Positions 1 through 64,000 of a stretch of DNA of 64,000 bases are shown here, one piece after another. The notes under the pieces were generated by a model that saw only the letters and a program-made list of their open reading frames with translations, ran no database searches and was not told the DNA's origin. The stretch covers positions 68,204 through 132,203 of the forward strand of contig JBAYKP010000001.1 in assembly GCA_041664465.1 (NCBI GenBank), read 5' to 3'. How positions within the stretch are numbered: position 1 is the first letter of the stretch; each line of letters starts with the position of its first letter. A program made the position numbers and the translations under genes. The stretch comes from Minisyncoccota bacterium. GTDB lineage: Bacteria; Patescibacteriota; Minisyncoccia; Phycocordibacterales; UBA9973.

Positions 1-677
1 TTTGCAAGTTTGCTAACTACTTTGCCTTCCTTCTTTTCGTATTGCATGAAGACATTATTCCAAATTTCTATCACTCTACCTTCGTCATCTGCTTTTACAA
101 ATTCATCATGAGACATATCACCTAGTGCTACTTCATTAGTATCATAAAAGATTTCAGTATCAGGACCACAAGGGCCATTGTCCCCTGCACTCCACCAATT
201 ATTGAGAGCTGGCATAAAATAAATTCTATTTTCTGGTAAATATTTCTTCCAAATTTCCGCTGCTTCTATATCTCTCGGTGCATCTTCATTGCCTTCAAAA
301 ACAGTTACATAAATTCTACTCATATCAAGCCCTAGACCTTCTTCTTGGTCTGTTAGAAATTCAAAGCTCCACTTGATAGCTTCTTCTTTAAAATAATCAC
401 CTAGCGACCAATTCCCAAGCATTTCAAAAAATGTAAGATGTCTATTGTCGCCCACTTCATCTATATCTCCAGTTCGTACGCATTTTTGCACGTCTACCAA
501 GCGAGTTCCCATTGGATGCTTCTGACCAAGTAAATATGGCACGAGTGGTTGCATTCCAGCAGTATTGAAAAGAACCGAAGGGTCATTTTCGGGGATAAGT
601 GAAGCGGAAGGGATTATTTTGTGTCCTCTATTTTCAAAAAATTTGAGAAACTTTTGGCGGATTTCATTGGAAGTCAT
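1..677 (-). CDS. alaS: alanyl-tRNA synthetase, N-terminal ~225 aa (gene continues beyond the window start)
   Basis: The reverse-strand translation starts at ATG 677: [51 protein letters not shown]...[38 protein letters not shown]. This is the class II AlaRS catalytic-core signature. It is absent from the ORF track only because it is truncated. Confidence 0.85.
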
Positions 678-681
678 ATAT

Positions 682-1155
682 TTATATTATATCTTCTTTA
701 AAGTATTTACTCTTTTTAATTCTCTCTTCTATGAACCACAAAACGATAAATATAAATAGTGTGAATGTCATAGCAATAACTGCAATACTATAAAGTCCTA
801 ATCCACAAGCCATACCTATACCTGCCGCTACCCAGAGACTGGTTGCAGTCGTAAGGCCTACCAATTTAGAATCTTTATTGAAAATAATTCCAGCTCCCAA
901 GAATCCAACACCCACAACAATCTGAGACACAACCATGAGTGGATTCATCCCAGAAAACCCTGCATAGTACTTTACCATTTCATTTGAAATAACTACGAAC
1001 AAAGCCGAACCCATAGATACAAGTGCATAGGTACGCATACCGGCCGTCTTGTGCGCCCAGACACGCTCAGTCCCTATAATCATCCCCAACAATAAAGCCA
1101 CGAAAAGACGTGACACAATACTTAAAGTAGCCCCATCTAAAATATGTAATGTCAT
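682..1155 (-). CDS. MgtC/SapB family membrane protein
   Basis: The N-terminus [31 protein letters not shown] matches the MgtC GxERxxxxKxAGxRT motif. The protein has multiple TM helices. Confidence 0.7.
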
Positions 1156-1184
1156 AATCTACTTATTATAAACTTAAGTTACGA

Positions 1185-1610
1185 TTATTTCAACTTATTA
1201 AAGTTAGTATTTTCTTCTGTATCTTTTATTACTTTCTCTTCTTCCTCTGTAATATATTTGTCCTCACTTTTGAGCGTATTCTCTACCCACATAAAGTAAG
1301 GGATGTTCGTCATATCAGTATTGCATCTGGCCACCATTGGTATCTTATATGAATGTTCGGCTTCTATATGTTTGACTAATTTGTCACTTAGAAACTTTTG
1401 AGTTGAGAACATAAGCATATACTGATCCGTCTCTTGGATAACACCTTGCCATGGATATATAGAATTGATAACCCAATAATCCATAGAGATAGCCAGCTTC
1501 TCTTGTATAGCCCCATACCCCAAAGTTCTAGCTTCATCTATACTTCCGCAAATAGTATAAACAAAAACAATATCATCTATCCCCTTTTCAATTTTTTCAA
1601 AAATACTCAT
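1185..1610 (-). CDS. cutA: CutA1-like divalent-cation tolerance protein
   Basis: VFVYTICGSIDEARTLGYGAIQEKLAISMDYWV..IYPWQGVIQETDQYMLMFST and a C-terminal IPYFMWV resemble the CutA fold signature. The fit is moderate. Confidence 0.55.
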   Translation of the reverse strand: MSIFEKIEKGIDDIVFVYTICGSIDEARTLGYGAIQEKLAISMDYWVINSIYPWQGVIQETDQYMLMFSTQKFLSDKLVKHIEAEHSYKIPMVARCNTDMTNIPYFMWVENTLKSEDKYITEEEEKVIKDTEENTNFNKLK

Positions 1611-1793
1611 ATATGATTTCCTTAAATTATTTAATAATTATTTTTTCCATAACAACTTTCGACGACCGCGTAAAAGCGTTATGGTTTTTAAAAATTCTTA
1701 TGCCACCAAACTTTAACTCTAAATTTAACTGTTTTAAAAATAATAGAGATAACGTATCTAAATGATTCTAATTTTAATTTAATTTTTTTCATA

Positions 1794-3578
1794 TTATATA
1801 AATTCAGCTTGATAACATTTCTCGCAATACACTATCTCCTTCCTGTCTTCACTTATTGCTGTTTCAAAATTATTCTGACATGGTTCACTCCCATGAGCAT
1901 GTTCTACTGTATTTCTGTATTCTTTATTCTCTGATTCTATACCACCACACATACATTTCCTAGTTTCTAATTTTAATGGATTTGTTTTCTTAAGCCTTTC
2001 ATAATGTCTACAATTAGGGCACAAATGAGGTAAAGCTATTTTCATAGAACGATATAAGATTAATTCATCAGGTAATATTTTGTATGCAGTTGTGCATTGC
2101 TGATTGCAATCTCCTCCATTATGCTCACATTCTATAACTTCATCTAAAATTGAATCTTCTACATTATCAATATGATCTGGTAAATCAACTGATTTCATTG
2201 TTATTGTGTAATCTCTTTCTGTAGAATCACTCCAAATGAAACCCTTCTCAAGAGCTTGATCTTTAGTTAAAGGAAACCATTGATGAGCCCATGATTCATT
2301 GTAGGTCCACATAGAATGCTCTTTGGGATAAAAATCTCCATATTTATAAACTCTACCCTCTTTGTCTATATAAGGCATATCATTCATGTGTTTTTTAATC
2401 CTTGGAATTAATTCTTCATATTCTTCCTTCGTATATTGCTTATTCAAAATACAATATTTTTTATGTCTTAATTTCGCACAACCAAAAAGATTTGTTCCTC
2501 CATAAACATTTTCGCAATATTCTGAATCAATAGTATTATTACTTGATCGTGTAAAAAAGGTATTTTGGCAACGTATAGCCCCTGTTGCTTCATATAAAAG
2601 CTCTGAAGTATCTCCCCCGAGAGTCATATCATAACTATCTTTTAATAATAAACCTCCATGAAAAATATACTTACAATTTTGAACCCCATGAGTCGCAGAA
2701 AAGCAATTCTTGCAACTTTTTGAATTTTGTATATCATCTCCTGAAACATCGATCGAATTAGAAATTAAGGCAAATTTTCTTGGTATTTTATAATACAGCT
2801 CAGCAAATTTTATTTTTGCTTTCTCAATAATAGAATAGCTTCCTAAATTATATTTTAATATTTCTTCTTCATAATCTTTTTTAGAATATTGTTTATTCCA
2901 AATACAATACTTTTGATTCCTCAAATTTATACAACCAAAACACTTAGAGCACCCAAGACAATTAAAAAGAAAAGAAGAATCTATACACTCATCGGAAAAA
3001 TAAGTAAATTTTGTATTATATAAATCACCTGAATTTAAAATTTCATAAACATGATCAGCATTTATTACAAAGTCTGCATCAAGAGAGTCTTTGGTAAATA
3101 TTGGGGTTAAACAATAATAACAATTAATACACTGCATGCCACTGAAGACAAAGGTGCAATTTTTACAACGAATAATTCCATTGCAATATTTGCAATCAGT
3201 TGAATTTTGAATATTAGTTGCCTGGCATGGCACAACTTTTCTCAATTCATCTAATTGCTCAAAAAATGGTTTAGAAAAATCATATTCTTTGCCATAAGAA
3301 AGTGGATTCCAGCTATCACTCCACCAACAATCATTACAAAAGACAACTACTTCTCTGGTTGGAGAAAACAAACTGATGGTATCTTTACCGCAGTTATCGC
3401 AAGAATCTTTATATAAAGTTCTTTCTGAGATATTATTTAACCTATTTATTAATCTACACTCTGGGCAGAAAGTTGGTGGTGGAACTTTAATTTTCTCATA
3501 AAATGAGAAATCATCAGGCTCAATGGTGAAATTAAGCTTGCAGTTCTGACAGGTTCTGTTTTCTGGTTTATGCTCCAT
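1794..3578 (-). CDS. cytoplasmic multi-CxxC (zinc-ribbon-rich) protein of unknown function with an internal duplication
   Basis: 594-aa ORF with more than 20 CxxC/CxxxC pairs. The module ...C..CFGC..L...KYCI(W/L)NKQY(S/T)K(K/E)(D/E)YEE... occurs twice. No signal peptide and no recognised catalytic motif. Confidence 0.5.
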   Translation of the reverse strand: MEHKPENRTCQNCKLNFTIEPDDFSFYEKIKVPPPTFCPECRLINRLNNISERTLYKDSCDNCGKDTISLFSPTREVVVFCNDCWWSDSWNPLSYGKEYDFSKPFFEQLDELRKVVPCQATNIQNSTDCKYCNGIIRCKNCTFVFSGMQCINCYYCLTPIFTKDSLDADFVINADHVYEILNSGDLYNTKFTYFSDECIDSSFLFNCLGCSKCFGCINLRNQKYCIWNKQYSKKDYEEEILKYNLGSYSIIEKAKIKFAELYYKIPRKFALISNSIDVSGDDIQNSKSCKNCFSATHGVQNCKYIFHGGLLLKDSYDMTLGGDTSELLYEATGAIRCQNTFFTRSSNNTIDSEYCENVYGGTNLFGCAKLRHKKYCILNKQYTKEEYEELIPRIKKHMNDMPYIDKEGRVYKYGDFYPKEHSMWTYNESWAHQWFPLTKDQALEKGFIWSDSTERDYTITMKSVDLPDHIDNVEDSILDEVIECEHNGGDCNQQCTTAYKILPDELILYRSMKIALPHLCPNCRHYERLKKTNPLKLETRKCMCGGIESENKEYRNTVEHAHGSEPCQNNFETAISEDRKEIVYCEKCYQAEFI

Positions 3579-3579
3579 A

Positions 3580-3622
3580 ATTCTTAATTCGTAATTCTTA
3601 ATTATTAATTCTTAATTCTTTA
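3580..3622. repeat. tandem heptamer TTAATTC (x~6) immediately upstream of the start codon of the Cys-rich gene
   Basis: ttcttaattcgtaattcttaattattaattcttaattctt. The same heptamer array is found upstream of frr at 12678-12722. Confidence 0.6.
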
Positions 3623-3630
3623 CTTCTAGA

Positions 3631-4863
3631 TTATGCCACAATACAGCCACCTAGGCAAATGTCGCCATCGTAGACTACGATAGACTGACCTTTATCCACC
3701 AGTACATTTTTATTAAAAGTTATTTCACAGGTCAGACCTGTGCAGACTACTTTGCAATCTAAAAGCTCTCCGTGGTAACGAATTTGAGCAGTATACCCGC
3801 CTTGACTCGTCGGCGAGGCAGGAGCTTTATTTTTTTCTGGTATCTCTAGAATCCAATTTGCCTTACTACATAGGACCGTCCTATGTAGTATACCAGTTGG
3901 ACTGGTATATTCTTCCCCTAGGCAAGGCCTAGGGGAAACTGTAATTGTGTTTTTTTCTATATCTTTTGAAACTACATATAAAGGTTTGCTATTATCTTCA
4001 TTTTTGAAAATTGTAAATCCGTGACGTTCTCCGAGTGTGAAGAATATCGCACCGTCGTGTGAACCTATAACTTTTTCTTTTTTATCCTCTTCTCGGCGAG
4101 CAAGTAATACATCCCCCCTCTTAGTTTCAATATAATGTTTAAGAAAATCTTTCATATCTAAAGGACCTAAGAAGCAGACACCTTGACTGTCCTTCTTCAC
4201 TGCTGTCGGAAGTTTATATTTCTCTGCTAATTTGCGCACTTCTGTCTTCTCTAAATGTCCTACTGGAAATAAAGTATGACTCAAATCATCTTGAGTAAGA
4301 GTCCAAAGAAAATATGATTGGTCTTTAGAGGTATCGGGAGATTTAAGTAGGTAATTCTGAATTTTTTCCTCCCCTGCTAAGGGGAGGTGGCTCCTAGCCG
4401 GAGGGGTCTGACCCCCTCGCCCTTCGGGCACTCCCCCTTGGCAGGGGGAGATTGAATTCACTGCATAATGCCCTGTTGCAATAAAATCTGCTCCACGCTC
4501 TTTTGCAAATTCCCAAAAGACTCCAAACTTCACCATGCGGTTGCACATTACATCTGGGTTTGGAGTGTTCCCCTTTTTGTACTCTTCTATCATATAGTCT
4601 GCCACACCTTTCTTGTAAGCCTCTTCTGCATCACATTCTAAAAATGGTATATCGAGATGTGCACAGACTCGCATTGCATCACGTCTTTCATCCTTCCAAG
4701 TGCACTCTATAAAGTCCGGCGACCACGTACGAATAAAAACCCCAACGACGTTGAATCCTTGATCTTTAAGAAGTGCTGTCGCGACGGAGCTATCCACTCC
4801 ACCCGACACACCCACAAATACAGTTTTATTTATTTTCTTTCCCATCTTGCGAAAATTCCACAA
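3631..4863 (-). CDS. mnmA: tRNA-specific 2-thiouridylase MnmA, enlarged by in-frame palindromic insertions
   Basis: MGKKINKTVFVGVSGGVDSS (PP-loop), FIATGHYA, DQSYFLW, ICLGG. The likely true start is M at 4845. The protein is ~410 aa against ~360 typical, because of the inserts at 4368-4450 and 3866-3935. Confidence 0.9.
   Translation of the reverse strand: MWNFRKMGKKINKTVFVGVSGGVDSSVATALLKDQGFNVVGVFIRTWSPDFIECTWKDERRDAMRVCAHLDIPFLECDAEEAYKKGVADYMIEEYKKGNTPNPDVMCNRMVKFGVFWEFAKERGADFIATGHYAVNSISPCQGGVPEGRGGQTPPARSHLPLAGEEKIQNYLLKSPDTSKDQSYFLWTLTQDDLSHTLFPVGHLEKTEVRKLAEKYKLPTAVKKDSQGVCFLGPLDMKDFLKHYIETKRGDVLLARREEDKKEKVIGSHDGAIFFTLGERHGFTIFKNEDNSKPLYVVSKDIEKNTITVSPRPCLGEEYTSPTGILHRTVLCSKANWILEIPEKNKAPASPTSQGGYTAQIRYHGELLDCKVVCTGLTCEITFNKNVLVDKGQSIVVYDGDICLGGCIVA
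3728..3740. repeat. short palindrome caggtcAgacctg (AGGTC-N-GACCT module) inside mnmA
   Basis: Perfect 6-bp arms. The same module is found at 5355-5410. Confidence 0.4.
3866..3935. repeat. three adjacent GC-rich palindromes inserted in frame in mnmA
   Basis: ctacataggac-c-gtcctatgtag (11-bp arms), taccagt-tgg-actggta, and cccctaggc-aag-gcctagggg (9-bp arms). They encode ...HRTVLCSK...SPRPCLGEE. Confidence 0.7.
4368..4450. repeat. 83-nt composite GC-rich palindromic element inserted in frame in mnmA
   Basis: cctcccc-tgctaa-ggggagg, gagggg-tctgac-cccctc, and ctccccc-ttggca-gggggag hairpins in an otherwise AT-rich gene. It encodes ...PCQGGVPEGRGGQTPPARSHLPLAGEE... between the conserved GHYA and DQSYFL motifs. 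Confidence 0.75.
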
Positions 4864-5747
4864 GGAAGTAATCTTTTACTCCCACTTTCTTCTATAACAA
4901 GCTCCCCTCCCTCTATTTTACCTTTATAATCCTTCATTAAATCTCGTAAATTATTTTCGTAAACAATAGAAGAATACCCTGCAGTATACCCATTTATAAG
5001 AATAAATAAAGGGTCATCTGAGAGAACTTGCCCACATAAATTCATAAGATTTAGAAAATCTTCTTCTATCTTCCAAAGTTCATCTTTCGGACCATGCCCA
5101 AAAGATGGTGGATCCATAATGATTGCATCATATTTTCTTCCTCTCTTTACTTCTCTTTTCAAAAATAAAACTACATCTTCTATAAGCCATCTGATAGAAG
5201 CATCTTTGAGTCCTGAGAGTTCTGCATTTGTCCTTGCCCATTCTACTGCATTTTTAGATCCATCTACGTGGCAAACTTCCGCTCCAGCTAAAGCAGCAGC
5301 AAGTGTCGCTCCGCCAGTATAAGCAAATAAATTTAAAACAGAAATTGGTTTATTCCCATAGGTCAGACCTAGGGACTTTTTACTTTCTGCCCCTAGGTCT
5401 GACCTATGGGAATTCTTAATCAATTCTTTCATCCATTCCCAATTTGAAAGTTGCTCGGGGAAAAGTCCTATGTGTTTAAAAGAAGTCGGCTTTATAGAAA
5501 ATTTTAAATCTCCATAAGATATATTCCAATTATTTGGAACACCGTTTTTAATTATCCATTTATTCTTTGTGCCATTACGAATAAATTCCAAGTGAGCTTC
5601 TTGCCACTCTTTATCATTTAAATTCTTTTTCCAAAGAGCTTCAGGATCCGGACGTGACATAGTATACTTGCCATATCTCTCAAGCTTTTGTCCCTCGCCT
5701 GAATCAAGTAATTCGTATTCTTTTTGTTTTGTAGTTTTTAAAATCAT
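4830..5747 (-). CDS. class I SAM-dependent rRNA methyltransferase, RlmI/RlmK-like (COG1092 / PF10672-like)
   Basis: VLNLFAYTGGATLAAALAGA (SAM-binding motif I) and KYDAIIMDPPSFGHG (motif IV). The overall order resembles RlmI/YccW-type 23S rRNA m5C methyltransferases. It carries an in-frame palindrome at 5355-5410. Confidence 0.65.
   Translation of the reverse strand: MILKTTKQKEYELLDSGEGQKLERYGKYTMSRPDPEALWKKNLNDKEWQEAHLEFIRNGTKNKWIIKNGVPNNWNISYGDLKFSIKPTSFKHIGLFPEQLSNWEWMKELIKNSHRSDLGAESKKSLGLTYGNKPISVLNLFAYTGGATLAAALAGAEVCHVDGSKNAVEWARTNAELSGLKDASIRWLIEDVVLFLKREVKRGRKYDAIIMDPPSFGHGPKDELWKIEEDFLNLMNLCGQVLSDDPLFILINGYTAGYSSIVYENNLRDLMKDYKGKIEGGELVIEESGSKRLLPCGIFARWERK
5355..5410. repeat. 20-bp perfect inverted repeat (cccataggtcagacctaggg ... 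ccctaggtctgacctatggg) with a 16-nt spacer, in frame inside the methyltransferase gene
   Basis: Read directly. It encodes the extra segment ...ESKKSLGLTYGNKP... immediately before the SAM-binding motif. Confidence 0.7.
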
Positions 5748-5757
5748 TCTTTTTAAA

Positions 5758-6429
5758 TTATTTAAGGTATTTTGCTATGTTTTTTTTATGTTCAGTAAAA
5801 TTCACTGCATAATGTACTTTACCATCTTTATCATGAAGATAAAATAGATAAGAAGTGACTATTGGATTTATCGCAGCTTTTATTGCCCGAAGTCCTGGAT
5901 TTCCAATAGGTTTTTGTGGTAAACCACTTTCTTTATATGTCGCAGGGGCTATATCAACCTGGAGAGGAATACCTAGTTTTATCCTTTTCCATAAAATCCC
6001 AGAGATTATACCTATGTCTTCCTTGCCACTCGCTTCCTTCTCTAAGATAGAAGCCATTATTATAATATCTTCCAAGCTTCGACCTGACGACTTTATATCT
6101 TGATCAAGTAGCAATACTCTCTTCGTAAAATTTAAAGTCATTGCCTTTAATACTTCATCTGGCGTAGCAAAAGGGAAAAAGAAATACGTATCAGGAAACA
6201 AGTACCCTTGCTTACTCCTAGGATCATTTAGAAATACATCTTTATTAAAATTTGAAATTTTTTCTGAAAGTAATCTAACTATATCTTCATTGGTACTACC
6301 TTCTATAAAAGTAATTTTAATTTGATCTATTTTATGGTCTCCTCTTATTGCTGGCCATAAGATAAAAGAAAACAAAATAACAACTAAAAATACTACTACG
6401 TACTTTATTTTTTCACTTAAATTTTCCAT
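5758..6429 (-). CDS. mltG: endolytic murein transglycosylase MltG (YceG family)
   Basis: An N-terminal TM segment, then QGYLFPDTYFF, ASILEKEA and GLPQKPIGNPGLRAIKAAINP motifs typical of MltG. The start is taken at M 6429 (MENLSEKIK...) rather than the upstream M at 6474. Confidence 0.8.
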   Translation of the reverse strand: MENLSEKIKYVVVFLVVILFSFILWPAIRGDHKIDQIKITFIEGSTNEDIVRLLSEKISNFNKDVFLNDPRSKQGYLFPDTYFFFPFATPDEVLKAMTLNFTKRVLLLDQDIKSSGRSLEDIIIMASILEKEASGKEDIGIISGILWKRIKLGIPLQVDIAPATYKESGLPQKPIGNPGLRAIKAAINPIVTSYLFYLHDKDGKVHYAVNFTEHKKNIAKYLK

Positions 6430-6430
6430 A

Positions 6431-7729
6431 TTATATAGGCAAATCTGAAGGTGGCTTTGCAATCTTGGATTCAATACGCTTGAAGCTTGGGGTCTCAGAA
6501 ACCATACCTGGGAAGTGATAAATAGTAGCTAATTCTTCAAGAGAAAGAACAAATATCTGAGATCTACCAGATGGGAAAAAGGCAGATATCAAGCTCGGAT
6601 ATTTTATAGAGTTCTGGATTGGAGGATGGAAGAATACTCGTAAACGATAGAAGTCGAGCATTCTCTTCTTGATCTTAGTCAGTGCGAGTCCTGTAGGGTC
6701 TGCCCAAGGTGCATCAAACTGAGTAGCATTTAAACGTTCAAGCTGGTTGGAATTGGGCTGAGCAAATTGGCGAAAAACAAGACGGCAAGACTTGCGAAGC
6801 TCATTGAACTTTTCAAGAGAATGCAGTCTCTTATCTGCAAATACTATAATTCTAATACCAACATCAAAATGTATCTGCCCAAGACATGCCGTCATCTGCT
6901 TGACGATAAGATCCAAGAATCCAGGAGCTCGAACTTCAAAAGTATCTATACCACCGAGACCCATACCTTTACCATATTTCGTAAAGGGCTCAAGCATATT
7001 TCTAATATATTCTTCGGCATAATCATAAAAGTTGAGATGCTTGTGAGTCAGAGGACCGTGATACATCTTGATATCTTGTCTGATAATTATCTGAATCCAC
7101 ATTTGCTGACCTTTTGGCAGAGAACCTAGATATTCAATAGTAGGAGTAAGCGGATCAACTTTGAACTCTTCTTTAATCCCACTTTTCATATCATCCATCT
7201 GTTTGTATGTCCTTATAGGCTGAACATCATCTTTTTCTTTGGCGAATTCAGCACCCCACATATTCCAATCTCCGTTTTTCGTGTATTGAGGAATATTCCA
7301 AACATAATCTTCAGCTTCCATAACTTTGGCTTGCGGATATTGAGCGTATATCTGAGTCTCTACCAAGTCTCTGATTCTAGATGGGGTACGAATATAAAAA
7401 TGTACTCGTCCATCAATAGAGACCATTTCAAGTGAAAACCAAAGCCACGGAGCACCTATCATATATTCTTCCCAGAATCCTTTCTTACTTCGATGATAAA
7501 AAGCATTCGAGAAAACGAGCTCCATCGCGGCTGGAGTCTTGATCACATCTCTTGGGACTTGAATTTCAAGAAGCACCCATTTAATACCAGCAATAAAACG
7601 CTCTTGTCGGTAGTGATGCCACAAATATACGGCTGCATACGCTAAAGGAATCGGCATCAAGTAACCGATGAAAACGATCAGCATTTGTAAAAGATTGAAA
7701 GTATGAGTATTAAGAAAGTCTTGTATCAT
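6431..7729 (-). CDS. conserved hypothetical protein, N-terminal membrane anchor, no recognisable catalytic motif
   Basis: 432 aa, with a TM segment near the N-terminus (LLQMLIVFIGYLMPIPLAYAAVYLW). No Walker A. Contains W-rich segments and ends ...SLEELATIYHFPG.... Confidence 0.4.
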   Translation of the reverse strand: MIQDFLNTHTFNLLQMLIVFIGYLMPIPLAYAAVYLWHHYRQERFIAGIKWVLLEIQVPRDVIKTPAAMELVFSNAFYHRSKKGFWEEYMIGAPWLWFSLEMVSIDGRVHFYIRTPSRIRDLVETQIYAQYPQAKVMEAEDYVWNIPQYTKNGDWNMWGAEFAKEKDDVQPIRTYKQMDDMKSGIKEEFKVDPLTPTIEYLGSLPKGQQMWIQIIIRQDIKMYHGPLTHKHLNFYDYAEEYIRNMLEPFTKYGKGMGLGGIDTFEVRAPGFLDLIVKQMTACLGQIHFDVGIRIIVFADKRLHSLEKFNELRKSCRLVFRQFAQPNSNQLERLNATQFDAPWADPTGLALTKIKKRMLDFYRLRVFFHPPIQNSIKYPSLISAFFPSGRSQIFVLSLEELATIYHFPGMVSETPSFKRIESKIAKPPSDLPI

Positions 7730-7870
7730 ATTTTACCAAACTCTAAGATTGCTAGATGAAGTGAAAAATCCAAACAATATAGCAATTAATATAATGCCTA
7801 AAATTATTAATATTATGTTTATAATGCCACGATTATACATACAAGTATTATAGCATATTATTGCAAAAGA

Positions 7871-7904
7871 AAAGCACTACTCCCGTAGGGAGTAGTGCTT
7901 TTCT
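7871..7904. terminator. rho-independent terminator hairpin (bidirectional) downstream of the sigma-r4 gene
   Basis: aaaagcactactccc-gta-gggagtagtgcttttc. Perfect 11-bp stem flanked by A/T runs. Confidence 0.65.
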
Positions 7905-7914
7905 TGTTCTAAAT

Positions 7915-9006
7915 CTAAACAATCGTATACAAACCTGCCTTATTCTTCTTAAAATATTTAGTATTTTGCAAATTGACTAGGATGGTATTTTTCTTTAAAT
8001 ATCTCTCCTTCATAACTTGATCAATAATATCTGTCTTTGCCATAGGACCATTCTTCTTTAAAAGTTCTTTGATCACATCACGAACCACTCCAGACTTATA
8101 ACCCCATTCAGAAAGTGCATAAATACCACGGCCTACTAAGACAAATCTAGGATCTTTGATAAGCTCGTTGTGGCAAGTAGCTGTATGACATTTCTTATCG
8201 AAAGTATTGGCTACAGCTTTAGCTACTTCTCTGAAGTGCATAGGGCTCCCATGCTTACGCATCATTAAGAAAGCATAATCCTTCACTCCTCTTGCTTTAA
8301 TAGAAGAAGATGAAGCTTTACCCCATTCTCCAAGTGGATTCTTCTTAAGAGTTTTAGATATCGTGAGCCACCTCTTGGCTATTTCTTCGTTCTTGTATTG
8401 TTCGGATAATTCTTTGACTTCGTCTAAAAATCTTTTTACTAATTCTCCTTCGGAAACTAATTCGTCACTGGAAAGATTCTCATAAAGACTCTTCAATGTT
8501 TTATGAACTTGATCTGAAATATCAGAATCTACGCTCCAGCGAGTTTTGAAATTTACATCTTCTTTGTGTTTAGTGAAATCATCACTCAGGGTTAGATATA
8601 AGTGAATGTGATTCTTTGTAATTTTATCTTTAGAAAGATGATCTAGGAATTCGTGCTCAGAAACAATAGCCCCCATAGAATGCATCAACTTTTTTAATTC
8701 TTCAAAAACTGGTTTCTCATTCTTAAAGGCTTCTCCCTTGCGAATAAGCGAAAGAGCCCCATTCTCAATCTGACGAACACGTTCACGAGTGATACCATAC
8801 TTTCCTCCGATAGCTTCGAGGGTCTTTCTTTCTCCGTCATCAGTAATCCCGAAACGATTTACGATAACTTCGTAAGCACGTGTCGGTAAGTTGGAGAGAA
8901 TCCTTTTGGTAACTTGTTTTGGTTTAAATGTAATAGTATTCGCCATAAAATTTAATTGATATATATTTTGTATTTTTATAATATCACTACTATCTAATAA
9001 AGTCAA
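7915..9006 (-). CDS. sigma-70 region-4-like HTH domain protein (probable transcription factor)
   Basis: N-terminal ...GERKTLEAIGGKYGITRERVRQIENGALSLIRK matches the sigma-70 region 4 consensus (TLEEVG..F.VTRERIRQIE.KAL.KLR). Probable start is MANTITFK at 8946. The C-terminal half is winged-helix-like with no other recognised domain. Confidence 0.5.
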   Translation of the reverse strand: MTLLDSSDIIKIQNIYQLNFMANTITFKPKQVTKRILSNLPTRAYEVIVNRFGITDDGERKTLEAIGGKYGITRERVRQIENGALSLIRKGEAFKNEKPVFEELKKLMHSMGAIVSEHEFLDHLSKDKITKNHIHLYLTLSDDFTKHKEDVNFKTRWSVDSDISDQVHKTLKSLYENLSSDELVSEGELVKRFLDEVKELSEQYKNEEIAKRWLTISKTLKKNPLGEWGKASSSSIKARGVKDYAFLMMRKHGSPMHFREVAKAVANTFDKKCHTATCHNELIKDPRFVLVGRGIYALSEWGYKSGVVRDVIKELLKKNGPMAKTDIIDQVMKERYLKKNTILVNLQNTKYFKKNKAGLYTIV

Positions 9007-9018
9007 ATATTAAATAAC

Positions 9019-10878
9019 TTACTTTTTGCCGGCTGCTGTCTTGGCCTTAGACCTATCTTGCTCTGTTAGAAGTTTCTTACGTAAACGTACATTTTTAGGA
9101 GTAATTTCTAGAAATTCATCATCAGCCATTATTTCTAATGCTCTTTCGATAGAAAGCCTATATGGAGGTTTGACGTTCACTGCTTCATCCGTTCCGCTTG
9201 AGCGCATATTGGAAAGTTGTTTACCTTTTGTCGGATTCACACTCATTTCATCGCCTTTTGTAACATTACCGATGACCATACCCTCATAGACTTCATCTCC
9301 GTGTTCTACATAAAGTATTCCTCTTTCTTGTAAAGTCCAAAGTGAAAATGCCGCAACTTTACCTGCTACCATTGAGGTCATTGATCCTACATCTCGCTTT
9401 TTTATTTCTCCTGCATAATCTTTAAAGCCGATAAATCTTGAAGCAATAAGTCCTTCACCTTTCGTATCTACGACGAACTGCCCTCTATACCCTAAGAGTC
9501 CACGTGTAGGAATTTCCATAAGCATTCTTACTATTCCTTCTTTCTCATGCATACTTGTGATAAGCCCACGACGAGCTGTAAGCTTCTCTATAACTGCTCC
9601 TGAGACATCACTTCGCACATCTACAGTCACCTCTTCATAAGGTTCAACTTTTCTACCATTTTCTTCTTTTATAATTACGTGAGGTTGAGAAACTTGGAGT
9701 TCATATCCTTCACGACGCATATTCTCAAGTAAGATTGCAATGTGAAGTTCACCTCGTCCGTAAACTAGGTAACCTTCTTGTTGTTCTTCTTGATCTGTTC
9801 CATCAAAATTAATTTTAAGTCCAACATTTATTTCAAGTTCTTTCTCAAGACGCTCTCTAATCTGACGACTTGTGACATACTTACCTTCACGTCCACAGAA
9901 TGGTGAATCATTCACTAAAAAGTTTAGAGAAATAGTAGGCTCATCAATAGCAATAGAAGGCAAGATTTCAGTCCCTGGATTATCACAAAGAGTCTCTCCT
10001 ATATATACGTCTGGAATTCCAGCAATAATAGCAATATCTCCAGATGAGATAGACTCAACTTCTTTTCTTTTAATCCCATCGAAAGTAAACATTTTTGAAA
10101 TACGGGCATTGCGTAATGTGCCATCTGTATTCTTCACTATAATAGTAGAGCCTGTCTTCATAGAACCAGTATAGATGCGAACAATAGCAAGACGCCCCAT
10201 GAAGTTGTCATAACCAAGGTTGAAAACTTGTGCTTGGAATGGAGCAGTATCATCAGTCGAAGCTTCCTTCACATCTGAGAGGATTAGATCAAGCAATGGA
10301 GTTAAGTCTTTGGAATCATCTCCTAGTTTTAAGAATGCTTTACCCTCTCTACCAATAGCATAAATAGTTTTGAAATCTATTTGCTCCTCTGTTGCTCCAA
10401 GCTCTAAGAATAATTCAAGAACTTCTTCGTGAACACGGTCAGGATTAGCAGCTTGTTTATCTATTTTATTTATGACAACGATTGGTTTTAATCCAAGCTC
10501 TAAAGACTTCTTAAGAACGAATCTAGTCTGAGGCATTGGACCTTCTTGTGCATCTACAAGGAGGAGCACGGAGTCAATAGCACGAAGAACGCGCTCAACT
10601 TCCGAGCCGAAATCCGCGTGACCTGGAGTATCTACGATGTTTATCTTTGTACCTTTATAATTTACCGAAGTATTCTTAGAATAAATAGTAATACCACGCT
10701 CAAGTTCAAGGGCATTTGAGTCCATAGTGACGCCTTCTTCTACCATCCCGCATTGCTTCATAAGTTGGTCTGTCAAAGTTGTTTTCCCATGATCCACGTG
10801 GGCGATTATAGCTATATTGCGGATTTCTGTTGTTTTCATAAAATAAAATCGCCAAAAGGCGTTTAGATATATTAGCAA
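9019..10878 (-). CDS. typA: translational GTPase TypA/BipA
   Basis: IRNIAIIAHVDHGKTTLTDQL (G1), DTPGHADF (G3), NKIDK (G4) and an EF-G-like domain architecture. Likely start is MKTTEIRN at 10839. Confidence 0.9.
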   Translation of the reverse strand: MLIYLNAFWRFYFMKTTEIRNIAIIAHVDHGKTTLTDQLMKQCGMVEEGVTMDSNALELERGITIYSKNTSVNYKGTKINIVDTPGHADFGSEVERVLRAIDSVLLLVDAQEGPMPQTRFVLKKSLELGLKPIVVINKIDKQAANPDRVHEEVLELFLELGATEEQIDFKTIYAIGREGKAFLKLGDDSKDLTPLLDLILSDVKEASTDDTAPFQAQVFNLGYDNFMGRLAIVRIYTGSMKTGSTIIVKNTDGTLRNARISKMFTFDGIKRKEVESISSGDIAIIAGIPDVYIGETLCDNPGTEILPSIAIDEPTISLNFLVNDSPFCGREGKYVTSRQIRERLEKELEINVGLKINFDGTDQEEQQEGYLVYGRGELHIAILLENMRREGYELQVSQPHVIIKEENGRKVEPYEEVTVDVRSDVSGAVIEKLTARRGLITSMHEKEGIVRMLMEIPTRGLLGYRGQFVVDTKGEGLIASRFIGFKDYAGEIKKRDVGSMTSMVAGKVAAFSLWTLQERGILYVEHGDEVYEGMVIGNVTKGDEMSVNPTKGKQLSNMRSSGTDEAVNVKPPYRLSIERALEIMADDEFLEITPKNVRLRKKLLTEQDRSKAKTAAGKK

Positions 10879-10920
10879 TATATCATATATTTTCTAAAAT
10901 GTAAACAAAAAGTAAATTTA

Positions 10921-12066
10921 CTATAATAACTTCACTATATCGTGATAAGTTATGAATACCATTAAGATCATAAGTAATCCAAATCCTACCATATTTACCC
11001 AATTGGCTATTTGAGGTTTTATTCTTGAACCTTTAATTTTCTCAATCAATAAGAATAAGAGTCGCCCTCCATCAAGTGCTGGAAATGGCAATAAATTTAT
11101 AACGGCTAAGTTTACAGATATAAGTGCGGTAAATGAAAGCAAATAAATGAATCCAAATTTCGCTGCGTCACCGACTGCTCCCACTATTCCTATCGGACCT
11201 GTCACAGCCGACATATCGCCCTTACCTATAACTGCATTACTAATTAATTTATAGAATCCGACAGCCGTACCAACAGTCAAATCAGAAGTGAGCTTCAATC
11301 CTTCCCAAACTGCTTTATGGATTGGAAGTTTAAGAGTACCTATCGTATCCATAGAAATACCAATCATCACACTGTCGCCTGTCTTATTTATTTTTGGCGT
11401 AACTTTAATATCTATGGGTTCTTTGCCACGTACGAGCGAGACATTTATTTCTTGCCCATTATGATTTTTCACAAAAGTCTGGACACTTTCTGCTCCGAAA
11501 TTTGATGATGAAAGTTTCGTAGAATCTGTAGGTGTATCTAGTGAGAGTATCTTATCTCCTATTTTAATTCCACTAATTTCGGCCGGGGAATTAGCCAAGA
11601 CACTTGTAACAGTCAAAGCTTGATTCTCTACAAGAGCTCCTTTTGGTGCCATACCAACAGATGAAGGAAGTCCTGACATAAATCCGACAGAAAGCAAAAG
11701 CCACGCAACTAGGAAATTCATAACTACTCCGGCTACCAAAACAAGTGCTTGAATATATTTTGGCTTATAAGCCAAACTTCTACTTTCTGCCTCTACTTTT
11801 TCTGGTGTTTTATCTTTATCTAAAAATCCAACTTCTAGAAAGTCAGCTTCGTCGAGATTCTCTCCATAAATTTTCACATAGCCACCAAACGGCAAAGCAT
11901 TTAGATTGTAAGTCGTCTCACCTATTTTCTTCCCCCAAATTTTAGGTGGAAATCCAAAAGAGAATTCATCCACTCGTATCCCCGACTTCTTGGCAACAAT
12001 AAAGTGCCCAAATTCATGCGACACCACAAGAACTAATAAAATAACAATAAAAATTATAATTGACAT
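10921..12066 (-). CDS. rseP: site-2 protease RseP (M50 zinc metalloprotease with PDZ domain)
   Basis: HEFGHFIVAK (HExxH) in the first TM segment, a central PDZ-like segment, and the C-terminal LDGG motif (LLPFPALDGGRLLF). Confidence 0.85.
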   Translation of the reverse strand: MSIIIFIVILLVLVVSHEFGHFIVAKKSGIRVDEFSFGFPPKIWGKKIGETTYNLNALPFGGYVKIYGENLDEADFLEVGFLDKDKTPEKVEAESRSLAYKPKYIQALVLVAGVVMNFLVAWLLLSVGFMSGLPSSVGMAPKGALVENQALTVTSVLANSPAEISGIKIGDKILSLDTPTDSTKLSSSNFGAESVQTFVKNHNGQEINVSLVRGKEPIDIKVTPKINKTGDSVMIGISMDTIGTLKLPIHKAVWEGLKLTSDLTVGTAVGFYKLISNAVIGKGDMSAVTGPIGIVGAVGDAAKFGFIYLLSFTALISVNLAVINLLPFPALDGGRLLFLLIEKIKGSRIKPQIANWVNMVGFGLLMILMVFITYHDIVKLL

Positions 12067-12104
12067 GAGAGTATCATACCATATTTTAATATTTAGATAA
12101 AATT

Positions 12105-12132
12105 AAAACTCCCGAAACATATCGGGAGTTTT
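12105..12132. terminator. rho-independent terminator downstream of frr
   Basis: aaaactcccga-aacatat-cgggagtttt. Confidence 0.55.
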
Positions 12133-12136
12133 AATT

Positions 12137-12673
12137 TTAGTTATTCATCAGGTCGGTTTCTTTTTTGGCGAAAATTGCTTCAAGGTTTTGGTTCGCTTCA
12201 TCTACGCACTTCTGTATATCATCTTTGGCTCTCTTGGCTTCGTCTTCTGGTAATTCGTTGGTTGTGTCTATTTCAGTTTGTCTTTCTTTTCTGACACTTA
12301 TGCGGGCATCTTCTAACTTCTCTTTCAAAATTTTCACAAGCTTTGATCGATTCTCTGTTGTAAGCATTGGGAAGATAGCGCGCACACCATCACTATCTGA
12401 CACGACTGAAAGTCCAAGGTTCGCAGCTTGGATAGCACTTTCTATTCCCTTAATCTGACTTTTGTCCCAAGGGGCTATTCTAAGAGTCTTTGAATCCTCT
12501 ATAGAGACACTTGCGACATTCTTAATCGGCATGTATGTGCCATAACTCTCGACATTTATAGAGTCCAGTATCATAGGAGTTGCTCTACCTGTATGAACAG
12601 ACCCATACTCTTTCCCTAGCCACTCTTCTACTGTTTTTAATTGTGTTTTAAAACTTGTTGTATTGTATGCCAT
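12137..12673 (-). CDS. frr: ribosome recycling factor
   Basis: 178 aa. ...LDSINVESYGTYMPIKNVASVSIEDSKTLRIAPWDKSQIKGIESAI... matches the RRF family over its full length. Confidence 0.9.
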   Translation of the reverse strand: MAYNTTSFKTQLKTVEEWLGKEYGSVHTGRATPMILDSINVESYGTYMPIKNVASVSIEDSKTLRIAPWDKSQIKGIESAIQAANLGLSVVSDSDGVRAIFPMLTTENRSKLVKILKEKLEDARISVRKERQTEIDTTNELPEDEAKRAKDDIQKCVDEANQNLEAIFAKKETDLMNN

Positions 12674-12677
12674 AATT

Positions 12678-12722
12678 TATTTTAATTCTTAATTCTTAAT
12701 TCTTAATTCTTAATTCTTAATT
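12678..12722. repeat. tandem heptamer TTAATTC x6 immediately upstream of the frr start codon
   Basis: ttaattcttaattcttaattcttaattcttaattcttaatta. The same array is found at 3580-3622. Confidence 0.6.
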
Positions 12723-12729
12723 ACTTTAA

Positions 12730-13431
12730 TTATATCACAAGAGCTATATGCTCCAAAATCATTTTGACCGATGCGCCGGGGATGCTTAGAAAACCTCGGC
12801 AATTTTTAAGTTCTTCTAGAATAAATTTCAAATCTTCATTATTCAGATCTTTCTTCCACTTTTCATACACTCTCCTCTCGATACCATTCACGAGCGAGAT
12901 AGCATAATACCGAAGCCCTCCACTATTCTCATTATCTTTAAATTCTTTTATTATTTCTGCCACTTTTTCGATTCTTTCTTTTGGATTCATTTTCACAAAC
13001 TCCCCACCTATTTTATTCTCAAAATTATTATCTCTTTTTAAATTCTTTATCAGATGCACTCGTGAAAGTATCGTCTCGGCAAGTAATGATGCATCAGGCA
13101 CAACAATGAAGAAGTGCGTATCGTCCATAGGCTCTTCTATTATTTTAAGCAGACTTTGCTCAGCTTCACGATTGATAAATTTGGCTCCAATAATGCAAAC
13201 TTTCTTCTTGCCATCTACCCCTTTATTCTTGTGCCAATCCTTAATATTGTGTCCATCTTCTATATTAAATGCATCATAGAGATTAAGCAATACATCTGGG
13301 CTTCTTTTATTTATATCACCTCGTTCTTCTAAATATATACGCAAAAGATAGACAATCTCTTCTGGATTACCCTCTACAACATAACTATGATACAAATTCT
13401 GTGGGAATAATTGACTAAAATCCATATACAC
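12730..13431 (-). CDS. holB: DNA polymerase III delta-prime subunit-like clamp-loader protein
   Basis: AEQSLLKIIEEP (box VII, AxNALLKxLEEP) and SRVHLI (SRC motif). It is short, like CPR HolB. Confidence 0.65.
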   Translation of the reverse strand: MYMDFSQLFPQNLYHSYVVEGNPEEIVYLLRIYLEERGDINKRSPDVLLNLYDAFNIEDGHNIKDWHKNKGVDGKKKVCIIGAKFINREAEQSLLKIIEEPMDDTHFFIVVPDASLLAETILSRVHLIKNLKRDNNFENKIGGEFVKMNPKERIEKVAEIIKEFKDNENSGGLRYYAISLVNGIERRVYEKWKKDLNNEDLKFILEELKNCRGFLSIPGASVKMILEHIALVI

Positions 13432-14552
13432 TATTGTACCTCAAATGGGAAATATTCGGAAAGCTCGCCTGAATAATAGAATTCATAAGAAAGACCTCCG
13501 AAAGTATAATCTCTATCACTAATAGTAATAGTGGAGCCTCCAACTTCTGGATTCTCTTTTGGTATTGATTTATTGAACCCTAAATTGAATAAAGTAGCGA
13601 GAACTTCTGGACGATCGTTGATAAGGAAGCCTGCCGTCTCCCACTGATGCATTATTTCCTTTAAAAATACAGCCGTATACATATAAGAATAATAATGATT
13701 CTTATCATCTGCTAATCTATTCATCAATTCTGTATCAGGATTGGCATCTCCATAATTAAAAATATTTTCATAATTAGCCCCTAGATAAAATGGACTTTGG
13801 CTATCTTTCAAATTACTTTCAATAATTTTAGCCGTTTCAAATTTAACACCTGCTACTCCATAAGAAAATTTCGTACCATTACCGAGAACTTTCAATGGTT
13901 CAAAATATTTCTTGAATGATTCACGATTGGCCGTAAAGAATCTAAATTGCTCCGAGATAACAGTCGAGACTATGATTCTAGAAGGTACACCCGAGTCCTT
14001 ACTTGCTTGCAGTATCACATCTTTATCTTTCACCAAAGCATCTCTTAAGGTCATCCACTCAGGAGAAGACATCCAAGAGAAAATACTCTGAGCCGAAGGA
14101 TTGTCCCCTAAAGAAAATATATTCTGTCCAATGCTATCACAACTAGCCACTTTATCTTTTAAGAATGAATTATTATTCTCGGTGACAAGTAGAATTGCAT
14201 TTATCATTTTCTCGGCTACGATTTGCGACTTGGTTGTGATGTATGCATCTAGTATCCTCTCGCCATTCTCTGGCAAGATAGAAGTAATCGTCATAACTTT
14301 GCATTCTACTCTAGGGTCTAATTTGTTGAAATTGGTGGCTGTCGTAGTTTTTTTAAAAATTGGCAAAATCGCCTCCTTTTTACTGGCATTATTGAAAAAG
14401 GCATTACGAGAATCAATACTACCTTTCACATCTGTCAGGTGAAGTCGCATAGCTACAAAAACACCAGAAAAAACTATTCCCAAAAGAGCAAAGCCACACA
14501 CAATAACAATTAATATTATTTTTAATGTCTTTTTATTTTTTATAAATTTCAT
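13431..14552 (-). CDS. hypothetical membrane-anchored extracytoplasmic protein
   Basis: An N-terminal TM segment (ILIVIVCGFALLGIVFSGVFVA), then a ~340-aa domain with no recognised motifs. It lies between holB and mreB. Confidence 0.4.
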   Translation of the reverse strand: MKFIKNKKTLKIILIVIVCGFALLGIVFSGVFVAMRLHLTDVKGSIDSRNAFFNNASKKEAILPIFKKTTTATNFNKLDPRVECKVMTITSILPENGERILDAYITTKSQIVAEKMINAILLVTENNNSFLKDKVASCDSIGQNIFSLGDNPSAQSIFSWMSSPEWMTLRDALVKDKDVILQASKDSGVPSRIIVSTVISEQFRFFTANRESFKKYFEPLKVLGNGTKFSYGVAGVKFETAKIIESNLKDSQSPFYLGANYENIFNYGDANPDTELMNRLADDKNHYYSYMYTAVFLKEIMHQWETAGFLINDRPEVLATLFNLGFNKSIPKENPEVGGSTITISDRDYTFGGLSYEFYYSGELSEYFPFEVQ

Positions 14553-14554
14553 TT

Positions 14555-15604
14555 TTATCTTTTACTTAAAATTGTTTTCTTGTAAGTTTCTAAATGGTTC
14601 AATGCTTCTCCTGTTCCTTTCACAACACAGAGAAGTGGATCCTCAGCTACTCTGGCTTTCACTCCTGTACGTCTATAAACAAGCTCAGATAAATTACGTA
14701 ATTGAGAAGACCCCCCTGTCATAATAATTCCATCATCAATAATATCGGCTGAAAGTTCAGGTGGAGTAAGGGATAGGACTTCCTTGATAGCTCCTATCAT
14801 TGTACGTAATTCTTTATCTATCGCTCGCACTATTTCATTGGTAGATATCTGAGCTGTGCGTGGAAGACCTTGGATAAAGTCTCGCCCTTTGATAGTAATA
14901 GTCAGTTCTTCTTCGAGTGGTATAGCGGCACCTATCTTTATCTTTATGGCTTCAGCAGTTCTATCACCAATAGCTAGGTTGAAAGTCTTCTTTATATAGT
15001 CTGCAATCGCGAGGTCTATCTTATCTCCAGCACATTTGACTGAAGTAGAAGCCACAATACCGCCAAGAGCAATCACTGCGACGTCAGTCGTACCTCCACC
15101 GATATCCATTATCATATGTCCTTTTGATTCGTGTATCGGTATACCTGCTCCGATAGCTGCCAAGATAGGCTCCTTCACAACGTAAGCATTTGAAGCTCCT
15201 GCTTTCACTGCTGCTTCTACTACCGCACGACGCTCTGTAGAAGTAATACCGGCAGGGACCGAGACCATCACATCTGGTTTGAATAAATTATATTTGCCTA
15301 AAGTTTTAGTTATGAAATAACGAAGCATTGCTTCGGTTACTCTATAGTCAGCTATCACGCCATCTTTCATTGGACGATAGACAATGATACTTTCAGGAGT
15401 CTTGCCTATCATTTCTTTGGCCTCAATACCTATAGCCAGAATTGTATTGTCTTGCTCAGAGACAGCGACAACAGAAGGCTCATTCAGGACGACACCCTTC
15501 CCAGGCAAATACACGAGAGTGTTCGCAGTCCCTAAATCAATCCCTAATTTTTTAGAAAATATAGCCATATGTTTATTAGTAATAGCACTATAACATAAAA
15601 ACAC
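14555..15604 (-). CDS. mreB: rod-shape-determining protein MreB
   Basis: LGIDLGTANTLVY (phosphate 1), DIGGGTTDVAV (phosphate 2) and TGGSSQLRNL (adenosine motif). Likely start is MAIFSKKLGIDLG at 15568. Confidence 0.9.
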   Translation of the reverse strand: MFLCYSAITNKHMAIFSKKLGIDLGTANTLVYLPGKGVVLNEPSVVAVSEQDNTILAIGIEAKEMIGKTPESIIVYRPMKDGVIADYRVTEAMLRYFITKTLGKYNLFKPDVMVSVPAGITSTERRAVVEAAVKAGASNAYVVKEPILAAIGAGIPIHESKGHMIMDIGGGTTDVAVIALGGIVASTSVKCAGDKIDLAIADYIKKTFNLAIGDRTAEAIKIKIGAAIPLEEELTITIKGRDFIQGLPRTAQISTNEIVRAIDKELRTMIGAIKEVLSLTPPELSADIIDDGIIMTGGSSQLRNLSELVYRRTGVKARVAEDPLLCVVKGTGEALNHLETYKKTILSKR

Positions 15605-15642
15605 AATGTTTAAAATATATGAATTTATGCTAACATATTAGT

Positions 15643-17640
15643 ATGTATATAGTCACAGTCATTCCAATACAAAAAGGATTCCAAAAGGAAAACCTCTCTT
15701 ACTTTTCGCCACAAGATATTCCGCTTGGAAGTATCGTCTCTATCCCTATCAAATCTAAAACCGTAGATGCAATTGTAATAAACGTAGAAGACGCTCGTAA
15801 TTTAAAATTTGACTTAAAAAAGGCTGATTTTCAATTAAAAAAGATAATCGGGGTGAAAGGTCATTCCCCTTTCTCGTCTGCCTTTTTTAGTGCTTGTGAA
15901 AAAATGAAAGATTATACAGTGAGCAATACTGGTACTATTATTAAAGCGCTTCTTCCTAGTGCTTTTTTAGAAAATTTAACCGCCTTATCGGCGGTCCGCC
16001 GAAAAGGCGGAAAGGAAGACTCCATAGAAATAAGTCCAGAAGAAAATATTAATGAAAAAATAGAACTAAAAAATATCAAACAAGAAAAATTAATATTCCA
16101 AGCTCTGACACCTGATCGTATGAGCTGGTATAGGACACTCATAAGAGAAGCCTTTGCTAAGAAAGAATCCGTCTTCATCTGCGTCCCGACTCATTATGAT
16201 ACAGAACAATTCAAGAACGAGCTCACGAAAGGTATTAGCCAATACGTCTTCTCTTTCCATGGAGATTTAAATAAGAAAACTCTCATTAGTAGCTACAACT
16301 CTTGCATCAATGAACCTCATCCGATACTTATCATCGGAACTGGAATGTTCTTGTCAATCCCGAGAGACGATATTAAAACTATCATCATAGAACATGAGAA
16401 TTCCGACGCTTACAAACAATATGCTAGACCTTTCATTGATATCAGAACTTTTGCTGAAATACTTTCTTCTATAAATAAAGTTAAACTAATTTTCGGTGAT
16501 ACGCTTCTCCGCCCAGATACACTTTATAGGCACGATGAAGGCGAGCTTGGCGAAGTCGCCTCTCCCTTATTTCGTTTACCACAAGCTGAAAGGCAAATGG
16601 TCGTAGATATGAAGGAAGAAATAGATGAAAAAGGTTCAAAGACTTTCACTGTCTTATCAGAGACAACAAAAAAGATGATCTCTTACGCAATAGAACACAA
16701 TGAATCTGTATTATTGTTTACTATACGTAAAGGACTTGCTGGGGTGACAGTCTGCCACGATTGTGGGAATACACTTCTCTGCCCTAATTGCTCTACCCCC
16801 GTAGTCTTGTATGGATCCAAGCAACGTAATGCTACGAAGATAGTAAATTCGCGTATATTTATGTGCAACAAATGCGGACACAAAGAAAATACCGAAGTAA
16901 GATGTGCTATTTGTTCTAGTTGGAATCTTACCCCGCTTGGTATTGGTACTGACAGAGTATATGAAGAGGTTTCGAAACTTTATCCAAATACAAAAATAAT
17001 CCAGATGGATAAAGAGACAATTGGTACAGATAAAGAAGCTAAAGAAGCAATAACCTTATTCTATAAAAATCCTGGAAGCATTCTCATAGGAACTGAGATG
17101 GTTTTCTCTTATTTAAATACGGGGGTTATACATAGTGCTATCATTTCGCTCGATGGACTTCTCTCTATTCCAAGTTTCAATATTACACAAAAGATTCTAC
17201 ACATAATGGAAAAGCTCCATGAGATAACGAAACGTAATCTCGTAATCCAGACTCGTATCCCAGAGAATGGAATCTTGGAGCATATTCTAAATGGCAATGT
17301 CCTACCCCTCTATCGCGAAGATTTGAAAGAAAGGAAACAGTTTGGCTATCCACCATTTAAACGACTTATAAAAATAACTTTCGCAGGATCTGCCACAGAT
17401 ACAGAGAAAGCCCGCTCTTTCATAGATAGATATCTAGGAGGATATGAGCCACAGATATTCAGTGCCTTTATAGGGAAAGTGAAAGGTGAATACATTACCA
17501 ATACAATCATCAAGATAGATCCTACTCTCTGGCCATTACCGATAGATGACAAGAATACTTTAAGCACACACCTCTCGGAGAATCTCCATCATCTCTCCCC
17601 ATCATTCTCTATAAACGTAGACCCCGAAGATTTGCTATAA
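15643..17640 (+). CDS. priA: primosomal protein N' (PriA) homologue with degenerate helicase ATPase motifs
   Basis: PriA architecture is present: an N-terminal 3'-DNA-binding-like domain, and the Cys-rich zinc region CHDCGNTLLCPNCSTPVVLY...MCNKCGHKEN...CAICSS. Walker A (GxxGSGKT) is replaced by ALTPDRMSWY, and DEEH is replaced by IIEHENSDAYKQ. Confidence 0.75.
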   Translation: MYIVTVIPIQKGFQKENLSYFSPQDIPLGSIVSIPIKSKTVDAIVINVEDARNLKFDLKKADFQLKKIIGVKGHSPFSSAFFSACEKMKDYTVSNTGTIIKALLPSAFLENLTALSAVRRKGGKEDSIEISPEENINEKIELKNIKQEKLIFQALTPDRMSWYRTLIREAFAKKESVFICVPTHYDTEQFKNELTKGISQYVFSFHGDLNKKTLISSYNSCINEPHPILIIGTGMFLSIPRDDIKTIIIEHENSDAYKQYARPFIDIRTFAEILSSINKVKLIFGDTLLRPDTLYRHDEGELGEVASPLFRLPQAERQMVVDMKEEIDEKGSKTFTVLSETTKKMISYAIEHNESVLLFTIRKGLAGVTVCHDCGNTLLCPNCSTPVVLYGSKQRNATKIVNSRIFMCNKCGHKENTEVRCAICSSWNLTPLGIGTDRVYEEVSKLYPNTKIIQMDKETIGTDKEAKEAITLFYKNPGSILIGTEMVFSYLNTGVIHSAIISLDGLLSIPSFNITQKILHIMEKLHEITKRNLVIQTRIPENGILEHILNGNVLPLYREDLKERKQFGYPPFKRLIKITFAGSATDTEKARSFIDRYLGGYEPQIFSAFIGKVKGEYITNTIIKIDPTLWPLPIDDKNTLSTHLSENLHHLSPSFSINVDPEDLL

Positions 17641-17671
17641 ATAAAAACATATGCTAATATAAACCCCATAT

Positions 17672-17920
17672 ATGATTACAGTAATTGAGGTAAAAAAGAA
17701 TACAAACGAGAACAATATGAATCTAATTCGTAGATTTAGTCGTAAGGTTTTAGAATCTGGAATTATTCAAAAAGTTAAAAGTAAGCGTTACAACGAGAGA
17801 GCTCCCTCAAAAGTCAAAGTAAAGATAGCAACCTTAAAGAAAATCAATCGCCGAAAGACTCTTCTCAAATTACAAAAGCTCGGTAAGGCTCCTATACAGA
17901 CCAAGCGTGGACATCGTTAA
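17672..17920 (+). CDS. rpsU: 30S ribosomal protein S21
   Basis: The small basic protein ...LIRRFSRKVLESGIIQKVKSKRYNERAPSKVKVK... resembles bS21 (ALRRFKRSCEKAGVL..RRREFYEKPT). Confidence 0.7.
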   Translation: MITVIEVKKNTNENNMNLIRRFSRKVLESGIIQKVKSKRYNERAPSKVKVKIATLKKINRRKTLLKLQKLGKAPIQTKRGHR

Positions 17921-17932
17921 TAAATATAAATT

Positions 17933-18325
17933 ATGAGTATGATAGAGAAAGAATTTTCCACTATTGTAAATCTTACAAAAGGCAAGCTACCACGCTTGCC
18001 TTTTGTCTTTATTAAAAATGCTATCCTAGGTAAAAAATATGATCTAGAAGTAGTGTTCTTGACATCCAAAAAACAGAAAGAGATAAATAAAATCTACAGA
18101 AACATAGATAAAACAACCAATATTTTATCTTTCCCTTTGACAAAGACTTCGGGGCAAATAACATTTGATTTATCAAAAGTTAAGAAAGATGCTCCACTTT
18201 TTGATATGATTTACCCCAAATTTCTTAAATATCTGTTTATACACGGGGCTTTGCATTTGAAAGGATACGATCATAGTGCTATAATGGAAAGACAAGAAAA
18301 GAAATTTCTAAAAATGTTTTCTTAG
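17933..18325 (+). CDS. ybeY: endoribonuclease YbeY (rRNA maturation factor)
   Basis: The C-terminal HGALHLKGYDH is the YbeY HxxxHxxGxxH zinc motif. Confidence 0.85.
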   Translation: MSMIEKEFSTIVNLTKGKLPRLPFVFIKNAILGKKYDLEVVFLTSKKQKEINKIYRNIDKTTNILSFPLTKTSGQITFDLSKVKKDAPLFDMIYPKFLKYLFIHGALHLKGYDHSAIMERQEKKFLKMFS

Positions 18326-18331
18326 CTTTTT

Positions 18332-19507
18332 ATGGCAATTAAAAATAATATAAATGTTGGTATAGATATAGGGACTCACACTATTAAGGTAGTAGTCGTG
18401 GGTTATGACAAGGAAACGAAAGCTCCCTCTTTATTGGCGACTGGCTCGGCCGAAACGACAGGGATGAGATTGGGCTATATCACAAACATAGACCAAGTAG
18501 CCGACGCACTCAAGAAAGCAGTCAAGCAAGCGGAAACGTCACTTGGTTTCAAGATTCGTAAAGCTTGCATTTCTATAAGTGGCATAAGTCTAAGCTCTTC
18601 TATCTCTACAGGCTCCGTTATCATTTCTCGTGCTGATCAAGAGATAACCGAGCTAGATATCTCTAAAGCATTAGCAATGAGCGAAGAGAATCTAGAAATT
18701 TTAAATAAGAAAATCATACACATCATCCCAGTTGAATACAAACTTGACGGTAAAATTATCCACGGACGACCAGAAGGAATGCATGGCATTAAGCTTGAAG
18801 TGAAAACTCTATTCGTTACTTGCTTGAAACAAAACATAGATGATCTCATCACTGTATTAGGGCTCGCCAACATAGAAGCCATAGATGTACTAGCCACGCC
18901 CGTCGCATTATCTGGAATATTACTCAATACCAAGCAGAAGACAGCTGGGTGCGCGCTTATAGATATTGGAGCTGAAACTGTCTCCTTATCAGTCTTTGAA
19001 AATAATCTGCTTATATCTCTGCAAGTCTATTCTCTCGGCAGTATGGATATTACCAAAGACGTCGCTCTCGGTTTCAAAATAGGATTAGATGAAGCCGAAA
19101 GTGTAAAGCTAGGAAGTGTCCTCGGCGGAGATTATCCAAAGAAAAAAGTTGATGAAATTATCGAAGCAAGACTAGGTGACATATTTGAATTAGTCGAGAA
19201 TCATTTGAAAAGAATCAAACGCAACGAACTTCTTCCAGCTGGAGTAATCATCACAGGTGGAGGAGCCAACATTCTCCGTATCGAAGAAATTGCTCGTAAA
19301 CAATTAAACCTTCCGGCCAAAGTAGGACCAGCCGATGGGACTATCAATAATAAATTAAAAATAAAAGATCCGACTTGGTATGGAGCCTTCGGACTTGCAT
19401 TATATTCTCCACAAATAATAAATCACAGCATAGAAAATTCTATCGGAGATAGTATGAGGCAAGCCAAAGGATTTTTCAAATCAATTTTCTCGCAACTTTT
19501 ACCTTAA
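18332..19507 (+). CDS. ftsA: cell division protein FtsA
   Basis: VGIDIGTHTIKVVV (actin-fold phosphate 1), DIGAETVSLSVF and ITGGGANI. It lies immediately upstream of ftsZ. Confidence 0.85.
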   Translation: MAIKNNINVGIDIGTHTIKVVVVGYDKETKAPSLLATGSAETTGMRLGYITNIDQVADALKKAVKQAETSLGFKIRKACISISGISLSSSISTGSVIISRADQEITELDISKALAMSEENLEILNKKIIHIIPVEYKLDGKIIHGRPEGMHGIKLEVKTLFVTCLKQNIDDLITVLGLANIEAIDVLATPVALSGILLNTKQKTAGCALIDIGAETVSLSVFENNLLISLQVYSLGSMDITKDVALGFKIGLDEAESVKLGSVLGGDYPKKKVDEIIEARLGDIFELVENHLKRIKRNELLPAGVIITGGGANILRIEEIARKQLNLPAKVGPADGTINNKLKIKDPTWYGAFGLALYSPQIINHSIENSIGDSMRQAKGFFKSIFSQLLP

Positions 19508-19620
19508 TATATTTAAATTAGGAAACAAATGAGACATTGCGTCAAATGTTCCCTTTTTATAAATATCTGGTATTATATACACAGTAAAAATTATTATTAA
19601 TTATAATGCTATAAAATATT

Positions 19621-20805
19621 ATGCCTAAAATAAACCCAGACATAGAATCATTCGCTAGAATTAAGGTTATCGGTATTGGTGGTTCAGGGAAAAATGCCCT
19701 CAATCATATGATAGCCTCAAAAGTAAAAGGAGTGGAATTCATAGTTATGAATACTGATACTCAGGATTTGCATAACTCACTCGCTGAAAAGAAGGTCCAC
19801 CTTGGTAAAAATTTAACTAAAGGTCTCGGAGCTGGAATGAATCCAGAAATTGGAAAGCGTGCCGCCGAAGAAACAAAAGCTGAGATTCAAGATGTTATCA
19901 AAGGAGCTGATATGGTATTTATCGCTTGCGGTATGGGAGGAGGTACTGGTACAGGAGCTGCTCCTATCGTCGCTCAAGCTGCCAAAGAGCAAGGAATTCT
20001 TACTGTCGCCGTTGTCACTAAACCATTTTCATTTGAAGGAAATCAAAGAATGAAGATAGCCGAAGCTGGACTCTCCGAGCTTGAACGTGAAGTTGATGCA
20101 ATTCTTGTAATTCCAAATGATAGACTTATAGTTATTTCTGGTAAAGATGTCGGATTCAGACAAGCCTTCGAACTTTGTGATGAAGTGTTGAAGCAAGCCG
20201 TAGAAGGTATCTCTGAACTTATCACCACCCCTGGAATGATCAACGTAGACTTCGCAGATATCAAAGCTGTAATGTCCGATGCAGGAAGTGCTCTTATGGG
20301 AGTAGGAATTGCCGCTGGAGAAGGTAGAGCTGAGAAGGCTGCCTTACAAGCTATCAATTCCCCACTTCTAGATCTTTCTATTTCTGGAGCAAAAGGAGTT
20401 CTCTTTGCTATCTCAGGAGGAGATGATCTCACTATCCACGAAATCCAAGAAGCCGCTAAGATAATCACTGAGTCTATCGATAAAGAAGCCAAAGTAATAT
20501 TTGGAACTATTAGCGACGACAAGCTCAAGAAAGGCGAAATGAAAGTGACAGTCATCGCGACTGGCTTCCCTACTGATATGCCGAAGCGTTCACTATTCCA
20601 GATTCATCAAAAGGCCAATGAGCCAACAGTAAATTCTTCTACCAAAGAAGAGATTCTACAAGCGGTCAATGGTAAAGATTCTTCTTCTGATTACATCAAG
20701 AAAAATGATAAAGATAAAACAGAAAAAGCAGAAGATGATCTATTCATAGATGATACTGATGATTGGAGTACAGTGCCTGCGTTTTTGAGAAGAAATAAGA
20801 AATAG
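19621..20805 (+). CDS. ftsZ: cell division GTPase FtsZ
   Basis: GIGGSGKNA, the GGGTGTGAAP tubulin signature, and NVDFAD. Confidence 0.95.
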   Translation: MPKINPDIESFARIKVIGIGGSGKNALNHMIASKVKGVEFIVMNTDTQDLHNSLAEKKVHLGKNLTKGLGAGMNPEIGKRAAEETKAEIQDVIKGADMVFIACGMGGGTGTGAAPIVAQAAKEQGILTVAVVTKPFSFEGNQRMKIAEAGLSELEREVDAILVIPNDRLIVISGKDVGFRQAFELCDEVLKQAVEGISELITTPGMINVDFADIKAVMSDAGSALMGVGIAAGEGRAEKAALQAINSPLLDLSISGAKGVLFAISGGDDLTIHEIQEAAKIITESIDKEAKVIFGTISDDKLKKGEMKVTVIATGFPTDMPKRSLFQIHQKANEPTVNSSTKEEILQAVNGKDSSSDYIKKNDKDKTEKAEDDLFIDDTDDWSTVPAFLRRNKK

Positions 20806-20812
20806 AATTTTT

Positions 20813-20838
20813 AAAAAATCCCCATTAGGGGATTTTTT
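20813..20838. terminator. rho-independent terminator after ftsZ
   Basis: aaaaaatcccc-atta-ggggatttttt. Confidence 0.6.
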
Positions 20839-20860
20839 AAATTATGTTAAAATAGCCAGT

Positions 20861-21787
20861 ATGTACGATTTAATAATATTAGGTGGAGGGCCGGCTGGAT
20901 CAGGAGCTGCTGTCTATTCTGCCCGCAAACAACTTAAAACTGCTATTATCACCAATGAATTCGGAGGCCAATCCATAGTCTCAGAGCTTATTTATAATTG
21001 GATTGGTACACCTGAAATTTCGGGTCAGGATTTAGCAACGAATTTGAAAAAGCATGTCCTTTATTACAAAGGACCGTATTTAGATATTATCGATGGAGAG
21101 AAAATAATTTCTGTTACTAAAAATGACAAAATAATTACTATTAAATCTGAATCTGGTAAAGAATACACTACAAAAGCCTTACTCATATCAACTGGCAGTA
21201 GTAGACGAAAGTTAGAAGCAATAAATGCAGACAAATATGAGCACAAAGGGATTACCTACTGTGCTTCCTGTGATGGACCTTTATATGAAGGACAAGATGT
21301 GCTTGTGATAGGTGGCGGTAATGCTGCTTTTGAAACATCTGCCCAGCTTCTAGCATATTGTAAGAGCGTCACTCTTATACACAGAAGCGATAAATTCCGA
21401 GCCGACGAAATCACTGTAGAAAAATTACTTGAAAATCCAAAATTCAAAGCAATTAAAAATGCAAATATCACGAGAGTAGATGGCGAACAATTCGTAAGCT
21501 CTCTTACCTATACAGACAAAATAACTGGCGAAGAGCACACACTCAATTCTACAGGGATATTCATAGAGATAGGTCAAATCCCCAATACCAATTTTGTAAA
21601 AGATATAGTAAATATAGATGAATTTGATAAGATTATCGTAGACCCTATGTCTCAAATGTCTAGTACAGAAGGCATCTGGGCAGCTGGAGACTGCACCAAT
21701 GGACAGTATCATCAGAACAACATCGCCGTCGGCGACGCCGTCAAAGCACTAGAAGATATTTATATTTGGATACAGAAGAATAAATAG
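20861..21787 (+). CDS. trxB: thioredoxin-disulfide reductase
   Basis: LIILGGGPAGSGAAVY (FAD GxGxxG), the CASCDG redox centre and VIGGGNAAFE (NADPH site) match the TrxB layout. Confidence 0.85.
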   Translation: MYDLIILGGGPAGSGAAVYSARKQLKTAIITNEFGGQSIVSELIYNWIGTPEISGQDLATNLKKHVLYYKGPYLDIIDGEKIISVTKNDKIITIKSESGKEYTTKALLISTGSSRRKLEAINADKYEHKGITYCASCDGPLYEGQDVLVIGGGNAAFETSAQLLAYCKSVTLIHRSDKFRADEITVEKLLENPKFKAIKNANITRVDGEQFVSSLTYTDKITGEEHTLNSTGIFIEIGQIPNTNFVKDIVNIDEFDKIIVDPMSQMSSTEGIWAAGDCTNGQYHQNNIAVGDAVKALEDIYIWIQKNK

Positions 21788-21794
21788 TTTAATC

Positions 21795-22547
21795 TTAAAT
21801 TTTATGTATTTGTTCAAGTTGCTCTTTGGTATTCACTCCAAGAGCTTCTTTGGGATCTATAGATATTGACTCTATTTTTTTATGTTCATCAAAAGCCATA
21901 CCAACTAAGTCGGTAAGATAATATTCATTCTGAGTATTATTATTCTTAAGTAAATGTAAATGACTCCACATCCAAGTAGCATCAAAGCACATATAAGCTG
22001 GGTTTACTTCTTTAATTTCTTTTTCTTCTTCTGTGGCATCTTTCACTTCAACTATTTTTATAATATTATTATTTTCATCTCTTACAAATCTTCCAAAATT
22101 TAAAAAAGCTTCTCTCCAATCATAAAAATCATCTACTGTAGCTGTCGCCATTGTTAATACTGAATTTGATTTTATGTGTGAATTTACTAAATTTCTAATA
22201 GTAGATGAAGTTATTAGTGGATGATCAGCATAAAGAACGAGAACGGTATCCGCCCCCTTAGCTTCATTTTCTGCTGACATAACAGCGTGCCCTGTACCAA
22301 GCTGTTCTGCTTGTACCGCATATGTGTAATCATCACCTAAAACACTTCGAATCATATCCCCCTTTTGCCCAATAACTATTATTGGATTAGGACAGACACC
22401 TGATTCTTTTACTGAATCAAGCAAATGATTAATAAAAGATTTACCATGAAGAAGAGTTAAAGCTTTTGGTAATTCTGATTGCATTCGTTTACCATGACCT
22501 GCTGCTAAAATTATGATTTGTGTATTTTTCATATTAAATGTGGTCAC
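21795..22547 (-). CDS. sugar-phosphate nucleotidyltransferase (GlmU N-terminal-domain-like; no acetyltransferase LbH domain)
   Basis: IIILAAGHGKRMQSELPKAL (LAAGxGxRM..KxL) and LYADHPL. The ORF is only 250 aa, so the hexapeptide-repeat C-terminal half of GlmU is absent. Confidence 0.7.
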   Translation of the reverse strand: MTTFNMKNTQIIILAAGHGKRMQSELPKALTLLHGKSFINHLLDSVKESGVCPNPIIVIGQKGDMIRSVLGDDYTYAVQAEQLGTGHAVMSAENEAKGADTVLVLYADHPLITSSTIRNLVNSHIKSNSVLTMATATVDDFYDWREAFLNFGRFVRDENNNIIKIVEVKDATEEEKEIKEVNPAYMCFDATWMWSHLHLLKNNNTQNEYYLTDLVGMAFDEHKKIESISIDPKEALGVNTKEQLEQIHKI

Positions 22548-22627
22548 TTATAATTTTCTGCTGAAAATTTATGCGACCCCGCCTCGGCTCGACAGCCTCC
22601 GGCTCGCACAAAATCTCCCAGATTTTG

Positions 22628-22700
22628 TGCGCGGTGAGGGATTTGAACCCCCGGCCTACCCCACGTCAAGGGGTCGCTCTACCAACTGAGCTAACCGCGC
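22628..22700 (-). tRNA. tRNA-Val (anticodon GAC)
   Basis: Reverse complement is GCGCGGTTAGCTCAGTTGGTAGAGCGACCCCTTGACGTGGGGTAGGCCGGGGGTTCAAATCCCTCACCGCGCA. The 7-bp acceptor stem, D, anticodon (loop TTGACGT) and T arms all fold. No encoded CCA. Confidence 0.8.
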
Positions 22701-22718
22701 AAAAAATTAAAAAACGGG

Positions 22719-22805
22719 CGGAAGCGGTGAGATTCGAACTCACGATACGGTTTCCCGCATGTCACTTTTCGAAAGTGATGCCTTCAACCTCTCAGCCACG
22801 CTTCC
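22719..22805 (-). tRNA. tRNA-Ser (anticodon CGA), type II with a long variable arm
   Basis: Reverse complement is GGAAGCGTGGCTGAGAGGTTGAAGGCATCACTTTCGAAAAGTGACATGCGGGAAACCGTATCGTGAGTTCGAATCTCACCGCTTCCG. Anticodon loop is TTCGAAA. No encoded CCA. Confidence 0.8.
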
Positions 22806-22869
22806 CAAATATTAACCTTCTGATTATAAACAAAAACCCTCGAATTATCAAGGTCTAAATTATTAATTA

Positions 22870-24381
22870 TTAATTATCCATTAGACTCTCCCCTGTCATT
22901 TCTTCTGGCTTTTTAATATCTAAAATTTTAAGTATACTCGGAGCCACGTCCGCCAATGTACCCTTATGTAAAGTCCCTGTCATATTCGTCAGAATAAATG
23001 GCACTGGATCAGTCGTGTGCGAAGTATGCCTCTCTCCTGTCTTCTGATCTATGTTTATCTCTGCGTTCCCGTGATCGGCTGTGATGCAAGCCACCCCATT
23101 ATTTATATTCAGAGCTTCTAAGACTCTGCCCAATTCTTTATCTACTTCTTCTATTCCTGTTATTATTGCTTTCACATCTGCGGTATGTCCTACCATATCG
23201 GCATTAGCAAAATTTATAAATATGAAATCCGTTCCTTTCTGTATTTGCTCTATTGCTTTCTCTGCTACTCCCTCGGCTGACATCTTGGGTGCTAGATTGT
23301 AAGTAAGTACCCCTTTGGGACTTTGCACTAGTATATCTTCTTCATTTTGATATGGTTTCTCTTCTCCGCAATTAAGGAAATAGGTAGCATGAGCAAATTT
23401 CTCCGTCTCGGCGATATGAGCTTGTGTGAGACCATTTTCACTTATAACTTTCCCCAACGTGTCATTTACCTTTATTGGTTGGAAAATAATAGGACAATTA
23501 TATTCTTTGCCATAATCGGTCATTGTGACTAGGAGAATATTCTCTGTCCTCGACTTCTCCATTAATTTCTCGGTAATCATTCGCATACGATCAGCTCGGA
23601 AATTAAACAAGAAAAATCCATCATTTTTATTTAAAGTATATGTACCCCCTTCTTTATTTTTGCAAACAAATGGCTCTAATGATTCATCAGACGAGAGACC
23701 CTCTTTATATAAATTCTTTAGAAAGATGGATGGCTTTATGTCACACATTCTTCCCTTGCCATCAAATATTACTTCTTCTGCTTTGTCCAAGCGTTCCCAT
23801 CTCTTGTCTCTATCCATTGCATAAAGACGCCCAGAGACAGAAGCTATCTCGCCAATGCCCAACTTCTCTATAAAATCTTCAAGCTGTTTTATATAACCTA
23901 CACCAGATTGGGGTGGGACATCACGCCCATCGGTGATAATATGAATGGCAATTTTCTTAATCCCATAATCCTTCGCCATTTGAAGAAATGCAAAAAGGTG
24001 CGTTATATGGCTATGCACTCCTCCGTCTGAGACAAGCCCAGCAGTATGAAGAGTGGAATTATTCTTCACAATATGCTCAAACAAAAGTTTAAAAGTGGGA
24101 TTATTCTTGAATTCACCTGTTTCTATCGCTTTATCAATTCTGACTAAATCCTGATCAAGTGGACGCCCTGCTCCTATCGTCATATGACCTACTTCACTAT
24201 TACCCATCTGACCATATGGTACCCCCACAGAGAGCCCTGAGGCCTCCAAAATAGTATGCGGATACTTCGCCCATATATTATCCCAAATAGGCTTCTTGGC
24301 TTCTGCTATGGCATTATCTTTCGTATCTTCTCTATACCCCCAGCCATCAAGGACTATCAAGGCAATTTGTTTCTTTTGCAT
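22870..24381 (-). CDS. gpmI: 2,3-bisphosphoglycerate-independent phosphoglycerate mutase
   Basis: ALIVLDGWGYRED and GNSEVGHMTIGAGR (catalytic Ser in SEVGH). The ~500-aa length and downstream motifs match iPGM. Confidence 0.9.
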   Translation of the reverse strand: MQKKQIALIVLDGWGYREDTKDNAIAEAKKPIWDNIWAKYPHTILEASGLSVGVPYGQMGNSEVGHMTIGAGRPLDQDLVRIDKAIETGEFKNNPTFKLLFEHIVKNNSTLHTAGLVSDGGVHSHITHLFAFLQMAKDYGIKKIAIHIITDGRDVPPQSGVGYIKQLEDFIEKLGIGEIASVSGRLYAMDRDKRWERLDKAEEVIFDGKGRMCDIKPSIFLKNLYKEGLSSDESLEPFVCKNKEGGTYTLNKNDGFFLFNFRADRMRMITEKLMEKSRTENILLVTMTDYGKEYNCPIIFQPIKVNDTLGKVISENGLTQAHIAETEKFAHATYFLNCGEEKPYQNEEDILVQSPKGVLTYNLAPKMSAEGVAEKAIEQIQKGTDFIFINFANADMVGHTADVKAIITGIEEVDKELGRVLEALNINNGVACITADHGNAEINIDQKTGERHTSHTTDPVPFILTNMTGTLHKGTLADVAPSILKILDIKKPEEMTGESLMDN

Positions 24382-24639
24382 ATTATTATTGTACCATAAA
24401 ACTATATCATTTTAAAAATAAAAACGCCCACATATTTAATAATTATATGCAGGGTTTTATTTAGACTTAGTAGCATTTCTTTTTGCTACCTTTTTTCGAG
24501 CTTTTTTGAATTTAGCTATCCTAATAGCTTTTTTTATTCTCTCAACAATTGCGTGAACCTCTAGGTCATATTCTGTCCAAAATTTAGTTCTCATAATTTC
24601 TACAATTTTAAGTTTATTTTAATAGTACAACTATGAGAA

Positions 24640-24835
24640 AATAAAGGCAATAAAGTTGCTAATAAATTTCACCGGGACCGTGAGTACACTTATCGACGAT
24701 TACATCGTCAGGTACTTTTCGCTCTGTTTAGCAACAGAGAACGAAAAGTCTTTCGCTTCCCGGACGCGAGATATGCAGATATCTCGCTTAGGGTCACAAA
24801 TTAAAAACACCCTCTTTCGAGAGGTTTTTAATTTG
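24640..24835 (-). ncRNA. candidate structured RNA or multi-hairpin terminator region immediately 3' of tRNA-Glu
   Basis: Four consecutive stem-loops on one strand. One is gggtcacaaattaaaaac.ccctct/agagg.tttttaatttgtgaccc, a ~22-bp stem overlapping the tRNA 3' acceptor strand. The others are cgcgagatatgc-a-gatatctcgc, cttttcgctctgtt/aacagagaacgaaaag and gacgat-gta-atcgtc. No ORF of significance. Confidence 0.25.
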
Positions 24836-24907
24836 TGACCCTACCGGGAATCGAACCCGGATTACCGGCTTGAAAAGCCGATGTCCTAACCGTTAGACGA
24901 TAAGGCC
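24836..24907 (-). tRNA. tRNA-Glu (anticodon TTC)
   Basis: Reverse complement is GGCCTTATCGTCTAACGGTTAGGACATCGGCTTTTCAAGCCGGTAATCCGGGTTCGATTCCCGGTAGGGTCA. The acceptor stem has two G-U pairs and the anticodon loop is TTTTCAA. Confidence 0.75.
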
Positions 24908-25012
24908 AAAATATAACTCAAATAGTATAACATTTTTATATGAAAAATCAAATTTTAAAATAAAAAAAATTCTGCAATCAACGCTACAGAATTTTTTTAA
25001 ACTTTCATCCCC

Positions 25013-25219
25013 TCATTTTTGGGGGAGGCGGCGGGAAAATATCGCAATGGCAATAATCCCTAGGGAGATTGCTATCCCAAAGGCCCCGAGAGTTTCAGTG
25101 GCTTTTAAATCTAAACCATCAACCACAACTCCATAATTATTTGCCAGACGACAACAACAAAACAAAATGAAGGAAACTACTCCTAGAATAATTCCTCTTG
25201 TCAAATTTTTTTTCCACAT
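25013..25219 (-). CDS. small two-TM membrane protein of unknown function
   Basis: 68 aa. The N-terminal hydrophobic segment contains CCC and there is a C-terminal TM followed by RRLPQK. Lies downstream of the two-TM paralogue operon. Confidence 0.4.
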   Translation of the reverse strand: MWKKNLTRGIILGVVSFILFCCCRLANNYGVVVDGLDLKATETLGAFGIAISLGIIAIAIFSRRLPQK

Positions 25220-25422
25220 AGCAACAAAGAATTGAGATGAATATTGGAACTTTTTTTCTTTACCTTACTCCAAATTCCTTCTTTTAGCAACACCCTGTAC
25301 GAGATGAGTACCTCGGTTGCCCCATATCTTTCCTTCTTCTTTTAGTTTATAATTAAACATATGGTAGATACTAATTAGTCTATTTATCTTGCCACGTAAT
25401 TATCATTAAATTAATTAATAAT

Positions 25423-25533
25423 ATGGATGATACAAAATGCCCAGTATGTGGCAATATGCCATGTACTTGTGAAGCAAAGGAGAAATGTCCTGTATGTGGA
25501 AATGAGCCTTGTACTTGTGCCCCAAAGGAATAA
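25423..25533 (+). CDS. 36-aa 8-cysteine mini-protein (two CPVCGNxPCTC repeats; metallothionein- or zinc-knuckle-like)
   Basis: ATG...TAA encodes MDDTKCPVCGNMPCTCEAKEKCPVCGNEPCTCAPKE. It is followed within 27 nt by a perfect terminator hairpin. Too short for the ORF track. Confidence 0.45.
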   Translation: MDDTKCPVCGNMPCTCEAKEKCPVCGNEPCTCAPKE

Positions 25534-25559
25534 ACTAGTGTTTTAGAAATACTCAATCA

Positions 25560-25597
25560 AAAGCACCGCGACGTAGTCGCGGTGCTTTTGTGTTTTG
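25560..25597. terminator. bidirectional rho-independent terminator shared by the mini-protein gene (+) and the two-TM operon (-)
   Basis: aaagcaccgcgac-gta-gtcgcggtgcttttgtgtttt. 10-bp GC-rich stem with T runs on both strands. Confidence 0.7.
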
Positions 25598-25635
25598 TGC
25601 TATATGCTATGTGTTACATGCTATATGCTTTTGTA

Positions 25636-25956
25636 TTACTGTAAATTTCCAACTGTATAGTCGCCGTTTTGAATCTTGATACCTTTCGTGCCCAATGTAG
25701 TAAGTAAGATATTCATAATTCCAAAGACAGCCACCATAATAAACATTCCGACTACTCCCCAAAGCATATGTTGCTTGCTAGTCTTCCTTATCTCTTCATT
25801 ATCCGGAGACAATAAATATTTCGCAAGTCCATATATAAAGTATATGATAGCCAAAGCAAATAGGAAAGTAATAAGAGGATTGATGATAACCCTATTGATA
25901 CTTGCCATAAGACTGACAACATTTGCTTCTGCAACTGGAATGATTTGAAAATTCAT
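25636..25956 (-). CDS. secreted two-TM hairpin protein, paralogue D (VirB2/TrbC-pilin-like module)
   Basis: Start taken at MNFQIIP. The module is hydrophobic helix (PLITFLFALAIIYFIYG), LSPDNEEIRK loop, then W-containing second helix (MLWGVVGMFIMVAVFGI). It is shared with ORFs 25964-28434. Confidence 0.55.
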   Translation of the reverse strand: MNFQIIPVAEANVVSLMASINRVIINPLITFLFALAIIYFIYGLAKYLLSPDNEEIRKTSKQHMLWGVVGMFIMVAVFGIMNILLTTLGTKGIKIQNGDYTVGNLQ

Positions 25957-25963
25957 AATAATA

Positions 25964-26338
25964 TTAACAAGGCAATAATTGACCAGAAGGAGTGTAAGTA
26001 GGAGTACAAGGAACGATCTGTCTACCTGATGCATTACCTACTCCGAAAGTATTCATAACGATACCTATAATTCCCCAGAAAGCCACAATAACAAAAAGAC
26101 CGATAAGCCCATTGATGATTTTCGCACGGCCACCTTTCTTAGCTTCTTCATCAGAAGACATAATGAACTGAACTATACCCCAGACGAAGTAGATAACTGC
26201 GACAGTAATCAACAAAGGAAGAACATAAGCTAAAAGTTGATTTATTCTAATAAGAATGGTATCAAAAGTTGTTGATTCAGCAAAAACAACAAATGGTGAG
26301 AAAGCCAAAACAGAACCTAATGCAATAATTTTTTTCAT
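25964..26338 (-). CDS. secreted two-TM hairpin protein, paralogue C (signal peptide + VirB2/TrbC-like module; Cys/Pro-rich tail)
   Basis: Signal peptide MKKIIALGSVLAFSPFVVFA, then helix LPLLITVAVIYFVWG, SSDEEAKK loop, helix LIGLFVIVAFWGIIGIV. The C-terminus ends VPCTPTYTPSGQLLPC. Confidence 0.55.
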   Translation of the reverse strand: MKKIIALGSVLAFSPFVVFAESTTFDTILIRINQLLAYVLPLLITVAVIYFVWGIVQFIMSSDEEAKKGGRAKIINGLIGLFVIVAFWGIIGIVMNTFGVGNASGRQIVPCTPTYTPSGQLLPC

Positions 26339-26453
26339 AAAAAACTTTAATAATAAATTATAATAATTTGTTAAATCCTACCGACCGTAGGAGATAAAAC
26401 TAAACGTACAATACTATATGTATATTATAACAACAATGTTTAATATACACAAT

Positions 26454-26810
26454 CTACTGAATCTTTTCTGGAAGACTTGGAAGAGCCGACTTGACCCCAA
26501 ATGTACCAGAGAAAATTCCAACCAATCCCCAAATACTGACCATCACAAATAAAGTGATAATACCCCAGAACATGAAACTTTTCCCATCTTTACGCTTCTC
26601 TTCATTGTCAGGATTCAAGAAATATTTAATAATCCCGTAGACAAAGCCAACGACAGCCAAAGCCACCAATAAAGGGACAACGGCATTCATCAATGTACAA
26701 GTGATAAAGTTGATAATATCCGTCAGACTCTTCATCTCTCCCACTCCCGGACAACTACTAACTGCTCCGTTCAAATTTGACCCTGCTGCATATGCAATCA
26801 ATGTATTCAT
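26454..26810 (-). CDS. two-TM hairpin protein, paralogue B (VirB2/TrbC-like module)
   Basis: VPLLVALAVVGFVYGIIKYFLNPDNEEKRKDGKSFMFWGIITLFVMVSIWG. No obvious cleavable signal peptide in the annotated ORF. Confidence 0.5.
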   Translation of the reverse strand: MNTLIAYAAGSNLNGAVSSCPGVGEMKSLTDIINFITCTLMNAVVPLLVALAVVGFVYGIIKYFLNPDNEEKRKDGKSFMFWGIITLFVMVSIWGLVGIFSGTFGVKSALPSLPEKIQ

Positions 26811-26869
26811 TTTATAAATTTATATTATACTTTTAATTCTTCGACCTATTTAATAAATCAAGTAATAAA

Positions 26870-27328
26870 TTAAGCACCATTGGTAATATCTTTGACTGTC
26901 GATCCGATCGCTTGGGCTATAACATAGGCTCCTAAGAGTAATGCTCCACCGATAACTGTATAAAGGAGCGTCCTGTGCGCTATCTCAAGCTCACTTGGAT
27001 TCCCTTGAGCCTTCACATAGAGGAAGCCAGCATAAATAATAGCCAGAGCAAGGATAGGTATACCCACAACGAGGACGATATTGATAATGGCTTCTATGAA
27101 TTTCGGAATCGTATCTAGATTCTCTCCTAGCGGATTCTTGATCCCCGCATCAACTTTGACTCCTGCAGGACAAGTAGTAGCTGTTGTTTCTACCCCATTA
27201 CATTTAATAGCAAACGCCACAGGACTCAATAGTATAAAACCTAAAACTAAAATAGGTCCTAATTTTAATATATTCCCCAAAATACTATACTTTTTTCTTT
27301 TTAAATTTTTCATACTTTGTCTCGCCAT
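26870..27328 (-). CDS. secreted two-TM hairpin protein, paralogue A (signal peptide + VirB2/TrbC-like module)
   Basis: A basic N-terminus plus signal peptide ...ILVLGFILLSPVAFA, then two hydrophobic helices separated by KAQGNPSELE. Confidence 0.55.
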   Translation of the reverse strand: MARQSMKNLKRKKYSILGNILKLGPILVLGFILLSPVAFAIKCNGVETTATTCPAGVKVDAGIKNPLGENLDTIPKFIEAIINIVLVVGIPILALAIIYAGFLYVKAQGNPSELEIAHRTLLYTVIGGALLLGAYVIAQAIGSTVKDITNGA

Positions 27329-27366
27329 AGCTATTGCGTCGGCGGATTAAAATTTGTTAATAATAA

Positions 27367-28434
27367 TTACTTTTGTAATGATGATTTGTCTAAGAATGTA
27401 TTGATTTCTGCATTTTTATCAAGCAAAGTTGTCATAATAGTATTCACGACAAGCCAAGCTGCGAGAGCCACGATATATCCGATAACTACATTGAAGAGTA
27501 TATGCCTTGCTTTCTCTGTCTGGCCTGCACTCCCACCAGCCGTCAAGAATAAATAGGCAGTATACATTATGATAAGAGCTACCAATGGAGTCGCAATAGT
27601 AAATAATACGAATTTAATAAGATTATTTAGCAATAACATAAAATAATTGAAATCACAGGGATTCTTGTATTGACCAGTCACTTTGTCTATCTCGCCAGTA
27701 TTACAAGTGGGGACAATTTTACTGCCATTATCTTGGATAACGGGAGTAGGAGTATTGATAGGAGTGACAGGAGCATTTTTATCTATCAATGTATCGAATC
27801 CAATTTGTTTATGAGTAACATTACCGTCTAAATTTAAATCTAGTGATGCGTCATAAGAGTGCCCTGCAGTTAAACCCTCTACTTTAAATTGAAATGTCCC
27901 ATCAGAAGCTGAATTAATAGTCCATACTTTAAATGGAGCTTGCGCCGTCCTATCATACACTGATAATTGATAAGCTTGACTTGTCATCAGACCAGAAGCT
28001 TTCAATAAAACAGAGGTCATAGTGACAGAAGTAATATCGTATTGAAATACAATATACTCTGCGGTAATGATTCTAAAAATGTCAGAGCTGACGGTACTCA
28101 AATTACTAAAATTCATCACTGTAATCTTGCCATCTGTAGCACCAACGGGCACTTTAACTTTGATTTCAGTAGCCGTACAACTTTCTACAATAGTTCGGAC
28201 CGTATTAAATGTTACATAATCTAGACGCTGGAAATTCTCACCCTTAATAGTAATGACGTCACCTATCTTTGCAGAAAGCGGGCTAATGCTTGTAATCACG
28301 GGAGTAACTTTGGCATTTAGAAGTGAAGAATCATCACATTTCACTGCAGCAAAAACCTTATTCACATTTATAAAACTACTTATAAAAATAATGACCAGTA
28401 TTAAACTAAATATAATTCCAATATTTTTTTTCAT
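27367..28434 (-). CDS. secreted IPT/TIG-domain protein with a C-terminal two-TM pilin-like module (fusion paralogue)
   Basis: Signal peptide, then ITSISPLSAKIGDVITIKGENF...TEIKVKVPVGATDGKITV (IPT/TIG-like Ig fold), a beta-rich middle, then the C-terminal FVLFTIATPLVALIIMYTAYLFL..GQTEKARHILFNVVIGYIVALAAWLVV module shared with the four downstream paralogues. Confidence 0.55.
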   Translation of the reverse strand: MKKNIGIIFSLILVIIFISSFINVNKVFAAVKCDDSSLLNAKVTPVITSISPLSAKIGDVITIKGENFQRLDYVTFNTVRTIVESCTATEIKVKVPVGATDGKITVMNFSNLSTVSSDIFRIITAEYIVFQYDITSVTMTSVLLKASGLMTSQAYQLSVYDRTAQAPFKVWTINSASDGTFQFKVEGLTAGHSYDASLDLNLDGNVTHKQIGFDTLIDKNAPVTPINTPTPVIQDNGSKIVPTCNTGEIDKVTGQYKNPCDFNYFMLLLNNLIKFVLFTIATPLVALIIMYTAYLFLTAGGSAGQTEKARHILFNVVIGYIVALAAWLVVNTIMTTLLDKNAEINTFLDKSSLQK

Positions 28435-28437
28435 AAA

Positions 28438-29751
28438 TTATTTTGTATTATAATTTCTAAGAATAAGATCCAGCTGGCTGGAAGCTTTATTGATAGCATC
28501 TGTTACTGAAAGCTTGTTGGACAATGAATTCTCTATCAATTCTTTAAAAATAGAATCGGATTGTTCTTTGTCGGGATCAAGCCATGAACGAGCGATAATA
28601 GCAGAGTCAAAGAAAGTGACCAGATATGGGTCTTTGGGCATATCTCTAAGCAAAGACCTCGTCGCTGTAGGTATTGAAGTGCTAATGCCTAACTCTTTAA
28701 GGAAATCAGGGGCAGTTATAAGGGATGAGACTCCTAGGGCAGAGGCTAAATTCATGGACTTTTTATTGGCGACTAACGTATAGATATTGCCATACGTGCG
28801 TTTGATACTGGTCCCCTTTGTCTGAGGGATAGTAGTAACATCAAAACTCAAATTTGGATTGACGGATTGTATTTTAAATAATTCACTGGCATATCCTATA
28901 TAAAAAGCAAGCTTTCCACTTGAAAACATTTCAAAAGAATTTGGCATTGAGCGATTCCAAGAATAAGATTCATTGGAAGGATTTGAGAATTCTAAGAAGA
29001 AATTTACAATCTGTTCAAATGGGGCAACCCCACTAGGCAGAGTATCTTTAATCGTTAGAGCATATCCGGTACTTGTTCGCGCAACTATAGAATTATCGCT
29101 TTCAAGTAAAAGCATTGAGAGAATATCTTTGGAGTGATTCACATTATCATACTGACCGAAGGCTATCATACTTTGTGTGATAGTGCCATCACTTTTTTTC
29201 TTTATCAATTTAGAACCTAAATTAAATAATTCATCCCAAGAAGTCGGAGGATAAAGAATCCCCTCATTGGAAAGCATATTTTTGTTGTAATATAAAACTA
29301 ATGGATCTACTAGTAAAGGAGACCCTATCACTCCATCATTCGCGAGCAAGATATCAGCTCCATCAATATATGAAGTTCGGAAAGATTTCTCGGATAAGCT
29401 AGCGTATGGAATTTTGTAAATAAAATTACTGTTCTTTAGAATCATATCGGGAGTCAGGATGAATAAATCAGGAGCAGAGTCTTTTGCTATTGCTTCTATA
29501 AGGTTCTGTTCATAGCTATCACTCTTCTGTTCTTTATAAGTCACAGTAAAGGGGGCATTGGAGCCAGCGATACTTTCAACTAGTGATGAGACTTGCGCAC
29601 TAGGCAAAGTCCCCCAAATAACAATCTTACCAGAAATCGCATTGGTCCCGCTACTACTCCCACCAATTTTAAGAATTCCAGAGAATATCAAAACTCCAAA
29701 AACAAAGAAGGCTAAAAATATTGCAACCAAGATTGTTTGAAAATTATTCAT
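28438..29751 (-). CDS. ABC transporter substrate-binding protein (family 1, sugar-type), membrane-anchored
   Basis: An N-terminal TM segment, then KIVIWGTLP...LFILTPDMI...PLLVDPLVLYYNKNML, typical of extracellular solute-binding protein family 1. Confidence 0.55.
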   Translation of the reverse strand: MNNFQTILVAIFLAFFVFGVLIFSGILKIGGSSSGTNAISGKIVIWGTLPSAQVSSLVESIAGSNAPFTVTYKEQKSDSYEQNLIEAIAKDSAPDLFILTPDMILKNSNFIYKIPYASLSEKSFRTSYIDGADILLANDGVIGSPLLVDPLVLYYNKNMLSNEGILYPPTSWDELFNLGSKLIKKKSDGTITQSMIAFGQYDNVNHSKDILSMLLLESDNSIVARTSTGYALTIKDTLPSGVAPFEQIVNFFLEFSNPSNESYSWNRSMPNSFEMFSSGKLAFYIGYASELFKIQSVNPNLSFDVTTIPQTKGTSIKRTYGNIYTLVANKKSMNLASALGVSSLITAPDFLKELGISTSIPTATRSLLRDMPKDPYLVTFFDSAIIARSWLDPDKEQSDSIFKELIENSLSNKLSVTDAINKASSQLDLILRNYNTK

Positions 29752-29752
29752 A

Positions 29753-30295
29753 CTAATATGTGAAAATTATACCATAATGATGCTCACTTGTGGTAATTTC
29801 TTCTGCAAATTTAAAACCTCTCTTAAGGAATAAATCTATCGCCTCCCTTTTTTCTATTACTCTTTCCCCTGATGGACCCATGCTATTAAAAGATGCTAAC
29901 CACTCTATGAAAAGAATTTTGCCATCATTTTTTAAAATTCTTTTGGCTTCATCTATAAGCCCGAGCTTGTCCTCAGCTTGGAATAAGACATTGGCAATAA
30001 TGACAGCATCCATAGAATGATCGGCTATCTTCGTGCCACCCTTTTTCTCTATATCGCCCCAGATACATTCTACATTTAAAACACCGTTTTCTTTTATTTC
30101 ATTTTCAAGTTTCTTGACTAGATTCTTCTGGACTTCTATGGCATAGACGTGACCTGTATGCCCGACGTGCCTGCCAGCAGAAATAGCATAAGCCCCAGTC
30201 CCAGCTCCAAAGTCTGCGACTCGCATACCTTCTCGTAATCCTAATTGAGCAACATTTTTTTCTGGATTAGAAAACATAATTATATTATAGCACAT
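29753..30295 (-). CDS. class I SAM-dependent methyltransferase (Methyltransf_11/UbiE-like)
   Basis: VADFGAGTGAYAI (motif I), DAVIIANVL and GKILFIEW motifs. Likely start is MFSNPEK at 30277. Confidence 0.6.
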   Translation of the reverse strand: MCYNIIMFSNPEKNVAQLGLREGMRVADFGAGTGAYAISAGRHVGHTGHVYAIEVQKNLVKKLENEIKENGVLNVECIWGDIEKKGGTKIADHSMDAVIIANVLFQAEDKLGLIDEAKRILKNDGKILFIEWLASFNSMGPSGERVIEKREAIDLFLKRGFKFAEEITTSEHHYGIIFTY

Positions 30296-32749
30296 TTATA
30301 AACAAGTAATAGATGCGATGGAGTCGCCGGCGTGAAGTTTCATGATAGTGACGCCTTGAGTCTGGCGTCCGGAGGTAGGAATGGACTTCAAGTCTACGCG
30401 AATAACTTGGCCTTTCTGTGAGACGGCAATAATTTCATTTTCTTCACCGACAATTTTAGCCACGATGAGCTTGCCTGTCTTTGGGGTTACTTTGGCGGTT
30501 TTAATTCCAGAACCACTTCGCTTTTGAGTTTTGTATTCTTTGATATTTGTCTTTTTGCCGAGACCATTAGAAGAAAGTGTGAGTAAAGCTAGAGCAGTCT
30601 CACCTTTAGGAATACGATCTACCCCTACTATGAAATCTCCCTTCCCAAGCTTCATCGCACGGACTCCACCTGCACCACGCCCCATCTCACGGACATCACT
30701 TTCTTTGAATCTGATAGACTGACCATTGGTCGTGGCAAGCATTATGTCGTCACCTTTTGTAATAGCTAATACCGCCTCAAGCTCATCATCCTTATCAAGC
30801 TTGATAGCCAATAAGCCACTTCGGCGTACATCTTTGAAACTTTCGGCTGAGACTTTCTTCGTCACGCCCATTTTCGTAACCATCATCAAGTGCTCTATAG
30901 TCTTCTTGGTTTCTTTATCTATCGGCAAAATAGAAGTCACCTTCTCATCGCCAGTAAGAGCCATAAAGTTCATTATGGATTTGCCTTTTGTGGCACGTTT
31001 ACCTTCTGGAATATCATACATTTTAATCTGATAAGCTTTGCCAAGATTTGTAAAGAATAATAATTCGCTGTGAGTATTGGCTGAGACGAGCATTGTCACA
31101 AAGTCTTCTTCTTTCGTTTCTATATCTATGACGCCCACTCCACCACGTTTCTGATTCTTGTATTCAGATGGATCAGTACGCTTGACGTAGCCACCCTTGG
31201 TGAAGACAAGGACTGACTCTTTCTCAGGAATAAGATCTTCTTCATTGATAGATTTGACTCCACCTTTCACAATGCGAGTGCGTCTCTCATCGGCATACTT
31301 TTCTTTGATATCTGAGAGCTCATCTCCAATAACTTTGAGCATCTTCTTTGGGCTGGCAAGTAATGCTTCAAGAGCTTTGATAAGTTCTTGCTTCTCTTTA
31401 AGTTCAAGCTCTACATTTTTTCGCTCAAGACCTGCGAGTTTCTGAAGCTTCATTTCTAAAATGGCTGTCGCTTGTAAGTCAGAGAATTTAAATTCTTTCA
31501 TCAAATTTAATTTGGCGGTCGCTGTATCTTTCGAAGCACGAATGAGCGAGATGACGCGATCAATGTGATCAAGCGCTTTCTTAAGTCCAAGAAGGATATG
31601 CTCGCGCTCTTTGGCTTTCCTTAAGTCAAACTCCGTACGACGACGAACAATCACAACTCTGTGATCTATAAATAAAGAGAGCAAACTCTTGAGCGATAAT
31701 GTCTGAGGCACGCCATCTACAAGCGCTACGATATTATAATTGAAAGATTGCTCAAGCTGAGTATGCTTGTAAATATAATTTAAAACTTTCTCTGGAATTA
31801 CGCCGGACTTCAAATCAATAGCGATACGAATATCTTTGGTAGATTCATCACGAAGACCCTTAATACCTTCAAGCTTTTTCTCTTGGATAAGGAGTGCAAT
31901 AGCTTCTATTAAATTGGATTTATTTACTCTATAAGGAATAGAAGTGATAATAATCTGAAATGTGCCAGACTTCTGCTCCACTATCTCAGCTTCACCGCGA
32001 GTAACGACTCCACCACGGCCAGTAGAATAAGCATGAAGTAAATCTGTCTTGTTGTAAACAATACCCCCAGTTGGAAAGTCAGGACCCTTGACGAATTCCA
32101 TCAAGTCTTCAGTCGTAGCATCTTTGTTCTCTATAAGGTGCAGTGTCGCATCTATAACTTCCGATAGATTGTGTGGAGGAATGTTGGTCGCCATACCGAC
32201 AGCGATACCGAGCGTACCATTTAGAAGTAAATTTGGAACAGCAGTAGGAAGCACTACAGGCTCCTTACGAGTCTGATCATAGTTCGGATGAAAATCAACA
32301 GTTTCTTTCTCTAAATCAAGGAGTAAGAGAGATGAAATTTTTGACATTTTAGCTTCCGTATAACGCATTGCCGCCGCTCCATCGCCATCGATAGAACCAA
32401 AGTTACCTTGACCATGAATAAGTGGATATCTATAAGAGAAATCTTGCGCCATTCCTACCATTGAATCATAGACAGCTACATCGCCGTGAGGATGGTATTT
32501 ACCGAGCACATCTCCGACTACGGCTGCACTTTTACGAAATCTGGCAGAGGAAGTAAGCCCCATTTCATTCATTGCATATAGAATACGACGATGCACCGGT
32601 TTAAGACCATCACGGACATCTGGCAAAGCACGATCAGTAATGACTGACATCGCGTAGTCTATAAATGAATCTTTCATCTCGCGACTGATATCAACTCCCA
32701 CTACATTTATATGTTCTTTTTTAATTTCTGGTTCTTTTTCTTTTGGCAT
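30296..32749 (-). CDS. gyrA: DNA gyrase subunit A
   Basis: [25 protein letters not shown] (active-site Tyr), and the C-terminal beta-pinwheel repeats. Confidence 0.95.
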
Positions 32750-32750
32750 A

Positions 32751-33086
32751 TTATTGATTAGGATATTCTACTGGTATTAAATCTATCTTCTTCTCTAATT
32801 TTGTATTAACTGGCTGGCTGGTAACTTCTTTTTTATTTGTAAATGGAGAATTTGCGACACTTGCTCCTATATTCTTAAATGTATCCGATAATGAATTCTT
32901 GAAAAGTTGGAATGGCTTGATGTCTTTGTTCGTTTGCTCTGCTACTTTTCCATTCCCAAAACGAGTTCCTAAATTATAAATCCAAATAAAAGAAACGAAA
33001 GACATACAAAGTATAAGAACAGCGACAAATATTAATTTGCGAGTCTCTTCACTTTTTGATTGTAACTTTTTTATATATGCTCTCAT
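32751..33086 (-). CDS. hypothetical single-TM protein
   Basis: 111 aa with a TM segment [20 protein letters not shown]. No motifs. Confidence 0.35.
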
Positions 33087-33088
33087 AA

Positions 33089-33715
33089 CTAATTTGATAA
33101 TACTATAATTTCTCCTTCACGGCCAATTAATTCTTTGGCTTTGATTGTGAGCTTATCTACTCCTACTATTTTATCTTGCCCTCCTTCTTTGAGGAATGCT
33201 TTCAAAGTCTTCTCATCATAGTCCATCGGTATAATTATTTTTGGTTCTAGAGATACGGCTAGTTTGTAAGCTTCAGATGGATCTAGTAAATCGTGGTTGC
33301 CAATAGGTACAAATAAAATATCAGGATTTCCTATGTCTCCGCGAACCTCTGCCGTTACTTTATTGTTGGACATACAGCCCAAGAAACAAATTGAGATATT
33401 CTCAATAGAAAGAGAATAAATAGTATTGATATATTTTTTCTCATTTAGAATCGTCTCTGTCATTATTCCTTTTATGAAAATATCTTTGACTTCATAGTCT
33501 CCGGGACCTTTAACTTCAAACGGTACTGTCTCTCCGTGTGAGACCATATCAAAGCCATTATAATCTGGATGATTAGTTGTAGAAAGAGCTATATCAGAAC
33601 CAAAGCGTGCACCTTTGAATTCTCCCTTGGAATCTTTGCTTATAGGATTAACCGCCACCACCAAATTCCCCTGCTGAATCTTGAAAAATTGTTTGCCTAG
33701 ATATGTGATAATCAT
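33089..33715 (-). CDS. MBL-fold metallo-hydrolase (UlaG/Lactamase_B_3-like)
   Basis: MIITYLGKQFFKI... The N-terminal ITYLGH-like strand and overall length fit MBL-fold hydrolases. The metal-binding histidines are not all evident. Confidence 0.45.
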   Translation of the reverse strand: MIITYLGKQFFKIQQGNLVVAVNPISKDSKGEFKGARFGSDIALSTTNHPDYNGFDMVSHGETVPFEVKGPGDYEVKDIFIKGIMTETILNEKKYINTIYSLSIENISICFLGCMSNNKVTAEVRGDIGNPDILFVPIGNHDLLDPSEAYKLAVSLEPKIIIPMDYDEKTLKAFLKEGGQDKIVGVDKLTIKAKELIGREGEIIVLSN

Positions 33716-33760
33716 AAGTATATTATAGCAAATATTTGGAAAATAAGGAAGTGAGAATAT

Positions 33761-34372
33761 CTATTTTCCTACGCAATAATTGTAGATAGAATAATTATAA
33801 TCTGCATGAAGATAATTATTGGGACTAAAAGGATCTATTACATCAATGTGCCCCAAATTATTTTTATCAGAAGTATTTTCAAGCCAAGTGCAAAGTAAGT
33901 AATGAGTTGCATTATAACTACCTAAAGTTCCATTTGATCTATAGTGATAAAGTCTATTTACAGATTGTCCAGGAGGATTACCGCTCCAAGGGAACATTCC
34001 CGATGCAACATTTACCGGGTCACGAGGAACATAAGACATACTACCACTATTAACAAGTGGCAAAAATAAATTGTTCCAAGAATTTAAACCAGTATCCCAA
34101 GCTGGATTTGTATTTGCATAAGTTCCTGATATTGCAGAAGTCGTGCCAGTTGCTGGATATCCACCATGAGTATCATAATATAATTCTAGGGCGATACTCA
34201 TTTGACGAAAGTCTGACTTTCTTCTAGAATCATTAGCTTTTATTTTTGCCTCATGTAAGAAAGACAACACAACTGTTGATAAAATTCCAATAATTGCAAT
34301 TACAACTAAAAGTTCAATTAAAGTAAACCCTTTATTTGATGAAATTAAATTTTTCTGCAAAAATTTAAACAT
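33761..34372 (-). CDS. type IV pilin (prepilin with N-terminal methylation motif)
   Basis: KGFTLIELLVVIAIIGILSTVV is the class III signal / N-methylation site (G|FTLIEL). Confidence 0.8.
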   Translation of the reverse strand: MFKFLQKNLISSNKGFTLIELLVVIAIIGILSTVVLSFLHEAKIKANDSRRKSDFRQMSIALELYYDTHGGYPATGTTSAISGTYANTNPAWDTGLNSWNNLFLPLVNSGSMSYVPRDPVNVASGMFPWSGNPPGQSVNRLYHYRSNGTLGSYNATHYLLCTWLENTSDKNNLGHIDVIDPFSPNNYLHADYNYSIYNYCVGK

Positions 34373-34598
34373 ATAGTTTATTATACTACTTATATAATAT
34401 ATATGTAAATTATGTCATTTTAAATAATGACAAGTCCTCTTATTTAGACTATTTTCTTGCAGAATATCTTCTTTTATAGTATAGTAACTAGATTATCAGC
34501 CAGATTGGAATATAACCCTTATTGTTAAAGCTTTTTTAACAAAAGACATCCAAGCTGTGCCGCAATAGTGCGGTTTTTTTAGTTCCAAAATAAGAATT

Positions 34599-35729
34599 AT
34601 GACAAAAACAAATGATGATGTAGTTTCAAGCATCGCAGAACATGCAAAAATTGAACTTTCAAGTATCGGTAAAATGCTTGATAAAGCCGAGCTTCCACCA
34701 CAAGTGGATGCCCTCGTAGAAGGTCCTGTAATTTCTATTCAGAAATCTTCTGTGTATATTGACCTCGCTCCTTTTGGAACAGGTATTATATATGGACGTG
34801 AATTTATAAATGCAAAAGATATAATTAAGAAAGTAAATATCGGTGATGTTGTAAAAGCCAAAGTTGTCGGTACTGATAATGATGAAGGTTATATAGAATT
34901 ATCTTTGAAAGAAGCAAAGCAAGCCCTCATTTGGAGTGAAGCTGATAAAGCTATCAAATCCAAAGTTGCTCTTGAGCTTACAGTCAAAGAAGCAAATAAA
35001 GGCGGACTTATCCTAGAGTGGCAAGGTATTGCTGGATTTCTTCCTGCATCTCAGCTTAAGAGTGAGCACTATCCTCGCGTAGAAGATTCCGATAAAGACA
35101 AAATTTTGAAAGCTTTGAAAATGCTCGTTGGTAAACGTATCAACGTCGTGATGATTTCAGCTCTTCCAAAAGAAGGCAAGCTAATCTTCTCCGAAAAAGA
35201 TAACAATCCAGAAGAACGTCAAGAAATTATCGGTAAGTATGAAGTCGGCAATGAGCTTGAATGCGTCGTCGCTGGTATCGTAGACTTCGGAGTATTCTTA
35301 AAAGTGGAGGAGGGCTTAGAAGGGCTTGTCCACATATCTGAGATTGATTGGGGTTTGGTAGATGATCCAAGAACAATGTTTAAAGTGGGAGAGAAAATCA
35401 AAGCTAAGATAATTGATATCAAAGATGGGAAAATTTCTTTATCAATCAAAGCTTTGAAAGAAAATCCCTGGAAAGAATTTGAAAATAAACTTAAAAAGGG
35501 CGATATCGTCTCAGGAGTCGTCATCAAGTTCAACAAGCATGGAGCTCTCGTCTCTATCAAGCAAGGTGTAGCAGGACTTGTCCATAACTCAAGCTTCGGA
35601 TCAGAAGAGAAATTAAAGAAGACTTTAGAACTTGGTAAAACTTACAACTTCCAAGTAACTCTCTTTGAACCAAAAGACCAGAGAATGACTCTAGTTCACT
35701 TAGACGACACAGCAAAAAAAGCAGAATAA
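34599..35729 (+). CDS. rpsA: 30S ribosomal protein S1 (four S1 domains)
   Basis: Repeated S1/OB motifs (GDVVKAKVVG..., GEKIKAKIIDIKDGKISLSIK, GDIVSGVVIKFNKHGALVSI). Confidence 0.8.
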   Translation: MTKTNDDVVSSIAEHAKIELSSIGKMLDKAELPPQVDALVEGPVISIQKSSVYIDLAPFGTGIIYGREFINAKDIIKKVNIGDVVKAKVVGTDNDEGYIELSLKEAKQALIWSEADKAIKSKVALELTVKEANKGGLILEWQGIAGFLPASQLKSEHYPRVEDSDKDKILKALKMLVGKRINVVMISALPKEGKLIFSEKDNNPEERQEIIGKYEVGNELECVVAGIVDFGVFLKVEEGLEGLVHISEIDWGLVDDPRTMFKVGEKIKAKIIDIKDGKISLSIKALKENPWKEFENKLKKGDIVSGVVIKFNKHGALVSIKQGVAGLVHNSSFGSEEKLKKTLELGKTYNFQVTLFEPKDQRMTLVHLDDTAKKAE

Positions 35730-35740
35730 TGTATCCATTA

Positions 35741-35767
35741 AAAAATCCCTCATCTGAGGGATTTTTT
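35741..35767. terminator. bidirectional terminator between rpsA (+) and pth (-)
   Basis: aaaaatccctca-tc-tgagggatttttt. Confidence 0.6.
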
Positions 35768-36353
35768 AATTATACAACGTCATTGCTTTATCTTTCCCTT
35801 CAACTGAAAGTATTGTGATTATTTCTCTAACTTTTTTGGAAATCTTTTTTATTTCTTTCAACTCATCTTCTTTATATGCCCCCAACAAAAATTTAAGTAT
35901 TGCTTCCTCCCCTTTCGGCTTTTTAATTTTCCCTGTTGGTGTGACTGGTGATACCCCAATACGTATACGAACAAACTCGCGAGATTTTACTTTCTTTATC
36001 ACAGATTCCAAACCATTATGCCCTCCTGAGCTACGATTGAAAGAAATTTTTAGACTACCAAGCGGTAAATCTATATCGTCATAAACTACTACTAGATTTT
36101 TCAATTTCTTTTTGTCATCTATTACCTGAGCTACAACATTCCCCGAATTATTCATAAAAGTATTCGGTAAAATAAATTCTACTTTCTCGCCATCAAGCTC
36201 TCCTTTACTTCTAAATGATTTTAATTTCATATCATCCTTCCAATCCAAAAAGTCATTGGCCTTCGCAATATTTTGAAGAATCATTCGCCCAGTATTGTGC
36301 CGAGTATTTTCATATTCTTTTCCTGGATTGCCCAGCCCTACTGTTAATATCAT
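35766..36353 (-). CDS. pth: peptidyl-tRNA hydrolase
   Basis: MILTVGLGNPGKEYENTRHNTG (catalytic His motif), DDIDLPLG and SSGGHNGL. Confidence 0.9.
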   Translation of the reverse strand: MILTVGLGNPGKEYENTRHNTGRMILQNIAKANDFLDWKDDMKLKSFRSKGELDGEKVEFILPNTFMNNSGNVVAQVIDDKKKLKNLVVVYDDIDLPLGSLKISFNRSSGGHNGLESVIKKVKSREFVRIRIGVSPVTPTGKIKKPKGEEAILKFLLGAYKEDELKEIKKISKKVREIITILSVEGKDKAMTLYN

Positions 36354-36449
36354 TTTTTTATTGTAACATAAAAAATAATTTTGATTTTACACCACACCAC
36401 ACTAAAACATATTCTGTCAATAGATATTATGTGATAAAATAGCCACTAT

Positions 36450-37037
36450 ATGGAAAATAAAACAAGTTTAAATGTTCCTGTTAAATCAAAATGGAAAGAA
36501 TTTTTAGAAAATGGTTGGGATTTACTCAAATTTGCAGTAGTGGCTCTAATTATCGTCTTACCTATCCGTATGTGGATAGCACAGCCATTCGTAGTCTCAG
36601 GCGAGTCTATGTACCCTACATTCGACAATGGTCAATACTTAATAATAGATGAGATATCTTATATCTTAGGTAACGCCCAAAGAGGAGATGTTGTCGTCTT
36701 TCGTTATCCCAATGATACAAAAAGGTTTTTTATAAAAAGGGTTATCGGTTTACCAAATGAGAAAATAATCGTAAATAATGGAGAAGTAACAATTATAAAC
36801 AAAGAGCATCCAGATGGTTTCAAAATGGTAGAACCATACATCAATGAGAAATTCTTCACCGGCTCTACATATGAGACAAAAGATAACGAATACTTTGTAA
36901 TGGGAGACAATAGAAACAGAAGCTCCGATTCTAGATTCTGGGGAATACTTCCTAAGAATTTAATGATTGGTAAAGTTTTCTTGCGACTTCTCCCTATTAA
37001 GACGATGTCTTATATGCCTGGGAAATATAATCAATAA
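36450..37037 (+). CDS. lepB: signal peptidase I
   Basis: SGESMYPTF (Ser box), GDVVVFRYP, FIKRVIGLPNE (Lys box) and GDNRNRSSDSRFWG. Confidence 0.85.
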   Translation: MENKTSLNVPVKSKWKEFLENGWDLLKFAVVALIIVLPIRMWIAQPFVVSGESMYPTFDNGQYLIIDEISYILGNAQRGDVVVFRYPNDTKRFFIKRVIGLPNEKIIVNNGEVTIINKEHPDGFKMVEPYINEKFFTGSTYETKDNEYFVMGDNRNRSSDSRFWGILPKNLMIGKVFLRLLPIKTMSYMPGKYNQ

Positions 37038-37066
37038 TAAATAATAATTAATAAATTTTAAACAGA

Positions 37067-38362
37067 ATGAATTCTCAAAATAAAAAAAATAAAGATCCTT
37101 TCCAATCTATAAAAGGGATGCGGGATATAATAGATGAACAATACTATCACTTCCAAGGATTTTTCGAAAAAGCTCAAGAAATTGCTGTCTATTATGGCTT
37201 CAAACCAATAGAGACGCCAATAGTAGAACAGGAAGGAGTCTTCACATCTTCTATCGGAGAAGGAACAGATATTATAGATAAAGAAATGTACACCTTGAAA
37301 ACAAAGGGCGGTGACCACTTGGCTCTTCGCCCTGAGCATACTGCCGGCCTTATGCGTAGCTATATAGAACACGGAATGCAATCTCTACCTCAGCCATTAC
37401 TCTTCTATAGTTATGGACCTACTTTTAGACACGATAATCCACAGAAAGGACGCTATCGCCAATTCTATCAATTTGATATGGATGTAATCGGTAGTGAGAA
37501 AAGTATCTTAGACGCTCTCGTAATTAAAACAACTTGGACAATACTAGAAGAAGCTGGTGCCAAGAATTTATCTGTGGATATCAATTCCATTGGTGACAAA
37601 GAATGTCGTAATGGATATATCCGCGAGCTTGTCGCTTATTACAAGAAAAATATTCATCTCCTTCCCGCCATTGATCGTGAAAGATTGAAAACTAATCCGC
37701 TTAGAATTCTAGATTCAAAAGAAGAGAAAACTATTGAGCTCAATCAAAACGCTCCTGATACTCTCTCGCATTTATGTACCGAATGTAAAAAACATTTCAA
37801 AGAAGTCTTGGAATATCTTGAGAAAATGGAAATCCCCTACAATATAAATAAATGTCTAGTCAGAGGTCTTTCTTATTATACTAGAACTGTTATTGAAATA
37901 ATGATAGAGGATGAAGAGACTAGCAAGAAAATAACAATCGCTGGCGGAGGACGCTATGACTACTTGGGCAAACAATTAGGCTCTAAGAAAGATGTCGGAG
38001 CTGTCGGTGTCTCCATCGGAGTAGATAGAGTAGTAGAAGCTCCTTGGTTTTCCAATTTAACTCCTCGCATTATAAAAAAGCCGAAGATATATTTCATCCA
38101 GCTTGGTTTCGATGCTAAATTAAAATCATTAAATGTCATAGAAATACTCCGCAAAGGCAAAGTGCCAATAGCTCAATCTATTTCTAAAGATAATCTAGGT
38201 GCTCAGCTAGCCGTAGCTGAAAAGCTTGGAATGCGATACGCCATAATCTTTGGACAGAAAGAAGCAATGGAAAATTCTGTAATTTTTAGAGATATGAGCA
38301 ATAGATCTCAAGATACAGTCAAGCTACCAAATCTACTTGATTACATCAAAAATCTTAAATAA
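37067..38362 (+). CDS. hisS: histidyl-tRNA synthetase
   Basis: KGMRDI, LALRPEHTAGL (motif 2 region), QFDMDVIG, GGGRYD (motif 3), and a C-terminal anticodon-binding domain. Confidence 0.9.
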   Translation: MNSQNKKNKDPFQSIKGMRDIIDEQYYHFQGFFEKAQEIAVYYGFKPIETPIVEQEGVFTSSIGEGTDIIDKEMYTLKTKGGDHLALRPEHTAGLMRSYIEHGMQSLPQPLLFYSYGPTFRHDNPQKGRYRQFYQFDMDVIGSEKSILDALVIKTTWTILEEAGAKNLSVDINSIGDKECRNGYIRELVAYYKKNIHLLPAIDRERLKTNPLRILDSKEEKTIELNQNAPDTLSHLCTECKKHFKEVLEYLEKMEIPYNINKCLVRGLSYYTRTVIEIMIEDEETSKKITIAGGGRYDYLGKQLGSKKDVGAVGVSIGVDRVVEAPWFSNLTPRIIKKPKIYFIQLGFDAKLKSLNVIEILRKGKVPIAQSISKDNLGAQLAVAEKLGMRYAIIFGQKEAMENSVIFRDMSNRSQDTVKLPNLLDYIKNLK

Positions 38363-38367
38363 AAAAT

Positions 38368-38910
38368 ATGATTAAAATTGTTCAAAGTGAAGATCCAGTC
38401 CTACGCAAAATATCAAAGGAAGTTCCTCTCGCTCTCATCAGCAAACCGAAAATACAAAAAATCGTACAAGATATGATGGTGGCTTTAGATTCTCAAGATG
38501 ATGGTGTAGCTATTGCTGCTCCACAGATAGGAGTATCACTTCGTATCTTTGTAATCTCTGGAAGAATTTTCGATGAAGATTTCATTAGAGGAAAAGGCTC
38601 AACGCAAGGCGATCTCTACAAGAAAGCTCGTCGCCCTGATATGGTCTTTATCAATCCAATATTGAAGAAGATATCTAAAGATAGAAAGCTCCTATCCGAA
38701 GGATGCCTCTCTGTCCGACCTCTATATGGCAAAGTCCGCCGTGCCACTCGTGCCTCAGTCGAAGCTTATGATGAAAATGGCAAGAAATTTAGCAAAGATG
38801 GAAATGGATTACTCGCTCATATTTTTCAACACGAGACAGATCATCTAGATGGAATACTCTTCACAGACAAAGCAAAAGATATACACGAAACGCTTTTAGA
38901 TGAAGAATAA
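38368..38910 (+). CDS. def: peptide deformylase
   Basis: GVAIAAPQIG (motif 1), EGCLSV (motif 2) and HETDHLDG (motif 3). Confidence 0.9.
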   Translation: MIKIVQSEDPVLRKISKEVPLALISKPKIQKIVQDMMVALDSQDDGVAIAAPQIGVSLRIFVISGRIFDEDFIRGKGSTQGDLYKKARRPDMVFINPILKKISKDRKLLSEGCLSVRPLYGKVRRATRASVEAYDENGKKFSKDGNGLLAHIFQHETDHLDGILFTDKAKDIHETLLDEE

Positions 38911-38911
38911 A

Positions 38912-38936
38912 CCTAGCAAGAACGGTTCTTGCTAGG
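38912..38936. repeat. REP palindrome cctagcaagaac-G-gttcttgctagg (12-bp arms), followed by two half-copies that overlap the 3' end of the RAYT gene
   Basis: Perfect palindrome. Half-repeats ttcttgctagg run to ~38975. Confidence 0.75.
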
Positions 38937-38955
38937 TTCTTGCTAGGTTTTCTTG

Positions 38956-39636
38956 CTAGGTTTGAGGTTCTAGGGTTTCAAAATAATTTTCAACAAATTC
39001 CTTAAAAGATTGTTTATTATGAAAATAATCTGGAAAATTATCTTTATTTAAAATACTATTTTCTATTCTATCATCTCCTGTATAATCTTGATAACTAGAA
39101 TATTTATATGATTCTAAAAAGTTCTTCATATCTACTGATGACTTATTCAAATTATCTTCCCACTCAGGAAATTCTATCTCTAATGAATTAAGATGAATAT
39201 ATGCAAATAATTGTCTTAAATAATTATCATCATTCCCTACTAATTTAGCTTTAAATAATCCTCCAAATAATGCTCCTTTTCTTTGATATTTTATATTAAA
39301 AAACATTGAATATCCTACTCCTAATTTTCTCATAAATTTAGTTATACCACCATCAACATCTTGTCTAACTAATATGTGAAAGTGATTGTTCATCAAACAC
39401 CACGCACCAATAGAGATAATACTCTTTTCTTTTTTGATTTTTAAAATATCATAGTATTTTTTATTTTGATTATTTACAAGATTATCAATCCGAAAAGATT
39501 CTTCAGAGTTTGCGAGATAAAGAAGCATAATAAATCTTTCATAATCTCCTTTGATTTTAAAAATTACTCTCTTATCAATACCCCTATTATAAATATGGTA
39601 ATATTCTCCTGTTATAAATGGATCTTTCCTTAACAT
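38956..39636 (-). CDS. IS200/IS605-family Y1 (HUH) transposase, REP-associated tyrosine transposase (RAYT)-like
   Basis: GEYYHIYNRG..., LMNNHFHILV (HUH motif) and ...QLFAYIHLNSL (candidate catalytic Tyr). It is flanked on both sides by the same 25-bp REP. Confidence 0.6.
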   Translation of the reverse strand: MLRKDPFITGEYYHIYNRGIDKRVIFKIKGDYERFIMLLYLANSEESFRIDNLVNNQNKKYYDILKIKKEKSIISIGAWCLMNNHFHILVRQDVDGGITKFMRKLGVGYSMFFNIKYQRKGALFGGLFKAKLVGNDDNYLRQLFAYIHLNSLEIEFPEWEDNLNKSSVDMKNFLESYKYSSYQDYTGDDRIENSILNKDNFPDYFHNKQSFKEFVENYFETLEPQT

Positions 39637-39662
39637 AATTATATTATATCAATTTCAAACGC

Positions 39663-39687
39663 ACCTAGCAAGAACGGTTCTTGCTAG
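39663..39687. repeat. REP palindrome copy (same orientation as 38912) plus a half-copy
   Basis: cctagcaagaacggttcttgctagg, followed by tagttcttgctagg. Confidence 0.75.
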
Positions 39688-39716
39688 GTAGTTCTTGCTA
39701 GGTTCTATAAAATATA

Positions 39717-40295
39717 TTACTTCCTTTTTATAAAACCCCAAAAAATTGTTATTATGCCAAAAATAAATGGAATTAAAGCTACCTTATAATTATTTGAATT
39801 AAAAAATGAAATAACCCCTGCTATAATTAAAAATATACCGAAAAGTAAATTGTAATAAAAATAAAATTCTTTAGGATTTGATTTATCAAAATTTATCCCA
39901 ACCCCTTTAAGAATTGTAAATATTAATGGATTTTGTATTGCAATAACCTTTTCTGTAAAAGTATTATCATTTCTTCTATTATAACTAATAAAACCAGCTA
40001 CTAAAAACACAAAAAGAAGCATTGGTATAGTATAAAGAAAAACAGGAAGCATTTCTTTTAATCCAGATAATCCACTTGTTAAAAGCATCACGATGACAAC
40101 AAATAAAATTATTAACAAGAATATAGATATACCTGTTTTAAATATTTCCTTTATTTTTGTTTTTGTTTTTTTATCTACTTCATTAATAAATTCAACTGGA
40201 ACTACTTCTTGAACAGATTCACTAGTTATAATTTTCTCTGAAACATTATTCACATTTTGTTCTTGATTCATAAATAAATTATACCACATGGTCAA
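39717..40295 (-). CDS. hypothetical polytopic membrane protein
   Basis: 192 aa with four predicted TM helices. It lies between REP copies 39663 and 40351. Confidence 0.4.
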   Translation of the reverse strand: MTMWYNLFMNQEQNVNNVSEKIITSESVQEVVPVEFINEVDKKTKTKIKEIFKTGISIFLLIILFVVIVMLLTSGLSGLKEMLPVFLYTIPMLLFVFLVAGFISYNRRNDNTFTEKVIAIQNPLIFTILKGVGINFDKSNPKEFYFYYNLLFGIFLIIAGVISFFNSNNYKVALIPFIFGIITIFWGFIKRK

Positions 40296-40350
40296 GTAAT
40301 ATTGCGAATAGTCTCACGAAATATCAAAAGGTGATATCGTGATATCGAAA

Positions 40351-40375
40351 CCTAGCAAGAACCGTTCTTGCTAGG
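40351..40375. repeat. REP palindrome copy in inverted orientation (central C)
   Basis: cctagcaagaac-C-gttcttgctagg, preceded by the direct repeat gtgatatcgtgatatcg. Confidence 0.7.
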
Positions 40376-40404
40376 TGGAGGAGGTGTGATATACTCTGTG
40401 GTAT

Positions 40405-41280
40405 ATGAATACAGAGAAAAAGAATCTAAAATTTATATTCTTTGGGACACCCTATGCCGCAAGTAAGACATTGCAAATACTTAAAGAAAGAGGATATATA
40501 CCAGAAGTGATTGTGACCTCTCCCGATGCAAAAAAGGGGCGTGGCTTGGAAATGCACGAAACGTCAGTATCAACTTGGGCTAAGGAGAATAATATAAAAT
40601 GCTTAAAGCCTGAAAAAATTGATGAAGAATTTATAAATAATATTTTCCCTAGCCACAAGTCCGACTTGTGGCCGATACTTTCTGTAGTTGTGGCTTATGG
40701 GAAAATACTCCCAGAAATACTAATCAAAAAGCCTGAATTTGGAACTATAAATGTTCATTATTCCCTTCTTCCAAAATACAGAGGTGCATCTCCTCTTGAG
40801 GCTTGCCTATTAAATGGAGATGAAGTTACTGGGGTAAGTATTCAGCAGATGGAATATAAATTAGACAGTGGGCAAATATTACGAGAAGAGAAAATAGATA
40901 TAGGTATAAATGATACTAAAGAAGAATTACGTGAGACTCTCATAAGTCTAGGAGGAAATGTCTTATGTGATATTTTACCCCAAATAGTAAACCAAGAAAT
41001 TAAATCAAAAGCTCAAGATGAGAATCTAGCGACCTTCTGTAAGAAAATTAAAAAAGAAGATGGGGAAATCAATCTAGAAGAAAATGCTAAAGAGAATTGG
41101 AATAAATACAGAGCTTACTCTGGCTGGCCTGGGGTATTCTTCTTTGCAACTAAACATAATAAAAAGATAAGGTGCAAAATAACCAAAGCTAAATTAGAAA
41201 ATAATCAATTTATTATTGAAAAAATAATACCGGAAAGTAAAAAGGAGATAGATTATGAATCTTTCTTAAAACAAAATTAG
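40405..41280 (+). CDS. fmt: methionyl-tRNA formyltransferase
   Basis: KFIFFGTPYAA, VVVAYGKILP, INVHYSLLPKYRGASPL. It carries a 21-bp palindrome (40653-40673) in frame (...PSHKSDLWPI...). Confidence 0.85.
   Translation: MNTEKKNLKFIFFGTPYAASKTLQILKERGYIPEVIVTSPDAKKGRGLEMHETSVSTWAKENNIKCLKPEKIDEEFINNIFPSHKSDLWPILSVVVAYGKILPEILIKKPEFGTINVHYSLLPKYRGASPLEACLLNGDEVTGVSIQQMEYKLDSGQILREEKIDIGINDTKEELRETLISLGGNVLCDILPQIVNQEIKSKAQDENLATFCKKIKKEDGEINLEENAKENWNKYRAYSGWPGVFFFATKHNKKIRCKITKAKLENNQFIIEKIIPESKKEIDYESFLKQN
40653..40673. repeat. palindrome gccacaagtc-c-gacttgtggc in frame inside fmt
   Basis: 10-bp arms. A near-identical element (gccataagtccgacttatggc) lies inside rnhB. Confidence 0.65.
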
Positions 41281-41663
41281 TATTTGGAAGTAAAGGGATT
41301 CCTCTTGGAAATTCCTTTAATCATTTTCTTGACGCTTATTGCTCCTCTTTTGAAAAGAGTCTCCTTCTTGTTTTTATAATTTTTAATTTTTTTAATAACT
41401 TCATCCTTAGCATCATCTATGGCTTTGTATAAATCACTTTTCTCAGAATCCGTGAAGAACTTCTCCCCATCTACACTCACATCAAATTCTGCCTTAAAAT
41501 AATCTCCTTGCTTGTGGTGCTTCGTCGTCTTCCCTACTTCTACATAAATAATCATTTCCTTATCAGCACCAACATATCTACTTATTGACTCTATTTTCTT
41601 ATTAACGTAATCACTAATAGCACCTGTCAATTCCATATTCGTTGCTTTTATATTTATAGACAT
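41277..41663 (-). CDS. hpf: ribosome hibernation promoting factor (HPF/RaiA family)
   Basis: From M at 41663: MSINIKATNMELTGAISDYVNKKIESISRYV...EKSDLYKAIDDAKDEVIKKI, matching the HPF/YfiA family. The ORF-track start at 41753 is probably too long. Confidence 0.75.
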   Translation of the reverse strand: MSINIKATNMELTGAISDYVNKKIESISRYVGADKEMIIYVEVGKTTKHHKQGDYFKAEFDVSVDGEKFFTDSEKSDLYKAIDDAKDEVIKKIKNYKNKKETLFKRGAISVKKMIKGISKRNPFTSKY

Positions 41664-41694
41664 ATATTTAAAGAAATTATTGATAATACTTATA

Positions 41695-41955
41695 TTATAG
41701 CAAATTTTCTGGAATATTAATTGAAAGTATTTTGCTAGGACTTTGATGCCCACTTATAATACGCACAGATTTTATATTTATCGCATAAATAGAGGCTATT
41801 ATCTCTTTTATTCTGGTATTTGCTAGATTTCTTTCTGCTTTTTCTTTTACAGAAATAATAAAAGTATTGGGAGATTTCTTAAGAATTTTCTCTTTCTTTG
41901 CTCCCGCTTCTACTTTAACTTTTATATACATCCCGTTAAATAAATTATCTTCCAA
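41695..41955 (-). CDS. DUF167/YggU-family protein
   Basis: NGMYIKVKVEAGAKKEKI...ISVKEKAERNLANTRIKEIIA...VRIISGHQSPSK matches the UPF0235 pattern. Confidence 0.55.
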   Translation of the reverse strand: MEDNLFNGMYIKVKVEAGAKKEKILKKSPNTFIISVKEKAERNLANTRIKEIIASIYAINIKSVRIISGHQSPSKILSINIPENLL

Positions 41956-43444
41956 AGAATAACATTCCGATTAATCCCACAAGAATGAGATATGCCATAC
42001 AAGGTATGAAGACGCCTTTCAATATATCTAGCTCTTGATTTTTGACTCTTACGACGGCTTCGGCTGTCAAGATATCTGCTAGAGCTATCATATTCCCAGC
42101 GGCTGCTCCTACGACTCCTAGAGATAAAATTGCTTGCGGATTGAAACCAAGTGGCACAGATGCCATAGAGAAAAGATTACCAAATAGAATATTGGAAACT
42201 GTGACACTCCCAGTGATAAATCCTCCAAATGCTCCAATAAATGGCGCAAAGAAAGGCAAAAGTGAAGTCTCAAAGAATTGTGCAATTATTGTAATCACTG
42301 AAGGAAGACCAGATGTATTCTGCCCAGAATTTATCATTACTTGCACCATCGCCAGCATAGAAACTATGACTAGGAATGGTGGAATGGCTTCTCTTATTCC
42401 TACTTTGACAGAATCCGCTAAAACTTTCCTCTCACTTTTCCACATATATGCTACAACAAGACCAGCGAGAATGAAAGCAAATCCGGGATTGAATAAATTG
42501 AAGATATACTTGAAGCCAAGATTTATCGGTAATCCTATTTTGCCCAAGAAAATTTTACCAAGTATTAAAAATAAAACTAGAATAACATAAGGCAGAAAAG
42601 ATTTGAATGGTGACATCGTTGCCGTTATATCTTTTTCATTTTTCAAACTTAAACTTTCTTTGGGGACAAAGATATGAAGCTTGGTCGTAATAAGGACTAG
42701 AATTATACCAATGGTAGATCCAAGTATTGATGGGAACTCTGGCCAAAATTTTGCAAATAAAATAGATGGAACGACGAAGACAATCCCCGACCAAATAGCA
42801 AAAGGTAGAGCTCCAAAGAATTCCTTTTTCCTATTTTCTCTACCTAGTGTTATAGCCCAAAGCATAAATATTGGAACTATCAATCCTACAAGATTGAGGA
42901 GTGAAGCATAGAATGGAACTGATGACACACTCAATCCTGCGAAGCCTACAGTTATAGGTGTCCCAGCTGCGCCGAAGACTCCAGCCGTACTGTTTCCTAG
43001 TAGACCCACTATTAATGCTCTTATAGGGCTAAGGCCTAACCCCATAAGAAGTGGTACAGCTATAGCCGCCGGGGTACCGAAGCCTGCTGTCCCCTCGAGG
43101 AATGCTTCAAAGAGCCAAGCAATGACGATAATCTGCACTCTGTAGTCATGAGATAAATGCTCCAGATAATAAGAAATATTACTGATAACTTTAAAATCTT
43201 TTAGAATTTCTAGAAAGAAAATAGCTCCAAAGATAATAATGAGGATATCAAAAGCGACAAAGAATCCCTTACCGAAAGATATTAAGAGGAATGAAGGATA
43301 AATCCCCCAATAGAAAATAGCCAGCACTATATATAAGATAAAAGTTATTAAAGAAGCTTTAAGTAAAGAAGTTTTATAAATCAATAGAAAAAATACAAAG
43401 AATAGAAACGGGATTAGAGCTAAAATTATAGGTAAATTATTCAT
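41945..43444 (-). CDS. L-lactate permease (LctP family)
   Basis: FLEGTAGFGTPAAIAVPLLMGLGLSP and NSTAGVFGAAGTPI are LctP-family signatures. About 12 TM helices. Confidence 0.8.
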   Translation of the reverse strand: MNNLPIILALIPFLFFVFFLLIYKTSLLKASLITFILYIVLAIFYWGIYPSFLLISFGKGFFVAFDILIIIFGAIFFLEILKDFKVISNISYYLEHLSHDYRVQIIVIAWLFEAFLEGTAGFGTPAAIAVPLLMGLGLSPIRALIVGLLGNSTAGVFGAAGTPITVGFAGLSVSSVPFYASLLNLVGLIVPIFMLWAITLGRENRKKEFFGALPFAIWSGIVFVVPSILFAKFWPEFPSILGSTIGIILVLITTKLHIFVPKESLSLKNEKDITATMSPFKSFLPYVILVLFLILGKIFLGKIGLPINLGFKYIFNLFNPGFAFILAGLVVAYMWKSERKVLADSVKVGIREAIPPFLVIVSMLAMVQVMINSGQNTSGLPSVITIIAQFFETSLLPFFAPFIGAFGGFITGSVTVSNILFGNLFSMASVPLGFNPQAILSLGVVGAAAGNMIALADILTAEAVVRVKNQELDILKGVFIPCMAYLILVGLIGMLFFGR

Positions 43445-43458
43445 AATAATAAAATTGA

Positions 43459-43833
43459 TTAAATCTCTTCTATATCATCTTTAATCTCTCTCAAATCTTT
43501 CTTAATCTCTGAGAGAGAAACTTCTTCTTTCTTAATTTCTGATTCGGTTTTCTCATCTATTCTCTTTTCTTTCTTGATTCCTGAAATAATAATCTTATCC
43601 CCAACAAAGAATGAAACGAAAAGTCCGGTAATAATAGAAATGAAAACACCTAAAGCCATAGAAACAAAGCCTGACATCCCGATATCATCGGCGATCATCC
43701 AGACTCCTCTCCAGATAAGGATAACTCCGATACTTCCGATAAATGCATAAAGGATAGGCCAATGAGAAAGCTTGTGCCTTAATTTTATTTCAAAACGATT
43801 ATAAACTTTCACAACTTCATTAATTAATTTCAT
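43459..43833 (-). CDS. hypothetical membrane protein with a charged C-terminal tail
   Basis: Two TM helices, then a K/E-rich tail. Confidence 0.35.
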   Translation of the reverse strand: MKLINEVVKVYNRFEIKLRHKLSHWPILYAFIGSIGVILIWRGVWMIADDIGMSGFVSMALGVFISIITGLFVSFFVGDKIIISGIKKEKRIDEKTESEIKKEEVSLSEIKKDLREIKDDIEEI

Positions 43834-43888
43834 ATTATATATAATACCATAAACAATAATAAAAAATAAGATACTCTCAAAAATAAAA

Positions 43889-43919
43889 GAAATGCCCCAA
43901 GCTTCGCTTGGGGCATTTC
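43889..43919. terminator. rho-independent terminator downstream of the cold-shock gene
   Basis: gaaatgcccca-agcttcgc-ttggggcatttc. Confidence 0.65.
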
Positions 43920-43933
43920 TTCAAAAATTCGTA

Positions 43934-44146
43934 CTATACGCGTTCTACGTTGACAGCACTTGTCTTCTTTTCTCCGTTTCTTTCATTCTCTTCTATTTGG
44001 AATGTGACAGTATCACCTTCGCGAAGATCTTCAAATGAAACTCCAACTACTTTATCCTTGTGAAAAAAGACGTCGTTTGATTGTCCTTCAACTGTGATGA
44101 AACCAAATGGTTTGTCAGTCACAATTTTCTTGATAGTTCCTTTCAT
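43934..44146 (-). CDS. cspA: cold-shock protein (CspA family)
   Basis: MKGTIKKIVTDKPFGFITVEG...DVFFH matches RNP1/RNP2 (KGFGFI, VFVHF). Confidence 0.85.
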   Translation of the reverse strand: MKGTIKKIVTDKPFGFITVEGQSNDVFFHKDKVVGVSFEDLREGDTVTFQIEENERNGEKKTSAVNVERV

Positions 44147-44277
44147 AATATGTGTTTAATTAAATGAATAATGTACAAAATAGAAATTACTAAATCGACT
44201 TATTTCAGATAATAGCTTTTGTCTACTAAGAATACTCCTAATAGACATATTAAGCAATGGAACGACCAGATTGTATA

Positions 44278-44419
44278 TTACTTGATTTTCTTGTGGACAG
44301 ACTTTTTCTTGTCAGTTTTATTCTTAAGCATTACCTTCTTTGTTATCAAACGCTTAGCTGTCTTGTGTGACCCTTTTGACTTTTTGTGGGGTTTTAGCCC
44401 TGTTGCTCTTTTGGCCATA
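44278..44419 (-). CDS. 46-aa highly basic small protein (possible divergent ribosomal protein, e.g. bL35-like)
   Basis: MAKRATGLKPHKKSKGSHKTAKRLITKKVMLKNKTDKKKSVHKKIK. Absent from the ORF track (<60 aa). It is antisense to the spurious + ORF 44219-44434. Confidence 0.3.
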
Positions 44420-44553
44420 TATATTTTGTTTTAATTCAATTAATAATACGTTTATTATACTTCAAATTAGAAAATATTCCTATCTATTGTATAAGAATAT
44501 CTAAAATTATATAATACAGGTATTATTAATAATTTCATAAAATCAAAAATAAA

Positions 44554-44769
44554 ATGAAAAAATATATATTTATAATAATTGTTATTATTATAGTAATTTG
44601 TCTAGGAGTATATCTTTACTTTGCAAAATATAGTAAGAAAAATACTACTAGTAATCTAGCAAATGTGAACGTCTCCGGAGAGCAGGCAGTTGCTACTGGA
44701 GTAGACAAGACCAATCCGTTCAATGTCGATGTGAACCCTTATCAAGGTTATAAGAATCCATTTAAATAA
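44554..44769 (+). CDS. small membrane-anchored protein, unknown function
   Basis: N-terminal TM segment IFIIIVIIIVICLGVYLYF. Confidence 0.3.
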   Translation: MKKYIFIIIVIIIVICLGVYLYFAKYSKKNTTSNLANVNVSGEQAVATGVDKTNPFNVDVNPYQGYKNPFK

Positions 44770-44775
44770 AATTTT

Positions 44776-45978
44776 ATGAAAAAATACATAAATATTTCCA
44801 TCTCTATATTGTTTTCTCTTTCAATGATTTTACTAGCAAGTACAAATGTCTTAGCTGCTACTGGAATACCTAAGTCCGTAAAAAATGTTGATGATTCAAA
44901 TATAGTTTACCCCATTGTAGAGCTTGGTAGTTGCAAAGATAAAGCTGACTGTGCAAGCTTCTGCTCTAAGAGTGAGAACATGGTAGCCTGTATGAATTTC
45001 GCAGAGAAACAAGGACTCCTTTCGGGGGAGGATTTAAGAATCTCCAAGATTGTAGCTGAAAAAATTTCTAAAGGTCAAACTCCAGGACAATGTAAAGATC
45101 AAGATAGCTGTGAGAAATTCTGTAAAGATAAAGTTGAGAATATAGACGCTTGTATCTCTTTCGCAGAAGAGTTGAATATCTTACCAGCGAGTGAGCTTGC
45201 TCAAGCAAAGAATATAGCAAAAGCTTTGAAAGAAGGAGCAAAGCTACCAGGGCAATGCAAAACGAAAGATGACTGTGAAAATTATTGTGAAGATGGTGCT
45301 CATATAGATGAATGTCTATCTTTTGCAGAAGCTGCAAATATCCTCCCCCCAGATGAATTAAAAGATGCCAAGAAAATGGCTTCATTCTTGAAAAATGGCG
45401 AAACACCTGGAAAATGTAAAGACAAGAAAGATTGCGAAAATTATTGTAATGATTCCGCCAATGGAGATGAATGTCTAAATTTTGCTAAAAAGGCAGGACT
45501 CATATCTAAAGAAGAAGAGGATATGATGAATAATGGTGGAGAAAAGATCAAGCAAGCCTTGGAGAATTTACCGCCAGAAGTTAAGGGCGAAGTCGAGGCT
45601 TGTCTAAATAGCAAGATAGGAGCCGATAAATTAGATAAAGTGATGAATAAAGAAGAAAATCTTACCAAGAATCAAGGCGAAAGTCTTCAAAGTTGCTTTG
45701 CTGGAATAGAAGCTAAAATGAAAGCCATTATGATGGAGAAGGCCGGTAGTCAAGGTAAGGGCGAAGGATTCGGAGCTCCTGGTGATAGAGGCCCAAGTGG
45801 TAATATAGATATGGGGCAACGTGGACCAAGCGAAGATCAGATTAAAAATATGATGCCAAAGAATCTACCAGAATCTGCTTCCCTTCCACAAGTAGACTGT
45901 GCAAGCTTCAAAGCTGTTCCCTCTTGTAGCTATGTACCCGAAGGAGTCAGAGATCAGTGTGAGAAATGCAAAGAATAA
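44776..45978 (+). CDS. secreted protein with four tandem ~45-aa four-Cys modules plus a Gly/Pro C-terminal region
   Basis: Signal peptide, then the module G(Q/K)CK.K.DCE.(F/Y)C.D...(ID/GD)(A/E)C(I/L)(S/N)FAE....L....EL..AK repeated four times. Confidence 0.5.
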   Translation: MKKYINISISILFSLSMILLASTNVLAATGIPKSVKNVDDSNIVYPIVELGSCKDKADCASFCSKSENMVACMNFAEKQGLLSGEDLRISKIVAEKISKGQTPGQCKDQDSCEKFCKDKVENIDACISFAEELNILPASELAQAKNIAKALKEGAKLPGQCKTKDDCENYCEDGAHIDECLSFAEAANILPPDELKDAKKMASFLKNGETPGKCKDKKDCENYCNDSANGDECLNFAKKAGLISKEEEDMMNNGGEKIKQALENLPPEVKGEVEACLNSKIGADKLDKVMNKEENLTKNQGESLQSCFAGIEAKMKAIMMEKAGSQGKGEGFGAPGDRGPSGNIDMGQRGPSEDQIKNMMPKNLPESASLPQVDCASFKAVPSCSYVPEGVRDQCEKCKE

Positions 45979-46018
45979 AATTTTGAGATAAAAAATGCGA
46001 CTTTTAAGTTTACAATAT

Positions 46019-47413
46019 TTATCTTTTAAACCATTCTCTTACTACACTTTCTGCTGGTTTGTTGCGGACACTGTGAGCCATTTGGGGCTGTGAATTACTA
46101 GGTAGAATGACGTCTGTATACCAATATCCATATGATTCAACTCCGCCTACTTTAAAATATTTACCATCGGTTTCTTTGATAGCTTCCATCATTGCTTCAT
46201 AAGCAATAGCCTGAGAAGAGAAATCTACTTCCAAATTTTTCTGGAAACATGGGTCATCCATTTTCTTAATACAGAACATATCTTCACTCCATCCTTTTTC
46301 TAAGAATTCTTTTGATGATTGAACAAGGATTCTTAAATGAATTGGTTTATTATATTTGCTGAATCCTTTACCTACATTCATAAAGTTCTCTAAATAAAGC
46401 CCTTTAAGATTATCCACATTCACTACTTTATTGCTTCTATTATTCAAGATATTTGTCGTTGGGGTATATATGTATCCATCCACTTGTTTTAAAAGATTAT
46501 CAAGTTTGTTTAAGTTTGAATCCCACAAAGGATCAATCATCAATAGCACCTTTCCTTTATAGACATTTCTCACTTTCCCCAATAGAACAAGCATATCTTT
46601 CTCGTAAGCATCTTCGAAATCTTTGATGCTTGGCTGATAATCAAAGTGATTGATCATGAGTGCATCTATCCCCGTTTCTTCTGCAATTTTTGCTTGATTT
46701 AAGACGAAGGGCTCCCAATTTTTAATAAGAGTACCAAGCCAAGTTGCATTAGGAATATCTGAAACTACTTGTTTCCCCGGAGCAAGATTAAGATAAAGAA
46801 TCATTTTCAAATTCTTTTCTTTAGCTTTATCTACTACGAACCTTAAATCCCCTTCTTTTATTGCAGCTTTTTCTGGGCCATCAATCAAAGCATTTTTGAA
46901 ATCTGAGAAGTGCACGTAGTTTGAGAAACTAATTTGATCTGCTCCAAGGTTCACTACCCTATCAAGAGTTTCTTCATAGGCTTTTCTCATTGGCTTAGAG
47001 TCTAGGGCTATACAGCTTTTATTCAAGTTTGGTTCTTTGATCCAAGTATCCTTTATTCCTATGGTTCTATTTATTTCACCTACAAAAGGGGCACCTTCTA
47101 CAGATGGCATCTCATACTTACCCAGATAACTTTTAGGGTAACTTACTTCACTTTTAGTGATAGCACAGTAAGGGTCTTTGACTGCGACATTAGAAACATT
47201 AGGATTTTTATAGAAATCTGGATAATTAATTTTATTTATATCTGTGGATATAGTTATGGCATTGACCAAATCCACCTTCTCCATTTTCGAAGCACACCAA
47301 GGAGCCGTAGGCCAAGGACCTGCAGGAGGACACAATTTGAATACAAACATTAAAATAGTAGAAACAATAAATAGAAAAACAAAACTAATTATTATAATTG
47401 GAAATCTTTTCAT
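46019..47413 (-). CDS. secreted protein, possible TIM-barrel glycoside hydrolase-like
   Basis: N-terminal TM/signal segment. Length and alternating beta/alpha character are consistent with a glycosyl hydrolase, but no catalytic motif was confidently identified. Confidence 0.3.
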   Translation of the reverse strand: MKRFPIIIISFVFLFIVSTILMFVFKLCPPAGPWPTAPWCASKMEKVDLVNAITISTDINKINYPDFYKNPNVSNVAVKDPYCAITKSEVSYPKSYLGKYEMPSVEGAPFVGEINRTIGIKDTWIKEPNLNKSCIALDSKPMRKAYEETLDRVVNLGADQISFSNYVHFSDFKNALIDGPEKAAIKEGDLRFVVDKAKEKNLKMILYLNLAPGKQVVSDIPNATWLGTLIKNWEPFVLNQAKIAEETGIDALMINHFDYQPSIKDFEDAYEKDMLVLLGKVRNVYKGKVLLMIDPLWDSNLNKLDNLLKQVDGYIYTPTTNILNNRSNKVVNVDNLKGLYLENFMNVGKGFSKYNKPIHLRILVQSSKEFLEKGWSEDMFCIKKMDDPCFQKNLEVDFSSQAIAYEAMMEAIKETDGKYFKVGGVESYGYWYTDVILPSNSQPQMAHSVRNKPAESVVREWFKR

Positions 47414-47421
47414 ATAAATTT

Positions 47422-47688
47422 TTATTTAAAACATTTGTTCCAAAAGTAAGCCATGAGCCAACCGAAAATATAACCAACAACGAAGGTTATAATAATGAGG
47501 ACGAGAGCCTTAATGAGACTGAATGGCATAATGAATATCGGTAGACCAATCATATGCATATTGAGCACGAAATTGACTAGCATTTGAGCCAGACCCAAAG
47601 CGACCAAGAGACTCCAAATTAGATGCATAAAACTTATAAGAAAACCAAAAGTTAACCCGGTTTTATTTTTACTTATTTGCATATCCAT
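47422..47688 (-). CDS. small polytopic membrane protein
   Basis: 88 aa with three hydrophobic helices. Confidence 0.3.
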   Translation of the reverse strand: MDMQISKNKTGLTFGFLISFMHLIWSLLVALGLAQMLVNFVLNMHMIGLPIFIMPFSLIKALVLIIITFVVGYIFGWLMAYFWNKCFK

Positions 47689-47752
47689 AAATTAATTTTT
47701 AGATTAATTGATAATGTATACATTATACCACTTTTTATTAGTCTAGTGTAAA

Positions 47753-48418
47753 TTATCCTAGCTCTTTGGATATTCGCCCTTCTAAATATTGAATTCTTTT
47801 CTCCAATCTACCTATACCCTGCGTGGCTTGGGCAACCATTTTCTTATTGATTTCAGAATTTATAGTGTATTCATTCGAGAATGCTTTTCTTATTGTTTCT
47901 AATAGTTTATTCGTTGGTGGTAATTTCTCTTTCTTCTTTTGGAGTCTATCTAGTGCACTCCGGGCTTCTTCTAATTTAAAACCCAATTGCTCATAATCAA
48001 GCCGGTTATCCCCATACGTCCTCCCATTACTATCTATCATTATCACTTTCACAACATCAAAATCTTCATCCATAGAATCACTAATCTCGACAGGCACTGC
48101 TGTGTCACTGTCGATTTCAAATGATCTAAATTTATTCTCATTTTTATCACCTTCGTTTTTATTATCTTTTTTACTTTCATTATTTCCTCCTTCATTTCCC
48201 TCATTCTTACTATTTATTATCTCAATATCTGATTTAAGTTTTTCTATTTCTTTATTTCTATACTCCTTGCTTTCAGTTTTTAATTTACCTTTTTTATCTC
48301 CTTCATTGACAATTTTAATAGACTCAACAGGAAGTGCTTTCTCAATAGCACCTTCTTCTGCCTTTATAATTTCCCCTTCTATTTTAACATCTTTATTACT
48401 CTTATTATCTATACTCAT
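47753..48418 (-). CDS. hypothetical K/E/N-rich low-complexity protein
   Basis: 221 aa with a charged low-complexity centre (NEGNEGGNNESKKDNKNEGDKNENK). Confidence 0.35.
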   Translation of the reverse strand: MSIDNKSNKDVKIEGEIIKAEEGAIEKALPVESIKIVNEGDKKGKLKTESKEYRNKEIEKLKSDIEIINSKNEGNEGGNNESKKDNKNEGDKNENKFRSFEIDSDTAVPVEISDSMDEDFDVVKVIMIDSNGRTYGDNRLDYEQLGFKLEEARSALDRLQKKKEKLPPTNKLLETIRKAFSNEYTINSEINKKMVAQATQGIGRLEKRIQYLEGRISKELG

Positions 48419-48440
48419 AATCTGTATTATATCACTAAGT

Positions 48441-49169
48441 TTACATCCTATCCAGAGATTTTACTGTCACCTTCCCATCAATTATTGTATAACTGAATTC
48501 TGCTTTCTTTTGGATATGTCCATCTTCGTAGGTCAGTATCATAGTCCCCTTTTTTGTGGACGGATTTATATTCACCACAGTTGCATACCACGAGCCACCT
48601 AAAACGGGCTTGTCGGAGACAATTGTACCTATATTATCGCGGACATATTTATCAACTAAATTCCGGTCTTGTAATGATTCGCAGTCTATTTGGGACATTT
48701 GAGGCCCAGAGGCTATTTGGTTAGAATCTTTGTATACATAAGTTCCATCTCCTCTATCTATCATTTCACAACCTAAGGTAACAGCACTTCCTTCGCCGAA
48801 TTCAATTTTCAATTGCTCTGTCACACTCATTCCCTCTCCTTCAGATTCCCACCAAACATCTGCAATACGACCACTTATCTTGGGATCCATTGGACCTACC
48901 GTGCCACTAAATTTCCCCACCTTACTGTCTTTCTCGGCGAGTAAGCTCTGGTATTCACCAGTCACATTACTCCCTGAAATATTCATTTGAAGCCACATCC
49001 GATCGACAAATCCCCTAGAAGTTACTTTAGAATATTGATAGCACATACTTATAGGTTCTTGGGGTATTACCACAACATCTTTCTTTGTATTTTTATTTCT
49101 TGATATTACAAAAGCAATTCCAGTAAGAATAATGACAAACAAAACAACATAAATTAGTATTTTTTTCAT
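48441..49169 (-). CDS. hypothetical secreted or membrane-anchored protein
   Basis: N-terminal TM segment ILIYVVLFVIILTGIAFVI, then a beta-rich domain. Confidence 0.4.
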   Translation of the reverse strand: MKKILIYVVLFVIILTGIAFVISRNKNTKKDVVVIPQEPISMCYQYSKVTSRGFVDRMWLQMNISGSNVTGEYQSLLAEKDSKVGKFSGTVGPMDPKISGRIADVWWESEGEGMSVTEQLKIEFGEGSAVTLGCEMIDRGDGTYVYKDSNQIASGPQMSQIDCESLQDRNLVDKYVRDNIGTIVSDKPVLGGSWYATVVNINPSTKKGTMILTYEDGHIQKKAEFSYTIIDGKVTVKSLDRM

Positions 49170-49630
49170 TATTTTTTTACAATCTCTCTTAATCTATCAA
49201 TAAAGGCTTTTTCCCAAAATTTCATTGAATATGAGCCTATAAGTGGCCCCGCTACGAGCCTTAGCCAAAAGCTATGAATATCAACCTCATAGGTATAATT
49301 AATTCTTGTTCCCTCTTCTACCTCTTCCATCAGAAATTCTTCATGCCCAGATATGCCTAATTTGGGATTCTCATTGAGAGATATATATCCCACCCCCGGG
49401 ATAATTTCTGTTTTCATTTTGACTGGGAATACTGTACCGAAGGACTTCACTTTTGCATCAATTTCCAATTTATTGCCATCTCTCTTGGTAATAACCAATG
49501 ACTCTGCAACTGTTGGGAAATTCTTTGGCATATTTTCAAAATCAGTAACAATTTTAAAAACTTCACCAATAGGAGCTTTAATAACCCATGAGCCTTTTAA
49601 ACTAATATGTTTCATTGTTTTATTATACAA
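49169..49630 (-). CDS. SRPBCC (START/polyketide-cyclase-like) domain protein
   Basis: ...SLKGSWVIKAPIGEVFKIVTDFENMPKNFP... is the typical N-terminal strand/helix of Polyketide_cyc2-like proteins. Confidence 0.5.
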   Translation of the reverse strand: MYNKTMKHISLKGSWVIKAPIGEVFKIVTDFENMPKNFPTVAESLVITKRDGNKLEIDAKVKSFGTVFPVKMKTEIIPGVGYISLNENPKLGISGHEEFLMEEVEEGTRINYTYEVDIHSFWLRLVAGPLIGSYSMKFWEKAFIDRLREIVKK

Positions 49631-49746
49631 TAAAAACTGAAACTTTTTAAATCCAACAAAACCTAGTAATAACGTCTTGCTAGATAAATATGGCTCAAAA
49701 TTTTGCTCCGAAATTGGAAGGAAATTCGAATGGAAATATTAAATAA

Positions 49747-50256
49747 TTGATATCATATGATATAATAAAAATTATGGGAAAGATAAATATCTACATTGAT
49801 GGAAATAATTTATATCGCTCGGCCAAAGAATTAGGATTTGAAATTGATTATAAAAAGTTCCGTGTATGGTTATCTCAAAAATATAATACAAAAAACATAT
49901 TTCTTTTTATTGGGTATTTAGAAAATAGAAAAGATTTTTATAATTATCTTAAAAATTGTGGTTTTGATTTAATATTTAAAGAAGCAGTTCTTCATGAAGG
50001 TAATATTAAGGGAAATTGCGATGCCGAACTTGTATTAAAATCGGTTGATGATTATCATCTAAAGAATTTTGATAAATTTATACTAATTTCTAATGATGGA
50101 GATTTCGGTTGTCTTATTGAATTCTTAATAAATAAAAATTGTTTTGACATTATATTATCTCCTGATAGAAAGAAGTGTTCTATTTTATTGAGAAATAAAA
50201 CAAATAAGATTTTATATTTAAACGAAATTTATAAAAAGTTCTCAAAAAAGAAATAA
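49747..50256 (+). CDS. NYN-domain (PIN-like) putative ribonuclease
   Basis: INIYIDGNNLY, GNCDAEL, ILISNDGDF: the acidic residues of the LabA/NYN fold. Confidence 0.6.
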   Translation: MISYDIIKIMGKINIYIDGNNLYRSAKELGFEIDYKKFRVWLSQKYNTKNIFLFIGYLENRKDFYNYLKNCGFDLIFKEAVLHEGNIKGNCDAELVLKSVDDYHLKNFDKFILISNDGDFGCLIEFLINKNCFDIILSPDRKKCSILLRNKTNKILYLNEIYKKFSKKK

Positions 50257-50414
50257 TATAGTCTATATAAAAAGAAAAAGCTCCCGGTATGGGCGCACCC
50301 ATACAGGGATCTCTTTCATAATGATATCAGTATTATATCATATTGCCGAAAGTATGCAAGTATTTTATTTAGGTTCGAACTTCTACCAAAGCAGGGAAAA
50401 TAGATCTTAAATTA

Positions 50415-50438
50415 CCTAACAAGAACCGTTCTTGCTAT
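50415..50438. repeat. degenerate REP copy (cctaacaagaac-c-gttcttgctat)
   Basis: Two mismatches relative to the 38912 REP. It is intergenic, next to the R-M/MazG block. Confidence 0.5.
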
Positions 50439-50444
50439 ATTTAA

Positions 50445-50840
50445 TTAGTTTTGATTATTATTTTCTAACTTTTTTATCTTTTTGAATTTATACCACCCAA
50501 TAATTACTGGTAAGACAAAAGTTAAAATATAATAAATATAAACATCGATTTTATAATAACCAGTTACTTTAAGTACTTTAATCATGAAAATATAATCCAA
50601 AGCCACTGCCATAATAGCCCAAATAACCCCTAATCCGATATAACACCCAAATTCTTCTCTTTTAATTTTCTTAAGCAACACCCAAAGAGTAAACGCTATT
50701 CCGAAAGGCATAATGCTCCAGCCTATAAATTCTTTTGGCACAAAAGCAAAAAATACAAATCCTAAAACATAGCCAAAAAGCCAAACAATAAATCCCCAAA
50801 AAACAGTATTAAGAAAAATTTTCCCTTTATTTGTTTCCAT
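50445..50840 (-). CDS. hypothetical four-TM membrane protein
   Basis: Hydrophobic profile only. Confidence 0.35.
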   Translation of the reverse strand: METNKGKIFLNTVFWGFIVWLFGYVLGFVFFAFVPKEFIGWSIMPFGIAFTLWVLLKKIKREEFGCYIGLGVIWAIMAVALDYIFMIKVLKVTGYYKIDVYIYYILTFVLPVIIGWYKFKKIKKLENNNQN

Positions 50841-50843
50841 AAA

Positions 50844-51092
50844 TTAATATCTATATTTATAAGGCTTCACCGTTCCTTTCTTCCCTGAATAAGGATTATA
50901 ATTCCCTTTTGTAGAATAGTTATCTAACTTGGTTTTATTTGGAGAAGTTCGGTAAGAAGGTGCTACATATTTCATAGTGGAAGGTTTAAAATAACCTTTT
51001 ACTTTAACAGTCTTGGCTTCTACAGATGAGACAGATACAAACAACCCTAATAATAGAAACCCTAGAATACTTAAAACTGCAAGTTTTTTCAT
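50844..51092 (-). CDS. small secreted K/Y-rich protein
   Basis: Signal peptide MKKLAVLSILGFLLLGLFVSVSSVEA, then a Lys/Tyr-rich 55-aa tail. Confidence 0.35.
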   Translation of the reverse strand: MKKLAVLSILGFLLLGLFVSVSSVEAKTVKVKGYFKPSTMKYVAPSYRTSPNKTKLDNYSTKGNYNPYSGKKGTVKPYKYRY

Positions 51093-51152
51093 ACAATATT
51101 TGAAGTGATTATTAATATCCTAATCATATGCCTATTTATGGATAAATCAAGG

Positions 51153-51866
51153 CTAAATACTTTTTATTGAATGAATAACCTTATCCATAAAATTATCATA
51201 GTCATTTAATATAATTCCATCTCCAAAAGTCACGAGTGATTTTTTTGATAATTTTAATTCAATACTATTTTTAATACTTAAATAATATTTCTTATATTGA
51301 GATTTTTTTATTATTTTATCTTTTATTAGATCCGGAAATTTAATCATAAATATTAATGTTTTTGTGGGCGTATGGAAAAATACATCTTCATCGTCTTGTG
51401 ATAATTTAAAATACTTATGGATATTATTGTCCGTAATTTTTTCCCACTTTGTGATCATACCCTTATTGTTATAATAAGGTAATTCTTCTGGTAAAACTAA
51501 AATCTGATAATATTTTTTCTTATTAGCTCTTATATTTGCTGTTTCTCCTAACATATTTTCAAAATAATTATTTGAATTTTGAGAATAATTATTCATGACA
51601 AATTTAACAGCAACTCCGGCAAGATCTTTTTTGTCTTTAAAAATAGTAATATCTACTGTCTTGTCCATATATCTACCTTCCATTTTAGCTTCTTTCCCCT
51701 TCCCCAAACCAAGGGAACTGACAGTGTATTTATTCCCAAGTCTTTTTTCTAAATCTTTCGCAATTGCCCCATGAAGTATTTTTAACTTTTCATTACTTCG
51801 TGAATGTGTTTGTAAAAATTTTACAAATGATTGACTTACTATTTTCAAAAATTTTTGATTATTCAT
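51153..51866 (-). CDS. putative type II restriction endonuclease (partner of the adjacent methyltransferase)
   Basis: It lies immediately downstream of, and is co-oriented with, the N6A MTase, 23 nt apart. The candidate PD-(D/E)xK-like segment MDKTVDITIFKDKK gives no family-level match. Confidence 0.35.
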   Translation of the reverse strand: MNNQKFLKIVSQSFVKFLQTHSRSNEKLKILHGAIAKDLEKRLGNKYTVSSLGLGKGKEAKMEGRYMDKTVDITIFKDKKDLAGVAVKFVMNNYSQNSNNYFENMLGETANIRANKKKYYQILVLPEELPYYNNKGMITKWEKITDNNIHKYFKLSQDDEDVFFHTPTKTLIFMIKFPDLIKDKIIKKSQYKKYYLSIKNSIELKLSKKSLVTFGDGIILNDYDNFMDKVIHSIKSI

Positions 51867-51889
51867 TTTTATGATTATTATATTAATTA

Positions 51890-53356
51890 TTAAAATAAAG
51901 ATGGCTGAACTTTATAAAATTGAGGATGAACAAAATCTTTCATGAAACTTTTAGCATATGATTTATATCCACCACGATAACTTTTGGAAATTGAATTTAT
52001 ATACTCTTCCATTGAATTTGAATTTAACACTTCGCAAAGGGCATATAGATCAACATCTTTATTTTTTGGTTTTATACAATAACCAGAATAAAAACTTGTT
52101 TTTTCGTCTTCTATTACAAAAAAGTGAGGAGTGAGATTCATTGTACTAGTTATTATTTTTTTACCAAAACCAGTTTTTAAACTTTGGTTTCTTCCAAAAG
52201 AATAAAATTCTTCATAATTTTTACCACCACCCTTGTCTCTTTTTTCTAAAATATCACGATTATATAAAAAATATTTATATGCTTCTGGATATTTATTTAT
52301 AAAAATATTTTTAGGAATTATTCTTTCATTTTTATACGGAAAAATCAAAAAAAGATTCTGATTTTTCCCTTTATAAGTAGATGCTTTAATAATTGGAACA
52401 CACAAATTTCTCTCTATTTTAAAATTATCTTTATAAAAATATATTTTATCTATTTTTTCAGGAGAAAATATATAAACATCATCTTTTAATGTAGCAATTC
52501 CATAATGGATGTCCGCTATTTCTTGAAGTGTTGAATATTTTTTATTTAATTTATCTATTTTTTTAGAATATTCTTCACTTAAAAATTGCCATGGTTTTAA
52601 CTTATCTTCTATATTTTTCAATATCTTTTTATAAACAATATCATTAAAATTATTTTTATAGTTCTCTGTATATAAAAAATTATGGGTATTTTCTTTATTT
52701 AAAAATGTTATGGCGGTGTAAGTTGTTGCGTCTTTAAATACCTGAAAGTGATCAAAATTAATGATTTTTGTTAAATGTGGATAAATTAAATTTCTTAAAT
52801 TTCTCCCAGCACTAGAGTGAAAATGAGAGTTAGGTGTAATAAAAGAAAGTTTCCCGTTTTCTGTTAATAAATTCAGAGACTGCTCAAAAAAACAAAAATA
52901 TAAATCAATGGAGCCATTAGATGCTGATATAAACTTCTTTTGTATTTCATCTCTTTTTTCATTAAGATTTTGTATTCTCACATATGGAGGATTACCTATT
53001 ATAAAATTAAATTTCTCTTTAAAATCATGAAAACAAAAATCATTAATAATTGAGTTATATTGGGTAATTTCTTCATTAGATAATTCTTGTAAATTTTGTT
53101 TTGTTTTGTTTATATATTCTTCTGAAATGTCAATAAAATAAAGATTGTTTTCAATTACATCTTTTATTGATTTTCCAGATATTTTAGAAAATTTCTTAAC
53201 TATTGGAATAGAAAAAGCACCTTCTCCACATCCAGAATCTAATATTTTTTCTGATCCTGTTATTTTTGTATCTTTAAATACTTCATCAATCATAAAATCA
53301 ACTATCCATTCCGGAGTAAAAACAACGCCATTTTCTTTTTTAGATTTAACATTCAT
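51890..53356 (-). CDS. N6-adenine DNA methyltransferase (gamma-class; TaqI/Eco57I-like)
   Basis: GVVFTPEWIVDFM (motif X), LDSGCGEGAF (motif I FxGxG) and IIGNPPY (motif IV) in gamma-class order. A C-terminal target-recognition region. Confidence 0.8.
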   Translation of the reverse strand: MNVKSKKENGVVFTPEWIVDFMIDEVFKDTKITGSEKILDSGCGEGAFSIPIVKKFSKISGKSIKDVIENNLYFIDISEEYINKTKQNLQELSNEEITQYNSIINDFCFHDFKEKFNFIIGNPPYVRIQNLNEKRDEIQKKFISASNGSIDLYFCFFEQSLNLLTENGKLSFITPNSHFHSSAGRNLRNLIYPHLTKIINFDHFQVFKDATTYTAITFLNKENTHNFLYTENYKNNFNDIVYKKILKNIEDKLKPWQFLSEEYSKKIDKLNKKYSTLQEIADIHYGIATLKDDVYIFSPEKIDKIYFYKDNFKIERNLCVPIIKASTYKGKNQNLFLIFPYKNERIIPKNIFINKYPEAYKYFLYNRDILEKRDKGGGKNYEEFYSFGRNQSLKTGFGKKIITSTMNLTPHFFVIEDEKTSFYSGYCIKPKNKDVDLYALCEVLNSNSMEEYINSISKSYRGGYKSYAKSFMKDFVHPQFYKVQPSLF

Positions 53357-53398
53357 ATTAATATATTATATCATTTTATACATACAAACTATAATTTT

Positions 53399-53785
53399 TT
53401 ATAGTTTATTATATTTCGTATGCTTTCCTTTGGCTTTCTTTACTGGGTATTTTTCTTCGTTTTTCTTCATTTTTTTATCTAATGCGTCTATAATATCTAT
53501 CTTCAAATCATGGCTCATAAGTAAAACCCAATAGAAGACGTCTGCCAGCTCTTCCCCAATATGCTCTTTGTGTGACTTTATATATTCTTCAATTTCTTCT
53601 TTTGATTTCCATTGAAAATGCTCCAGAACTTCAGAAGCCTCAAGTGAAAGAGAAATTGCTAAGTCTTTTGCATTATGAAATTGCTTCCATTTTCTAGCAT
53701 TTCGGAAAGCTAGTATCTTCTGTATTGATTCACTCAAATCTCCTTTCATAATTTGAAGTATAGCTCTATTTCCCTTTTGAGACAA
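53399..53785 (-). CDS. MazG-like nucleotide pyrophosphohydrolase
   Basis: FRNARKWKQFHNAKDLAISLSLEASEVLEHFQW and EELADVFYWVL. This is the EExxE/D metal-binding helix pattern of the MazG/NTP-PPase family. Confidence 0.65.
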   Translation of the reverse strand: MSQKGNRAILQIMKGDLSESIQKILAFRNARKWKQFHNAKDLAISLSLEASEVLEHFQWKSKEEIEEYIKSHKEHIGEELADVFYWVLLMSHDLKIDIIDALDKKMKKNEEKYPVKKAKGKHTKYNKL

Positions 53786-53882
53786 TATGGGGGATTTTTG
53801 GGATAAGTATTAAAGTAATATACCTTTTGCTTTTTTAGTCTATTTTTGCTACTATATTCTAGTCTATTATTAATAGACGTAT

Positions 53883-53954
53883 TCCGTGGTAGCTCAGCGG
53901 TAGAGCGGTCGCCTGTTAAGCGATTGGTCGTAGGTTCGATCCCTACCCACGGAG
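53883..53954 (+). tRNA. tRNA-Asn (anticodon GTT)
   Basis: TCCGTGGTAGCTCAGCGGTAGAGCGGTCGCCTGTTAAGCGATTGGTCGTAGGTTCGATCCCTACCCACGGAG. Cloverleaf with anticodon loop CTGTTAA. The antisense ORF 53746-53961 (VGIEPTT) is a tRNA artefact. Confidence 0.85.
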
Positions 53955-54054
53955 CAGACAAATTAACTCATTATTTTTAATGAGTTTGTTGTAGATTGAC
54001 AGCTTTGCTATTTAAGGGTAATGTGAAGAAAAATAACTTAAAAATGAAATAATC

Positions 54055-54282
54055 ATGAGAAAACCATTTTATGAATCAATTCTTTCTTCTCTTCATGAGG
54101 TAATGAACTTAGAACAATTAAAAGTGTTGGCTAAGTTAATTATTGAAACTGAAATTCCCAAAGAGCATAGGGATGTGGTTGCTGAAGCATTTTTACTTGC
54201 ACAAGCTTGTATTAGATATGCAGGTGGCGAAATCTTAGTTGATATTGTTATCTCTTCTCTTAAAGAAGAAAATCTAAATTGA
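54055..54282 (+). CDS. hypothetical protein
   Basis: 75-aa ORF with no motifs. Confidence 0.3.
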   Translation: MRKPFYESILSSLHEVMNLEQLKVLAKLIIETEIPKEHRDVVAEAFLLAQACIRYAGGEILVDIVISSLKEENLN

Positions 54283-54330
54283 AAAATGTAATGTAAAAGA
54301 AATTATTGTTTTACTTAAAAATGAAAGATT

Positions 54331-54918
54331 ATGAAAAAATTAGTAATTTACAGATGTTTACCTTTCAAGGATTGGCATCAACCATTTGATAAAGATGGTA
54401 GCAGGTGGCTTATTGGTGGATACAGGCAAGAATGCAGTTGTCCATACGGAAGCCATTGGGATCCAAGATTTTTAGATTACAAAGATCCACTAAACTTAAA
54501 AGAAATTCTCTCCATGCAAGAAGGAATAAAACTTTTAACTTTTTACTCTTGGAAAGACGAAGAATATGTGGCTTTTCATACATTTAAAAATGTTGAATTT
54601 TATTCTGATTTTATGCGTATACTGTTTAAGGAAAAAGTGGATGTTTGTGAGTACGGAGGAACTGGAGAGCAGCTTACGGGAACCAGGCTTATTGCGGTAA
54701 TTGAAGATGCAGGTGAAATCAACGCTTTTGGAAAAATTGGAGGCATTGATGAGTTTATTGATGAGCTGTCAAAATTAACTGGCATTTCAATCCAGGAGAT
54801 TAAACAACAAATTAATGAATTAGATGAAACACCCATTCCATCAGAACTAAAAATTTCAATAGAAGAAATTACTGAGGAAGCTAAGAGGTCGGGCAATCTT
54901 GCTCCAATTTTTGGGTAA
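54331..54918 (+). CDS. hypothetical protein
   Basis: 195-aa ORF containing CSCPYGSHWDP. No recognised domain. Confidence 0.35.
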   Translation: MKKLVIYRCLPFKDWHQPFDKDGSRWLIGGYRQECSCPYGSHWDPRFLDYKDPLNLKEILSMQEGIKLLTFYSWKDEEYVAFHTFKNVEFYSDFMRILFKEKVDVCEYGGTGEQLTGTRLIAVIEDAGEINAFGKIGGIDEFIDELSKLTGISIQEIKQQINELDETPIPSELKISIEEITEEAKRSGNLAPIFG

Positions 54919-55037
54919 ATTAAACTAAACCGCTAGTTGTCGGGTAGTAGTAGAAACTGCTATTCACACTAGCGGTTTTCTATTTATCTAATTAAGGTTC
55001 CAATTCTGTCCCTCCCCACCTCCCCACCTTCCCCACT

Positions 55038-55070
55038 CAAAACCCCCTAGCTTTGCTTCGGGGGTTTTGT
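55038..55070. terminator. bidirectional rho-independent terminator
   Basis: aaaaccccc-tagctttgcttc-gggggtttt. Confidence 0.65.
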
Positions 55071-55094
55071 TATTGAGGAATTTATAGGAATCAA

Positions 55095-55796
55095 TTAGTG
55101 TACAACTACTGTATGGGCATTATTGGCGGCTGATTTCTTTGCTACCATACGAGCAACTACTATGATTGCTAATACCAAGAGTATGAACATAATCCATTGG
55201 AATAGTGAACTTGGTAAGAAGCTACCAGAACCTTTCAAGGACAAAGCTGTGACTCCATTGGTGTCTACTTGCTGTGTTGCATAAGGTTGATAAGCACTTG
55301 CTACCATCATATTGTTGGAGTAACCTCTGTTGGCATCGAAATTTACATACTGACCAGTATTACCTTTGTTGCCTGTGGCTGTTGGAATTGTAGTAGTAGT
55401 CGTATTTGCATTTATGACAGAAGCTCCTTGTGTATTACCAGTGGTAACATATCTGACAGTTTGCTGTTGGGGTGCATATTGGACGACTTGCTGTTGCGGA
55501 ACGTACTGAACAGTTTGCTGTTGAGGTACGTATTGTATCTGAGTTGTAGTTGGCTGTGCATATACATAAGTATAAGGTTGCCTTACATAATTGCTATTAA
55601 TAGAATTATTATAATAAGAAGGAGTGCTAAGGTCTGTAACACTTGTGCTATAGCCATTATTATAATATCCATCACTATAATAAACAGCGGCAGAAGCATC
55701 ATGATACGAAACGGCAAGAATAGCAAAGATTCCGAGAGCTATTAAGTTTTTTAAAATATTCTTTTTCATAAGCCATATTATATCATATAAGTACAT
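55095..55796 (-). CDS. secreted Y/Q/T-rich repeat protein with a C-terminal TM anchor
   Basis: Signal peptide (likely start MKKNILKNL at 55769), QYVPQQQTV x3 repeats, T-rich segments, and a C-terminal TM helix FQWIMFILLVLAIIVVARMVAKK. Confidence 0.45.
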   Translation of the reverse strand: MYLYDIIWLMKKNILKNLIALGIFAILAVSYHDASAAVYYSDGYYNNGYSTSVTDLSTPSYYNNSINSNYVRQPYTYVYAQPTTTQIQYVPQQQTVQYVPQQQVVQYAPQQQTVRYVTTGNTQGASVINANTTTTTIPTATGNKGNTGQYVNFDANRGYSNNMMVASAYQPYATQQVDTNGVTALSLKGSGSFLPSSLFQWIMFILLVLAIIVVARMVAKKSAANNAHTVVVH

Positions 55797-55883
55797 ACTT
55801 TGTCAAGCACTTAAACTACGGCTAAAACCCTTGATAAATAAGCCCAAAAAAGGTAAAGTATATTTGTTTCGCTTTTAAAAATT

Positions 55884-58538
55884 ATGATAACGAAATTGAA
55901 AAATAACAAAAAGAGAGTTCGCCTAGAGGACTATATCTCCCCTGTTAGCTACAATCTGACCTTACATCCTGACCTTTTGTCTTCTACTTTTTCGGGACGC
56001 GAAATTATAAAAATAAAAGTGGATAAAGAAATAAAACAAATCACTTTGCATAGTAAAGATATAGATATAGAAACGGTAGAGCACATAGCAGATGGCACGC
56101 AACAATTTGCCCATAAAATCACATACGATGCAAAGAGAGAAACTGCAACTTTCTATTTTAAAAATAAAATAAAAAAAGGGCAGAGCGAGCTCTCAATTAT
56201 TTTCAGTGGTATCATCAATGATAATTTGAGAGGATTTTATAAAAGTAGATACATACTAGATGGTGAAGAGAAATTCATAGCCACGACCCAGTTCGAAGCA
56301 ACAGATGCTCGCCGTGCTTTCCCTTGCTTTGATGAGCCAGCACACAAAGCAATATTTGAAGTATCGCTCGTAATACCTGAGAATCACACAGCCATATCAA
56401 ATACTTTACCTATTGAAATAAAGGAGCACAGTCTCGGATACAACATAGTATCTTTCTCTCCCACGCCGATAATGTCTACTTACCTACTCGCATTTATTAT
56501 CGGCGAGTTTGAATATGTGGAGGGATATACCCGTCCGAACGGGTCATCCGGGCAGGCTAAGGACAAGGTTCTTGTCCGTGTATTCACAACTTCTGGTAAA
56601 AAGCATCAAGCCAAATTTGCATTGGAAGTCGCTATCAAATCACTTGAATTTTATAATGAATATTTTGATATACCCTATCCACTTCCTACCTTAGACCTCA
56701 TCGCTATCCCCGACTTCGAAAGTGCGGCAATGGAGAACTGGGGGGCCATCACTTTCCGCGAGACGGCTATACTCGTTGATGATCTACATACTTCCCTTTC
56801 AAACAAACAATGGGCAGCGATAGTGATAGCCCACGAATTGGCACATCAGTGGTTCGGCAATCTAGTGACGATGCATTGGTGGACAGACCTCTGGCTCAAT
56901 GAAGGCTTTGCTTCATATATGGAAAATTTATGTACGGATCACCTCTTTCCAGACTGGCATGTATGGGATTTAAATATTGCCGATAGATATGCTGTCGCTC
57001 TCAAGCTTGATTCACTTGCCACTTCACATCCAATAGAAGTAGTCGTCCACCACCCAGATGAAATAAGTGAAATCTTTGATATGGTCTCTTATGCTAAAGG
57101 CTCTGCGATGATAAAAATGCTGGCAGAATATCTAGGGCACGACAAATTCCGCGATGGGCTACGTCACTATTTGAAAAAGCACAGTTATGGTAATACCAAT
57201 ACCGTAGATCTCTGGAATGCTTTTGAGAAAGTAAGCAAAAAGAAAGTAATAGAAATAATGAATTCTTGGACGAAAGAAACCGGCTATCCACTCGTGACAA
57301 TTTCCCCTAGGCAAGGCCTAGGGGAAATGTGGGAAATCAGACAAGAGCGATTTTTCTCAAGTAGAGTGAAAGCTTCTGAATATAAAAATTCAAAAAGTAA
57401 AAAACACTTGTGGCAAATACCTGTGAAATACGAAAGCCTGTCGGATAATAGAGAAGTTATGGATATGCTCATGACTAAAAAATCTGCTCCAATGATTGGC
57501 ACCTCTATCGGCAAAGTAAACAAAGAAGAAGGAACATTTATACGAGTCTGCTATGATCAAGAGACTCTTAAAAAATTGAAAGAAGAAATACAAAATGGGA
57601 AACTTTCTGTGAAAGATAGACTGGGAGTTATTCGTGATATGTTCGCTCTGGCTGAAGGTGGATACATCAGTACGATAGAAGTACTTGAATTCTCTCTCGT
57701 ATATAAAAATGAAACAGAGTTCATCGTCTGGTCTGAAATAGCGAGTGGTATAAATAGAGTGGCAAATATATTGGGCGAAGAAAAATTTAAAAATCTATAC
57801 GATAAATACGTACTCACATTATTTAGTCACATCGCAAAAGAATTGGGGTGGGGAGAAACCCCCTCGCCCTCTGGGCACTCCCCCTTAACAGGGGGAGACA
57901 AACACTCACAAGTTTTCTTGCGGAGTCTAGCACTCTCTATGTCGGCACATTATGGAGACAAGAAAGTAATTACCGAAGCCAAAAAACTCTTTAAAAATAA
58001 GGCTAAAATGCCAATAAGAGCTGACATCCGCGGAGTAGTCTACAACATTGTGGCTGCAAGTGGCGGGGAGAAGGAATGGAAACTTTTCGAAAAGTTATAC
58101 AAAGAAGAAGAATTTCATGAAGAGAAGGATAGATATGCTAGGGCATTAACTTCATTTAAAAATAAAGATCTACTTCGGAAAACTTTAAACTTTGCTATAT
58201 CAAGAGACGTTCGTGTTCAAGACGCTCCATTCATAATAGTGGCCGTCTGGCAGAATAGTATAGGTAAAGACATTACTTGGAAGTTTATAAAAAGTAATTG
58301 GAAAATAATTGTGAAAAAGTTTGGCGAGGGTGGACATTTCCTCTCCCGAGTCCTCTCTCCTCTCGGTACTCATACAAAAGAAAAAGATTACAAAGACATT
58401 AAAAATTTCTTTGCTAAAAATGTCGCCCCTGGCTCTGCCCGCACCCTCCTCCAATCCTACGAACGCATCGAGTCCAACATCGCTTGGCTCAAAGATGACA
58501 AAGCCTCTATCAAATCTTGGCTAACAAAAAATTACTAG
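55884..58538 (+). CDS. pepN: aminopeptidase N (M1 family)
   Basis: GAMENWG, the HELAHQWFGNLVTMHWW zincin motif, and LWLNEGFASY. It carries in-frame palindromic inserts at 57304-57324 and 57845-57897. Confidence 0.9.
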   Translation: MITKLKNNKKRVRLEDYISPVSYNLTLHPDLLSSTFSGREIIKIKVDKEIKQITLHSKDIDIETVEHIADGTQQFAHKITYDAKRETATFYFKNKIKKGQSELSIIFSGIINDNLRGFYKSRYILDGEEKFIATTQFEATDARRAFPCFDEPAHKAIFEVSLVIPENHTAISNTLPIEIKEHSLGYNIVSFSPTPIMSTYLLAFIIGEFEYVEGYTRPNGSSGQAKDKVLVRVFTTSGKKHQAKFALEVAIKSLEFYNEYFDIPYPLPTLDLIAIPDFESAAMENWGAITFRETAILVDDLHTSLSNKQWAAIVIAHELAHQWFGNLVTMHWWTDLWLNEGFASYMENLCTDHLFPDWHVWDLNIADRYAVALKLDSLATSHPIEVVVHHPDEISEIFDMVSYAKGSAMIKMLAEYLGHDKFRDGLRHYLKKHSYGNTNTVDLWNAFEKVSKKKVIEIMNSWTKETGYPLVTISPRQGLGEMWEIRQERFFSSRVKASEYKNSKSKKHLWQIPVKYESLSDNREVMDMLMTKKSAPMIGTSIGKVNKEEGTFIRVCYDQETLKKLKEEIQNGKLSVKDRLGVIRDMFALAEGGYISTIEVLEFSLVYKNETEFIVWSEIASGINRVANILGEEKFKNLYDKYVLTLFSHIAKELGWGETPSPSGHSPLTGGDKHSQVFLRSLALSMSAHYGDKKVITEAKKLFKNKAKMPIRADIRGVVYNIVAASGGEKEWKLFEKLYKEEEFHEEKDRYARALTSFKNKDLLRKTLNFAISRDVRVQDAPFIIVAVWQNSIGKDITWKFIKSNWKIIVKKFGEGGHFLSRVLSPLGTHTKEKDYKDIKNFFAKNVAPGSARTLLQSYERIESNIAWLKDDKASIKSWLTKNY
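57304..57324. repeat. palindrome cccctaggc-aag-gcctagggg in frame in pepN (the same element is found in mnmA at 3915-3935)
   Basis: Identical 21-mer to the mnmA copy. Here it encodes SPRQGLGEM. Confidence 0.7.
57845..57897. repeat. GC-rich composite palindromic element in frame in pepN (same family as mnmA 4368-4450)
   Basis: ggggtggggagaaaccccctcgccctctgggcactccccc-ttaaca-gggggag shares ccccctcgccct.cgggcactccccctt..cagggggag with the mnmA element. It encodes GWGETPSPSGHSPLTGGD. Confidence 0.7.
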
Positions 58539-58570
58539 AACAAAACTGACTAGGTCTTGCCTAGTCGGTT

Positions 58571-59296
58571 TTAGTGTATAAATGACTTGCGATGGATTGG
58601 GGTCTGACCGTGAGTTCTGATGGCAGAATAGTGAGCGCGGGTACCATAACCCATATGCTTATTGAAACCGTATTCGGGGTAATCCAAAGCATACTTTGTC
58701 ATAATCCTATCTCGCGAAACTTTCGCCACAATGGATGCCAAAGAAATAACCGGATGAAGCTCATCCCCTCTTATAATCGTCTCCTGATTTATGTACTCTA
58801 CTGGGGCATGAAGTCCACCATCGAGAAAAATCTTGAACGAAGAGAGCGAAACAGAATCTTCCAAATTTTTATCGGCGTCGGAGCCCTTTAGGGTAAGCCC
58901 TGAAAAATTTGGAAGATTCTGTGAAGCGACTTTATCAAGTGACTGATTCAAAGCTTTCTGAATACATTTTGCAATTCCAAATTTATCAATATTCTCGGGG
59001 GAAACAAAAGACACAGCATAGTCGCAAAGACCTTCGGTCTTTGCGACTTTCAAATATTCAAACCACTCTTCCCTTTGCTTCTTACTAAGCTTCTTCGAAT
59101 CTTTTAATTTTGGTAATTTTACATAGGACGGTCCTATGTCTTTTTTGCCATAAGTCCGACTTATGGCTGATTCAATAAAATTATTATCCTTAATTAAAAA
59201 AGCACAAACAGCCACTGGCCCTGCCAAAGGGCCCCGACCAACCTCATCTATGCCAATTATGTATTTTGTGGTGTCTAAAGCTCCCATATAGAACAA
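58571..59296 (-). CDS. rnhB: ribonuclease HII
   Basis: IIGIDEVGRGPLAGPVAVCA (DEVGRG catalytic motif). It carries two in-frame palindromes at 59121-59167. Confidence 0.85.
   Translation of the reverse strand: MFYMGALDTTKYIIGIDEVGRGPLAGPVAVCAFLIKDNNFIESAISRTYGKKDIGPSYVKLPKLKDSKKLSKKQREEWFEYLKVAKTEGLCDYAVSFVSPENIDKFGIAKCIQKALNQSLDKVASQNLPNFSGLTLKGSDADKNLEDSVSLSSFKIFLDGGLHAPVEYINQETIIRGDELHPVISLASIVAKVSRDRIMTKYALDYPEYGFNKHMGYGTRAHYSAIRTHGQTPIHRKSFIH
59121..59167. repeat. two palindromes (acataggac-g-gtcctatgt and gccataagtc-c-gacttatggc) in frame in rnhB
   Basis: They are related to the mnmA element ctacataggaccgtcctatgtag and the fmt element gccacaagtccgacttgtggc. They encode ...RTYGKKDIGPSYVKLPK.... 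Confidence 0.7.
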
Positions 59297-59325
59297 TCAT
59301 ACCTTATTTGCTATACTAAGAAAAT

Positions 59326-62300
59326 ATGGACCCAAAGCCTGAATTAAACGCCAACTTCATACATCTGCATACCCACTCTCATTATTCTCTCTTAGACGGG
59401 CTTTCGAAGATTCCAGATATGGTCAAAACTGCCAAGAAAAATGGGATGAATGCCCTGGCTATTACTGACCACGGGAATATGTATGGAGCCATAGAACTCT
59501 ACAAAGAAGCTCATAAAGCGGGCATTAAGCCTATCATTGGAGTGGAAGCCTACATCGCCTTCCATGGAAGAAAAGACAAAGAACCCGGAGTAGACAACAG
59601 ACGATACCATCTAACACTTTTGGCCAAGAATAAACAAGGTTACAAGAATCTAATGCATCTAGTCTCTATTGCGAATATGGAAGGCTATTATTACAAACCT
59701 CGTATGGACAAAGAAATTCTAAGAGAATTTCACGATGGAATCATTTGCCTTTCTGGTTGTATGGGTAGTGAGCTCTCTCAAGCAGTCCTCGCCAACAACA
59801 ATGAAAAAGCCGAAGATCTCATAAAAGAGCATCAAGAAATTTTCGGTCTTGAAAATTATTTCCTTGAAGTTCATTCTCATCCTCACGTAGAAAATGATAA
59901 AAAATTAAGAGATGGAATTATTGCTCTTGGAAAGAAATTTAATATTAAAATTGTCGCTGGTCAAGATTCTCACTACCTTTGTGTGGATGATTACAAAGCC
60001 CATCACACTCTCCTTGCAGTTAATACTGGAACTGATGGTGGTAAAGAAGGAACTGGTTTTGAATTCCCTGAAGATGACTTCTCTCTTATAGATGAGAAAA
60101 CTGCTTTGAAATATTTCGCAGACTGCAAGGAAGCCGTGACCAATACGAAATTTGTGACTGACTTGTGCGAGTCATACGACCTTGAGCTAGGGAAAGCTTT
60201 CTTTCCTGACTTCCCTATTCCAGAAGGTCAAACTGCCGATGAAGTCCTCCGCGCACTTGCTTATAAAGGTTTCGAAACGAGAAAGCTTGAAAAAACGCCT
60301 ATTTATATAGATAGATTGGAATATGAATTAAAGCTTATAAAGCAGAAAGGATACCCCGCATACTTCCTCGTCGTCTCTGACTTACTTCAATTCTCAAGAG
60401 ATAATGATATATACACAAACATCCGAGGATCCGTCGCCGGATCTCTCACGACTTATCTCACAGGTATTACAAAAGTTGATCCTATACTTTACAAATTGCC
60501 ATTTGAAAGATTCCTAAATCCAGAACGTCCATCTCTGCCTGATATAGATATGGACTACGCTGATAATCGTCGCGATGAAGTGATCGCTTATGCCAAGAGG
60601 AAATATGGCGAAGACAAGGTCGCTCAGATCGGTACTTTCGGAACGATGATGGCGAAAGGCTCCGTGCGCGACGTTGCTCGCGCACTCGGCCACCCTTATG
60701 TCGTTGGTGATAGAATTTCAAGTATGATACCTCTTGGCTCTCAAGGAATGCCAATGACTATAGATCATGCTATGAAGATAGTCCCTGAATTGAAAACTGC
60801 TTACAAAGAAGAAAAAGATACAAAAGAAATTATAGACTTAGCGAAAAAGATGGAAGGATGTGTCCGCCATATTTCCGTCCACGCGGCGGGAGTCGTCATG
60901 TCCCCTCGTCCTCTCTATGAATTTACTCCTATTCAATATGACCCAAAGGGTGGAAATATCATCACTCAATATGATATGTATAGTATTGAGGATGCCGGAC
61001 TGCCGAAATTTGATTTCCTTGGTATTAGAAATTTAGCCATCTTGGCAGAAGCAGTAAGATTAGTGAAAATAATACATAAAATAGATATAGATATAGATAC
61101 GATAGATCTAAATGATAAGAAAACTTTTGAAATGCTTTCCCGAGGAGAGACTATGGGATTATTCCAACTCAATGGTTCTGGAATGACAAGATACTTGAAA
61201 GAATTAAAACCTTCTACTATTCATGATATCAATGCGATGGTAGCTTTATATCGTCCTGGACCGATGGAAATGATCCCTGAATATATCAAACGCAAACACA
61301 ATCCAAAAGCTATCACTTACCTTGATCCTAGATTGAAAGATATCCTAAGTATGTCTTATGGAATCATTACTTACCAAGATGACGTTTTAATGACGGCTAT
61401 CAATCTGGGTGGATATTCTTGGCTTGAAGCCGACAAACTTCGTAAAGCGATGGGTAAGAAAATTCCTGAAGTCATGGAAGCCGAAAGAGAGAAGCTTCTA
61501 GCTGGTCTCGTCAAACACGGAATGAGTGATAAAAAGGCGGAAGAGATATGGACATTAATTGAGCCATTTGCAGCCTATGGATTCGGGAAGGCTCACGCGG
61601 CAAGCTACGGACTAGTAGCATATCAGACAGCCTATATGAAAGCCAATTACCCTGTGGAATATATGTCGGCAATTATGACTTCTGAATCAGGTGATATAGA
61701 AAAAGTAGCAGAAATAATTCATGAATGTGAGAAAATGCAAATCAAAGTCCTTCCTCCAAATATCAATGAAAGTTATGGTGGATTCACTGTAATAAAAGGC
61801 AGTGACCATACGACTGACCGAACTATTCGCTTTGGATTTTATAATATTAAAAATTTGGGAGTAGATATCGCCGACTCTATCATAGAAGAAAGGAAGAAGA
61901 ATGGTCACTTTAAATCTTTGGCTGATTTCTTTGAAAGAATTAATCACAAGAATTTAAATAAAAAGTCAGTGGAAGCTCTCGCCAAGTGTGGAGCAATGGA
62001 CGACTTTGTCACTCATAGAAATATGGTAATGGGTAATCTGGAGAAGCTTATAGCTTTCAACAAGGAAGCCAAAGGATCGGGAGCACAGGATTCTCTCTTT
62101 GGAAGTATTGGTGGAATAGAAGTGAAACTTTCACTTGATGAACAAATAGAAGCCACTTTGCAAGAGAAACTAACTTGGGAGAAAGATCTGCTAGGGCTCT
62201 ATGTCTCAGGGCATCCACTGGATAATTATAAAGACAAGATAGATAAATTTGGCACATTGATTAAAAAAGTAAAAGAAGAATTAAAGGTGAATATGCCAGT

Positions 62301-62535
62301 CACTATCGCGGCTATCATAGATGATATCCGAATAGTTACTACCAAGAATAATAACAGAATGGCTTTCATAAAAATTTCTGACTATACAGGAAGTATAGAT
62401 GCGGTAGTCTTCTCGAAGCTTTTCGAAACCCATAAAGATATCCTAATAAAAGATACGATCATCGCCCTCACAGGCAAAGTCACAGAGAGAAATGGTGAGA
62501 AAAGTATAATGATAGATAATTTTAAGAAGATTTAA
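59326..62535 (+). CDS. dnaE: DNA polymerase III alpha subunit
   Basis: FIHLHTHSHYSLLDG (PHP domain), the palm/fingers motifs and a C-terminal OB fold. 1069 aa. Confidence 0.95.
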   Translation: MDPKPELNANFIHLHTHSHYSLLDGLSKIPDMVKTAKKNGMNALAITDHGNMYGAIELYKEAHKAGIKPIIGVEAYIAFHGRKDKEPGVDNRRYHLTLLAKNKQGYKNLMHLVSIANMEGYYYKPRMDKEILREFHDGIICLSGCMGSELSQAVLANNNEKAEDLIKEHQEIFGLENYFLEVHSHPHVENDKKLRDGIIALGKKFNIKIVAGQDSHYLCVDDYKAHHTLLAVNTGTDGGKEGTGFEFPEDDFSLIDEKTALKYFADCKEAVTNTKFVTDLCESYDLELGKAFFPDFPIPEGQTADEVLRALAYKGFETRKLEKTPIYIDRLEYELKLIKQKGYPAYFLVVSDLLQFSRDNDIYTNIRGSVAGSLTTYLTGITKVDPILYKLPFERFLNPERPSLPDIDMDYADNRRDEVIAYAKRKYGEDKVAQIGTFGTMMAKGSVRDVARALGHPYVVGDRISSMIPLGSQGMPMTIDHAMKIVPELKTAYKEEKDTKEIIDLAKKMEGCVRHISVHAAGVVMSPRPLYEFTPIQYDPKGGNIITQYDMYSIEDAGLPKFDFLGIRNLAILAEAVRLVKIIHKIDIDIDTIDLNDKKTFEMLSRGETMGLFQLNGSGMTRYLKELKPSTIHDINAMVALYRPGPMEMIPEYIKRKHNPKAITYLDPRLKDILSMSYGIITYQDDVLMTAINLGGYSWLEADKLRKAMGKKIPEVMEAEREKLLAGLVKHGMSDKKAEEIWTLIEPFAAYGFGKAHAASYGLVAYQTAYMKANYPVEYMSAIMTSESGDIEKVAEIIHECEKMQIKVLPPNINESYGGFTVIKGSDHTTDRTIRFGFYNIKNLGVDIADSIIEERKKNGHFKSLADFFERINHKNLNKKSVEALAKCGAMDDFVTHRNMVMGNLEKLIAFNKEAKGSGAQDSLFGSIGGIEVKLSLDEQIEATLQEKLTWEKDLLGLYVSGHPLDNYKDKIDKFGTLIKKVKEELKVNMPVTIAAIIDDIRIVTTKNNNRMAFIKISDYTGSIDAVVFSKLFETHKDILIKDTIIALTGKVTERNGEKSIMIDNFKKI

Positions 62536-62537
62536 AT

Positions 62538-62574
62538 AAAATAGCCCCGCCAACTTCGTTGGCGGGGCTATTTT
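62538..62574. terminator. bidirectional rho-independent terminator after dnaE
   Basis: aaatagccccgccaac-ttcg-ttggcggggctatttt. Confidence 0.7.
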
Positions 62575-62578
62575 ATTA

Positions 62579-63169
62579 TTACACTATAGCATCCTCACTA
62601 TCTATCATTTTCATTATTTTAATCACCTGTTTTGAGTATCCAGGGATGATAGAATCTGGGTTATATTTCTTCAAAATCTTTTCTGTGGTCATTCCATCTT
62701 TGTAATGCTTAGCATTGGCATTGTTACCACTAAGAGTTTTGGAAATATGCTCTATGGATTGATCTACGGATGGAAATCCACTTTTACATGAAGCCCAACC
62801 GAAGTTGTTATTTGGAGCTTTAGGATTCTTGCATGCTTGCTTTCCTCCTGTCGTCTCACGCATAGCTATCGCTGGAAGTAATCTATAATCTATATCATAT
62901 TTCTCTGCTTCCACAACGAACTTCATCCCATAACCAGCGAGCGGAGCATCATATTTCTTAAAGAATTCATCCACTTGTTTGGCTTTTAAAGCCTGTTTTT
63001 CGAGATCCTCCTTTTCTTGCGTTGTTATCGCTGAATCAGATGTCTCAACTTTATTATCTTTAATCACAGTCATGTCTGTAATACTTTGTATTCCTGTAAG
63101 TGGCAGAACCACGGCTAACATAGGAATAGCGACAATTGACTGCAAGTAACGTATTATTTGTTTATTCAT
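62579..63169 (-). CDS. hypothetical secreted protein
   Basis: N-terminal signal/TM segment (VAIPMLAVVLPLTG). It contains ...LPAIAMRETTGGK.... No confident family. Confidence 0.35.
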   Translation of the reverse strand: MNKQIIRYLQSIVAIPMLAVVLPLTGIQSITDMTVIKDNKVETSDSAITTQEKEDLEKQALKAKQVDEFFKKYDAPLAGYGMKFVVEAEKYDIDYRLLPAIAMRETTGGKQACKNPKAPNNNFGWASCKSGFPSVDQSIEHISKTLSGNNANAKHYKDGMTTEKILKKYNPDSIIPGYSKQVIKIMKMIDSEDAIV

Positions 63170-63597
63170 AGTTAACGGCTATACGGACCGTCAGACGCCC
63201 CTAAGGGTTCTACCTTAATCTAACTTTTTGAACTAATCAGATGTAAAGTAAAAAGCTCCTTATACATAATCAATGAATGACAACATACTTGGAACTCCTT
63301 ATATAGTAGCACACAGGCTCATAAAAGTCAATAGTTATAACATAGTTTTATCTATCGTCAAATAGCAAAAACCCTTATTGTATAAGGGTTTTTGCTCATT
63401 ATTTCCTTGACACCCATACGGTTACTGTGTCAAAATAAGCCCTAAAAACAAGGATATCTGGGTATTTTTGACACTTTCCCCTATTTGTATTATAAAAACG
63501 CTAATTTATAAAGATATTTGCTAGATTTTACTTCATAGATTATTTTATCTAAAATTTACACACCACCCTTGCGGGTACTTTTTATGTGTAAAACTTT

Positions 63598-63783
63598 TTA
63601 TACTTTTGAGAATGAACGATTATAACGTTCAACTAAATCACTTTGATCTTTGTTTGATTCTCTTATTACATTCTTTATAAAGCTTTTGTGGTCTCGAGAA
63701 GATGTATTTTGGATAACAGAATAAAGACCCTCTTTATTAGACGTATTACTTTTGCCCATGATTTTATTGATTAATTTCTTCAT
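63598..63783 (-). CDS. hypothetical small protein
   Basis: 61-aa hydrophilic ORF. Weak. Confidence 0.2.
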   Translation of the reverse strand: MKKLINKIMGKSNTSNKEGLYSVIQNTSSRDHKSFIKNVIRESNKDQSDLVERYNRSFSKV

Positions 63784-63792
63784 AAAATTATC

Positions 63793-64000
63793 TTAATTTA
63801 ATAACTTTTCCAAGTCTTCTTTAGTATAACTTATCTTTAAATAAGAATCAATCTTTTCTATATTCAGTTCAAATTTCATACTATCATTTTCAAAATTCTT
63901 AATTATAAGGTTTAACTGTAATGCTTTACCAAATTCTTCCTTTAATTTATTGACATTATTCTTGGCTTGAAAGAATGCCTTAATAAAGAAATCTTTAGGA
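63793..64000 (-). CDS. hypothetical protein, C-terminal fragment (gene begins beyond the window end)
   Basis: Open reverse-strand frame to the window edge, ending ...KEDLEKLLN* with stop at 63793-63795. Confidence 0.3.
   Translation of the reverse strand, partial: PKDFFIKAFFQAKNNVNKLKEEFGKALQLNLIIKNFENDSMKFELNIEKIDSYLKISYTKEDLEKLLN

Follow-up and report, generated by a model that had tools for sequence, protein, structure and literature searches.

What kind of genetic unit is formed by a putative Y1 HUH gene and the short perfect palindromes that enclose it in the genome of a CPR (Patescibacteria) bacterium: a REP/RAYT-like module, an autonomous insertion sequence, or a host gene set between shared regulatory hairpins? 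REP/RAYT systems have been characterised almost entirely in large-genome Proteobacteria, and CPR bacteria are known for small, streamlined genomes. The initial annotation of the 64-kb window (the whole stretch of DNA that was analysed) had described this locus as the canonical REP/RAYT arrangement. The features that matter here are the following, in window coordinates.

38912..38936, no strand assigned: REP1, first exact copy of the 25-nt palindrome; it directly follows the stop codon of def and lies downstream of the Y1 gene
38937..38960, no strand assigned: TTCTTGCTAGG twice in tandem, as half-copies starting at 38937 and 38950; left-arm copies 5' of REP1 when read on the sense strand
38956..39636, minus strand: Y1 HUH gene (predicted TnpAREP-like, class 2), 226 aa; HuH motif H85/H87; catalytic Tyr Y146 (YIHLNS); C-terminal tail S180 S181
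39643..39671, minus strand: promoter-like site TTGCTA-17-TATAAT with extended -10 TG; the -35 hexamer lies within a REP2 arm
39664..39688, no strand assigned: REP2, second exact copy of the 25-nt palindrome, 28 nt ahead of the Y1 start codon
39692..39702, no strand assigned: half-copy, of the left arm and 5' of REP2 when read on the sense strand
39717..40295, minus strand: cargo ORF for a predicted membrane protein, between REP2 and REP3; 192 aa if begun at a TTG codon, 184 aa in the gene call of the source contig
40351..40375, no strand assigned: REP3, third exact copy of the 25-nt palindrome, opposite in its centre base and 30 nt upstream of fmt
50415..50439, no strand assigned: degenerate solo copy with 3 mismatches; weak hairpin, -3.7 kcal/mol

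The palindromes were found by a custom scan, the standard inverted-repeat finder being swamped by AT-rich near-palindromes. Exact copies of the 25-nt unit CCTAGCAAGAAC-S-GTTCTTGCTAGG do bound the ORF on both sides in the same orientation, as had been claimed (38912-38936 and 39664-39688, both with centre G); since the Y1 ORF is on the minus strand, both have centre C on its sense strand. The third copy, described as inverted, is exact and has centre C (40351-40375), but its inversion is less certain, because any of the four bases can stand at the centre in relatives, which makes the centre base a poor mark of orientation; 17 of 22 copies have C there when read on the sense strand. The degenerate fourth copy was recovered at 50415-50439, and the half-copies reported beside the ORF at 38937, 38950 and 39692 are among 11 occurrences of the arm TTCTTGCTAGG with at most one mismatch, against 1.3 expected (shuffle maximum 5). 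For the complete 25-nt palindrome the number of copies expected by chance is 0.00 (100 dinucleotide-preserving shuffles). All ten half-copies (10/10) represent the left arm and are situated 5' when read along the sense strand; the one at 38950 reaches over the final codons of the Y1 ORF and its stop codon. Folded as single-stranded DNA, the hairpins reach -12 to -15 kcal/mol (z -5 to -6.5), and an Rfam search of the window yielded four tRNAs only, with no known RNA family at the hairpins. Along the window the plus strand has a predominantly negative GC skew without a switch; this would place the Y1 sense strand on the lagging-strand template, which is a single weak data point.

The ORF itself, reported as HUH-Y1-like from its motifs, is present on the minus strand with YHIYNRG, NHFHIL and AYIHLNS, and it matches the Pfam model Y1_Tnp (PF01797) proposed for checking it, at 34.8 bits (cutoff 23, E 2e-8). 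In an alignment of 76 family members H85, H87 and Y146 are invariant, and N150 as well as S180 and S181 of the C-terminal tail are at least 90% conserved; the family consensus around the tyrosine is YIHLNP, which in the window protein ends in Ser and not Pro (YIHLNS). A single-sequence phmmer search of the PDB returned nothing relevant, and the family profile gave marginal matches only, to ISDra2 TnpA (E 0.016) and 4ER8 (E 0.043), so that the classification rested on the predicted fold. The top Foldseek match in the PDB of the AF2 model (pLDDT 94.3) is 4ER8_A (E 8.6e-5, rmsd 3.8 A over 187 columns), the E. coli TnpAREP bound to a REP hairpin, which outranks the TnpA proteins of IS608 and ISDra2. 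This modelled structure supports the assignment of the ORF to HUH-Y1 enzymes of the TnpAREP-like class. Membership in the RAYT subfamily proper, as suggested by the initial annotation, did not follow, the score against the NCBIfam equivalog NF047646 REP_Tyr_transpos being 24.9 bits with a cutoff of 80. Pfam detected no DnaA_C/HTH distal domain in the protein, and the residues W94/Q95, by which E. coli TnpAREP contacts GTAG, align to F and a variable residue in this family. The family is widespread in CPR bacteria, with 2,936 word-indexed hits and 13,164 clusters at 50% identity.

The association between gene and hairpin recurs in relatives. Hairpins flank the gene on both sides in 11 of 11 family-A loci (the window and relatives in 10 other genomes), and the upstream one lies 31-36 nt from the ATG in the 7 loci where this distance was measured. 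Hairpin cells are paired in 91.8% of cases, against 34-46% in slid controls, and compensatory double changes occur in 8 of the 14 pairs within the hairpin, a value reached by none of 500 shuffles (0/500). The inner 6 bp are essentially invariant and the outer stem co-varies; this symmetry could stem from arm-to-arm copying instead of selection. The 25-mer is identical even between genomes whose Y1 genes are only ~72% identical in DNA. At all five loci (5/5) of a paralogue family, 35% identical in sequence, the hairpin is built on another core, TCAACAC-CGA-GTGTTGA, whose loop reads CGA on the sense strand. The feet of the hairpins vary by lineage (CCTAG, CTCG, TTTCG, TGCG or ACTGC), and neither GTAG nor GTGG was seen at them in the lineages examined.

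Copies are not limited to the vicinity of the Y1 gene, in line with the one that the initial annotation had placed at 50415. Solo hairpins occur at L011-L014, L016, L024, L027 and L028, and two copies lie within ORFs (L015:986 and L015:1607); the REP copy in a 479-aa ORF of L015 could not be demonstrated to be an insertion. A palindrome inside a Y1 gene (L031:10169) was considered as an insertion and rejected, since it coincides, ungapped, with the conserved FVQH region. With one degenerate solo copy in the 64-kb window, 1-3 exact copies of the 25-mer per related representative genome, and only 9 stretches carrying it in the JGI metagenome collection (the source contig not among them), dissemination seems weak when compared with real REPs.

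We consider it likely that the locus is a REPtron-like module, in which a chromosomally maintained gene for a class-2 Y1 HUH single-stranded DNA endonuclease/transferase is kept together with its cognate hairpin repeat. This reading draws on the fold and catalytic motifs, the flanking of 11 family-A and 5 paralogue loci, the hairpin covariation and the subfamily-specific hairpins, and on the solo copies, purifying selection, local synteny with variable cargo, and low-GC composition. Binding, cleavage, mobilisation, and autoregulation by the enzyme are the inferred part of it. The enzyme would recognise the single-stranded hairpin mainly through its invariant tip, AAGAAC-N-GTTCTT on the sense strand of the gene, and would cleave and rejoin DNA at or near it; the breakpoints of the half-copies predict a cut no more than about 2 nt from the hairpin centre. 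Occasional copying of the hairpin to new sites may then produce the solo copies, some of them within ORFs, and the same cleavage and rejoining may leave the strand-asymmetric partial duplications. As regards expression, the -10 element of the promoter-like site ends 7 nt before the ATG, so the Y1 mRNA would be leaderless or nearly so, with a predicted start at about 39636; the arm of the upstream hairpin would serve as the -35 element of this promoter, which makes it a likely autoregulatory operator. The downstream copy may act as a terminator-like hairpin for the Y1 gene: on the minus (gene) strand REP1 scores as terminator-like, with a single-stranded DNA hairpin of -14.6 kcal/mol and z -6.5.

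Under the REPtron-like reading, hairpin-bounded DNA beside the Y1 gene could also be replaced. The hairpin-bounded slot next to the gene differs among genomes in what it holds: the window has fmt-REP-[TM ORF]-REP-Y1, whereas L019 has fmt-REP-[DUF2188+DUF8370]-REP-Y1, and L015 and L017 carry other, unrelated cargo. No Pfam family was found above cutoff for the cargo ORF of the window. A conserved partner gene in this slot was considered and rejected, the cargo ORFs being unrelated. The solo copy at 50415 marks one edge of a low-GC accessory island with a DNA methyltransferase and ORFs without a Pfam match, the other edge of which lies near a tRNA at 53883.

Among the alternatives, the one that survives best is an autonomous minimal insertion sequence of the IS200/IS605 type, which we regard as unlikely. 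Its left and right ends would be the two hairpins, the hairpin-tnpA-hairpin unit would move whole via a single-stranded circle, and solo hairpins would be decayed or abortive ends. Such an element would have both flanking hairpins in the same orientation on the top strand of the gene, as in IS608 and ISDra2 and as seen here. It is also in agreement with the wholly different gene context in more distant genomes, with the presence of two Y1 genes in some genomes, and with the breaking of assemblies at hairpins. Finally, the cassette has a GC content of 26% against 35% for the window and a dS of 0.57 against 1.5-2.4 for its neighbours, and these values would suit a unit recently exchanged, or mobile as a whole, no less well than one domesticated long ago. 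However, the protein carries Y---N(P/S) and not the Y---Q of TnpA-IS200, has 226 aa with a conserved tail compared with ~150 aa, and has a RAYT, not an IS transposase, as its best fold match. The window and the 20-kb loci yielded neither tnpB nor a near-identical Y1 duplicate; there is one Y1 copy per subfamily per locus, and same-genome paralogues are 35% identical and have different hairpins. The position of the gene is retained as well, in the def-hisS synteny kept in a relative at 76% DNA identity, and in the Grx/DivIC-LepA context of the paralogue family. Relative to the syntenic locus, amino-acid identity is 89% for Y1, 70% for def, and 84% for hisS, and the dN/dS of the Y1 gene is 0.089. 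Complete hairpins occur singly, unlike the pairs of left and right ends in MITE-like elements. The Y1 family is virtually absent from plasmids and phages (3 remote plasmid hits and 1 remote phage hit), and an exact def protein lookup yielded no insert-free contig and hence no empty-site evidence.

An explanation by cis-regulation only seems improbable to us. In it, the palindromes act in cis on the neighbouring genes, as a shared promoter or operator and a shared terminator, and the Y1 protein helps the host to process single-stranded DNA, such as that at replication forks or that imported through competence pili; no DNA is mobilised, and each solo copy is a regulatory site or a relic. The best promoter-like match indeed takes its -35 hexamer from the REP2 arm, the REP3 arm likewise gives a TTGCTA -35-like hexamer 16 nt before TATACT for fmt, and REP1 is terminator-like. 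The conserved spacing between hairpin and ATG and the strong purifying selection on the Y1 gene are as expected, roles other than transposition have been proposed for subclass 2.1 (Quentin 2018, PMC6006769), and in L003 and L005/L006 the Y1 gene lies within or beside type IV pilus/competence clusters. Ordinary terminators and operators, on the other hand, do not stay identical over 25 nt while the flanking genes fall to 72-76% identity, nor would they be expected within ORFs, as are the two copies in L015. Moreover, the half-copies are strand-asymmetric and end at the centre of the palindrome, which points to breakage and rejoining of DNA, or slippage, at the hairpin, and the cargo has been exactly replaced between hairpins.

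It is highly improbable that a generalist enzyme encoded here also spreads the other palindrome families of the window (ACATAGGAC-S-GTCCTATGT, GCCAYAAGTC-S-GACTTRTGGC and CCCCTAGGC-AAG-GCCTAGGGG), as the initial annotation had proposed: all families share the design of 9-13-nt perfect arms and a 1-3-nt centre, cognate hairpins of Y1 genes can also sit inside ORFs, and no other candidate enzyme is visible in the window, but the tip is invariant within each Y1 subfamily and different between subfamilies, which argues for narrow enzyme specificity, the tips of the other families are unrelated to it, families B and D combine a shared base with a variable tip (the opposite pattern), and these families are in-frame insertions within housekeeping genes whereas the focal one is intergenic in the window. 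The check that it proposed, for further RAYT paralogues beside those families, turned up no second Y1 gene in the 64-kb window; cognate paralogues could lie elsewhere in the genome, of which 64 kb were seen.

A much broader extension of the REPtron-like reading, which we put forward as doubtful, is that modules of a Y1 enzyme and its hairpin are a general engine of CPR genome plasticity. Each of the many Y1 subfamilies would drive its own hairpin family, pairs of hairpins would delimit slots for the capture and exchange of accessory cassettes (the window compared with L019, L015, and L017; the methyltransferase island next to the degenerate copy), the same chemistry would seed the short in-frame palindromic modules that are gained and lost in the housekeeping genes for RNase HII, MnmA, Fmt, and M1 aminopeptidase, and the enzymes might act on single-stranded DNA imported by competence pili.

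If the REPtron-like reading is true, the REPtron concept extends to a subclass formerly called REP-less and to a major uncultured radiation of bacteria. The two subfamilies with their two tips would then provide a natural "specificity code" for DNA recognition by GTAG-independent Y1 enzymes. The hairpins may also explain repeat-induced assembly breaks in CPR metagenome-assembled genomes, and the slots that they bound would be sites of accessory-gene turnover in CPR genomes.

Three groups of known systems invite comparison. With IS200/IS605 elements (subclass 1.1, IS608 and ISDra2 TnpA) the locus shares the Y1 HUH fold, subterminal hairpins that flank the gene and share one strand orientation, and strand-asymmetric footprints consistent with action on single-stranded DNA. 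It differs from them in the Y---N motif and the tail added to the ~150-aa core, and in having no tnpB, no multi-copy identical elements in the loci seen, a vertically retained position, and lone hairpins.

By its motifs, the family fits subclass 2.1 of Quentin (group 1 of Bertels; the TIRYT/TIRtron of Di Nocera 2013). Family A has NHFH, LF(x)G, and YIHLNP, and the paralogue family has NHFH, LFQGPYK, YIHRNP, and WSSY, to be compared with NH[YF]H, FQ/W[EQ] (F(Q) for WQ), and Y[IV]HLNP in that subclass (PMC6006769, Table 1). A length of about 230 aa, compared with about 238 aa in subclass 2.1, a tail with conserved serines, and flanking repeats of only moderate abundance are further likenesses; the flanking 16-mer of Bertels group 1 averages 12 occurrences, and some TIRYT flanks were described as self-complementary. 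Subclass 2.1 was reported to be without REP-like structures nearby (Quentin 2018, PMC6006769), whereas perfect hairpins flank every member examined here, and no inverted repeats of the GGGGWSAS type were apparent in the Y1 flanks read by eye.

The REPtrons of E. coli (subclass 2.2, group 2) and of Pseudomonas and Stenotrophomonas (subclass 2.5, group 3) likewise have a Y1 HUH enzyme of the Y---NP class, to which 4ER8, the best fold match, belongs. In them, too, the gene lies between copies of a hairpin repeat of its own, paralogues have separate repeat families, the gene is low-copy, under purifying selection and locally syntenic, and solo hairpins are present at other genomic sites; short perfect palindromes are also the form taken by group 3 REPs (PMC8266576). 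Here, in contrast, the hairpins lack a 5' GT[AG]G foot and the protein does not conserve the residues that contact GTAG, the palindromes are fully symmetric singlets and not REPIN doublets or BIMEs, a handful of copies and not tens to hundreds were seen per genome, and the 226-aa protein has a different tail and falls short of the NCBIfam cutoff. The host is a small-genome CPR bacterium, whereas class 2 Y1 genes were found enriched in genomes above 5 Mb in the main survey (PMC6006769). Thus, of the canonical REP/RAYT arrangement claimed initially, the TnpAREP-like enzyme and the REPtron-like layout stand, with cognate palindromes recurring in every relative examined; the epithet canonical does not, given the missing foot, the missed RAYT model, the motifs of a subclass reported as REP-less, and the handful of copies seen per genome. 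Overall, the system, of a kind not described for CPR bacteria in the literature searched, resembles a low-copy, non-canonical REP/RAYT-like variant.

The gene at the centre of this region is of the HUH Y1 (tyrosine-transposase-like) type, as the initial annotation had proposed: its product scores 34.8 bits against Pfam Y1_Tnp, for which the curated cutoff is 23. The region is also laid out as described there, with the ORF, exact palindromes, half-copies and a degenerate copy. Its features are as follows.

38956..39636, minus strand: Y1 ORF (226 aa), flanked by def and a small membrane-protein ORF, beyond which lies fmt
38912-38936, 39664-39688 and 40351-40375: REP1, REP2 and REP3, exact 25-nt perfect palindromes CCTAGCAAGAAC-S-GTTCTTGCTAGG located by pattern search of the window; REP1 and REP2 bracket the Y1 gene
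38937, 38950 and 39692: extra tandem half-copies of the palindrome arm
50415: fourth copy of the palindrome, with three mismatches

The chance expectation for the 25-nt palindrome is 0.00 (100 shuffles), and its 11-nt arm occurs 11 times, tandem half-copies included, against 1.3 expected. Folded as single DNA strands, the palindromes reach -12 to -15 kcal/mol (z -5 to -6.5), the degenerate copy only -3.7 kcal/mol.

The contig that contains the window, 133 kb long, comes from a MAG of Candidatus Paceibacterota (Parcubacteria/CPR), and the Y1 gene is annotated there merely as 'transposase'. A word-indexed search returned 2,936 homologues of the protein; the best 120 of these are all 69-93% identical, and their named sources are Parcubacteria, Nomurabacteria, Zambryskibacteria, and Minisyncoccia. 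Exhaustive search of cluster representatives gave full-length matches to 13,164 clusters at E <= 1e-3 and to 219 at E <= 1e-30. In an alignment of 76 sequences, H85, H87, G121, and Y146 are invariant, S180 and S181 of the C-terminal tail are nearly so, and the consensus motifs are YHxYNRG, NHFH, and YIHLNP, the last appearing as YIHLNS in the window protein. Comparison with the PDB by sequence alone was marginal. The AlphaFold model is confident (pLDDT 94.3, pTM 0.91), and the solved structure that matches it best is that of the REP-associated tyrosine transposase of E. coli with a bound REP hairpin (4ER8; E 8.6e-5, rmsd 3.8 A over 187 columns), followed by the TnpA proteins of IS608 and ISDra2.

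The association of this gene with its palindrome is conserved. Loci were fetched for relatives with 68-92% amino-acid identity, and in 11 of 11 loci of family A, the family of the window gene, the Y1 gene stands between palindromes that share one core. On the gene's sense strand, 31-36 nt separate the upstream hairpin from the ATG, a TATAAT box lying in the interval (7 loci), and the downstream hairpin begins 2-25 nt past the stop codon. Alignment of 20 flanking copies shows the inner six base pairs, AAGAAC/GTTCTT, to be essentially invariant, and an outer stem that varies across lineages yet remains complementary: 91.8% of cells are paired, versus 34-46% with the partner column slid, compensatory double changes occur in 8 of 14 pairs, and none of 500 shuffles attained the observed pairing values. 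Because symmetry is kept where the sequence is free to vary, this pattern argues for intra-strand pairing (a hairpin), not for a duplex operator. The exact 25-mer recurs unchanged in genomes where the Y1 genes share only ~72% DNA identity, as well as in a syntenic relative with 76% identity across the neighbourhood.

A second, paralogous Y1 family (35% identical; 2,397 matches) has the same hairpin-flanked architecture with a different invariant core, TCAACAC-CGA-GTGTTGA, the asymmetric CGA loop of which lies on the sense strand in 10 of 10 copies examined. Each family having its own invariant core, protein subfamily and hairpin tip co-vary, as cognate recognition would predict. At one paralogue locus (L031:10169-10195) a perfect cognate hairpin lies inside the Y1 gene's own coding sequence, overlying the conserved FVQH(S/R)V with no gap, so that the coding sequence includes the hairpin left arm. 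By look only, a tRNA-like sequence (gcggaattagtttagtggtagaatgag...) stands just past the downstream paralogue hairpin at two others (L009 ~13900-14003; L030 ~10700-10790).

The half-copies beside the Y1-flanking hairpins are strongly asymmetric. In all 10 it is the left arm that is duplicated, on the 5' side as read on the sense strand, with its end at or within ~2 nt of the palindrome centre, and none of the 10 takes any of the other three possible configurations. Any nucleotide can occupy the centre; read on the sense strand, 17 of 22 copies have C there, and in some close relatives the base is flipped. We infer that the half-copies and the centre bias are probably traces of DNA breakage and rejoining, or of template switching, that took place on one strand at the tip of the hairpin.

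The palindromes may also have a regulatory role. By consensus match only, TTGCTA-17-TATAAT, in which the -10 is extended, is the top promoter-like site of the locus; the -35 of this predicted Y1 promoter falls within the REP2 arm, and 7 nt separate the end of its -10 from the ATG. At the same level of evidence, REP3 supplies the same TTGCTA hexamer upstream of fmt, and REP1, read on the gene strand, gives a terminator-like hairpin score. These matches and the conserved spacing suggest that Y1 could be autoregulated via hairpin or arm binding.

The expectation that copies would extend beyond the Y1 locus holds: solo hairpins occur in relatives (L011-L014, L016, L024, L027, and L028, with no Y1 gene in the fetched 1-8 kb) and the degenerate copy stands at 50415, but the 64-kb window holds no intact solo copy. 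A few copies are intra-ORF, e.g., L015:986 and L015:1607. No multi-copy Y1 elements were seen in the window and fetched loci. The short-read contigs of L018 and L019 end ~50 nt from the Y1 gene, at hairpins, which is consistent with assembly breaks in CPR metagenomes being caused by the repeat.

What the hairpins enclose is variable. In the window, a membrane-protein ORF occupies the slot between REP2 and REP3, whose place is taken by genes for DUF2188 and DUF8370 in a relative with a 92%-identical Y1 protein and the fmt-REP3 junction kept; in L017 and L015, different unrelated hairpin-bounded ORFs lie beside Y1. The window has just one further low-GC stretch, and the degenerate copy lies at its edge.

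~50400-53900: low-GC (about 26%) accessory island, edged by the degenerate REP at 50415 and a tRNA at 53883-53954
51890..53356: Eco57I/TaqI-like DNA methyltransferase, inside the island

Three more ORFs of the island have no Pfam match, and an NYN-domain gene lies directly outside it.

Evidence on whether the gene is a host gene or a mobile element points both ways. For domestication we count the conservation of Y1 above its neighbours between the window and L018, which shares its gene order (89% identity, dN/dS 0.089, against 70% for def and 84% for hisS), the same neighbours of the paralogue family in three genomes, the divergent same-genome paralogues with distinct hairpins, and the essential absence of the family from plasmid and phage collections. 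CPR plasmids are presumably scarce in the plasmid collection searched. For mobility or exchange we count the wholly different gene context in more distant genomes, the Y1 dS of 0.57, far under the 1.5-2.4 of its neighbours, and the composition of the hairpin-bounded segment 38912-40375 (GC 26.0% versus 35.4% for the window, in the lowest 3% of same-size windows; GC3 15-16% versus 27-31% for neighbours). In other genomes (L003:10001-10675; L005/L006:10001-10669) the gene lies within or beside the genes for type IV pili and competence (PilM, PilB/T, PilC, pilins, prepilin peptidase, and a ComF-like phosphoribosyltransferase); the proximity could be accidental, or could reflect a connection with single-stranded DNA that the cell imports.

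The other palindrome families of the window, ACATAGGAC-S-GTCCTATGT, GCCAYAAGTC-S-GACTTRTGGC, TTCCCCTAGGC-AAG-GCCTAGGGGAA, and others, are all perfect palindromes lying in frame inside four genes, not intergenic.

3631..4863, minus strand: MnmA ORF; three tandem palindromes (3864-3937) in an interdomain linker
40405..41280: fmt ORF; palindrome 40652-40672
55884..58538: M1 aminopeptidase ORF; palindrome 57300-57328, in a linker
58571..59296, minus strand: RNase HII ORF; palindromes at 59020, 59121, and 59147 (span 59020-59167)

Most lie in interdomain linkers or add residues relative to the Pfam profile. In 26 RNase HII homologues (69-84% identical), the modules at 59147 (AISRTYG) and 59121 (DIGPSYV) lie precisely within a region that varies by presence or absence, relatives having none, one, or both; the 59020 palindrome lies in a conserved ungapped region. 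The proposal that the Y1 enzyme spreads these palindromes is unsupported, because their tips are unrelated and no second Y1 gene was found in the window; their sites, moreover, are intragenic. Other Y1 paralogues outside the window may stand behind them. Close RNase HII homologues have a second hypervariable presence/absence region (alignment columns 159-235; SQNLPNFSGLTLKGSDADKNLEDSVSL), with repeated sub-modules in some. In MnmA, an unusually GC-rich, Pro/Gly-rich stretch of the HUP domain (residues ~137-170; SPCQGGVPEGRGGQTPPARSHLPLAGEE), where the protein is ~20 residues longer than the Pfam profile, may be another inserted module. A further family (ACCCGTCAACCTGGCAGGTTGACGGGT) occurs twice in 700 bp of a different CPR genome (L031:19313-19345 and 20011-20037), so short palindrome families seem common in the group.

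Several known systems invite comparison. The in-frame palindromes resemble a miniature version of Rickettsia RPEs or of intragenic REPs. The Y1 motifs were set against Table 1 of Quentin et al. 2018 (PMC6006769), where Y---NP marks class 2 (TnpAREP-like) and Y---Q the IS200 class; by its Y---NP motif the family is assigned to class 2, outside the IS200 class. By its motif (Y---N, not Y---Q) and by its length the protein is not of the IS200 type. Judged by motifs alone, the family fits subclass 2.1 (Bertels group 1; the TIRYTs of Di Nocera 2013), not the E. coli subclass 2.2: the HuH motif is NHFH, F replaces the conserved W, the Tyr motif is YIHLNP, and the ~230-aa protein has a tail with conserved serines. 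However, subclass 2.1 was reported without REPs, whereas the Y1 genes here are hairpin-flanked. The canonical REP/RAYT arrangement seen by the initial annotation fails in two defining features: the palindromes have no GT[AG]G foot, and the protein falls far under the NCBIfam RAYT equivalog cutoff (24.9 versus 80 bits), a miss consistent with subclass 2.1 rather than 2.2. The copies counted are few, the exact 25-mer occurring in only 7 stretches (4 species-representative genomes) of the genome collection and only 9 of the JGI metagenome collection, with the source genome outside both counts, and they are singlets, not REPIN-like doublets. We found no paper in the searchable literature linking RAYT, TnpAREP, or REP with CPR/Patescibacteria, and the Quentin survey places class 2 genes mainly in large genomes (PMC6006769). 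Overall, the locus would work like a REPtron, a class-2 Y1 enzyme with its cognate hairpin, for which binding, cleavage, mobilisation, and autoregulation are predicted.

Follow-up and report, generated by a model that had tools for sequence, protein, structure and literature searches.

Here, we show that the pepN and mnmA genes of a Patescibacteria (CPR) genome share palindromic repeats, which are probably copies of REP-type elements, either singles or REPIN inverted doublets, of a RAYT transposase system, residing inside coding sequence. We put the probability of this reading at roughly 0.7. The source genome belongs to Candidatus Paceibacterota, and the window referred to below is the whole 64-kb stretch of DNA that was analyzed. 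Loci with L numbers are 8-kb pieces of related genomes. The closest relative, L073, shares 86% nucleotide identity over 8.4 kb. Families with more than one site in the window were designated F1, F2, F3, C, and D4, each with 2 to 4 copies in 64 kb.

The initial annotation had described an exact copy of an mnmA 21-mer in pepN at 57304-57324 and a CCCC/GGGG composite common to both genes, and both observations were confirmed. The 21-mer CCCCTAGGCAAGGCCTAGGGG has exactly two copies in the window (3915-3935 and 57304-57324) and was matched in 0 of 100 dinucleotide-preserving shuffles. Identity extends to the 26-mer TTCCCCTAGGCAAGGCCTAGGGGAAA (family D6), exact at 3913-3938 in mnmA and 57302-57327 in pepN. 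For the composite (D12), 4400-4451 and 57847-57898 are 83% identical over 52 nt, and its degenerate 28-nt core matched these two sites only, with 0 expected. Each repeat has the same orientation on the plus strand in both genes and thus opposite orientations relative to pepN and mnmA. The annotation had itself named similarity limited to low-complexity G/C runs as the alternative. Alignment revealed that the similarity of the composite goes beyond such runs, because the shared part includes the mixed sequence TCGCCCTNNGGGCAC. We regard a convergence of GC-rich loop codons, whether by chance or through low complexity, as refuted and of negligible probability, and only the G/C runs of the composite speak for it: 26 of 26 bases are identical in the longer match, mixed sequence included, the shuffles returned no match, and the repeats use the codons AGG, CTA, and GGG, atypical at a genomic GC content of ~35%. 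Moreover, perfect stems in window coding sequence strongly exceed synonymous-codon shuffles, with 8 stems of at least 10 bp versus a mean of 1.0 (maximum of 4 in 40 shuffles) and 5 of at least 11 bp versus 0.2.

The ORF of pepN (55884-58538, plus strand) encodes an M1 aminopeptidase, nearest to puromycin-sensitive aminopeptidase (E ~1e-201), and the product of the mnmA ORF (3631-4863, minus strand) matches MnmA structures (E ~1e-67). The two genes contain the following elements.

56529-56558, plus strand: site A of pepN, GC-rich hairpin insert A of 27 nt, encoding RPNGSSGQA.
57300-57328, plus strand: site B of pepN, F1 palindrome ATTTCCCCTAGGC-AAG-GCCTAGGGGAAAT with a perfect 13-bp stem and 3-nt loop, translated as I-S-P-R-Q-G-L-G-E-M; the mnmA copy matches its core, 57302-57327, base for base.
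57847-57898, plus strand: site C of pepN, single copy of the composite C element with three small hairpins (GGGG-N-CCCC, GCCC-TCT-GGGC, and CTCCCCCT-TAAC-AGGGGGAG), encoding (E)TPSPSGHSPLTGG.
3726-3742, minus strand: palindrome in mnmA, CACAGGTC-A-GACCTGTG, within the peptide TGLTCEITF.
3864-3890, minus strand: F2 palindrome in mnmA, TACTACATAGGAC-C-GTCCTATGTAGTA, encoding LHRTVLCS.
3889-3909, minus strand: palindrome in mnmA, TATACCAGT-TGG-ACTGGTATA, encoding YTSPTGI.
3913-3938, minus strand: F1 palindrome in mnmA, with the identical 26-mer on the plus strand and the minus-strand reading S-P-R-P-C-L-G-E.
4368-4451, minus strand: inverted doublet (REPIN-like) of the composite C element in mnmA, 84 nt or 28 codons, encoding SPCQGGVPEGRGGQTPPARSHLPLAGEE.

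All three pepN sites are loops of the predicted structure. In the AF2 model, the F1 palindrome of site B is placed at a turn between strands E468-475 and E483-490; its DNA folds with -14 kcal/mol (z = -5.4). Some palindrome is present at this site in every close orthologue, and the window sequence is only 9 nt longer than that of the closest relative. Nine variants were found among the orthologues, with perfect stems of 11 to 15 bp and paired changes in both arms without any mismatch. In the close relatives L074 and L077 the element at this site is decayed or missing and the gene is intact. The C element of site C is a clean in-frame insertion of 30 nt (57857-57886) relative to L073, possessed by some pepN orthologues and lacked by others, and its loop (pLDDT <50) lies between the modeled helices H636-654 and H674-689. 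Among 30 aligned pepN orthologues, insert A is unique to the window and L073; compared with L072, L074, and L075, it adds 27 nt cleanly. Its fold is weak (z = -1.9), and its loop is modeled with low confidence. Relative to L073, no in-frame coding indels are larger than the C element (30 nt) and an F2 palindrome (27 nt), and the composite and two further palindromes show in-frame presence or absence among ~80% identical orthologues. Elements of this kind are thus gained or lost in frame between close relatives, in protein loops. The initial annotation had spoken of two inserts in pepN, which is correct for the composite, whereas the 21-mer is no simple insertion at the DNA level.

In mnmA, the F1 site, where NTITV is followed by SPRxxLGE, is also occupied in L018, L039, L056, and L064, and corresponds to a 6-residue gap relative to the Streptococcus pneumoniae MnmA structure. 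The right half (4400-4451) of the C doublet matches the pepN copy. The doublet folds with -29.6 kcal/mol (z = -4.6), and its segment is unaligned to MnmA structures (~34 residues here versus ~8 there), in a loop that differs in every orthologue. The F2 palindrome is conserved in mnmA of L039, L056, and L064, and the same three genes are devoid of the 3889-3909 palindrome. In L082, a RAYT gene is flanked by a relative of the latter, ATGTACCAGTC-N-GACTGGTACAT, which is also found inside the RNase HII gene of L075. TCACAGGTCAGACCTGTGA, at the 3726-3742 site, is perfect in mnmA of L039 and L064 and was also found in L015.

Other genes of the window carry palindromes as well.

5353-5413, minus strand: F1-variant inverted doublet, REPIN-like, in a SAM-dependent methyltransferase gene (rRNA-type), TTCCCATAGGTCAGACCTAGGG ... 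CCCCTAGGTCTGACCTATGGGAA.
40652-40672, plus strand: F3 palindrome in the methionyl-tRNA formyltransferase gene (Fmt), GCCACAAGTC-C-GACTTGTGGC, encoding HKSDLW.
59020-59048, minus strand: palindrome in the RNase HII gene, AGTCGCAAAGACC-TTC-GGTCTTTGCGACT, 13-bp stem.
59121-59147, minus strand: F2 palindrome in the RNase HII gene, ACATAGGACGGTCCTATGT plus 8 nt, the in-frame 27-nt insertion relative to L073.
59147-59167, minus strand: F3 palindrome in the RNase HII gene, GCCATAAGTC-C-GACTTATGGC.

The doublet at 5353-5413 forms a single 23-bp hairpin (-25.6 kcal/mol, z = -11.4), and its F1 variant also fills pepN site B in L075. A loop of RNase HII, residues 41-59, contains 0, 1, or 2 palindromes depending on the relative. 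Its F3 site has compensated variants in the orthologues, GCCACAAGTC-G-GACTTGTGGC in L075 and CCCACATGTC-T-GACATGTGGG in L073, and the 59020-59048 palindrome reads AGTCGCAAAAGCC-TTC-GGCTTTTGCGACT in L075, with both arms changed and pairing kept. All F1, F2, F3, and C copies of the window are located within coding sequences, and the D4 copies are intergenic. Both shared families noted in the initial annotation are real, but the window holds at least five. A hairpin in DnaE (60664-60685, encoding VRDVARAL) was not counted as an element because this stretch is presumably a conserved DnaE motif. Hairpins in PriA (15978-16012) and YbeY (17975-18006) were also left out of the element list.

The 26-mer belongs to family F1, described by the pattern TTCCCCTAGG-N5-CCTAGGGGAA. 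A scan of 185,579 species genomes detected F1 at 71 loci (78 sites), in Patescibacteria only; with 20 specified bases, chance alone would yield about one match in 596 Gb. The repetition is thus far beyond chance and restricted to one lineage. Members recur in many unrelated genes and at intergenic sites. The inner pentamer class was the same in 54 of 70 within-genome pairs (77%) versus 13.5% between genomes, a degree of sharing reached in 0 of 10,000 permutations. Where both a RAYT and another F1 copy of a genome were sampled, their variants usually matched, so that dispersed copies agree with the RAYT-flanking variant of the same genome. Copy numbers are low, with two exact copies in the 64 kb and at most five exact-arm copies in the sampled parts of any genome. 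The CTAG-containing F1 element has a single stop-free reading frame in either orientation, and therefore pepN and mnmA both read S-P-R-x-x-L-G-E. Many intergenic copies have flanks that lengthen the palindrome with locus-specific sequence, and intergenic members resemble bidirectional terminators in being placed between A-runs and T-runs. Different genera carry an element at the same orthologous F1 sites. The viral contigs searched contained neither the F1 nor the C pattern, and distant blastn of the C element against PLSDB plasmids gave no match. In the 1.4 Mb of DNA searched, copies of the C element were confined to pepN site C of several orthologues and the mnmA gene described here, and none lay beside a RAYT gene.

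These data support the earlier proposal of a spreading process over convergent loop evolution: copies occur in many unrelated genes and intergenic sites of Patescibacteria only, flank RAYT-like genes, are homogenized within genomes, and are present or absent in frame relative to an 86% identical relative. The elements that differ from that relative are the composite and F2, a second palindrome family. The pepN and mnmA sites of the 21-mer are old and occupied in several genera, so recent insertion is the wrong description for them. Replacement or homogenization at resident sites fits the 21-mer sites better.

The window also contains a transposase gene with palindromes around it.

38910-38963: D4 palindrome, AACCTAGCAAGAAC-G-GTTCTTGCTAGGTT, with two extra half copies, directly downstream of the RAYT gene.
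38956-39636, minus strand: RAYT-like Y1/HUH transposase gene, 226 aa, with motifs LMNNHFH and AYIHLN, found by tblastn.
39663-39703: D4 palindrome with one half copy, ~27 nt before the RAYT start codon, with a TATAAT box after it.
40350-40376: D4 palindrome, dispersed intergenic copy.
50412-50440: D4 palindrome, dispersed intergenic copy, 79% identical to the reference copy.

The window protein matches NCBIfam NF047646 (REP-associated tyrosine transposase) with E = 1.5e-5 and 25 bits, below the curated cut-off of 80; Pfam PF01797 is on record for it, and its NCBI name is "transposase". A homolog in a relative (L029:3911-4606) matches NF047646 better (E = 4.8e-12, 46 bits), also below this cut-off, and Pfam Y1_Tnp with E = 3e-4, below the gathering score. 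By tblastn, 17 further RAYT homologs, one of them that of the window, were found in the relatives' loci and the window (18 with L029). All 18 sequences, when aligned, share the HUH motif (NHFH) and the Tyr motif (Y-x-H-L-N) without variation. A profile of the family had Escherichia coli TnpA_REP (4ER8) as its top match in the PDB, with both motifs aligned but E = 0.31, and a single RAYT sequence found no meaningful match there. At 17 of the 18 loci the same palindrome occurs upstream and/or downstream of the gene, and at 12 loci of relatives it is F1. At almost every locus it is placed 40 to 70 nt upstream of the ATG and just past or over the stop codon, and its sequence varies from locus to locus. 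This palindrome-gene-palindrome arrangement thus involves F1 in relatives and a different family, D4, in the window, whose RAYT is flanked by neither F1 nor C; no F1-type RAYT gene was found in the 64 kb. In one RAYT clade the palindrome is also found within the coding sequence, at +266 and shortly behind the HUH motif, and in L100 two RAYTs are paired with two different hairpin families. A conserved tetranucleotide outside the stems (GTAG/CGTC tag) was found in none of the 18 RAYT loci or 78 F1 copies, and CTAG was found within many stems. The position of the upstream palindrome directly before the TATAAT box suggests that it may have a regulatory use.

We propose that the RAYT (HUH/Y1), its own gene flanked by cognate hairpins, would recognize the hairpin on single-stranded DNA, then cut and rejoin it, whereby elements would be copied, moved, or replaced without target-site duplication. 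Inside genes, only in-frame, stop-free insertions in tolerant surface loops would persist, and since Patescibacteria genomes are very gene-dense, many surviving copies would lie within coding sequences. We infer that the RAYT itself catalyzes the spread, that an F1-type RAYT of this genome lies outside the window or was recently present, and that the composite C element is part of the same kind of system. Points that count against this interpretation are the D4 flanks of the window RAYT and the lack of a RAYT beside any C copy found, the missing GTAG/CGTC tag, RAYT-like proteins scoring below the curated cut-off, the low copy numbers, and the filling of the same orthologous sites in different genera, which is unexpected under simple random transposition. 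We also consider, as a tentative and rather doubtful possibility, that certain fixed sites in essential genes are permanently occupied by hairpins, whose sequence is replaced again and again, in each genome, by the variant that the current RAYT recognizes, through conversion rather than insertion. Short surface loops of housekeeping proteins would in that case evolve together with the specificity of a domesticated transposase, and the copies at the RAYT promoter and inside the RAYT gene would form an autoregulatory circuit.

Two alternatives dispense with a leading role of the transposase. Intrastrand template switching during replication (quasi-palindrome correction) might generate the palindromes in place and keep them perfect, in that any change to one arm would be copied to the other, and likeness between genes would arise from limited sequence space or occasional inter-locus switches. 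The nine perfect-stem variants with paired arm changes at pepN site B, the similar pattern in RNase HII, the excess of perfect over one-mismatch palindromes (193 versus 33), the locus-specific extension of palindromes in the flanks of many intergenic copies, and the combination of old sites with young sequences are all compatible with this. We nevertheless regard it as unlikely as the sole cause, given that identical variants, loop included, in unrelated genes and genomes, the variant common to the copies within a genome, and the palindromes flanking Y1 transposase genes at 17 of 18 loci are left unexplained; alongside a RAYT, template switching could explain the arm-to-arm perfection. Alternatively, the hairpins might be selected mRNA or DNA structures acting in stability, pausing at domain boundaries, termination, or binding of host proteins, with the RAYT link being secondary. 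Conservation of sites across genera with covariation, the terminator-like setting of intergenic members, and the copy before the TATAAT box would agree with such a role. It is quite improbable, though, considering that close relatives with intact genes have decayed elements or none (site B of L074 and L077, empty sites A and C) and that many unrelated host genes and positions are hard to reconcile with one specific function. Furthermore, an Rfam search of the whole window at gathering thresholds returned four tRNAs only and no family at the hairpins, and the stems are perfectly Watson-Crick with almost no G-T pairs, unlike typical RNA, although this test is underpowered (4 G-T versus 1 A-C, with only 8 informative cases).

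A role akin to DNA uptake signals, which naturally competent CPR bacteria would have accumulated through biased uptake and recombination, appears highly improbable. Inverted pairs of the Neisseria DUS double as terminators and also occur in genes, and the genome-specific "dialects" of one motif, the terminator-like intergenic hairpins together with coding copies in a preferred frame, and the replacement at orthologous sites that allelic recombination would produce recall such signals. However, uptake sequences consist of one over-represented 9- to 12-mer, typically about one per kb, for which a palindrome is not required. Here, several unrelated palindrome families coexist in one genome at a density far below one per kb, nearly every copy is a full palindrome, needless for uptake, and the model does not account for palindromes closely bordering Y1 transposase genes.

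Known REP/RAYT systems come mainly from Proteobacteria, and by definition they are extragenic. Our literature search retrieved no paper joining RAYT, REP, or IS200 with Patescibacteria or Parcubacteria. With the REP-type reading preferred here, the same logic would now extend to these bacteria with their tiny, gene-dense genomes, with elements largely in coding sequence and even in the transposase gene. Repeat-derived loops would explain part of the extra segments and length variation of CPR housekeeping proteins, and annotators and structure predictors should be aware of the origin of such loops. Old sites filled with sequences homogenized within genomes offer a natural test of hairpin-transposase co-evolution, and, if the link is confirmed, the lack of a GTAG tag and the perfect stems widen the range of RAYT substrates.

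The arrangement resembles the "REPtron" of REP/REPIN sequences and their RAYT (TnpA_REP) (Nunvar 2010, PMC2817692; Bertels & Rainey 2011, PMC3116915; Ton-Hoang 2012, PMC3333891). As in these systems, we found dispersed 20- to 40-nt palindromes, GC-rich relative to the genome, as inverted doublets (5353-5413 and 4368-4451) and mostly as singles, a Y1/HUH transposase gene between cognate palindromes, D4 in the window and F1 in 12 loci of relatives, and genome-specific hairpin families, with different RAYTs using different hairpins in L100. In contrast to described REP superfamilies, which are marked by a GTAG (or CGTC) tetranucleotide at the hairpin foot (PMC3733652), the elements here have no such tag, and their stems are perfect and long (11 to 15 bp). 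They also differ in that a large share is intragenic and translated, with one copy within the RAYT coding sequence after the HUH motif, in that copy numbers seen are low, compared with tens to hundreds of REPs per genome, and in that the proteins fall below the curated RAYT cut-off.

Rickettsia palindromic elements (RPE) were reportedly described by Ogata et al. in 2000. Like RPE and intragenic REPs, the palindromes studied here are in frame within genes of known function, replication and repair included (the hosts being MnmA, M1 peptidase, RNase HII, Fmt, and the rRNA-type methyltransferase), and on translation add residues to protein loops, ~7 to 30 amino acids for singles and dimers. RPE-1, however, comprises 100 to 150 bp, whereas the elements here are 21 to 84 nt long and unrelated in sequence, and the Rickettsia repeats are CGTC-tagged and without a dedicated transposase, in contrast to the present elements, which have no CGTC and of which at least F1 is linked to RAYT-like genes. 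Intragenic translated REPs are a documented minority in other bacteria (Di Nocera et al. 2013, PMC3733652). IS200/IS605 elements share with the system described here the transposase superfamily (PF01797) and subterminal hairpins recognized on single-stranded DNA, and their transposition without target duplication would fit the clean in-frame gain and loss observed. Yet, the left end of an IS200/IS605 element differs from its right end, and the element moves as a whole with its gene and occurs in several identical copies, whereas in the Patescibacteria the same palindrome stands on both sides of the gene, and the hairpins are dispersed but the gene is not.

The initial annotation held that two palindromic insert families are shared by pepN, the M1 aminopeptidase gene, and mnmA on the opposite strand, and attributed this to spreading rather than convergent loop evolution. 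Both shared elements were borne out by our analysis. Within the window, the 21-mer CCCCTAGGCAAGGCCTAGGGG has exactly two copies (3915-3935 and 57304-57324), and none appeared in 100 shuffles; with the repeat finder, the identity between them reached 26 nt (3913-3938 and 57302-57327). The composite element was aligned by the repeat finder over 52 nt with 83% identity (4400-4451 and 57847-57898), and its 28-nt degenerate core matches only these two places in the window. Both elements are translated in frame in their host genes. Their similarity goes beyond low-complexity G/C runs; therefore, the objection foreseen in the annotation, a likeness confined to such runs, falls away. The genes and further palindromes concerned are as follows.

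3631-4863, minus strand: MnmA ORF (E ~1e-67 to solved MnmA structures)
55884-58538, plus strand: M1 aminopeptidase (pepN) ORF (E ~1e-201 to puromycin-sensitive aminopeptidase)
38956-39636, minus strand: gene resembling REP-associated tyrosine transposases (RAYT; NF047646 E = 1.5e-5; PF01797 on record; NCBI name "transposase")
3864-3890 in mnmA and 59121-59139 in RNase HII: shared family ACATAGGAC-N-GTCCTATGT
40652-40672 in fmt and 59147-59167 in RNase HII: shared family GCCAYAAGTC-C-GACTTRTGGC
5353-5413 in a methyltransferase gene: inverted doublet of a variant of F1, the family of the 21-mer, forming a single 23-bp hairpin (z = -11.4, DNA folding)

GC-rich hairpins are conspicuous here because the GC content of the window is only ~35%. 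Perfect hairpins with stems of at least 8 bp, many of them intragenic, numbered 38, compared with 3-15 in shuffles. Against a coding-sequence null of 40 shuffles preserving each protein and codon usage, we counted 8 coding stems of at least 10 bp (mean 1.0, maximum 4 in the shuffles) and 5 of at least 11 bp (mean 0.2). At least three families beyond the two annotated are common to unrelated genes in the window, mnmA alone contains six palindromic segments, and its composite at 4368-4451 consists of units of the composite (C) element arranged as an inverted pair. DNA folding confirmed the hairpins, and Rfam gave no match at the hairpin sites.

Other hairpins and repeats were observed in the window. 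PriA contains a GC-rich double hairpin (15978-16012; CCGCC..GGCGG / TCCGCC..GGCGGA) and YbeY a GC-rich hairpin with a 13-bp stem (17975-18006). Downstream of dnaE lies a terminator-like hairpin, AATAAAATAGCCCCGCC...GGCGGGGCTATTTTATT, of 19-20 bp (62535-62577; L072:18286-18325 and L073:7898-7938 in related genomes), whose pairing is preserved in relatives despite changed loop and inner-stem bases. The 7-nt unit TAATTCT is repeated ~six times in each of two arrays that adjoin the start codons of minus-strand ORFs, one at 3578-3620 abutting ORF 1794-3578 and one at 12682-12722 beginning 9 nt upstream of ORF 12137-12673. Cys-containing segments are encoded by a 48-nt tandem duplication (25435-25529; 2 copies, 80% matches) and by a direct repeat pair of ~80 nt, 159 nt apart, inside ORF 44776-45978 (45246-45485). 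Three copies of the C-rich repeat CCTCCCCA occupy 55005-55038, between ORFs 54331-54918 and 55095-55796.

A scan for the F1 pattern TTCCCCTAGG-N5-CCTAGGGGAA in one genome from each of 185,579 species found 71 loci, every one in Patescibacteria, with ~1 expected by chance. The hosts were Nomura-, Zambryski-, Yonath- and Vogelbacteria, Paceibacterota, RAAC4_OD1 and MAGs labelled Saccharibacteria. Intergenic copies often have an A-run on one side and a T-run on the other, and their flanks lengthen the palindrome. Within long ORFs the frame is always S-P-R-x-x-L-G-E; since TAG interrupts both other frames whichever way the element is oriented, genes on opposite strands carry the same peptide. Orthologous sites recur in several genera in mnmA (NTITV/SPRxxLGE), pepN (PLVT[IV]/SPRxxLGE) and two further gene families. 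Both inner pairs of the inner pentamer were complementary in 36 of 78 copies versus 4.9 expected, and the pentamer class was common to 54/70 within-genome pairs versus 13.5% of between-genome pairs, a level of within-genome sharing reached in none of 10,000 permutations.

A recurrent F1 host is an ORF of ~230 aa, as at L029:3911-4606 in a related genome, with one copy 18 nt upstream of the ATG and a second inside. It matched Pfam Y1_Tnp (E = 3e-4) and, with a score under the curated cut-off, the NCBIfam "REP-associated tyrosine transposase" (E = 4.8e-12). Using tblastn, 17 more homologues were recovered among the fetched loci, one of them in the window. The motifs LMPNHFH (HUH) and Y-x-H-L-N (Tyr) are invariant in the 18-sequence alignment and align with E. 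coli TnpA_REP (4ER8), the profile's top, nonsignificant PDB match. At 17 of the 18 loci, one copy of the palindrome precedes the start codon by 40-70 nt, with a TATAAT box behind it, and a second copy of the same palindrome either overlaps the stop codon or comes just past it. In one clade there is a third cognate palindrome at ~+266 of the gene, immediately downstream of the HUH motif (NHFHxxLI/SPRxxLGE; L029:4177-4201, L050:7515-7539, L005:4887-4911, L013:4011-4035, and also L100, L023, L021, L032, L042 and L087), which adds 5-15 residues missing from the other clade. The flanking palindrome varies by locus, being of the CCCCTAGG type at twelve loci, CCCAAAGGCC at L100a, ATGCACTAGG at L100b and L083, ATGTACCAGTC at L082, CCCCTGACCC at L042 and ACCTAGCAAGAAC in the window; the RAYT of L013, from another genome, has exactly the C-AAG-G variant. 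Where other copies were sampled from the same genome as a RAYT locus, these dispersed copies usually have the variant that flanks the RAYT. The RAYT family of the window comprises at least 2,934 clusters, named "transposase" or "hypothetical protein", and its members with a taxon-specific source name all come from Parcubacteria-type bacteria.

Window positions 38910-39703 constitute a complete REPtron, a RAYT-like gene flanked on both sides by the ACCTAGCAAGAACGGTTCTTGCTAGGT palindrome and extra half copies, with a TATAAT box between the upstream copy and the start codon. The flanks (38910-38963 and 39663-39703) represent family D4, neither F1 nor C, and dispersed D4 copies were found at 40350 and 50412; the window covers about the right half of the 133-kb contig. 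The second copy (50412-50440) and tRNA-Asn (53883-53955) bound a low-GC stretch (~50000-54000, 26%) with an Eco57I/TaqI-like DNA methyltransferase gene (51890-53356), which may be an island. Among the fetched loci, the C element was found only at one pepN site (site C, described below) of six loci and in the window mnmA, and never beside a RAYT. By analogy, its hairpin composite structure, inverted doublet and in-frame gain and loss would make it the same kind of repeat.

The closest pepN protein match, at 100% identity, is from a Candidatus Paceibacterota MAG, and close homologues are all from Patescibacteria. We aligned 30 pepN orthologues and obtained DNA for the closest. Of the three palindrome-bearing places, site A (RPNGSSGQA) is a clean 27-nt insertion common to the window and its closest relative, L073, only. 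Site C (TPSPSGHSPLTGG), a net gain of 30 nt in DNA, is present in some orthologues, even some at only 66-68% identity, and missing from others at 82-83%. L073 is syntenic with the window, with 86% nucleotide identity across 8.4 kb. The C element at 57857 and a palindrome of family F2 in RNase HII at 59121 account for the two largest in-frame coding indels between them, of 30 and 27 nt, respectively; the loop that holds the latter has 0, 1 or 2 palindromes in RNase HII orthologues. Site B, the 21-mer, is a palindrome in every pepN orthologue above ~66% identity, with arms that vary and are always perfectly complementary (CCCCTAGGC, CGCCTAGGTC, CCCAAAGGA, CCCATAGGTC, CCCACATGTC and CACATAGGTC); in L074 and L077 it has decayed, and distant orthologues lack it. 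Several of these variants, as well as the palindromes of RNase HII and mnmA, are members of families that flank RAYTs in other genomes. In the AlphaFold2 model of pepN (mean pLDDT 78), sites A and C are predicted to be low-confidence loops between secondary-structure elements and site B a beta-hairpin turn. The mnmA loop between ATGHYA and KDQSYFL is an insertion hot-spot; it holds a long insert of 30-50 residues, different in each orthologue (window 4330-4480; L018, L039, L056), and ~8 residues in solved MnmA structures.

Spreading over convergence, as originally proposed, is supported. The best reading is that these are REP/REPIN-like repeats belonging to a RAYT system of Patescibacteria and that protein loops tolerate them in frame. 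The combination of old sites with palindromes that are always perfect and homogenised within each genome suggests that resident hairpins are replaced or converted, and templated correction from arm to arm may also contribute to their perfection. Simple transposition may likewise account for the same data. Fixed hairpin sites in essential genes might even be overwritten by a transposase.

Rickettsia RPE-1, attributed to Ogata et al. in 2000, is the classic case of in-frame palindromic inserts. Our literature search found no paper tying RAYT, REP or IS200 to Patescibacteria. Intragenic, translated REPs are known from Opitutus terrae, Thauera and Xanthomonas, as are RPE-4/6 from Rickettsia conorii, and hosts of intragenic REPs are often replication and repair genes (PMC3733652). 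The GTAG or CGTC tag of described REP/RAYT systems was looked for here and is absent, and the proteins score under curated RAYT thresholds. The palindrome-RAYT-palindrome layout of these Patescibacteria loci is that of the REPtron known from REP/RAYT systems (PMC2817692, PMC3116915, PMC3333891, PMC3733652).

Follow-up and report, generated by a model that had tools for sequence, protein, structure and literature searches.

The window, by which we mean the whole 64-kb stretch of DNA that we analysed, contains the RNase HII gene rnhB on its minus strand (58571..59296; Pfam RNase_HII, E 3.9e-32). The open reading frame comprises 241 aa, and the recorded gene start is Met4. Two perfect palindromes lie within it: palindrome 1 (59121..59139; ACATAGGAC-G-GTCCTATGT, 9+1+9) and palindrome 2 (59147..59167; GCCATAAGTC-C-GACTTATGGC, 10+1+10). 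On the coding (minus) strand palindrome 1 reads ATA GGA CCG TCC TAT GT and encodes I54-V59, (D)IGPSYV, and palindrome 2 reads GCC ATA AGT CGG ACT TAT GGC and encodes A44-G50, AISRTYG. Both are in frame between the invariant catalytic GIDEVGRGPLAGPV (aa 15-28) and DSKKL (aa 66-70). The observation in the earlier note of two in-frame palindromes between conserved regions of rnhB is confirmed with respect to the coordinates, the perfect arms and the flanking motifs. The two palindromes are relatives of each other, with 6/9 arm positions in common and the consensus CATARGWC-N-GWCYTATG. They are predicted to form hairpins (z ~ -4.8 as RNA or DNA), in which the innermost pair is predicted to open for steric reasons and to leave a 3-nt loop. 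The AlphaFold model of the rnhB product was unusable (mean pLDDT 60, insert regions <50).

Perfect hairpins are much more frequent in the window than in 30 dinucleotide shuffles of it, from which we took the expected counts. With a stem of >=9 and a loop of <=4, 26 hairpins of all families are observed versus 2.8 expected; with a stem of >=12 there are 14 versus 0, and with a one-base centre 8 versus 0.7. The pattern CATAGGNCNGNCCTATG, with <=3 mismatches allowed, has 8 matches versus 1.1 expected, every one of them in coding DNA. Chance is contradicted by these controls. Independent assemblies, made with different assemblers from different samples, have related palindromes at these same codon positions, and the ORFs are intact; the palindromes are therefore not assembly artefacts. 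Apart from the source being a metagenome-assembled genome, nothing favors chance or an artefact of assembly or gene calling, and we give this explanation practically no weight. Rfam and tRNA scans returned no match at the palindrome sites.

Related palindromes in other genes of the window

About ten more inverted repeats are found in mnmA, a methyltransferase gene, fmt and pepN. The mnmA copy of palindrome 1 (3864..3890; TACTACATAGGAC-C-GTCCTATGTAGTA) is read in the frame LHRTVLCS and is conserved in locus L174; it alone among the elements happens to read CTAC...GTAG. The arms of its core (3868-3886) are identical to those of palindrome 1, with C in the center in mnmA and G in rnhB, which bears out the proposal that palindrome 1 is a relative of the mnmA element with a flipped central base. 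Similarly, the fmt copy (40652..40672; GCCACAAGTC-C-GACTTGTGGC, frame SHKSDLW), to which palindrome 2 had been likened, indeed differs from it by a single compensated pair. The reading frame of the same DNA changes from one host gene to another: IGPSY in rnhB versus HRTVL in mnmA, and ISRTY in rnhB versus HKSDL in fmt. This reveals that the conserved unit is the nucleic acid and not the peptide, and we rejected selection on the peptide for an 'IGxxY' motif, given that this DNA is used in another frame elsewhere.

Other elements are shared between genes as well. The mnmA palindrome at 3913..3937 (TTCCCCTAGGC-AAG-GCCTAGGGGAA) has 23 nt identical to the pepN palindrome at 57300..57328 (ATTTCCCCTAGGC-AAG-GCCTAGGGGAAAT), the match of 23/23 nt lying at pepN 57303 and mnmA 3914; the arms of the pepN copy include conserved flanking codons. 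A further pepN palindrome (57878..57897; CTCCCCCT-TAAC-AGGGGGAG) is located within a 10-codon insertion common to L087, and its arms recur in the second of two C-rich/G-rich palindromes in an insertion of mnmA (4368..4450; CCTCCCCT-GCTA-AGGGGAGG and CTCCCCCT-TGGC-AGGGGGAG). Two more palindromes lie in mnmA: CACAGGTC-A-GACCTGTG (3726..3742), whose center flips between orthologues (Leu/Gln), and TATACCAGT-TGG-ACTGGTATA (3889..3909), which reads YTSPTGI and is absent from both orthologous loci read as DNA (L174, L175). The SAM-methyltransferase gene harbors a REPIN-like doublet (5352..5413) that consists of two inverted, in-frame copies of CCATAGGTC-A-GACCTAGGG. The elements measure 19-29 nt, or 62-72 nt in the case of this doublet and of an inverted repeat in rnhB described below. 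ORFs contain at least 14 of the copies in the window, which thus are not 'extragenic' as the term is applied to REPs; the host ORFs are intact throughout and the insertions fall between conserved motifs, the in-frame pattern of Rickettsia palindromic elements (RPE).

A Y1/HUH transposase gene and its flanking hairpins

The earlier note had surmised that the palindrome families share a processing enzyme, and the window does contain a candidate, a RAYT-like Y1/HUH transposase gene on the minus strand (38956..39636; HFH motif, Tyr in YIHLN; Pfam PF01797, E 2e-8) that is flanked by palindromes of the same architecture. This part of the idea is supported, the link between enzyme and palindromes being one of association. 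HFH (aa 85-87) and Y146, the Y1/HUH signature, are invariant in the family alignment. The sole curated family that the protein matches is NCBIfam NF047646 (REP-associated tyrosine transposase), with 24.9 bits versus a cut-off of 80; all 25 of the 25 family members tested match this model alone (best E 4.2e-13), the bit score returned for one of them being below the cut-off. Y-I-H-x-N is invariant in the family, and Tyr-x-x-x-Asn is of the TnpA-REP type, which has Asn four residues after the Tyr where the TnpA of IS200 has Gln (PMC6006769). The residues described as RAYT-specific are a Thr conserved close to the N-terminus and, beside the Tyr, NP(L/V)(R/K)xG (PMC2817692). The N-terminal motif here, YYHIYNRG, has no Thr at the equivalent place, and most family members have NP[LV][EK] without the final Gly, the window copy having NSLE. 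At ~225 aa the protein is ~70 aa longer than typical RAYTs. A PDB sequence search with it gave no match; in a PDB profile search TnpA-REP (4er8) was the only HUH match, at a non-significant E of 0.9. The AlphaFold model was again unusable (pLDDT 39).

The hairpin upstream of the Y1 gene (39663..39689; ACCTAGCAAGAAC-G-GTTCTTGCTAGGT) has in its arm a -35-like TTGCTA, 17 nt ahead of TATAAT. The downstream hairpin (38910..38938) has the same sequence and a terminator-like score, and is followed by partial copies of the arm. Together with a solo copy just upstream of fmt (40350..40376, center C) and a degenerate copy with 3 mismatches (50415..50439), this family has four copies in the window. Hairpins of the same design and inner core surround the gene in most of ~80 related loci. 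The core yGCAAGrAC-N-GTyCTTGCr is present upstream in 59/76 loci, downstream in 57/82 and on both sides in 51/75, and the number of loci with palindromes on both sides rises once other families are counted. The center of the upstream core lies 39-41 nt before the Y1 ATG in 56/69 cases. Among 49 distinct sequences, pairs 1-9 are Watson-Crick throughout (100%) and two positions covary perfectly; the outer stems are locus-specific, yet perfectly paired, over up to 21 nt. Solo matches to the core number 28 in ~1.0 Mb of related loci.

The palindrome families also follow the enzymes. The subfamilies GCAAGAAC, GCAAGGAC and GCTAGGAC each accompany different Y1 homologues, and divergent Y1 paralogues (32-50% identity; L170, L115, L143, L126) have palindromes of their own (CTAGGC-AAG, GTCAAAGC-TCG, CATAGGGGTACCCTATG and ATCAAGGTT-C), with cognate solo copies in nearby ORFs. 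Each paralogue having its own repeat family is the co-evolution seen in REPtrons. Palindrome 1 has the inner core AGGAC-N-GTCCT, exactly as do the Y1 flanks of the GCAAGGAC subfamily. The palindrome that flanks the window's own Y1 gene differs from those in rnhB, and within the 64-kb window we found no Y1 gene cognate to the latter. From these sequence comparisons we infer that a Y1 enzyme may be involved with the palindromes.

One could assume that the Y1 gene and its two hairpins are an ordinary autonomous insertion sequence of the IS200 type, and that the palindromes in genes are unrelated to it or remnants of its ends. The gene is indeed found in non-syntenic contexts across different genomes, and the two hairpins often have the same center, as do the left and right ends of IS200/IS605 on one strand. 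However, no identical duplicates were seen, the window having one copy, and contigs with two copies carry divergent paralogues (32-71% identity) with different hairpins; several near-identical transposase units per genome, the hallmark of IS200/IS605, were not found in the window and related contigs. The protein is conserved at the level of housekeeping genes (70-93%), it has the Asn of TnpA-REP and not the Gln of IS200 TnpA (PMC6006769), the RAYT model is its sole match, and solo hairpins occur away from the gene. Furthermore, no Y1 relative was found among the 2.9 million viral contigs of IMG/VR. This explanation appears highly improbable. A viral origin was likewise rejected, given that absence and the occurrence of the palindrome pattern in only 28 IMG/VR contigs, once in each.

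The central base proves to be labile and unreliable as a mark of orientation. It takes all four values across the elements, and orthologues differ in it at a given site: T/A in mnmA, and A:T versus C:G in the methyltransferase doublet (centers A/T in the window, C/G in L174). At 29 loci the two hairpins around the Y1 gene agree in their center, and at 21 their centers are complementary. The suggestion that an unpaired central C or G defines orientation is thus not supported, nor is the parallel that was drawn with RAYT-associated REPs: in classical REPs the orientation comes from a GT(A/G)G head together with the imperfect stem, and not from a central base (PMC2817692, PMC3733652). A correlation with the replication strand, checked as GC skew on solo elements, did not emerge either: we see no bias (7 C : 10 G), in a sample of 17 S-centered copies that is too small for a conclusion.

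Turnover of palindromes among rnhB orthologues

The rnhB gene has three palindrome-bearing sites, two of which are hypervariable in length and the third of which varies in sequence only; besides palindromes 1 and 2 it carries two further inverted repeats. Site 1, where palindromes 1 and 2 are located, ranges from 21 to 40 aa in 111 rnhB homologues. Its commonest short form, 22 aa, is found in 38/111 homologues and has no palindromic module in the sole such gene read as DNA (L083). Other homologues have one or two interchangeable palindromic cassettes, and the modules of the longer forms read IGQTY, IGKAY, IGLAY, IGPSY, ISRTY, TSPTC or TSPTG. The DNA of five orthologues has another palindrome at this site, or none. 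The orthologue alignment put forward in the earlier note as a check thus reveals site 1 as a hot spot of palindrome turnover, with cassettes swapped or missing. In a profile search of contigs with the rnhB alignment most of the matches listed were distant Firmicutes; among those listed only L001-L006 were related, and we made little use of these six.

The length changes do not follow a single unit. At site 1 the net changes range from +3 to +7 codons, with no single fixed size. At site 2 the third palindrome (59020..59048; AGTCGCAAAGACC-TTC-GGTCTTTGCGACT) is as long as the non-palindromic orthologous sequence, so that there is no net change; its right arm consists of the invariant Cys-Asp codons of rnhB, and its arms differ among orthologues by compensated changes (AAGACC/GGTCTT, AAAACC/GGTTTT, AAAGCC/GGCTTT). 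We therefore rejected the clean insertion of a fixed 21-nt unit, and the events were not clean cut-and-paste insertions. The remaining inverted repeat (58851..58922; 72 nt, 24 codons, perfect 20-nt arms) is missing in short orthologues. Its arm sequence was seen only in rnhB orthologues and no target-site duplication is evident, which sets it apart from a MITE.

These irregularities are what one would expect if the palindromes arose in place without a transposase, through fold-back or template switching (quasi-palindrome correction) that perfects and lengthens chance partial repeats, and if the likeness between loci came from ectopic conversion or a common sequence bias. The same can be said of the pepN palindrome at 57300..57328, whose outer arms repeat conserved flanking codons in inverted form and change together with the flanking Ile/Val codon, and of the locus-specific outer stems around the Y1 gene. 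However, an origin in place leaves unexplained the identical 19-23-nt sequences in unrelated genes 55 kb apart, the inner core common to hundreds of copies in many species, and the close match of each Y1 paralogue to a palindrome family of its own. As the whole explanation it is unlikely; the process is best seen as secondary, acting on elements that had already been seeded.

Alternatively, the hairpins may be functional mRNA or DNA structures (for pausing, RNase processing, promoters or terminators, or protein binding) that are kept by selection. Compensated pair changes in several elements, the strong predicted folding, the -35-like box in the arm of the Y1 flank and the solo copy just before fmt agree with this view. 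Nevertheless, the presence of the elements is highly polymorphic among close relatives, as the many rnhB homologues with the shortest site 1 illustrate, the same element occurs in different unrelated housekeeping genes, no Rfam family matches, and no common regulatory need is tied to the positions. We regard selection for function as very unlikely to account for the elements.

A probable REP-like system in coding DNA and its known relatives

The rnhB palindromes probably belong to a REP-like superfamily that inhabits this Paceibacteria (CPR) genome and related ones, and whose archetypes flank the RAYT-like Y1/HUH gene. Its members are short perfect palindromes with arms of 9-15 nt and one unpaired base or a 3-nt loop; they recur in unrelated genes, distinguish related species by gains, losses and exchanges at identical codon positions, and always keep the host ORF open. 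The best reading is a REP/RAYT-like system whose elements survive in frame in coding DNA. With the archetypes flanking a transposase-like gene in the window, repeats that usually lie between genes appear here to have colonized essential genes. The Y1 enzyme would recognize the hairpin on single-stranded DNA and then copy or move it, as is proposed for RAYT/REP and has been shown for IS200/IS605. Most landings would be in genes because the genome has almost no intergenic space, and the only survivors would be stop-free, in-frame copies in tolerant protein loops, seen as cassettes of ~4-7 codons. A resident hairpin might then be kept perfect, extended into neighboring codons, flipped at its center and homogenized with other copies, possibly by hairpin-templated copying (template switching or ectopic conversion), which would account for compensated changes that override the amino-acid sequence.

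A bolder version is that the system is active, with a domesticated Y1/HUH enzyme and hairpins that write, exchange and repair palindromic cassettes in coding DNA; we consider this doubtful. If true, hairpins would be kept perfect even where this changes the amino acids of essential enzymes. They could then have a role for the host, for example as portable -35 promoters or terminators, or as replication or ssDNA-handling sites, placed in genes in genomes that have no intergenic room, and a REP system resident in coding sequence would create length hypervariability of housekeeping proteins across a major part of the CPR.

With almost no non-coding DNA available, the elements become visible as in-frame cassettes in essential genes. 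This provides a record, resolved to single codons and spanning hundreds of metagenomic orthologues, of how elements were gained, lost and exchanged, which could make the spread of REPs testable. It also gives a concrete account of part of the length variation and the 'extra loops' of CPR housekeeping proteins. Peptides encoded by palindromes are not homologous in the usual sense, which calls for caution in alignment, phylogeny and structure prediction of CPR proteins. Amino acids altered to keep a DNA hairpin perfect would mean, unusually, that the structure of a nucleic acid takes precedence over the sequence of a protein.

Most RPE families are much longer than the elements described here, on the order of 100-150 bp, and we know of no Y1 transposase associated with them. 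RPE resemble our elements in being in-frame palindromic repeats at surface-tolerant positions of functional protein genes in a reduced genome (PMC3733652, PMC1779305). Their host is unrelated, and each family has a consensus sequence of its own, to which our elements show no apparent similarity. IS200/IS605 elements share the Y1/HUH enzyme and subterminal hairpins on single-stranded DNA, and offer a model for cutting and joining (PMC6006769). They differ in that they are autonomous and occur in multiple copies, have imperfect hairpins with a Tyr...Gln motif in the enzyme, integrate seamlessly beside a fixed tetra- or pentanucleotide, and do not leave scattered solo hairpins behind (PMC6006769).

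Intragenic, in-frame REPs, exceptions to the extragenic rule, are documented in other phyla, namely in Opitutus terrae, Thauera, Xanthomonas and Rickettsia (Di Nocera et al. 2013, PMC3733652). They are single or dimers, add up to ~20-30 amino acids, often lie in nucleic-acid-handling enzymes, and can differ at the same site in orthologues (PMC3733652). Our elements are similar in being REP-type palindromes, single or dimeric, inside ORFs, with different ones at one orthologous site. However, those REPs are GTAG/CGTC-tagged imperfect stem-loops that form an intragenic minority in large genomes (PMC3733652), whereas the elements here are untagged, perfect and shorter (19-29 nt), and occupy several housekeeping genes within one 64-kb window.

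The closest parallels are the REP/RAYT (TnpA-REP) systems, REPtrons and REPINs of Proteobacteria (Nunvar 2010, PMC2817692; Bertels & Rainey 2011, PMC3116915; Bertels 2017, PMC5581495). As in these, a Y1/HUH homologue conserved like a housekeeping gene has palindromes on both sides and solo copies elsewhere, each paralogous enzyme has its own palindrome family, the stem pairs change in a compensated manner, and the doublet at 5352-5413 forms a longer hairpin, as REPINs do. Unlike REPs, the palindromes here have perfect stems around one central base or a 3-nt loop, and those in rnhB, in fmt and around the Y1 gene have no GT(A/G)G or CGTC head and thus lack the head and imperfect stem of classical REPs. 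Unlike the inverted pair in the REPtron of Nunvar et al., the flanking copies, judged by their central base, are not consistently inverted, and unlike a RAYT, the Y1 protein of ~225 aa scores under the curated cut-off and is without two RAYT-specific residues. The host also differs, being a member of the CPR, and a large share of the copies is in frame inside essential genes. Our literature search found no paper describing such a system in CPR. REP/RAYT systems have been described almost exclusively in Proteobacteria and a small number of other phyla, and neither what they do nor how they spread has been settled; the best reading of the palindromes in rnhB and its neighbors would now place a related system in the ultra-small genomes of the CPR.

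Palindromes resident in frame

Essential genes in the window harbor, in frame, a repeated family of hairpin-forming DNA elements. The RNase HII gene rnhB (58571..59296, minus strand; Pfam match, E 3.9e-32) contains two perfect palindromes, ACATAGGAC-G-GTCCTATGT at 59121-59139 (palindrome 1) and GCCATAAGTC-C-GACTTATGGC at 59147-59167 (palindrome 2), which are translated on the coding strand as IGPSYV (I54-V59) and AISRTYG (A44-G50), respectively. As the earlier note had claimed, both are in frame and flanked by conserved regions, with the invariant catalytic motif GIDEVGRGPLAGPV on one side and the DSKKL block on the other. The kinship it proposed with elements in mnmA and fmt is also real: a palindrome in mnmA (3868-3886) has arms identical to those of palindrome 1 with C at its center, and one in fmt (40652-40672) differs from palindrome 2 by a single compensated pair. 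The two rnhB palindromes are themselves related, with 6/9 arm positions in common (consensus CATARGWC-N-GWCYTATG). One DNA element is read as IGPSY in rnhB and as HRTVL in mnmA, and a second as ISRTY in rnhB and HKSDL in fmt; since one stretch of DNA is read in a different frame from gene to gene, the conserved unit is the nucleic acid and not the peptide.

Inverted repeats also occur elsewhere in rnhB, as a third palindrome (AGTCGCAAAGACC-TTC-GGTCTTTGCGACT, 59020-59048) and an in-frame inverted-repeat element of 72 nt, or 24 codons, with perfect 20-nt arms (58851-58922). Six palindromes are located in mnmA alone (3631-4863), two in pepN and one in fmt, and a SAM-methyltransferase gene contains an in-frame REPIN-like doublet (5352-5413). 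The sequences at pepN 57303 and mnmA 3914, in unrelated genes 55 kb apart, agree at 23/23 nt, and the arms CTCCCCCT/AGGGGGAG are common to mnmA 4431 and pepN 57878. A chance origin is ruled out by the counts in the window: 26 perfect hairpins with a stem of at least 9 and a loop of at most 4 were observed where 2.8 are expected, 14 with a stem of at least 12 where 0 are expected, and 8 matches to the degenerate pattern CATAGGNCNGNCCTATG where 1.1 are expected, 8/8 of them in coding DNA. That repeated REP-like elements reside here in frame we hold with very high confidence.

Three other features of the window were observed. A 9-codon insertion in pepN (RPNGSSGQA, 56532-56558) relative to three orthologues holds the short palindrome ACCCGT-CCGA-ACGGGT, so that weaker palindromes, below the stem threshold used, probably mark further insertions. 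A perfect 20-nt inverted repeat with a 15-nt spacer (TAGGGTCACAAATTAAAAAC...GTTTTTAATTTGTGACCCTA, 24789-24843) abuts or overlaps with its right arm the 3' end of tRNA-Glu (24835-24907, minus strand). A GC-poor stretch at about 48000-56000 (0.30 vs about 0.36), in which two minus-strand genes, one for Eco57I/MmeI-like restriction-modification (51890-53356) and one MazG-like (53399-53785), adjoin tRNA-Asn (53883-53955), may be an acquired island.

Turnover and compensated change among orthologues

A 133-kb contig from a metagenome-assembled genome of Candidatus Paceibacterota (CPR) ends with the window, and comparison with related metagenomic loci read as DNA (L-numbers) reveals rapid gain, loss and exchange of elements at hot spots. 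RNase HII orthologues are 77-81% identical and 201 to 262 aa long, and in their alignment all of the length variation is concentrated at palindrome-bearing sites. The region of palindromes 1 and 2 (site 1) spans 21 to 40 aa across 111 orthologues. The commonest short form, 22 aa of the ENQKEK type, is present in 38/111; the remaining forms contain one or two modules (e.g., IGQTY, IGKAY, IGLAY, IGPSY, ISRTY, TSPTC, TSPTG), every one built from reverse-complementary codon pairs. The DNA of site 1 reads TGCATAGGTC-A-GACCTATGCA in L082, GCATAGGTC-A-GACCTATGC in L085 and GCCATAGGC-AAG-GCCTATGGC in L088, comprises a pair of imperfect AGTC-C-GACT-type palindromes in L087, and has no palindrome in L083. 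Comparison with solved structures identifies site 1 and the first mnmA hot spot as insertions relative to distant homologues. The 58851-58922 element is found in most rnhB orthologues and is missing from the shortest, and other lineages have further insertions there; its arm sequence was found in rnhB orthologues only, so it is no obvious dispersed MITE.

The arms evolve in a compensated manner. The 59020-59048 palindrome (site 2) entails zero length change relative to L087 and L088, and its right arm consists of invariant Cys-Asp codons. Compensated pairs distinguish the arms of its various carriers (AAGACC/GGTCTT, AAAACC/GGTTTT, AAAGCC/GGCTTT), a Leu-to-Phe change in one arm matching a synonymous change in the other. 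In pepN, the window and L087 have different palindromes at one place; in both, the outer arms repeat conserved left-flank codons in inverted form and change along with them (ATT TCC...GGA AAT vs GTT TCG...CGA AAC); L082 has there an imperfect copy of the element seen in fmt and palindrome 2, with the same peptide SHKSDLW. The mnmA ACATAGGAC palindrome is common to the window and L174, the palindrome adjoining it keeps its outer arms while its core differs between orthologues (TC-T-GA vs C-AAG-G), and the CACAGGTC palindrome of mnmA is centered on T or A, giving Leu or Gln. The methyltransferase doublet is centered on A/T in the window and on C/G in L174 (9069-10016); the halves co-vary, so the 21-nt arms remain perfect. 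The whole doublet is missing from L175.

The mnmA orthologues are 352 to 465 aa long, with indels at five or more hot spots, and a 9-aa insertion (APASPTSQGG region, before YTAQIRYHG) is common to few relatives only. A second palindrome superfamily, with polypyrimidine/polypurine arms (e.g., CCTTCCCCT-TTC-AGGGGAAGG and CCCTCTCCT-GAA-AGGAGAGGG), recurs in long ORFs of related genomes (L085 1089-1174; L118 3755-4211 and 11476-11919; L126 7633-7655) and resembles window 4368-4450 and 57878-57897.

A RAYT-like gene and its flanking hairpins

The ORF 38956..39636 (minus strand) encodes a Y1/HUH transposase homologue (PF01797) with the motifs HFH and YIHLN. Its sole NCBIfam match is NF047646, REP-associated tyrosine transposase, at 24.9 bits, below the cut-off of 80; this is also the only model matched by 25/25 aligned family members (best E 4e-13). 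The family is large and conserved at a housekeeping level (70-93% identity), yet gene contexts differ from genome to genome. No relatives of the enzyme were found in 2.9 million viral contigs, of which only 28 contain the palindrome pattern, once each.

The window gene has ACCTAGCAAGAAC-S-GTTCTTGCTAGGT on both sides; across 38909-39689 the flanking palindromes are identical and 27-29 nt long, with partial copies of one arm following each in tandem. A third copy lies ahead of fmt and a degenerate fourth at 50415. In a survey of 80 further metagenomic loci, the core yGCAAGrAC-N-GTyCTTGCr was found upstream in 59/76 and downstream in 57/82, and 51/75 have it on both sides. Among 49 distinct upstream hairpins, every one of pairs 1-9 is Watson-Crick, and positions 3 and 9 covary perfectly. 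The upstream center lies 39-41 nt ahead of the ATG in 56/69 cases, and this conserved spacing suggests autoregulation through the hairpin. The right arm of the window's upstream hairpin forms a -35-like TTGCTA 17 nt ahead of TATAAT, and its downstream counterpart scores as a terminator. The solo copy before fmt (40350-40395 region, 29 nt upstream of the start codon) carries the promoter-like site TTGCTA-16-TATACT and so could, judging from its sequence, act as a portable promoter.

Divergent Y1 paralogues (32-50% identity) have palindromes of their own: CTAGGC-AAG/CTT, GTCAAAGC-TCG/CGA, CATAGGGGTACCCTATG doublets, ATCAAGGTT-C and GAAGTCC-A. Solo copies of the cognate family lie within nearby long ORFs (L094, L105, L115, L118, L150, L170), and the inner core of palindrome 1, AGGAC-N-GTCCT, recurs in the GCAAGGAC and GCTAGGAC Y1-flank subfamilies. 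Two divergent paralogues carry their flank palindrome inside their own coding sequence (L143 6461-7200, L126 19845-20087), as TTGGTCAAAGC-TCG-GCTTTGACCAA and GTCAAACAC-TCG-GTGTTTGAC.

The earlier note had taken the central base to define orientation, which our data do not support. Any of the four bases occurs; on the Y1 sense strand the center is mostly C (upstream C45 G11 A9 T4; downstream C33 G18 T6 A4), the two flanking hairpins have equal centers in 29 loci and complementary ones in 21, centers flip between orthologues (mnmA, methyltransferase doublet), and solo S-centered elements, a small sample, are not biased with respect to local GC skew (7 C : 10 G). The center is therefore labile and no dependable orientation mark. 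Y1-adjacent hairpins are biased relative to local skew (43 : 13, p 7e-5), a bias that probably follows from how the Y1 gene itself is oriented. The suggestion that these families share an enzyme retains the shared architecture and a candidate, the Y1 protein, and loses the orientation mark; the link between enzyme and palindromes is circumstantial.

Origin, maintenance and relation to known systems

On balance we favor, with moderate confidence, a composite explanation, in which REP-like elements are spread by the Y1 enzyme and maintained by template switching; our confidence is moderate for the former part and lower for the latter. Palindromes of one design constantly accompany the RAYT-like gene, each paralogue having its own palindrome family. 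By analogy, the enzyme would bind the hairpin on single-stranded DNA and mediate its copying or exchange; Y1-type enzymes are proposed to handle hairpins in this way in RAYT/REP, and have been shown to do so in IS200/IS605 (PMC2817692, PMC6006769). With minimal intergenic DNA most insertions would land in genes, and only stop-free, in-frame copies in permissive loops would persist. At the hairpin, synthesis by fold-back or template switching may then perfect the arms, extend them into adjacent codons, flip the center and homogenize copies. This secondary process, or a similar one, must operate, given net lengths that vary irregularly (+3 to +7 codons, or zero) and outer arms derived from the flanks. 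The main rival to the composite explanation turns on whether the process could seed the elements alone, without an enzyme.

RPEs (Rickettsia palindromic elements) are the classical in-frame palindromic repeats. REPs are also found in frame within genes of Opitutus, Thauera, Xanthomonas and Rickettsia (PMC3733652). In the literature we searched, no paper connects RAYT or REP elements with CPR, Patescibacteria or Parcubacteria. The REP-like system described here is real and occurs widely in Paceibacteria, and it is suggestive as to mechanism. REP/RAYT is the closest known system. The enzyme here scores below the curated HMM cut-off and has no N-terminal Thr; the palindromes lack a GTAG/CGTC head, are not consistently inverted around the gene and are not confined to the space between genes. 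The two systems have in common the HUH and Tyr motifs, Tyr-x-x-x-Asn, palindromes on either side of the gene, enzyme-repeat co-evolution, compensated stems and a REPIN-like doublet.
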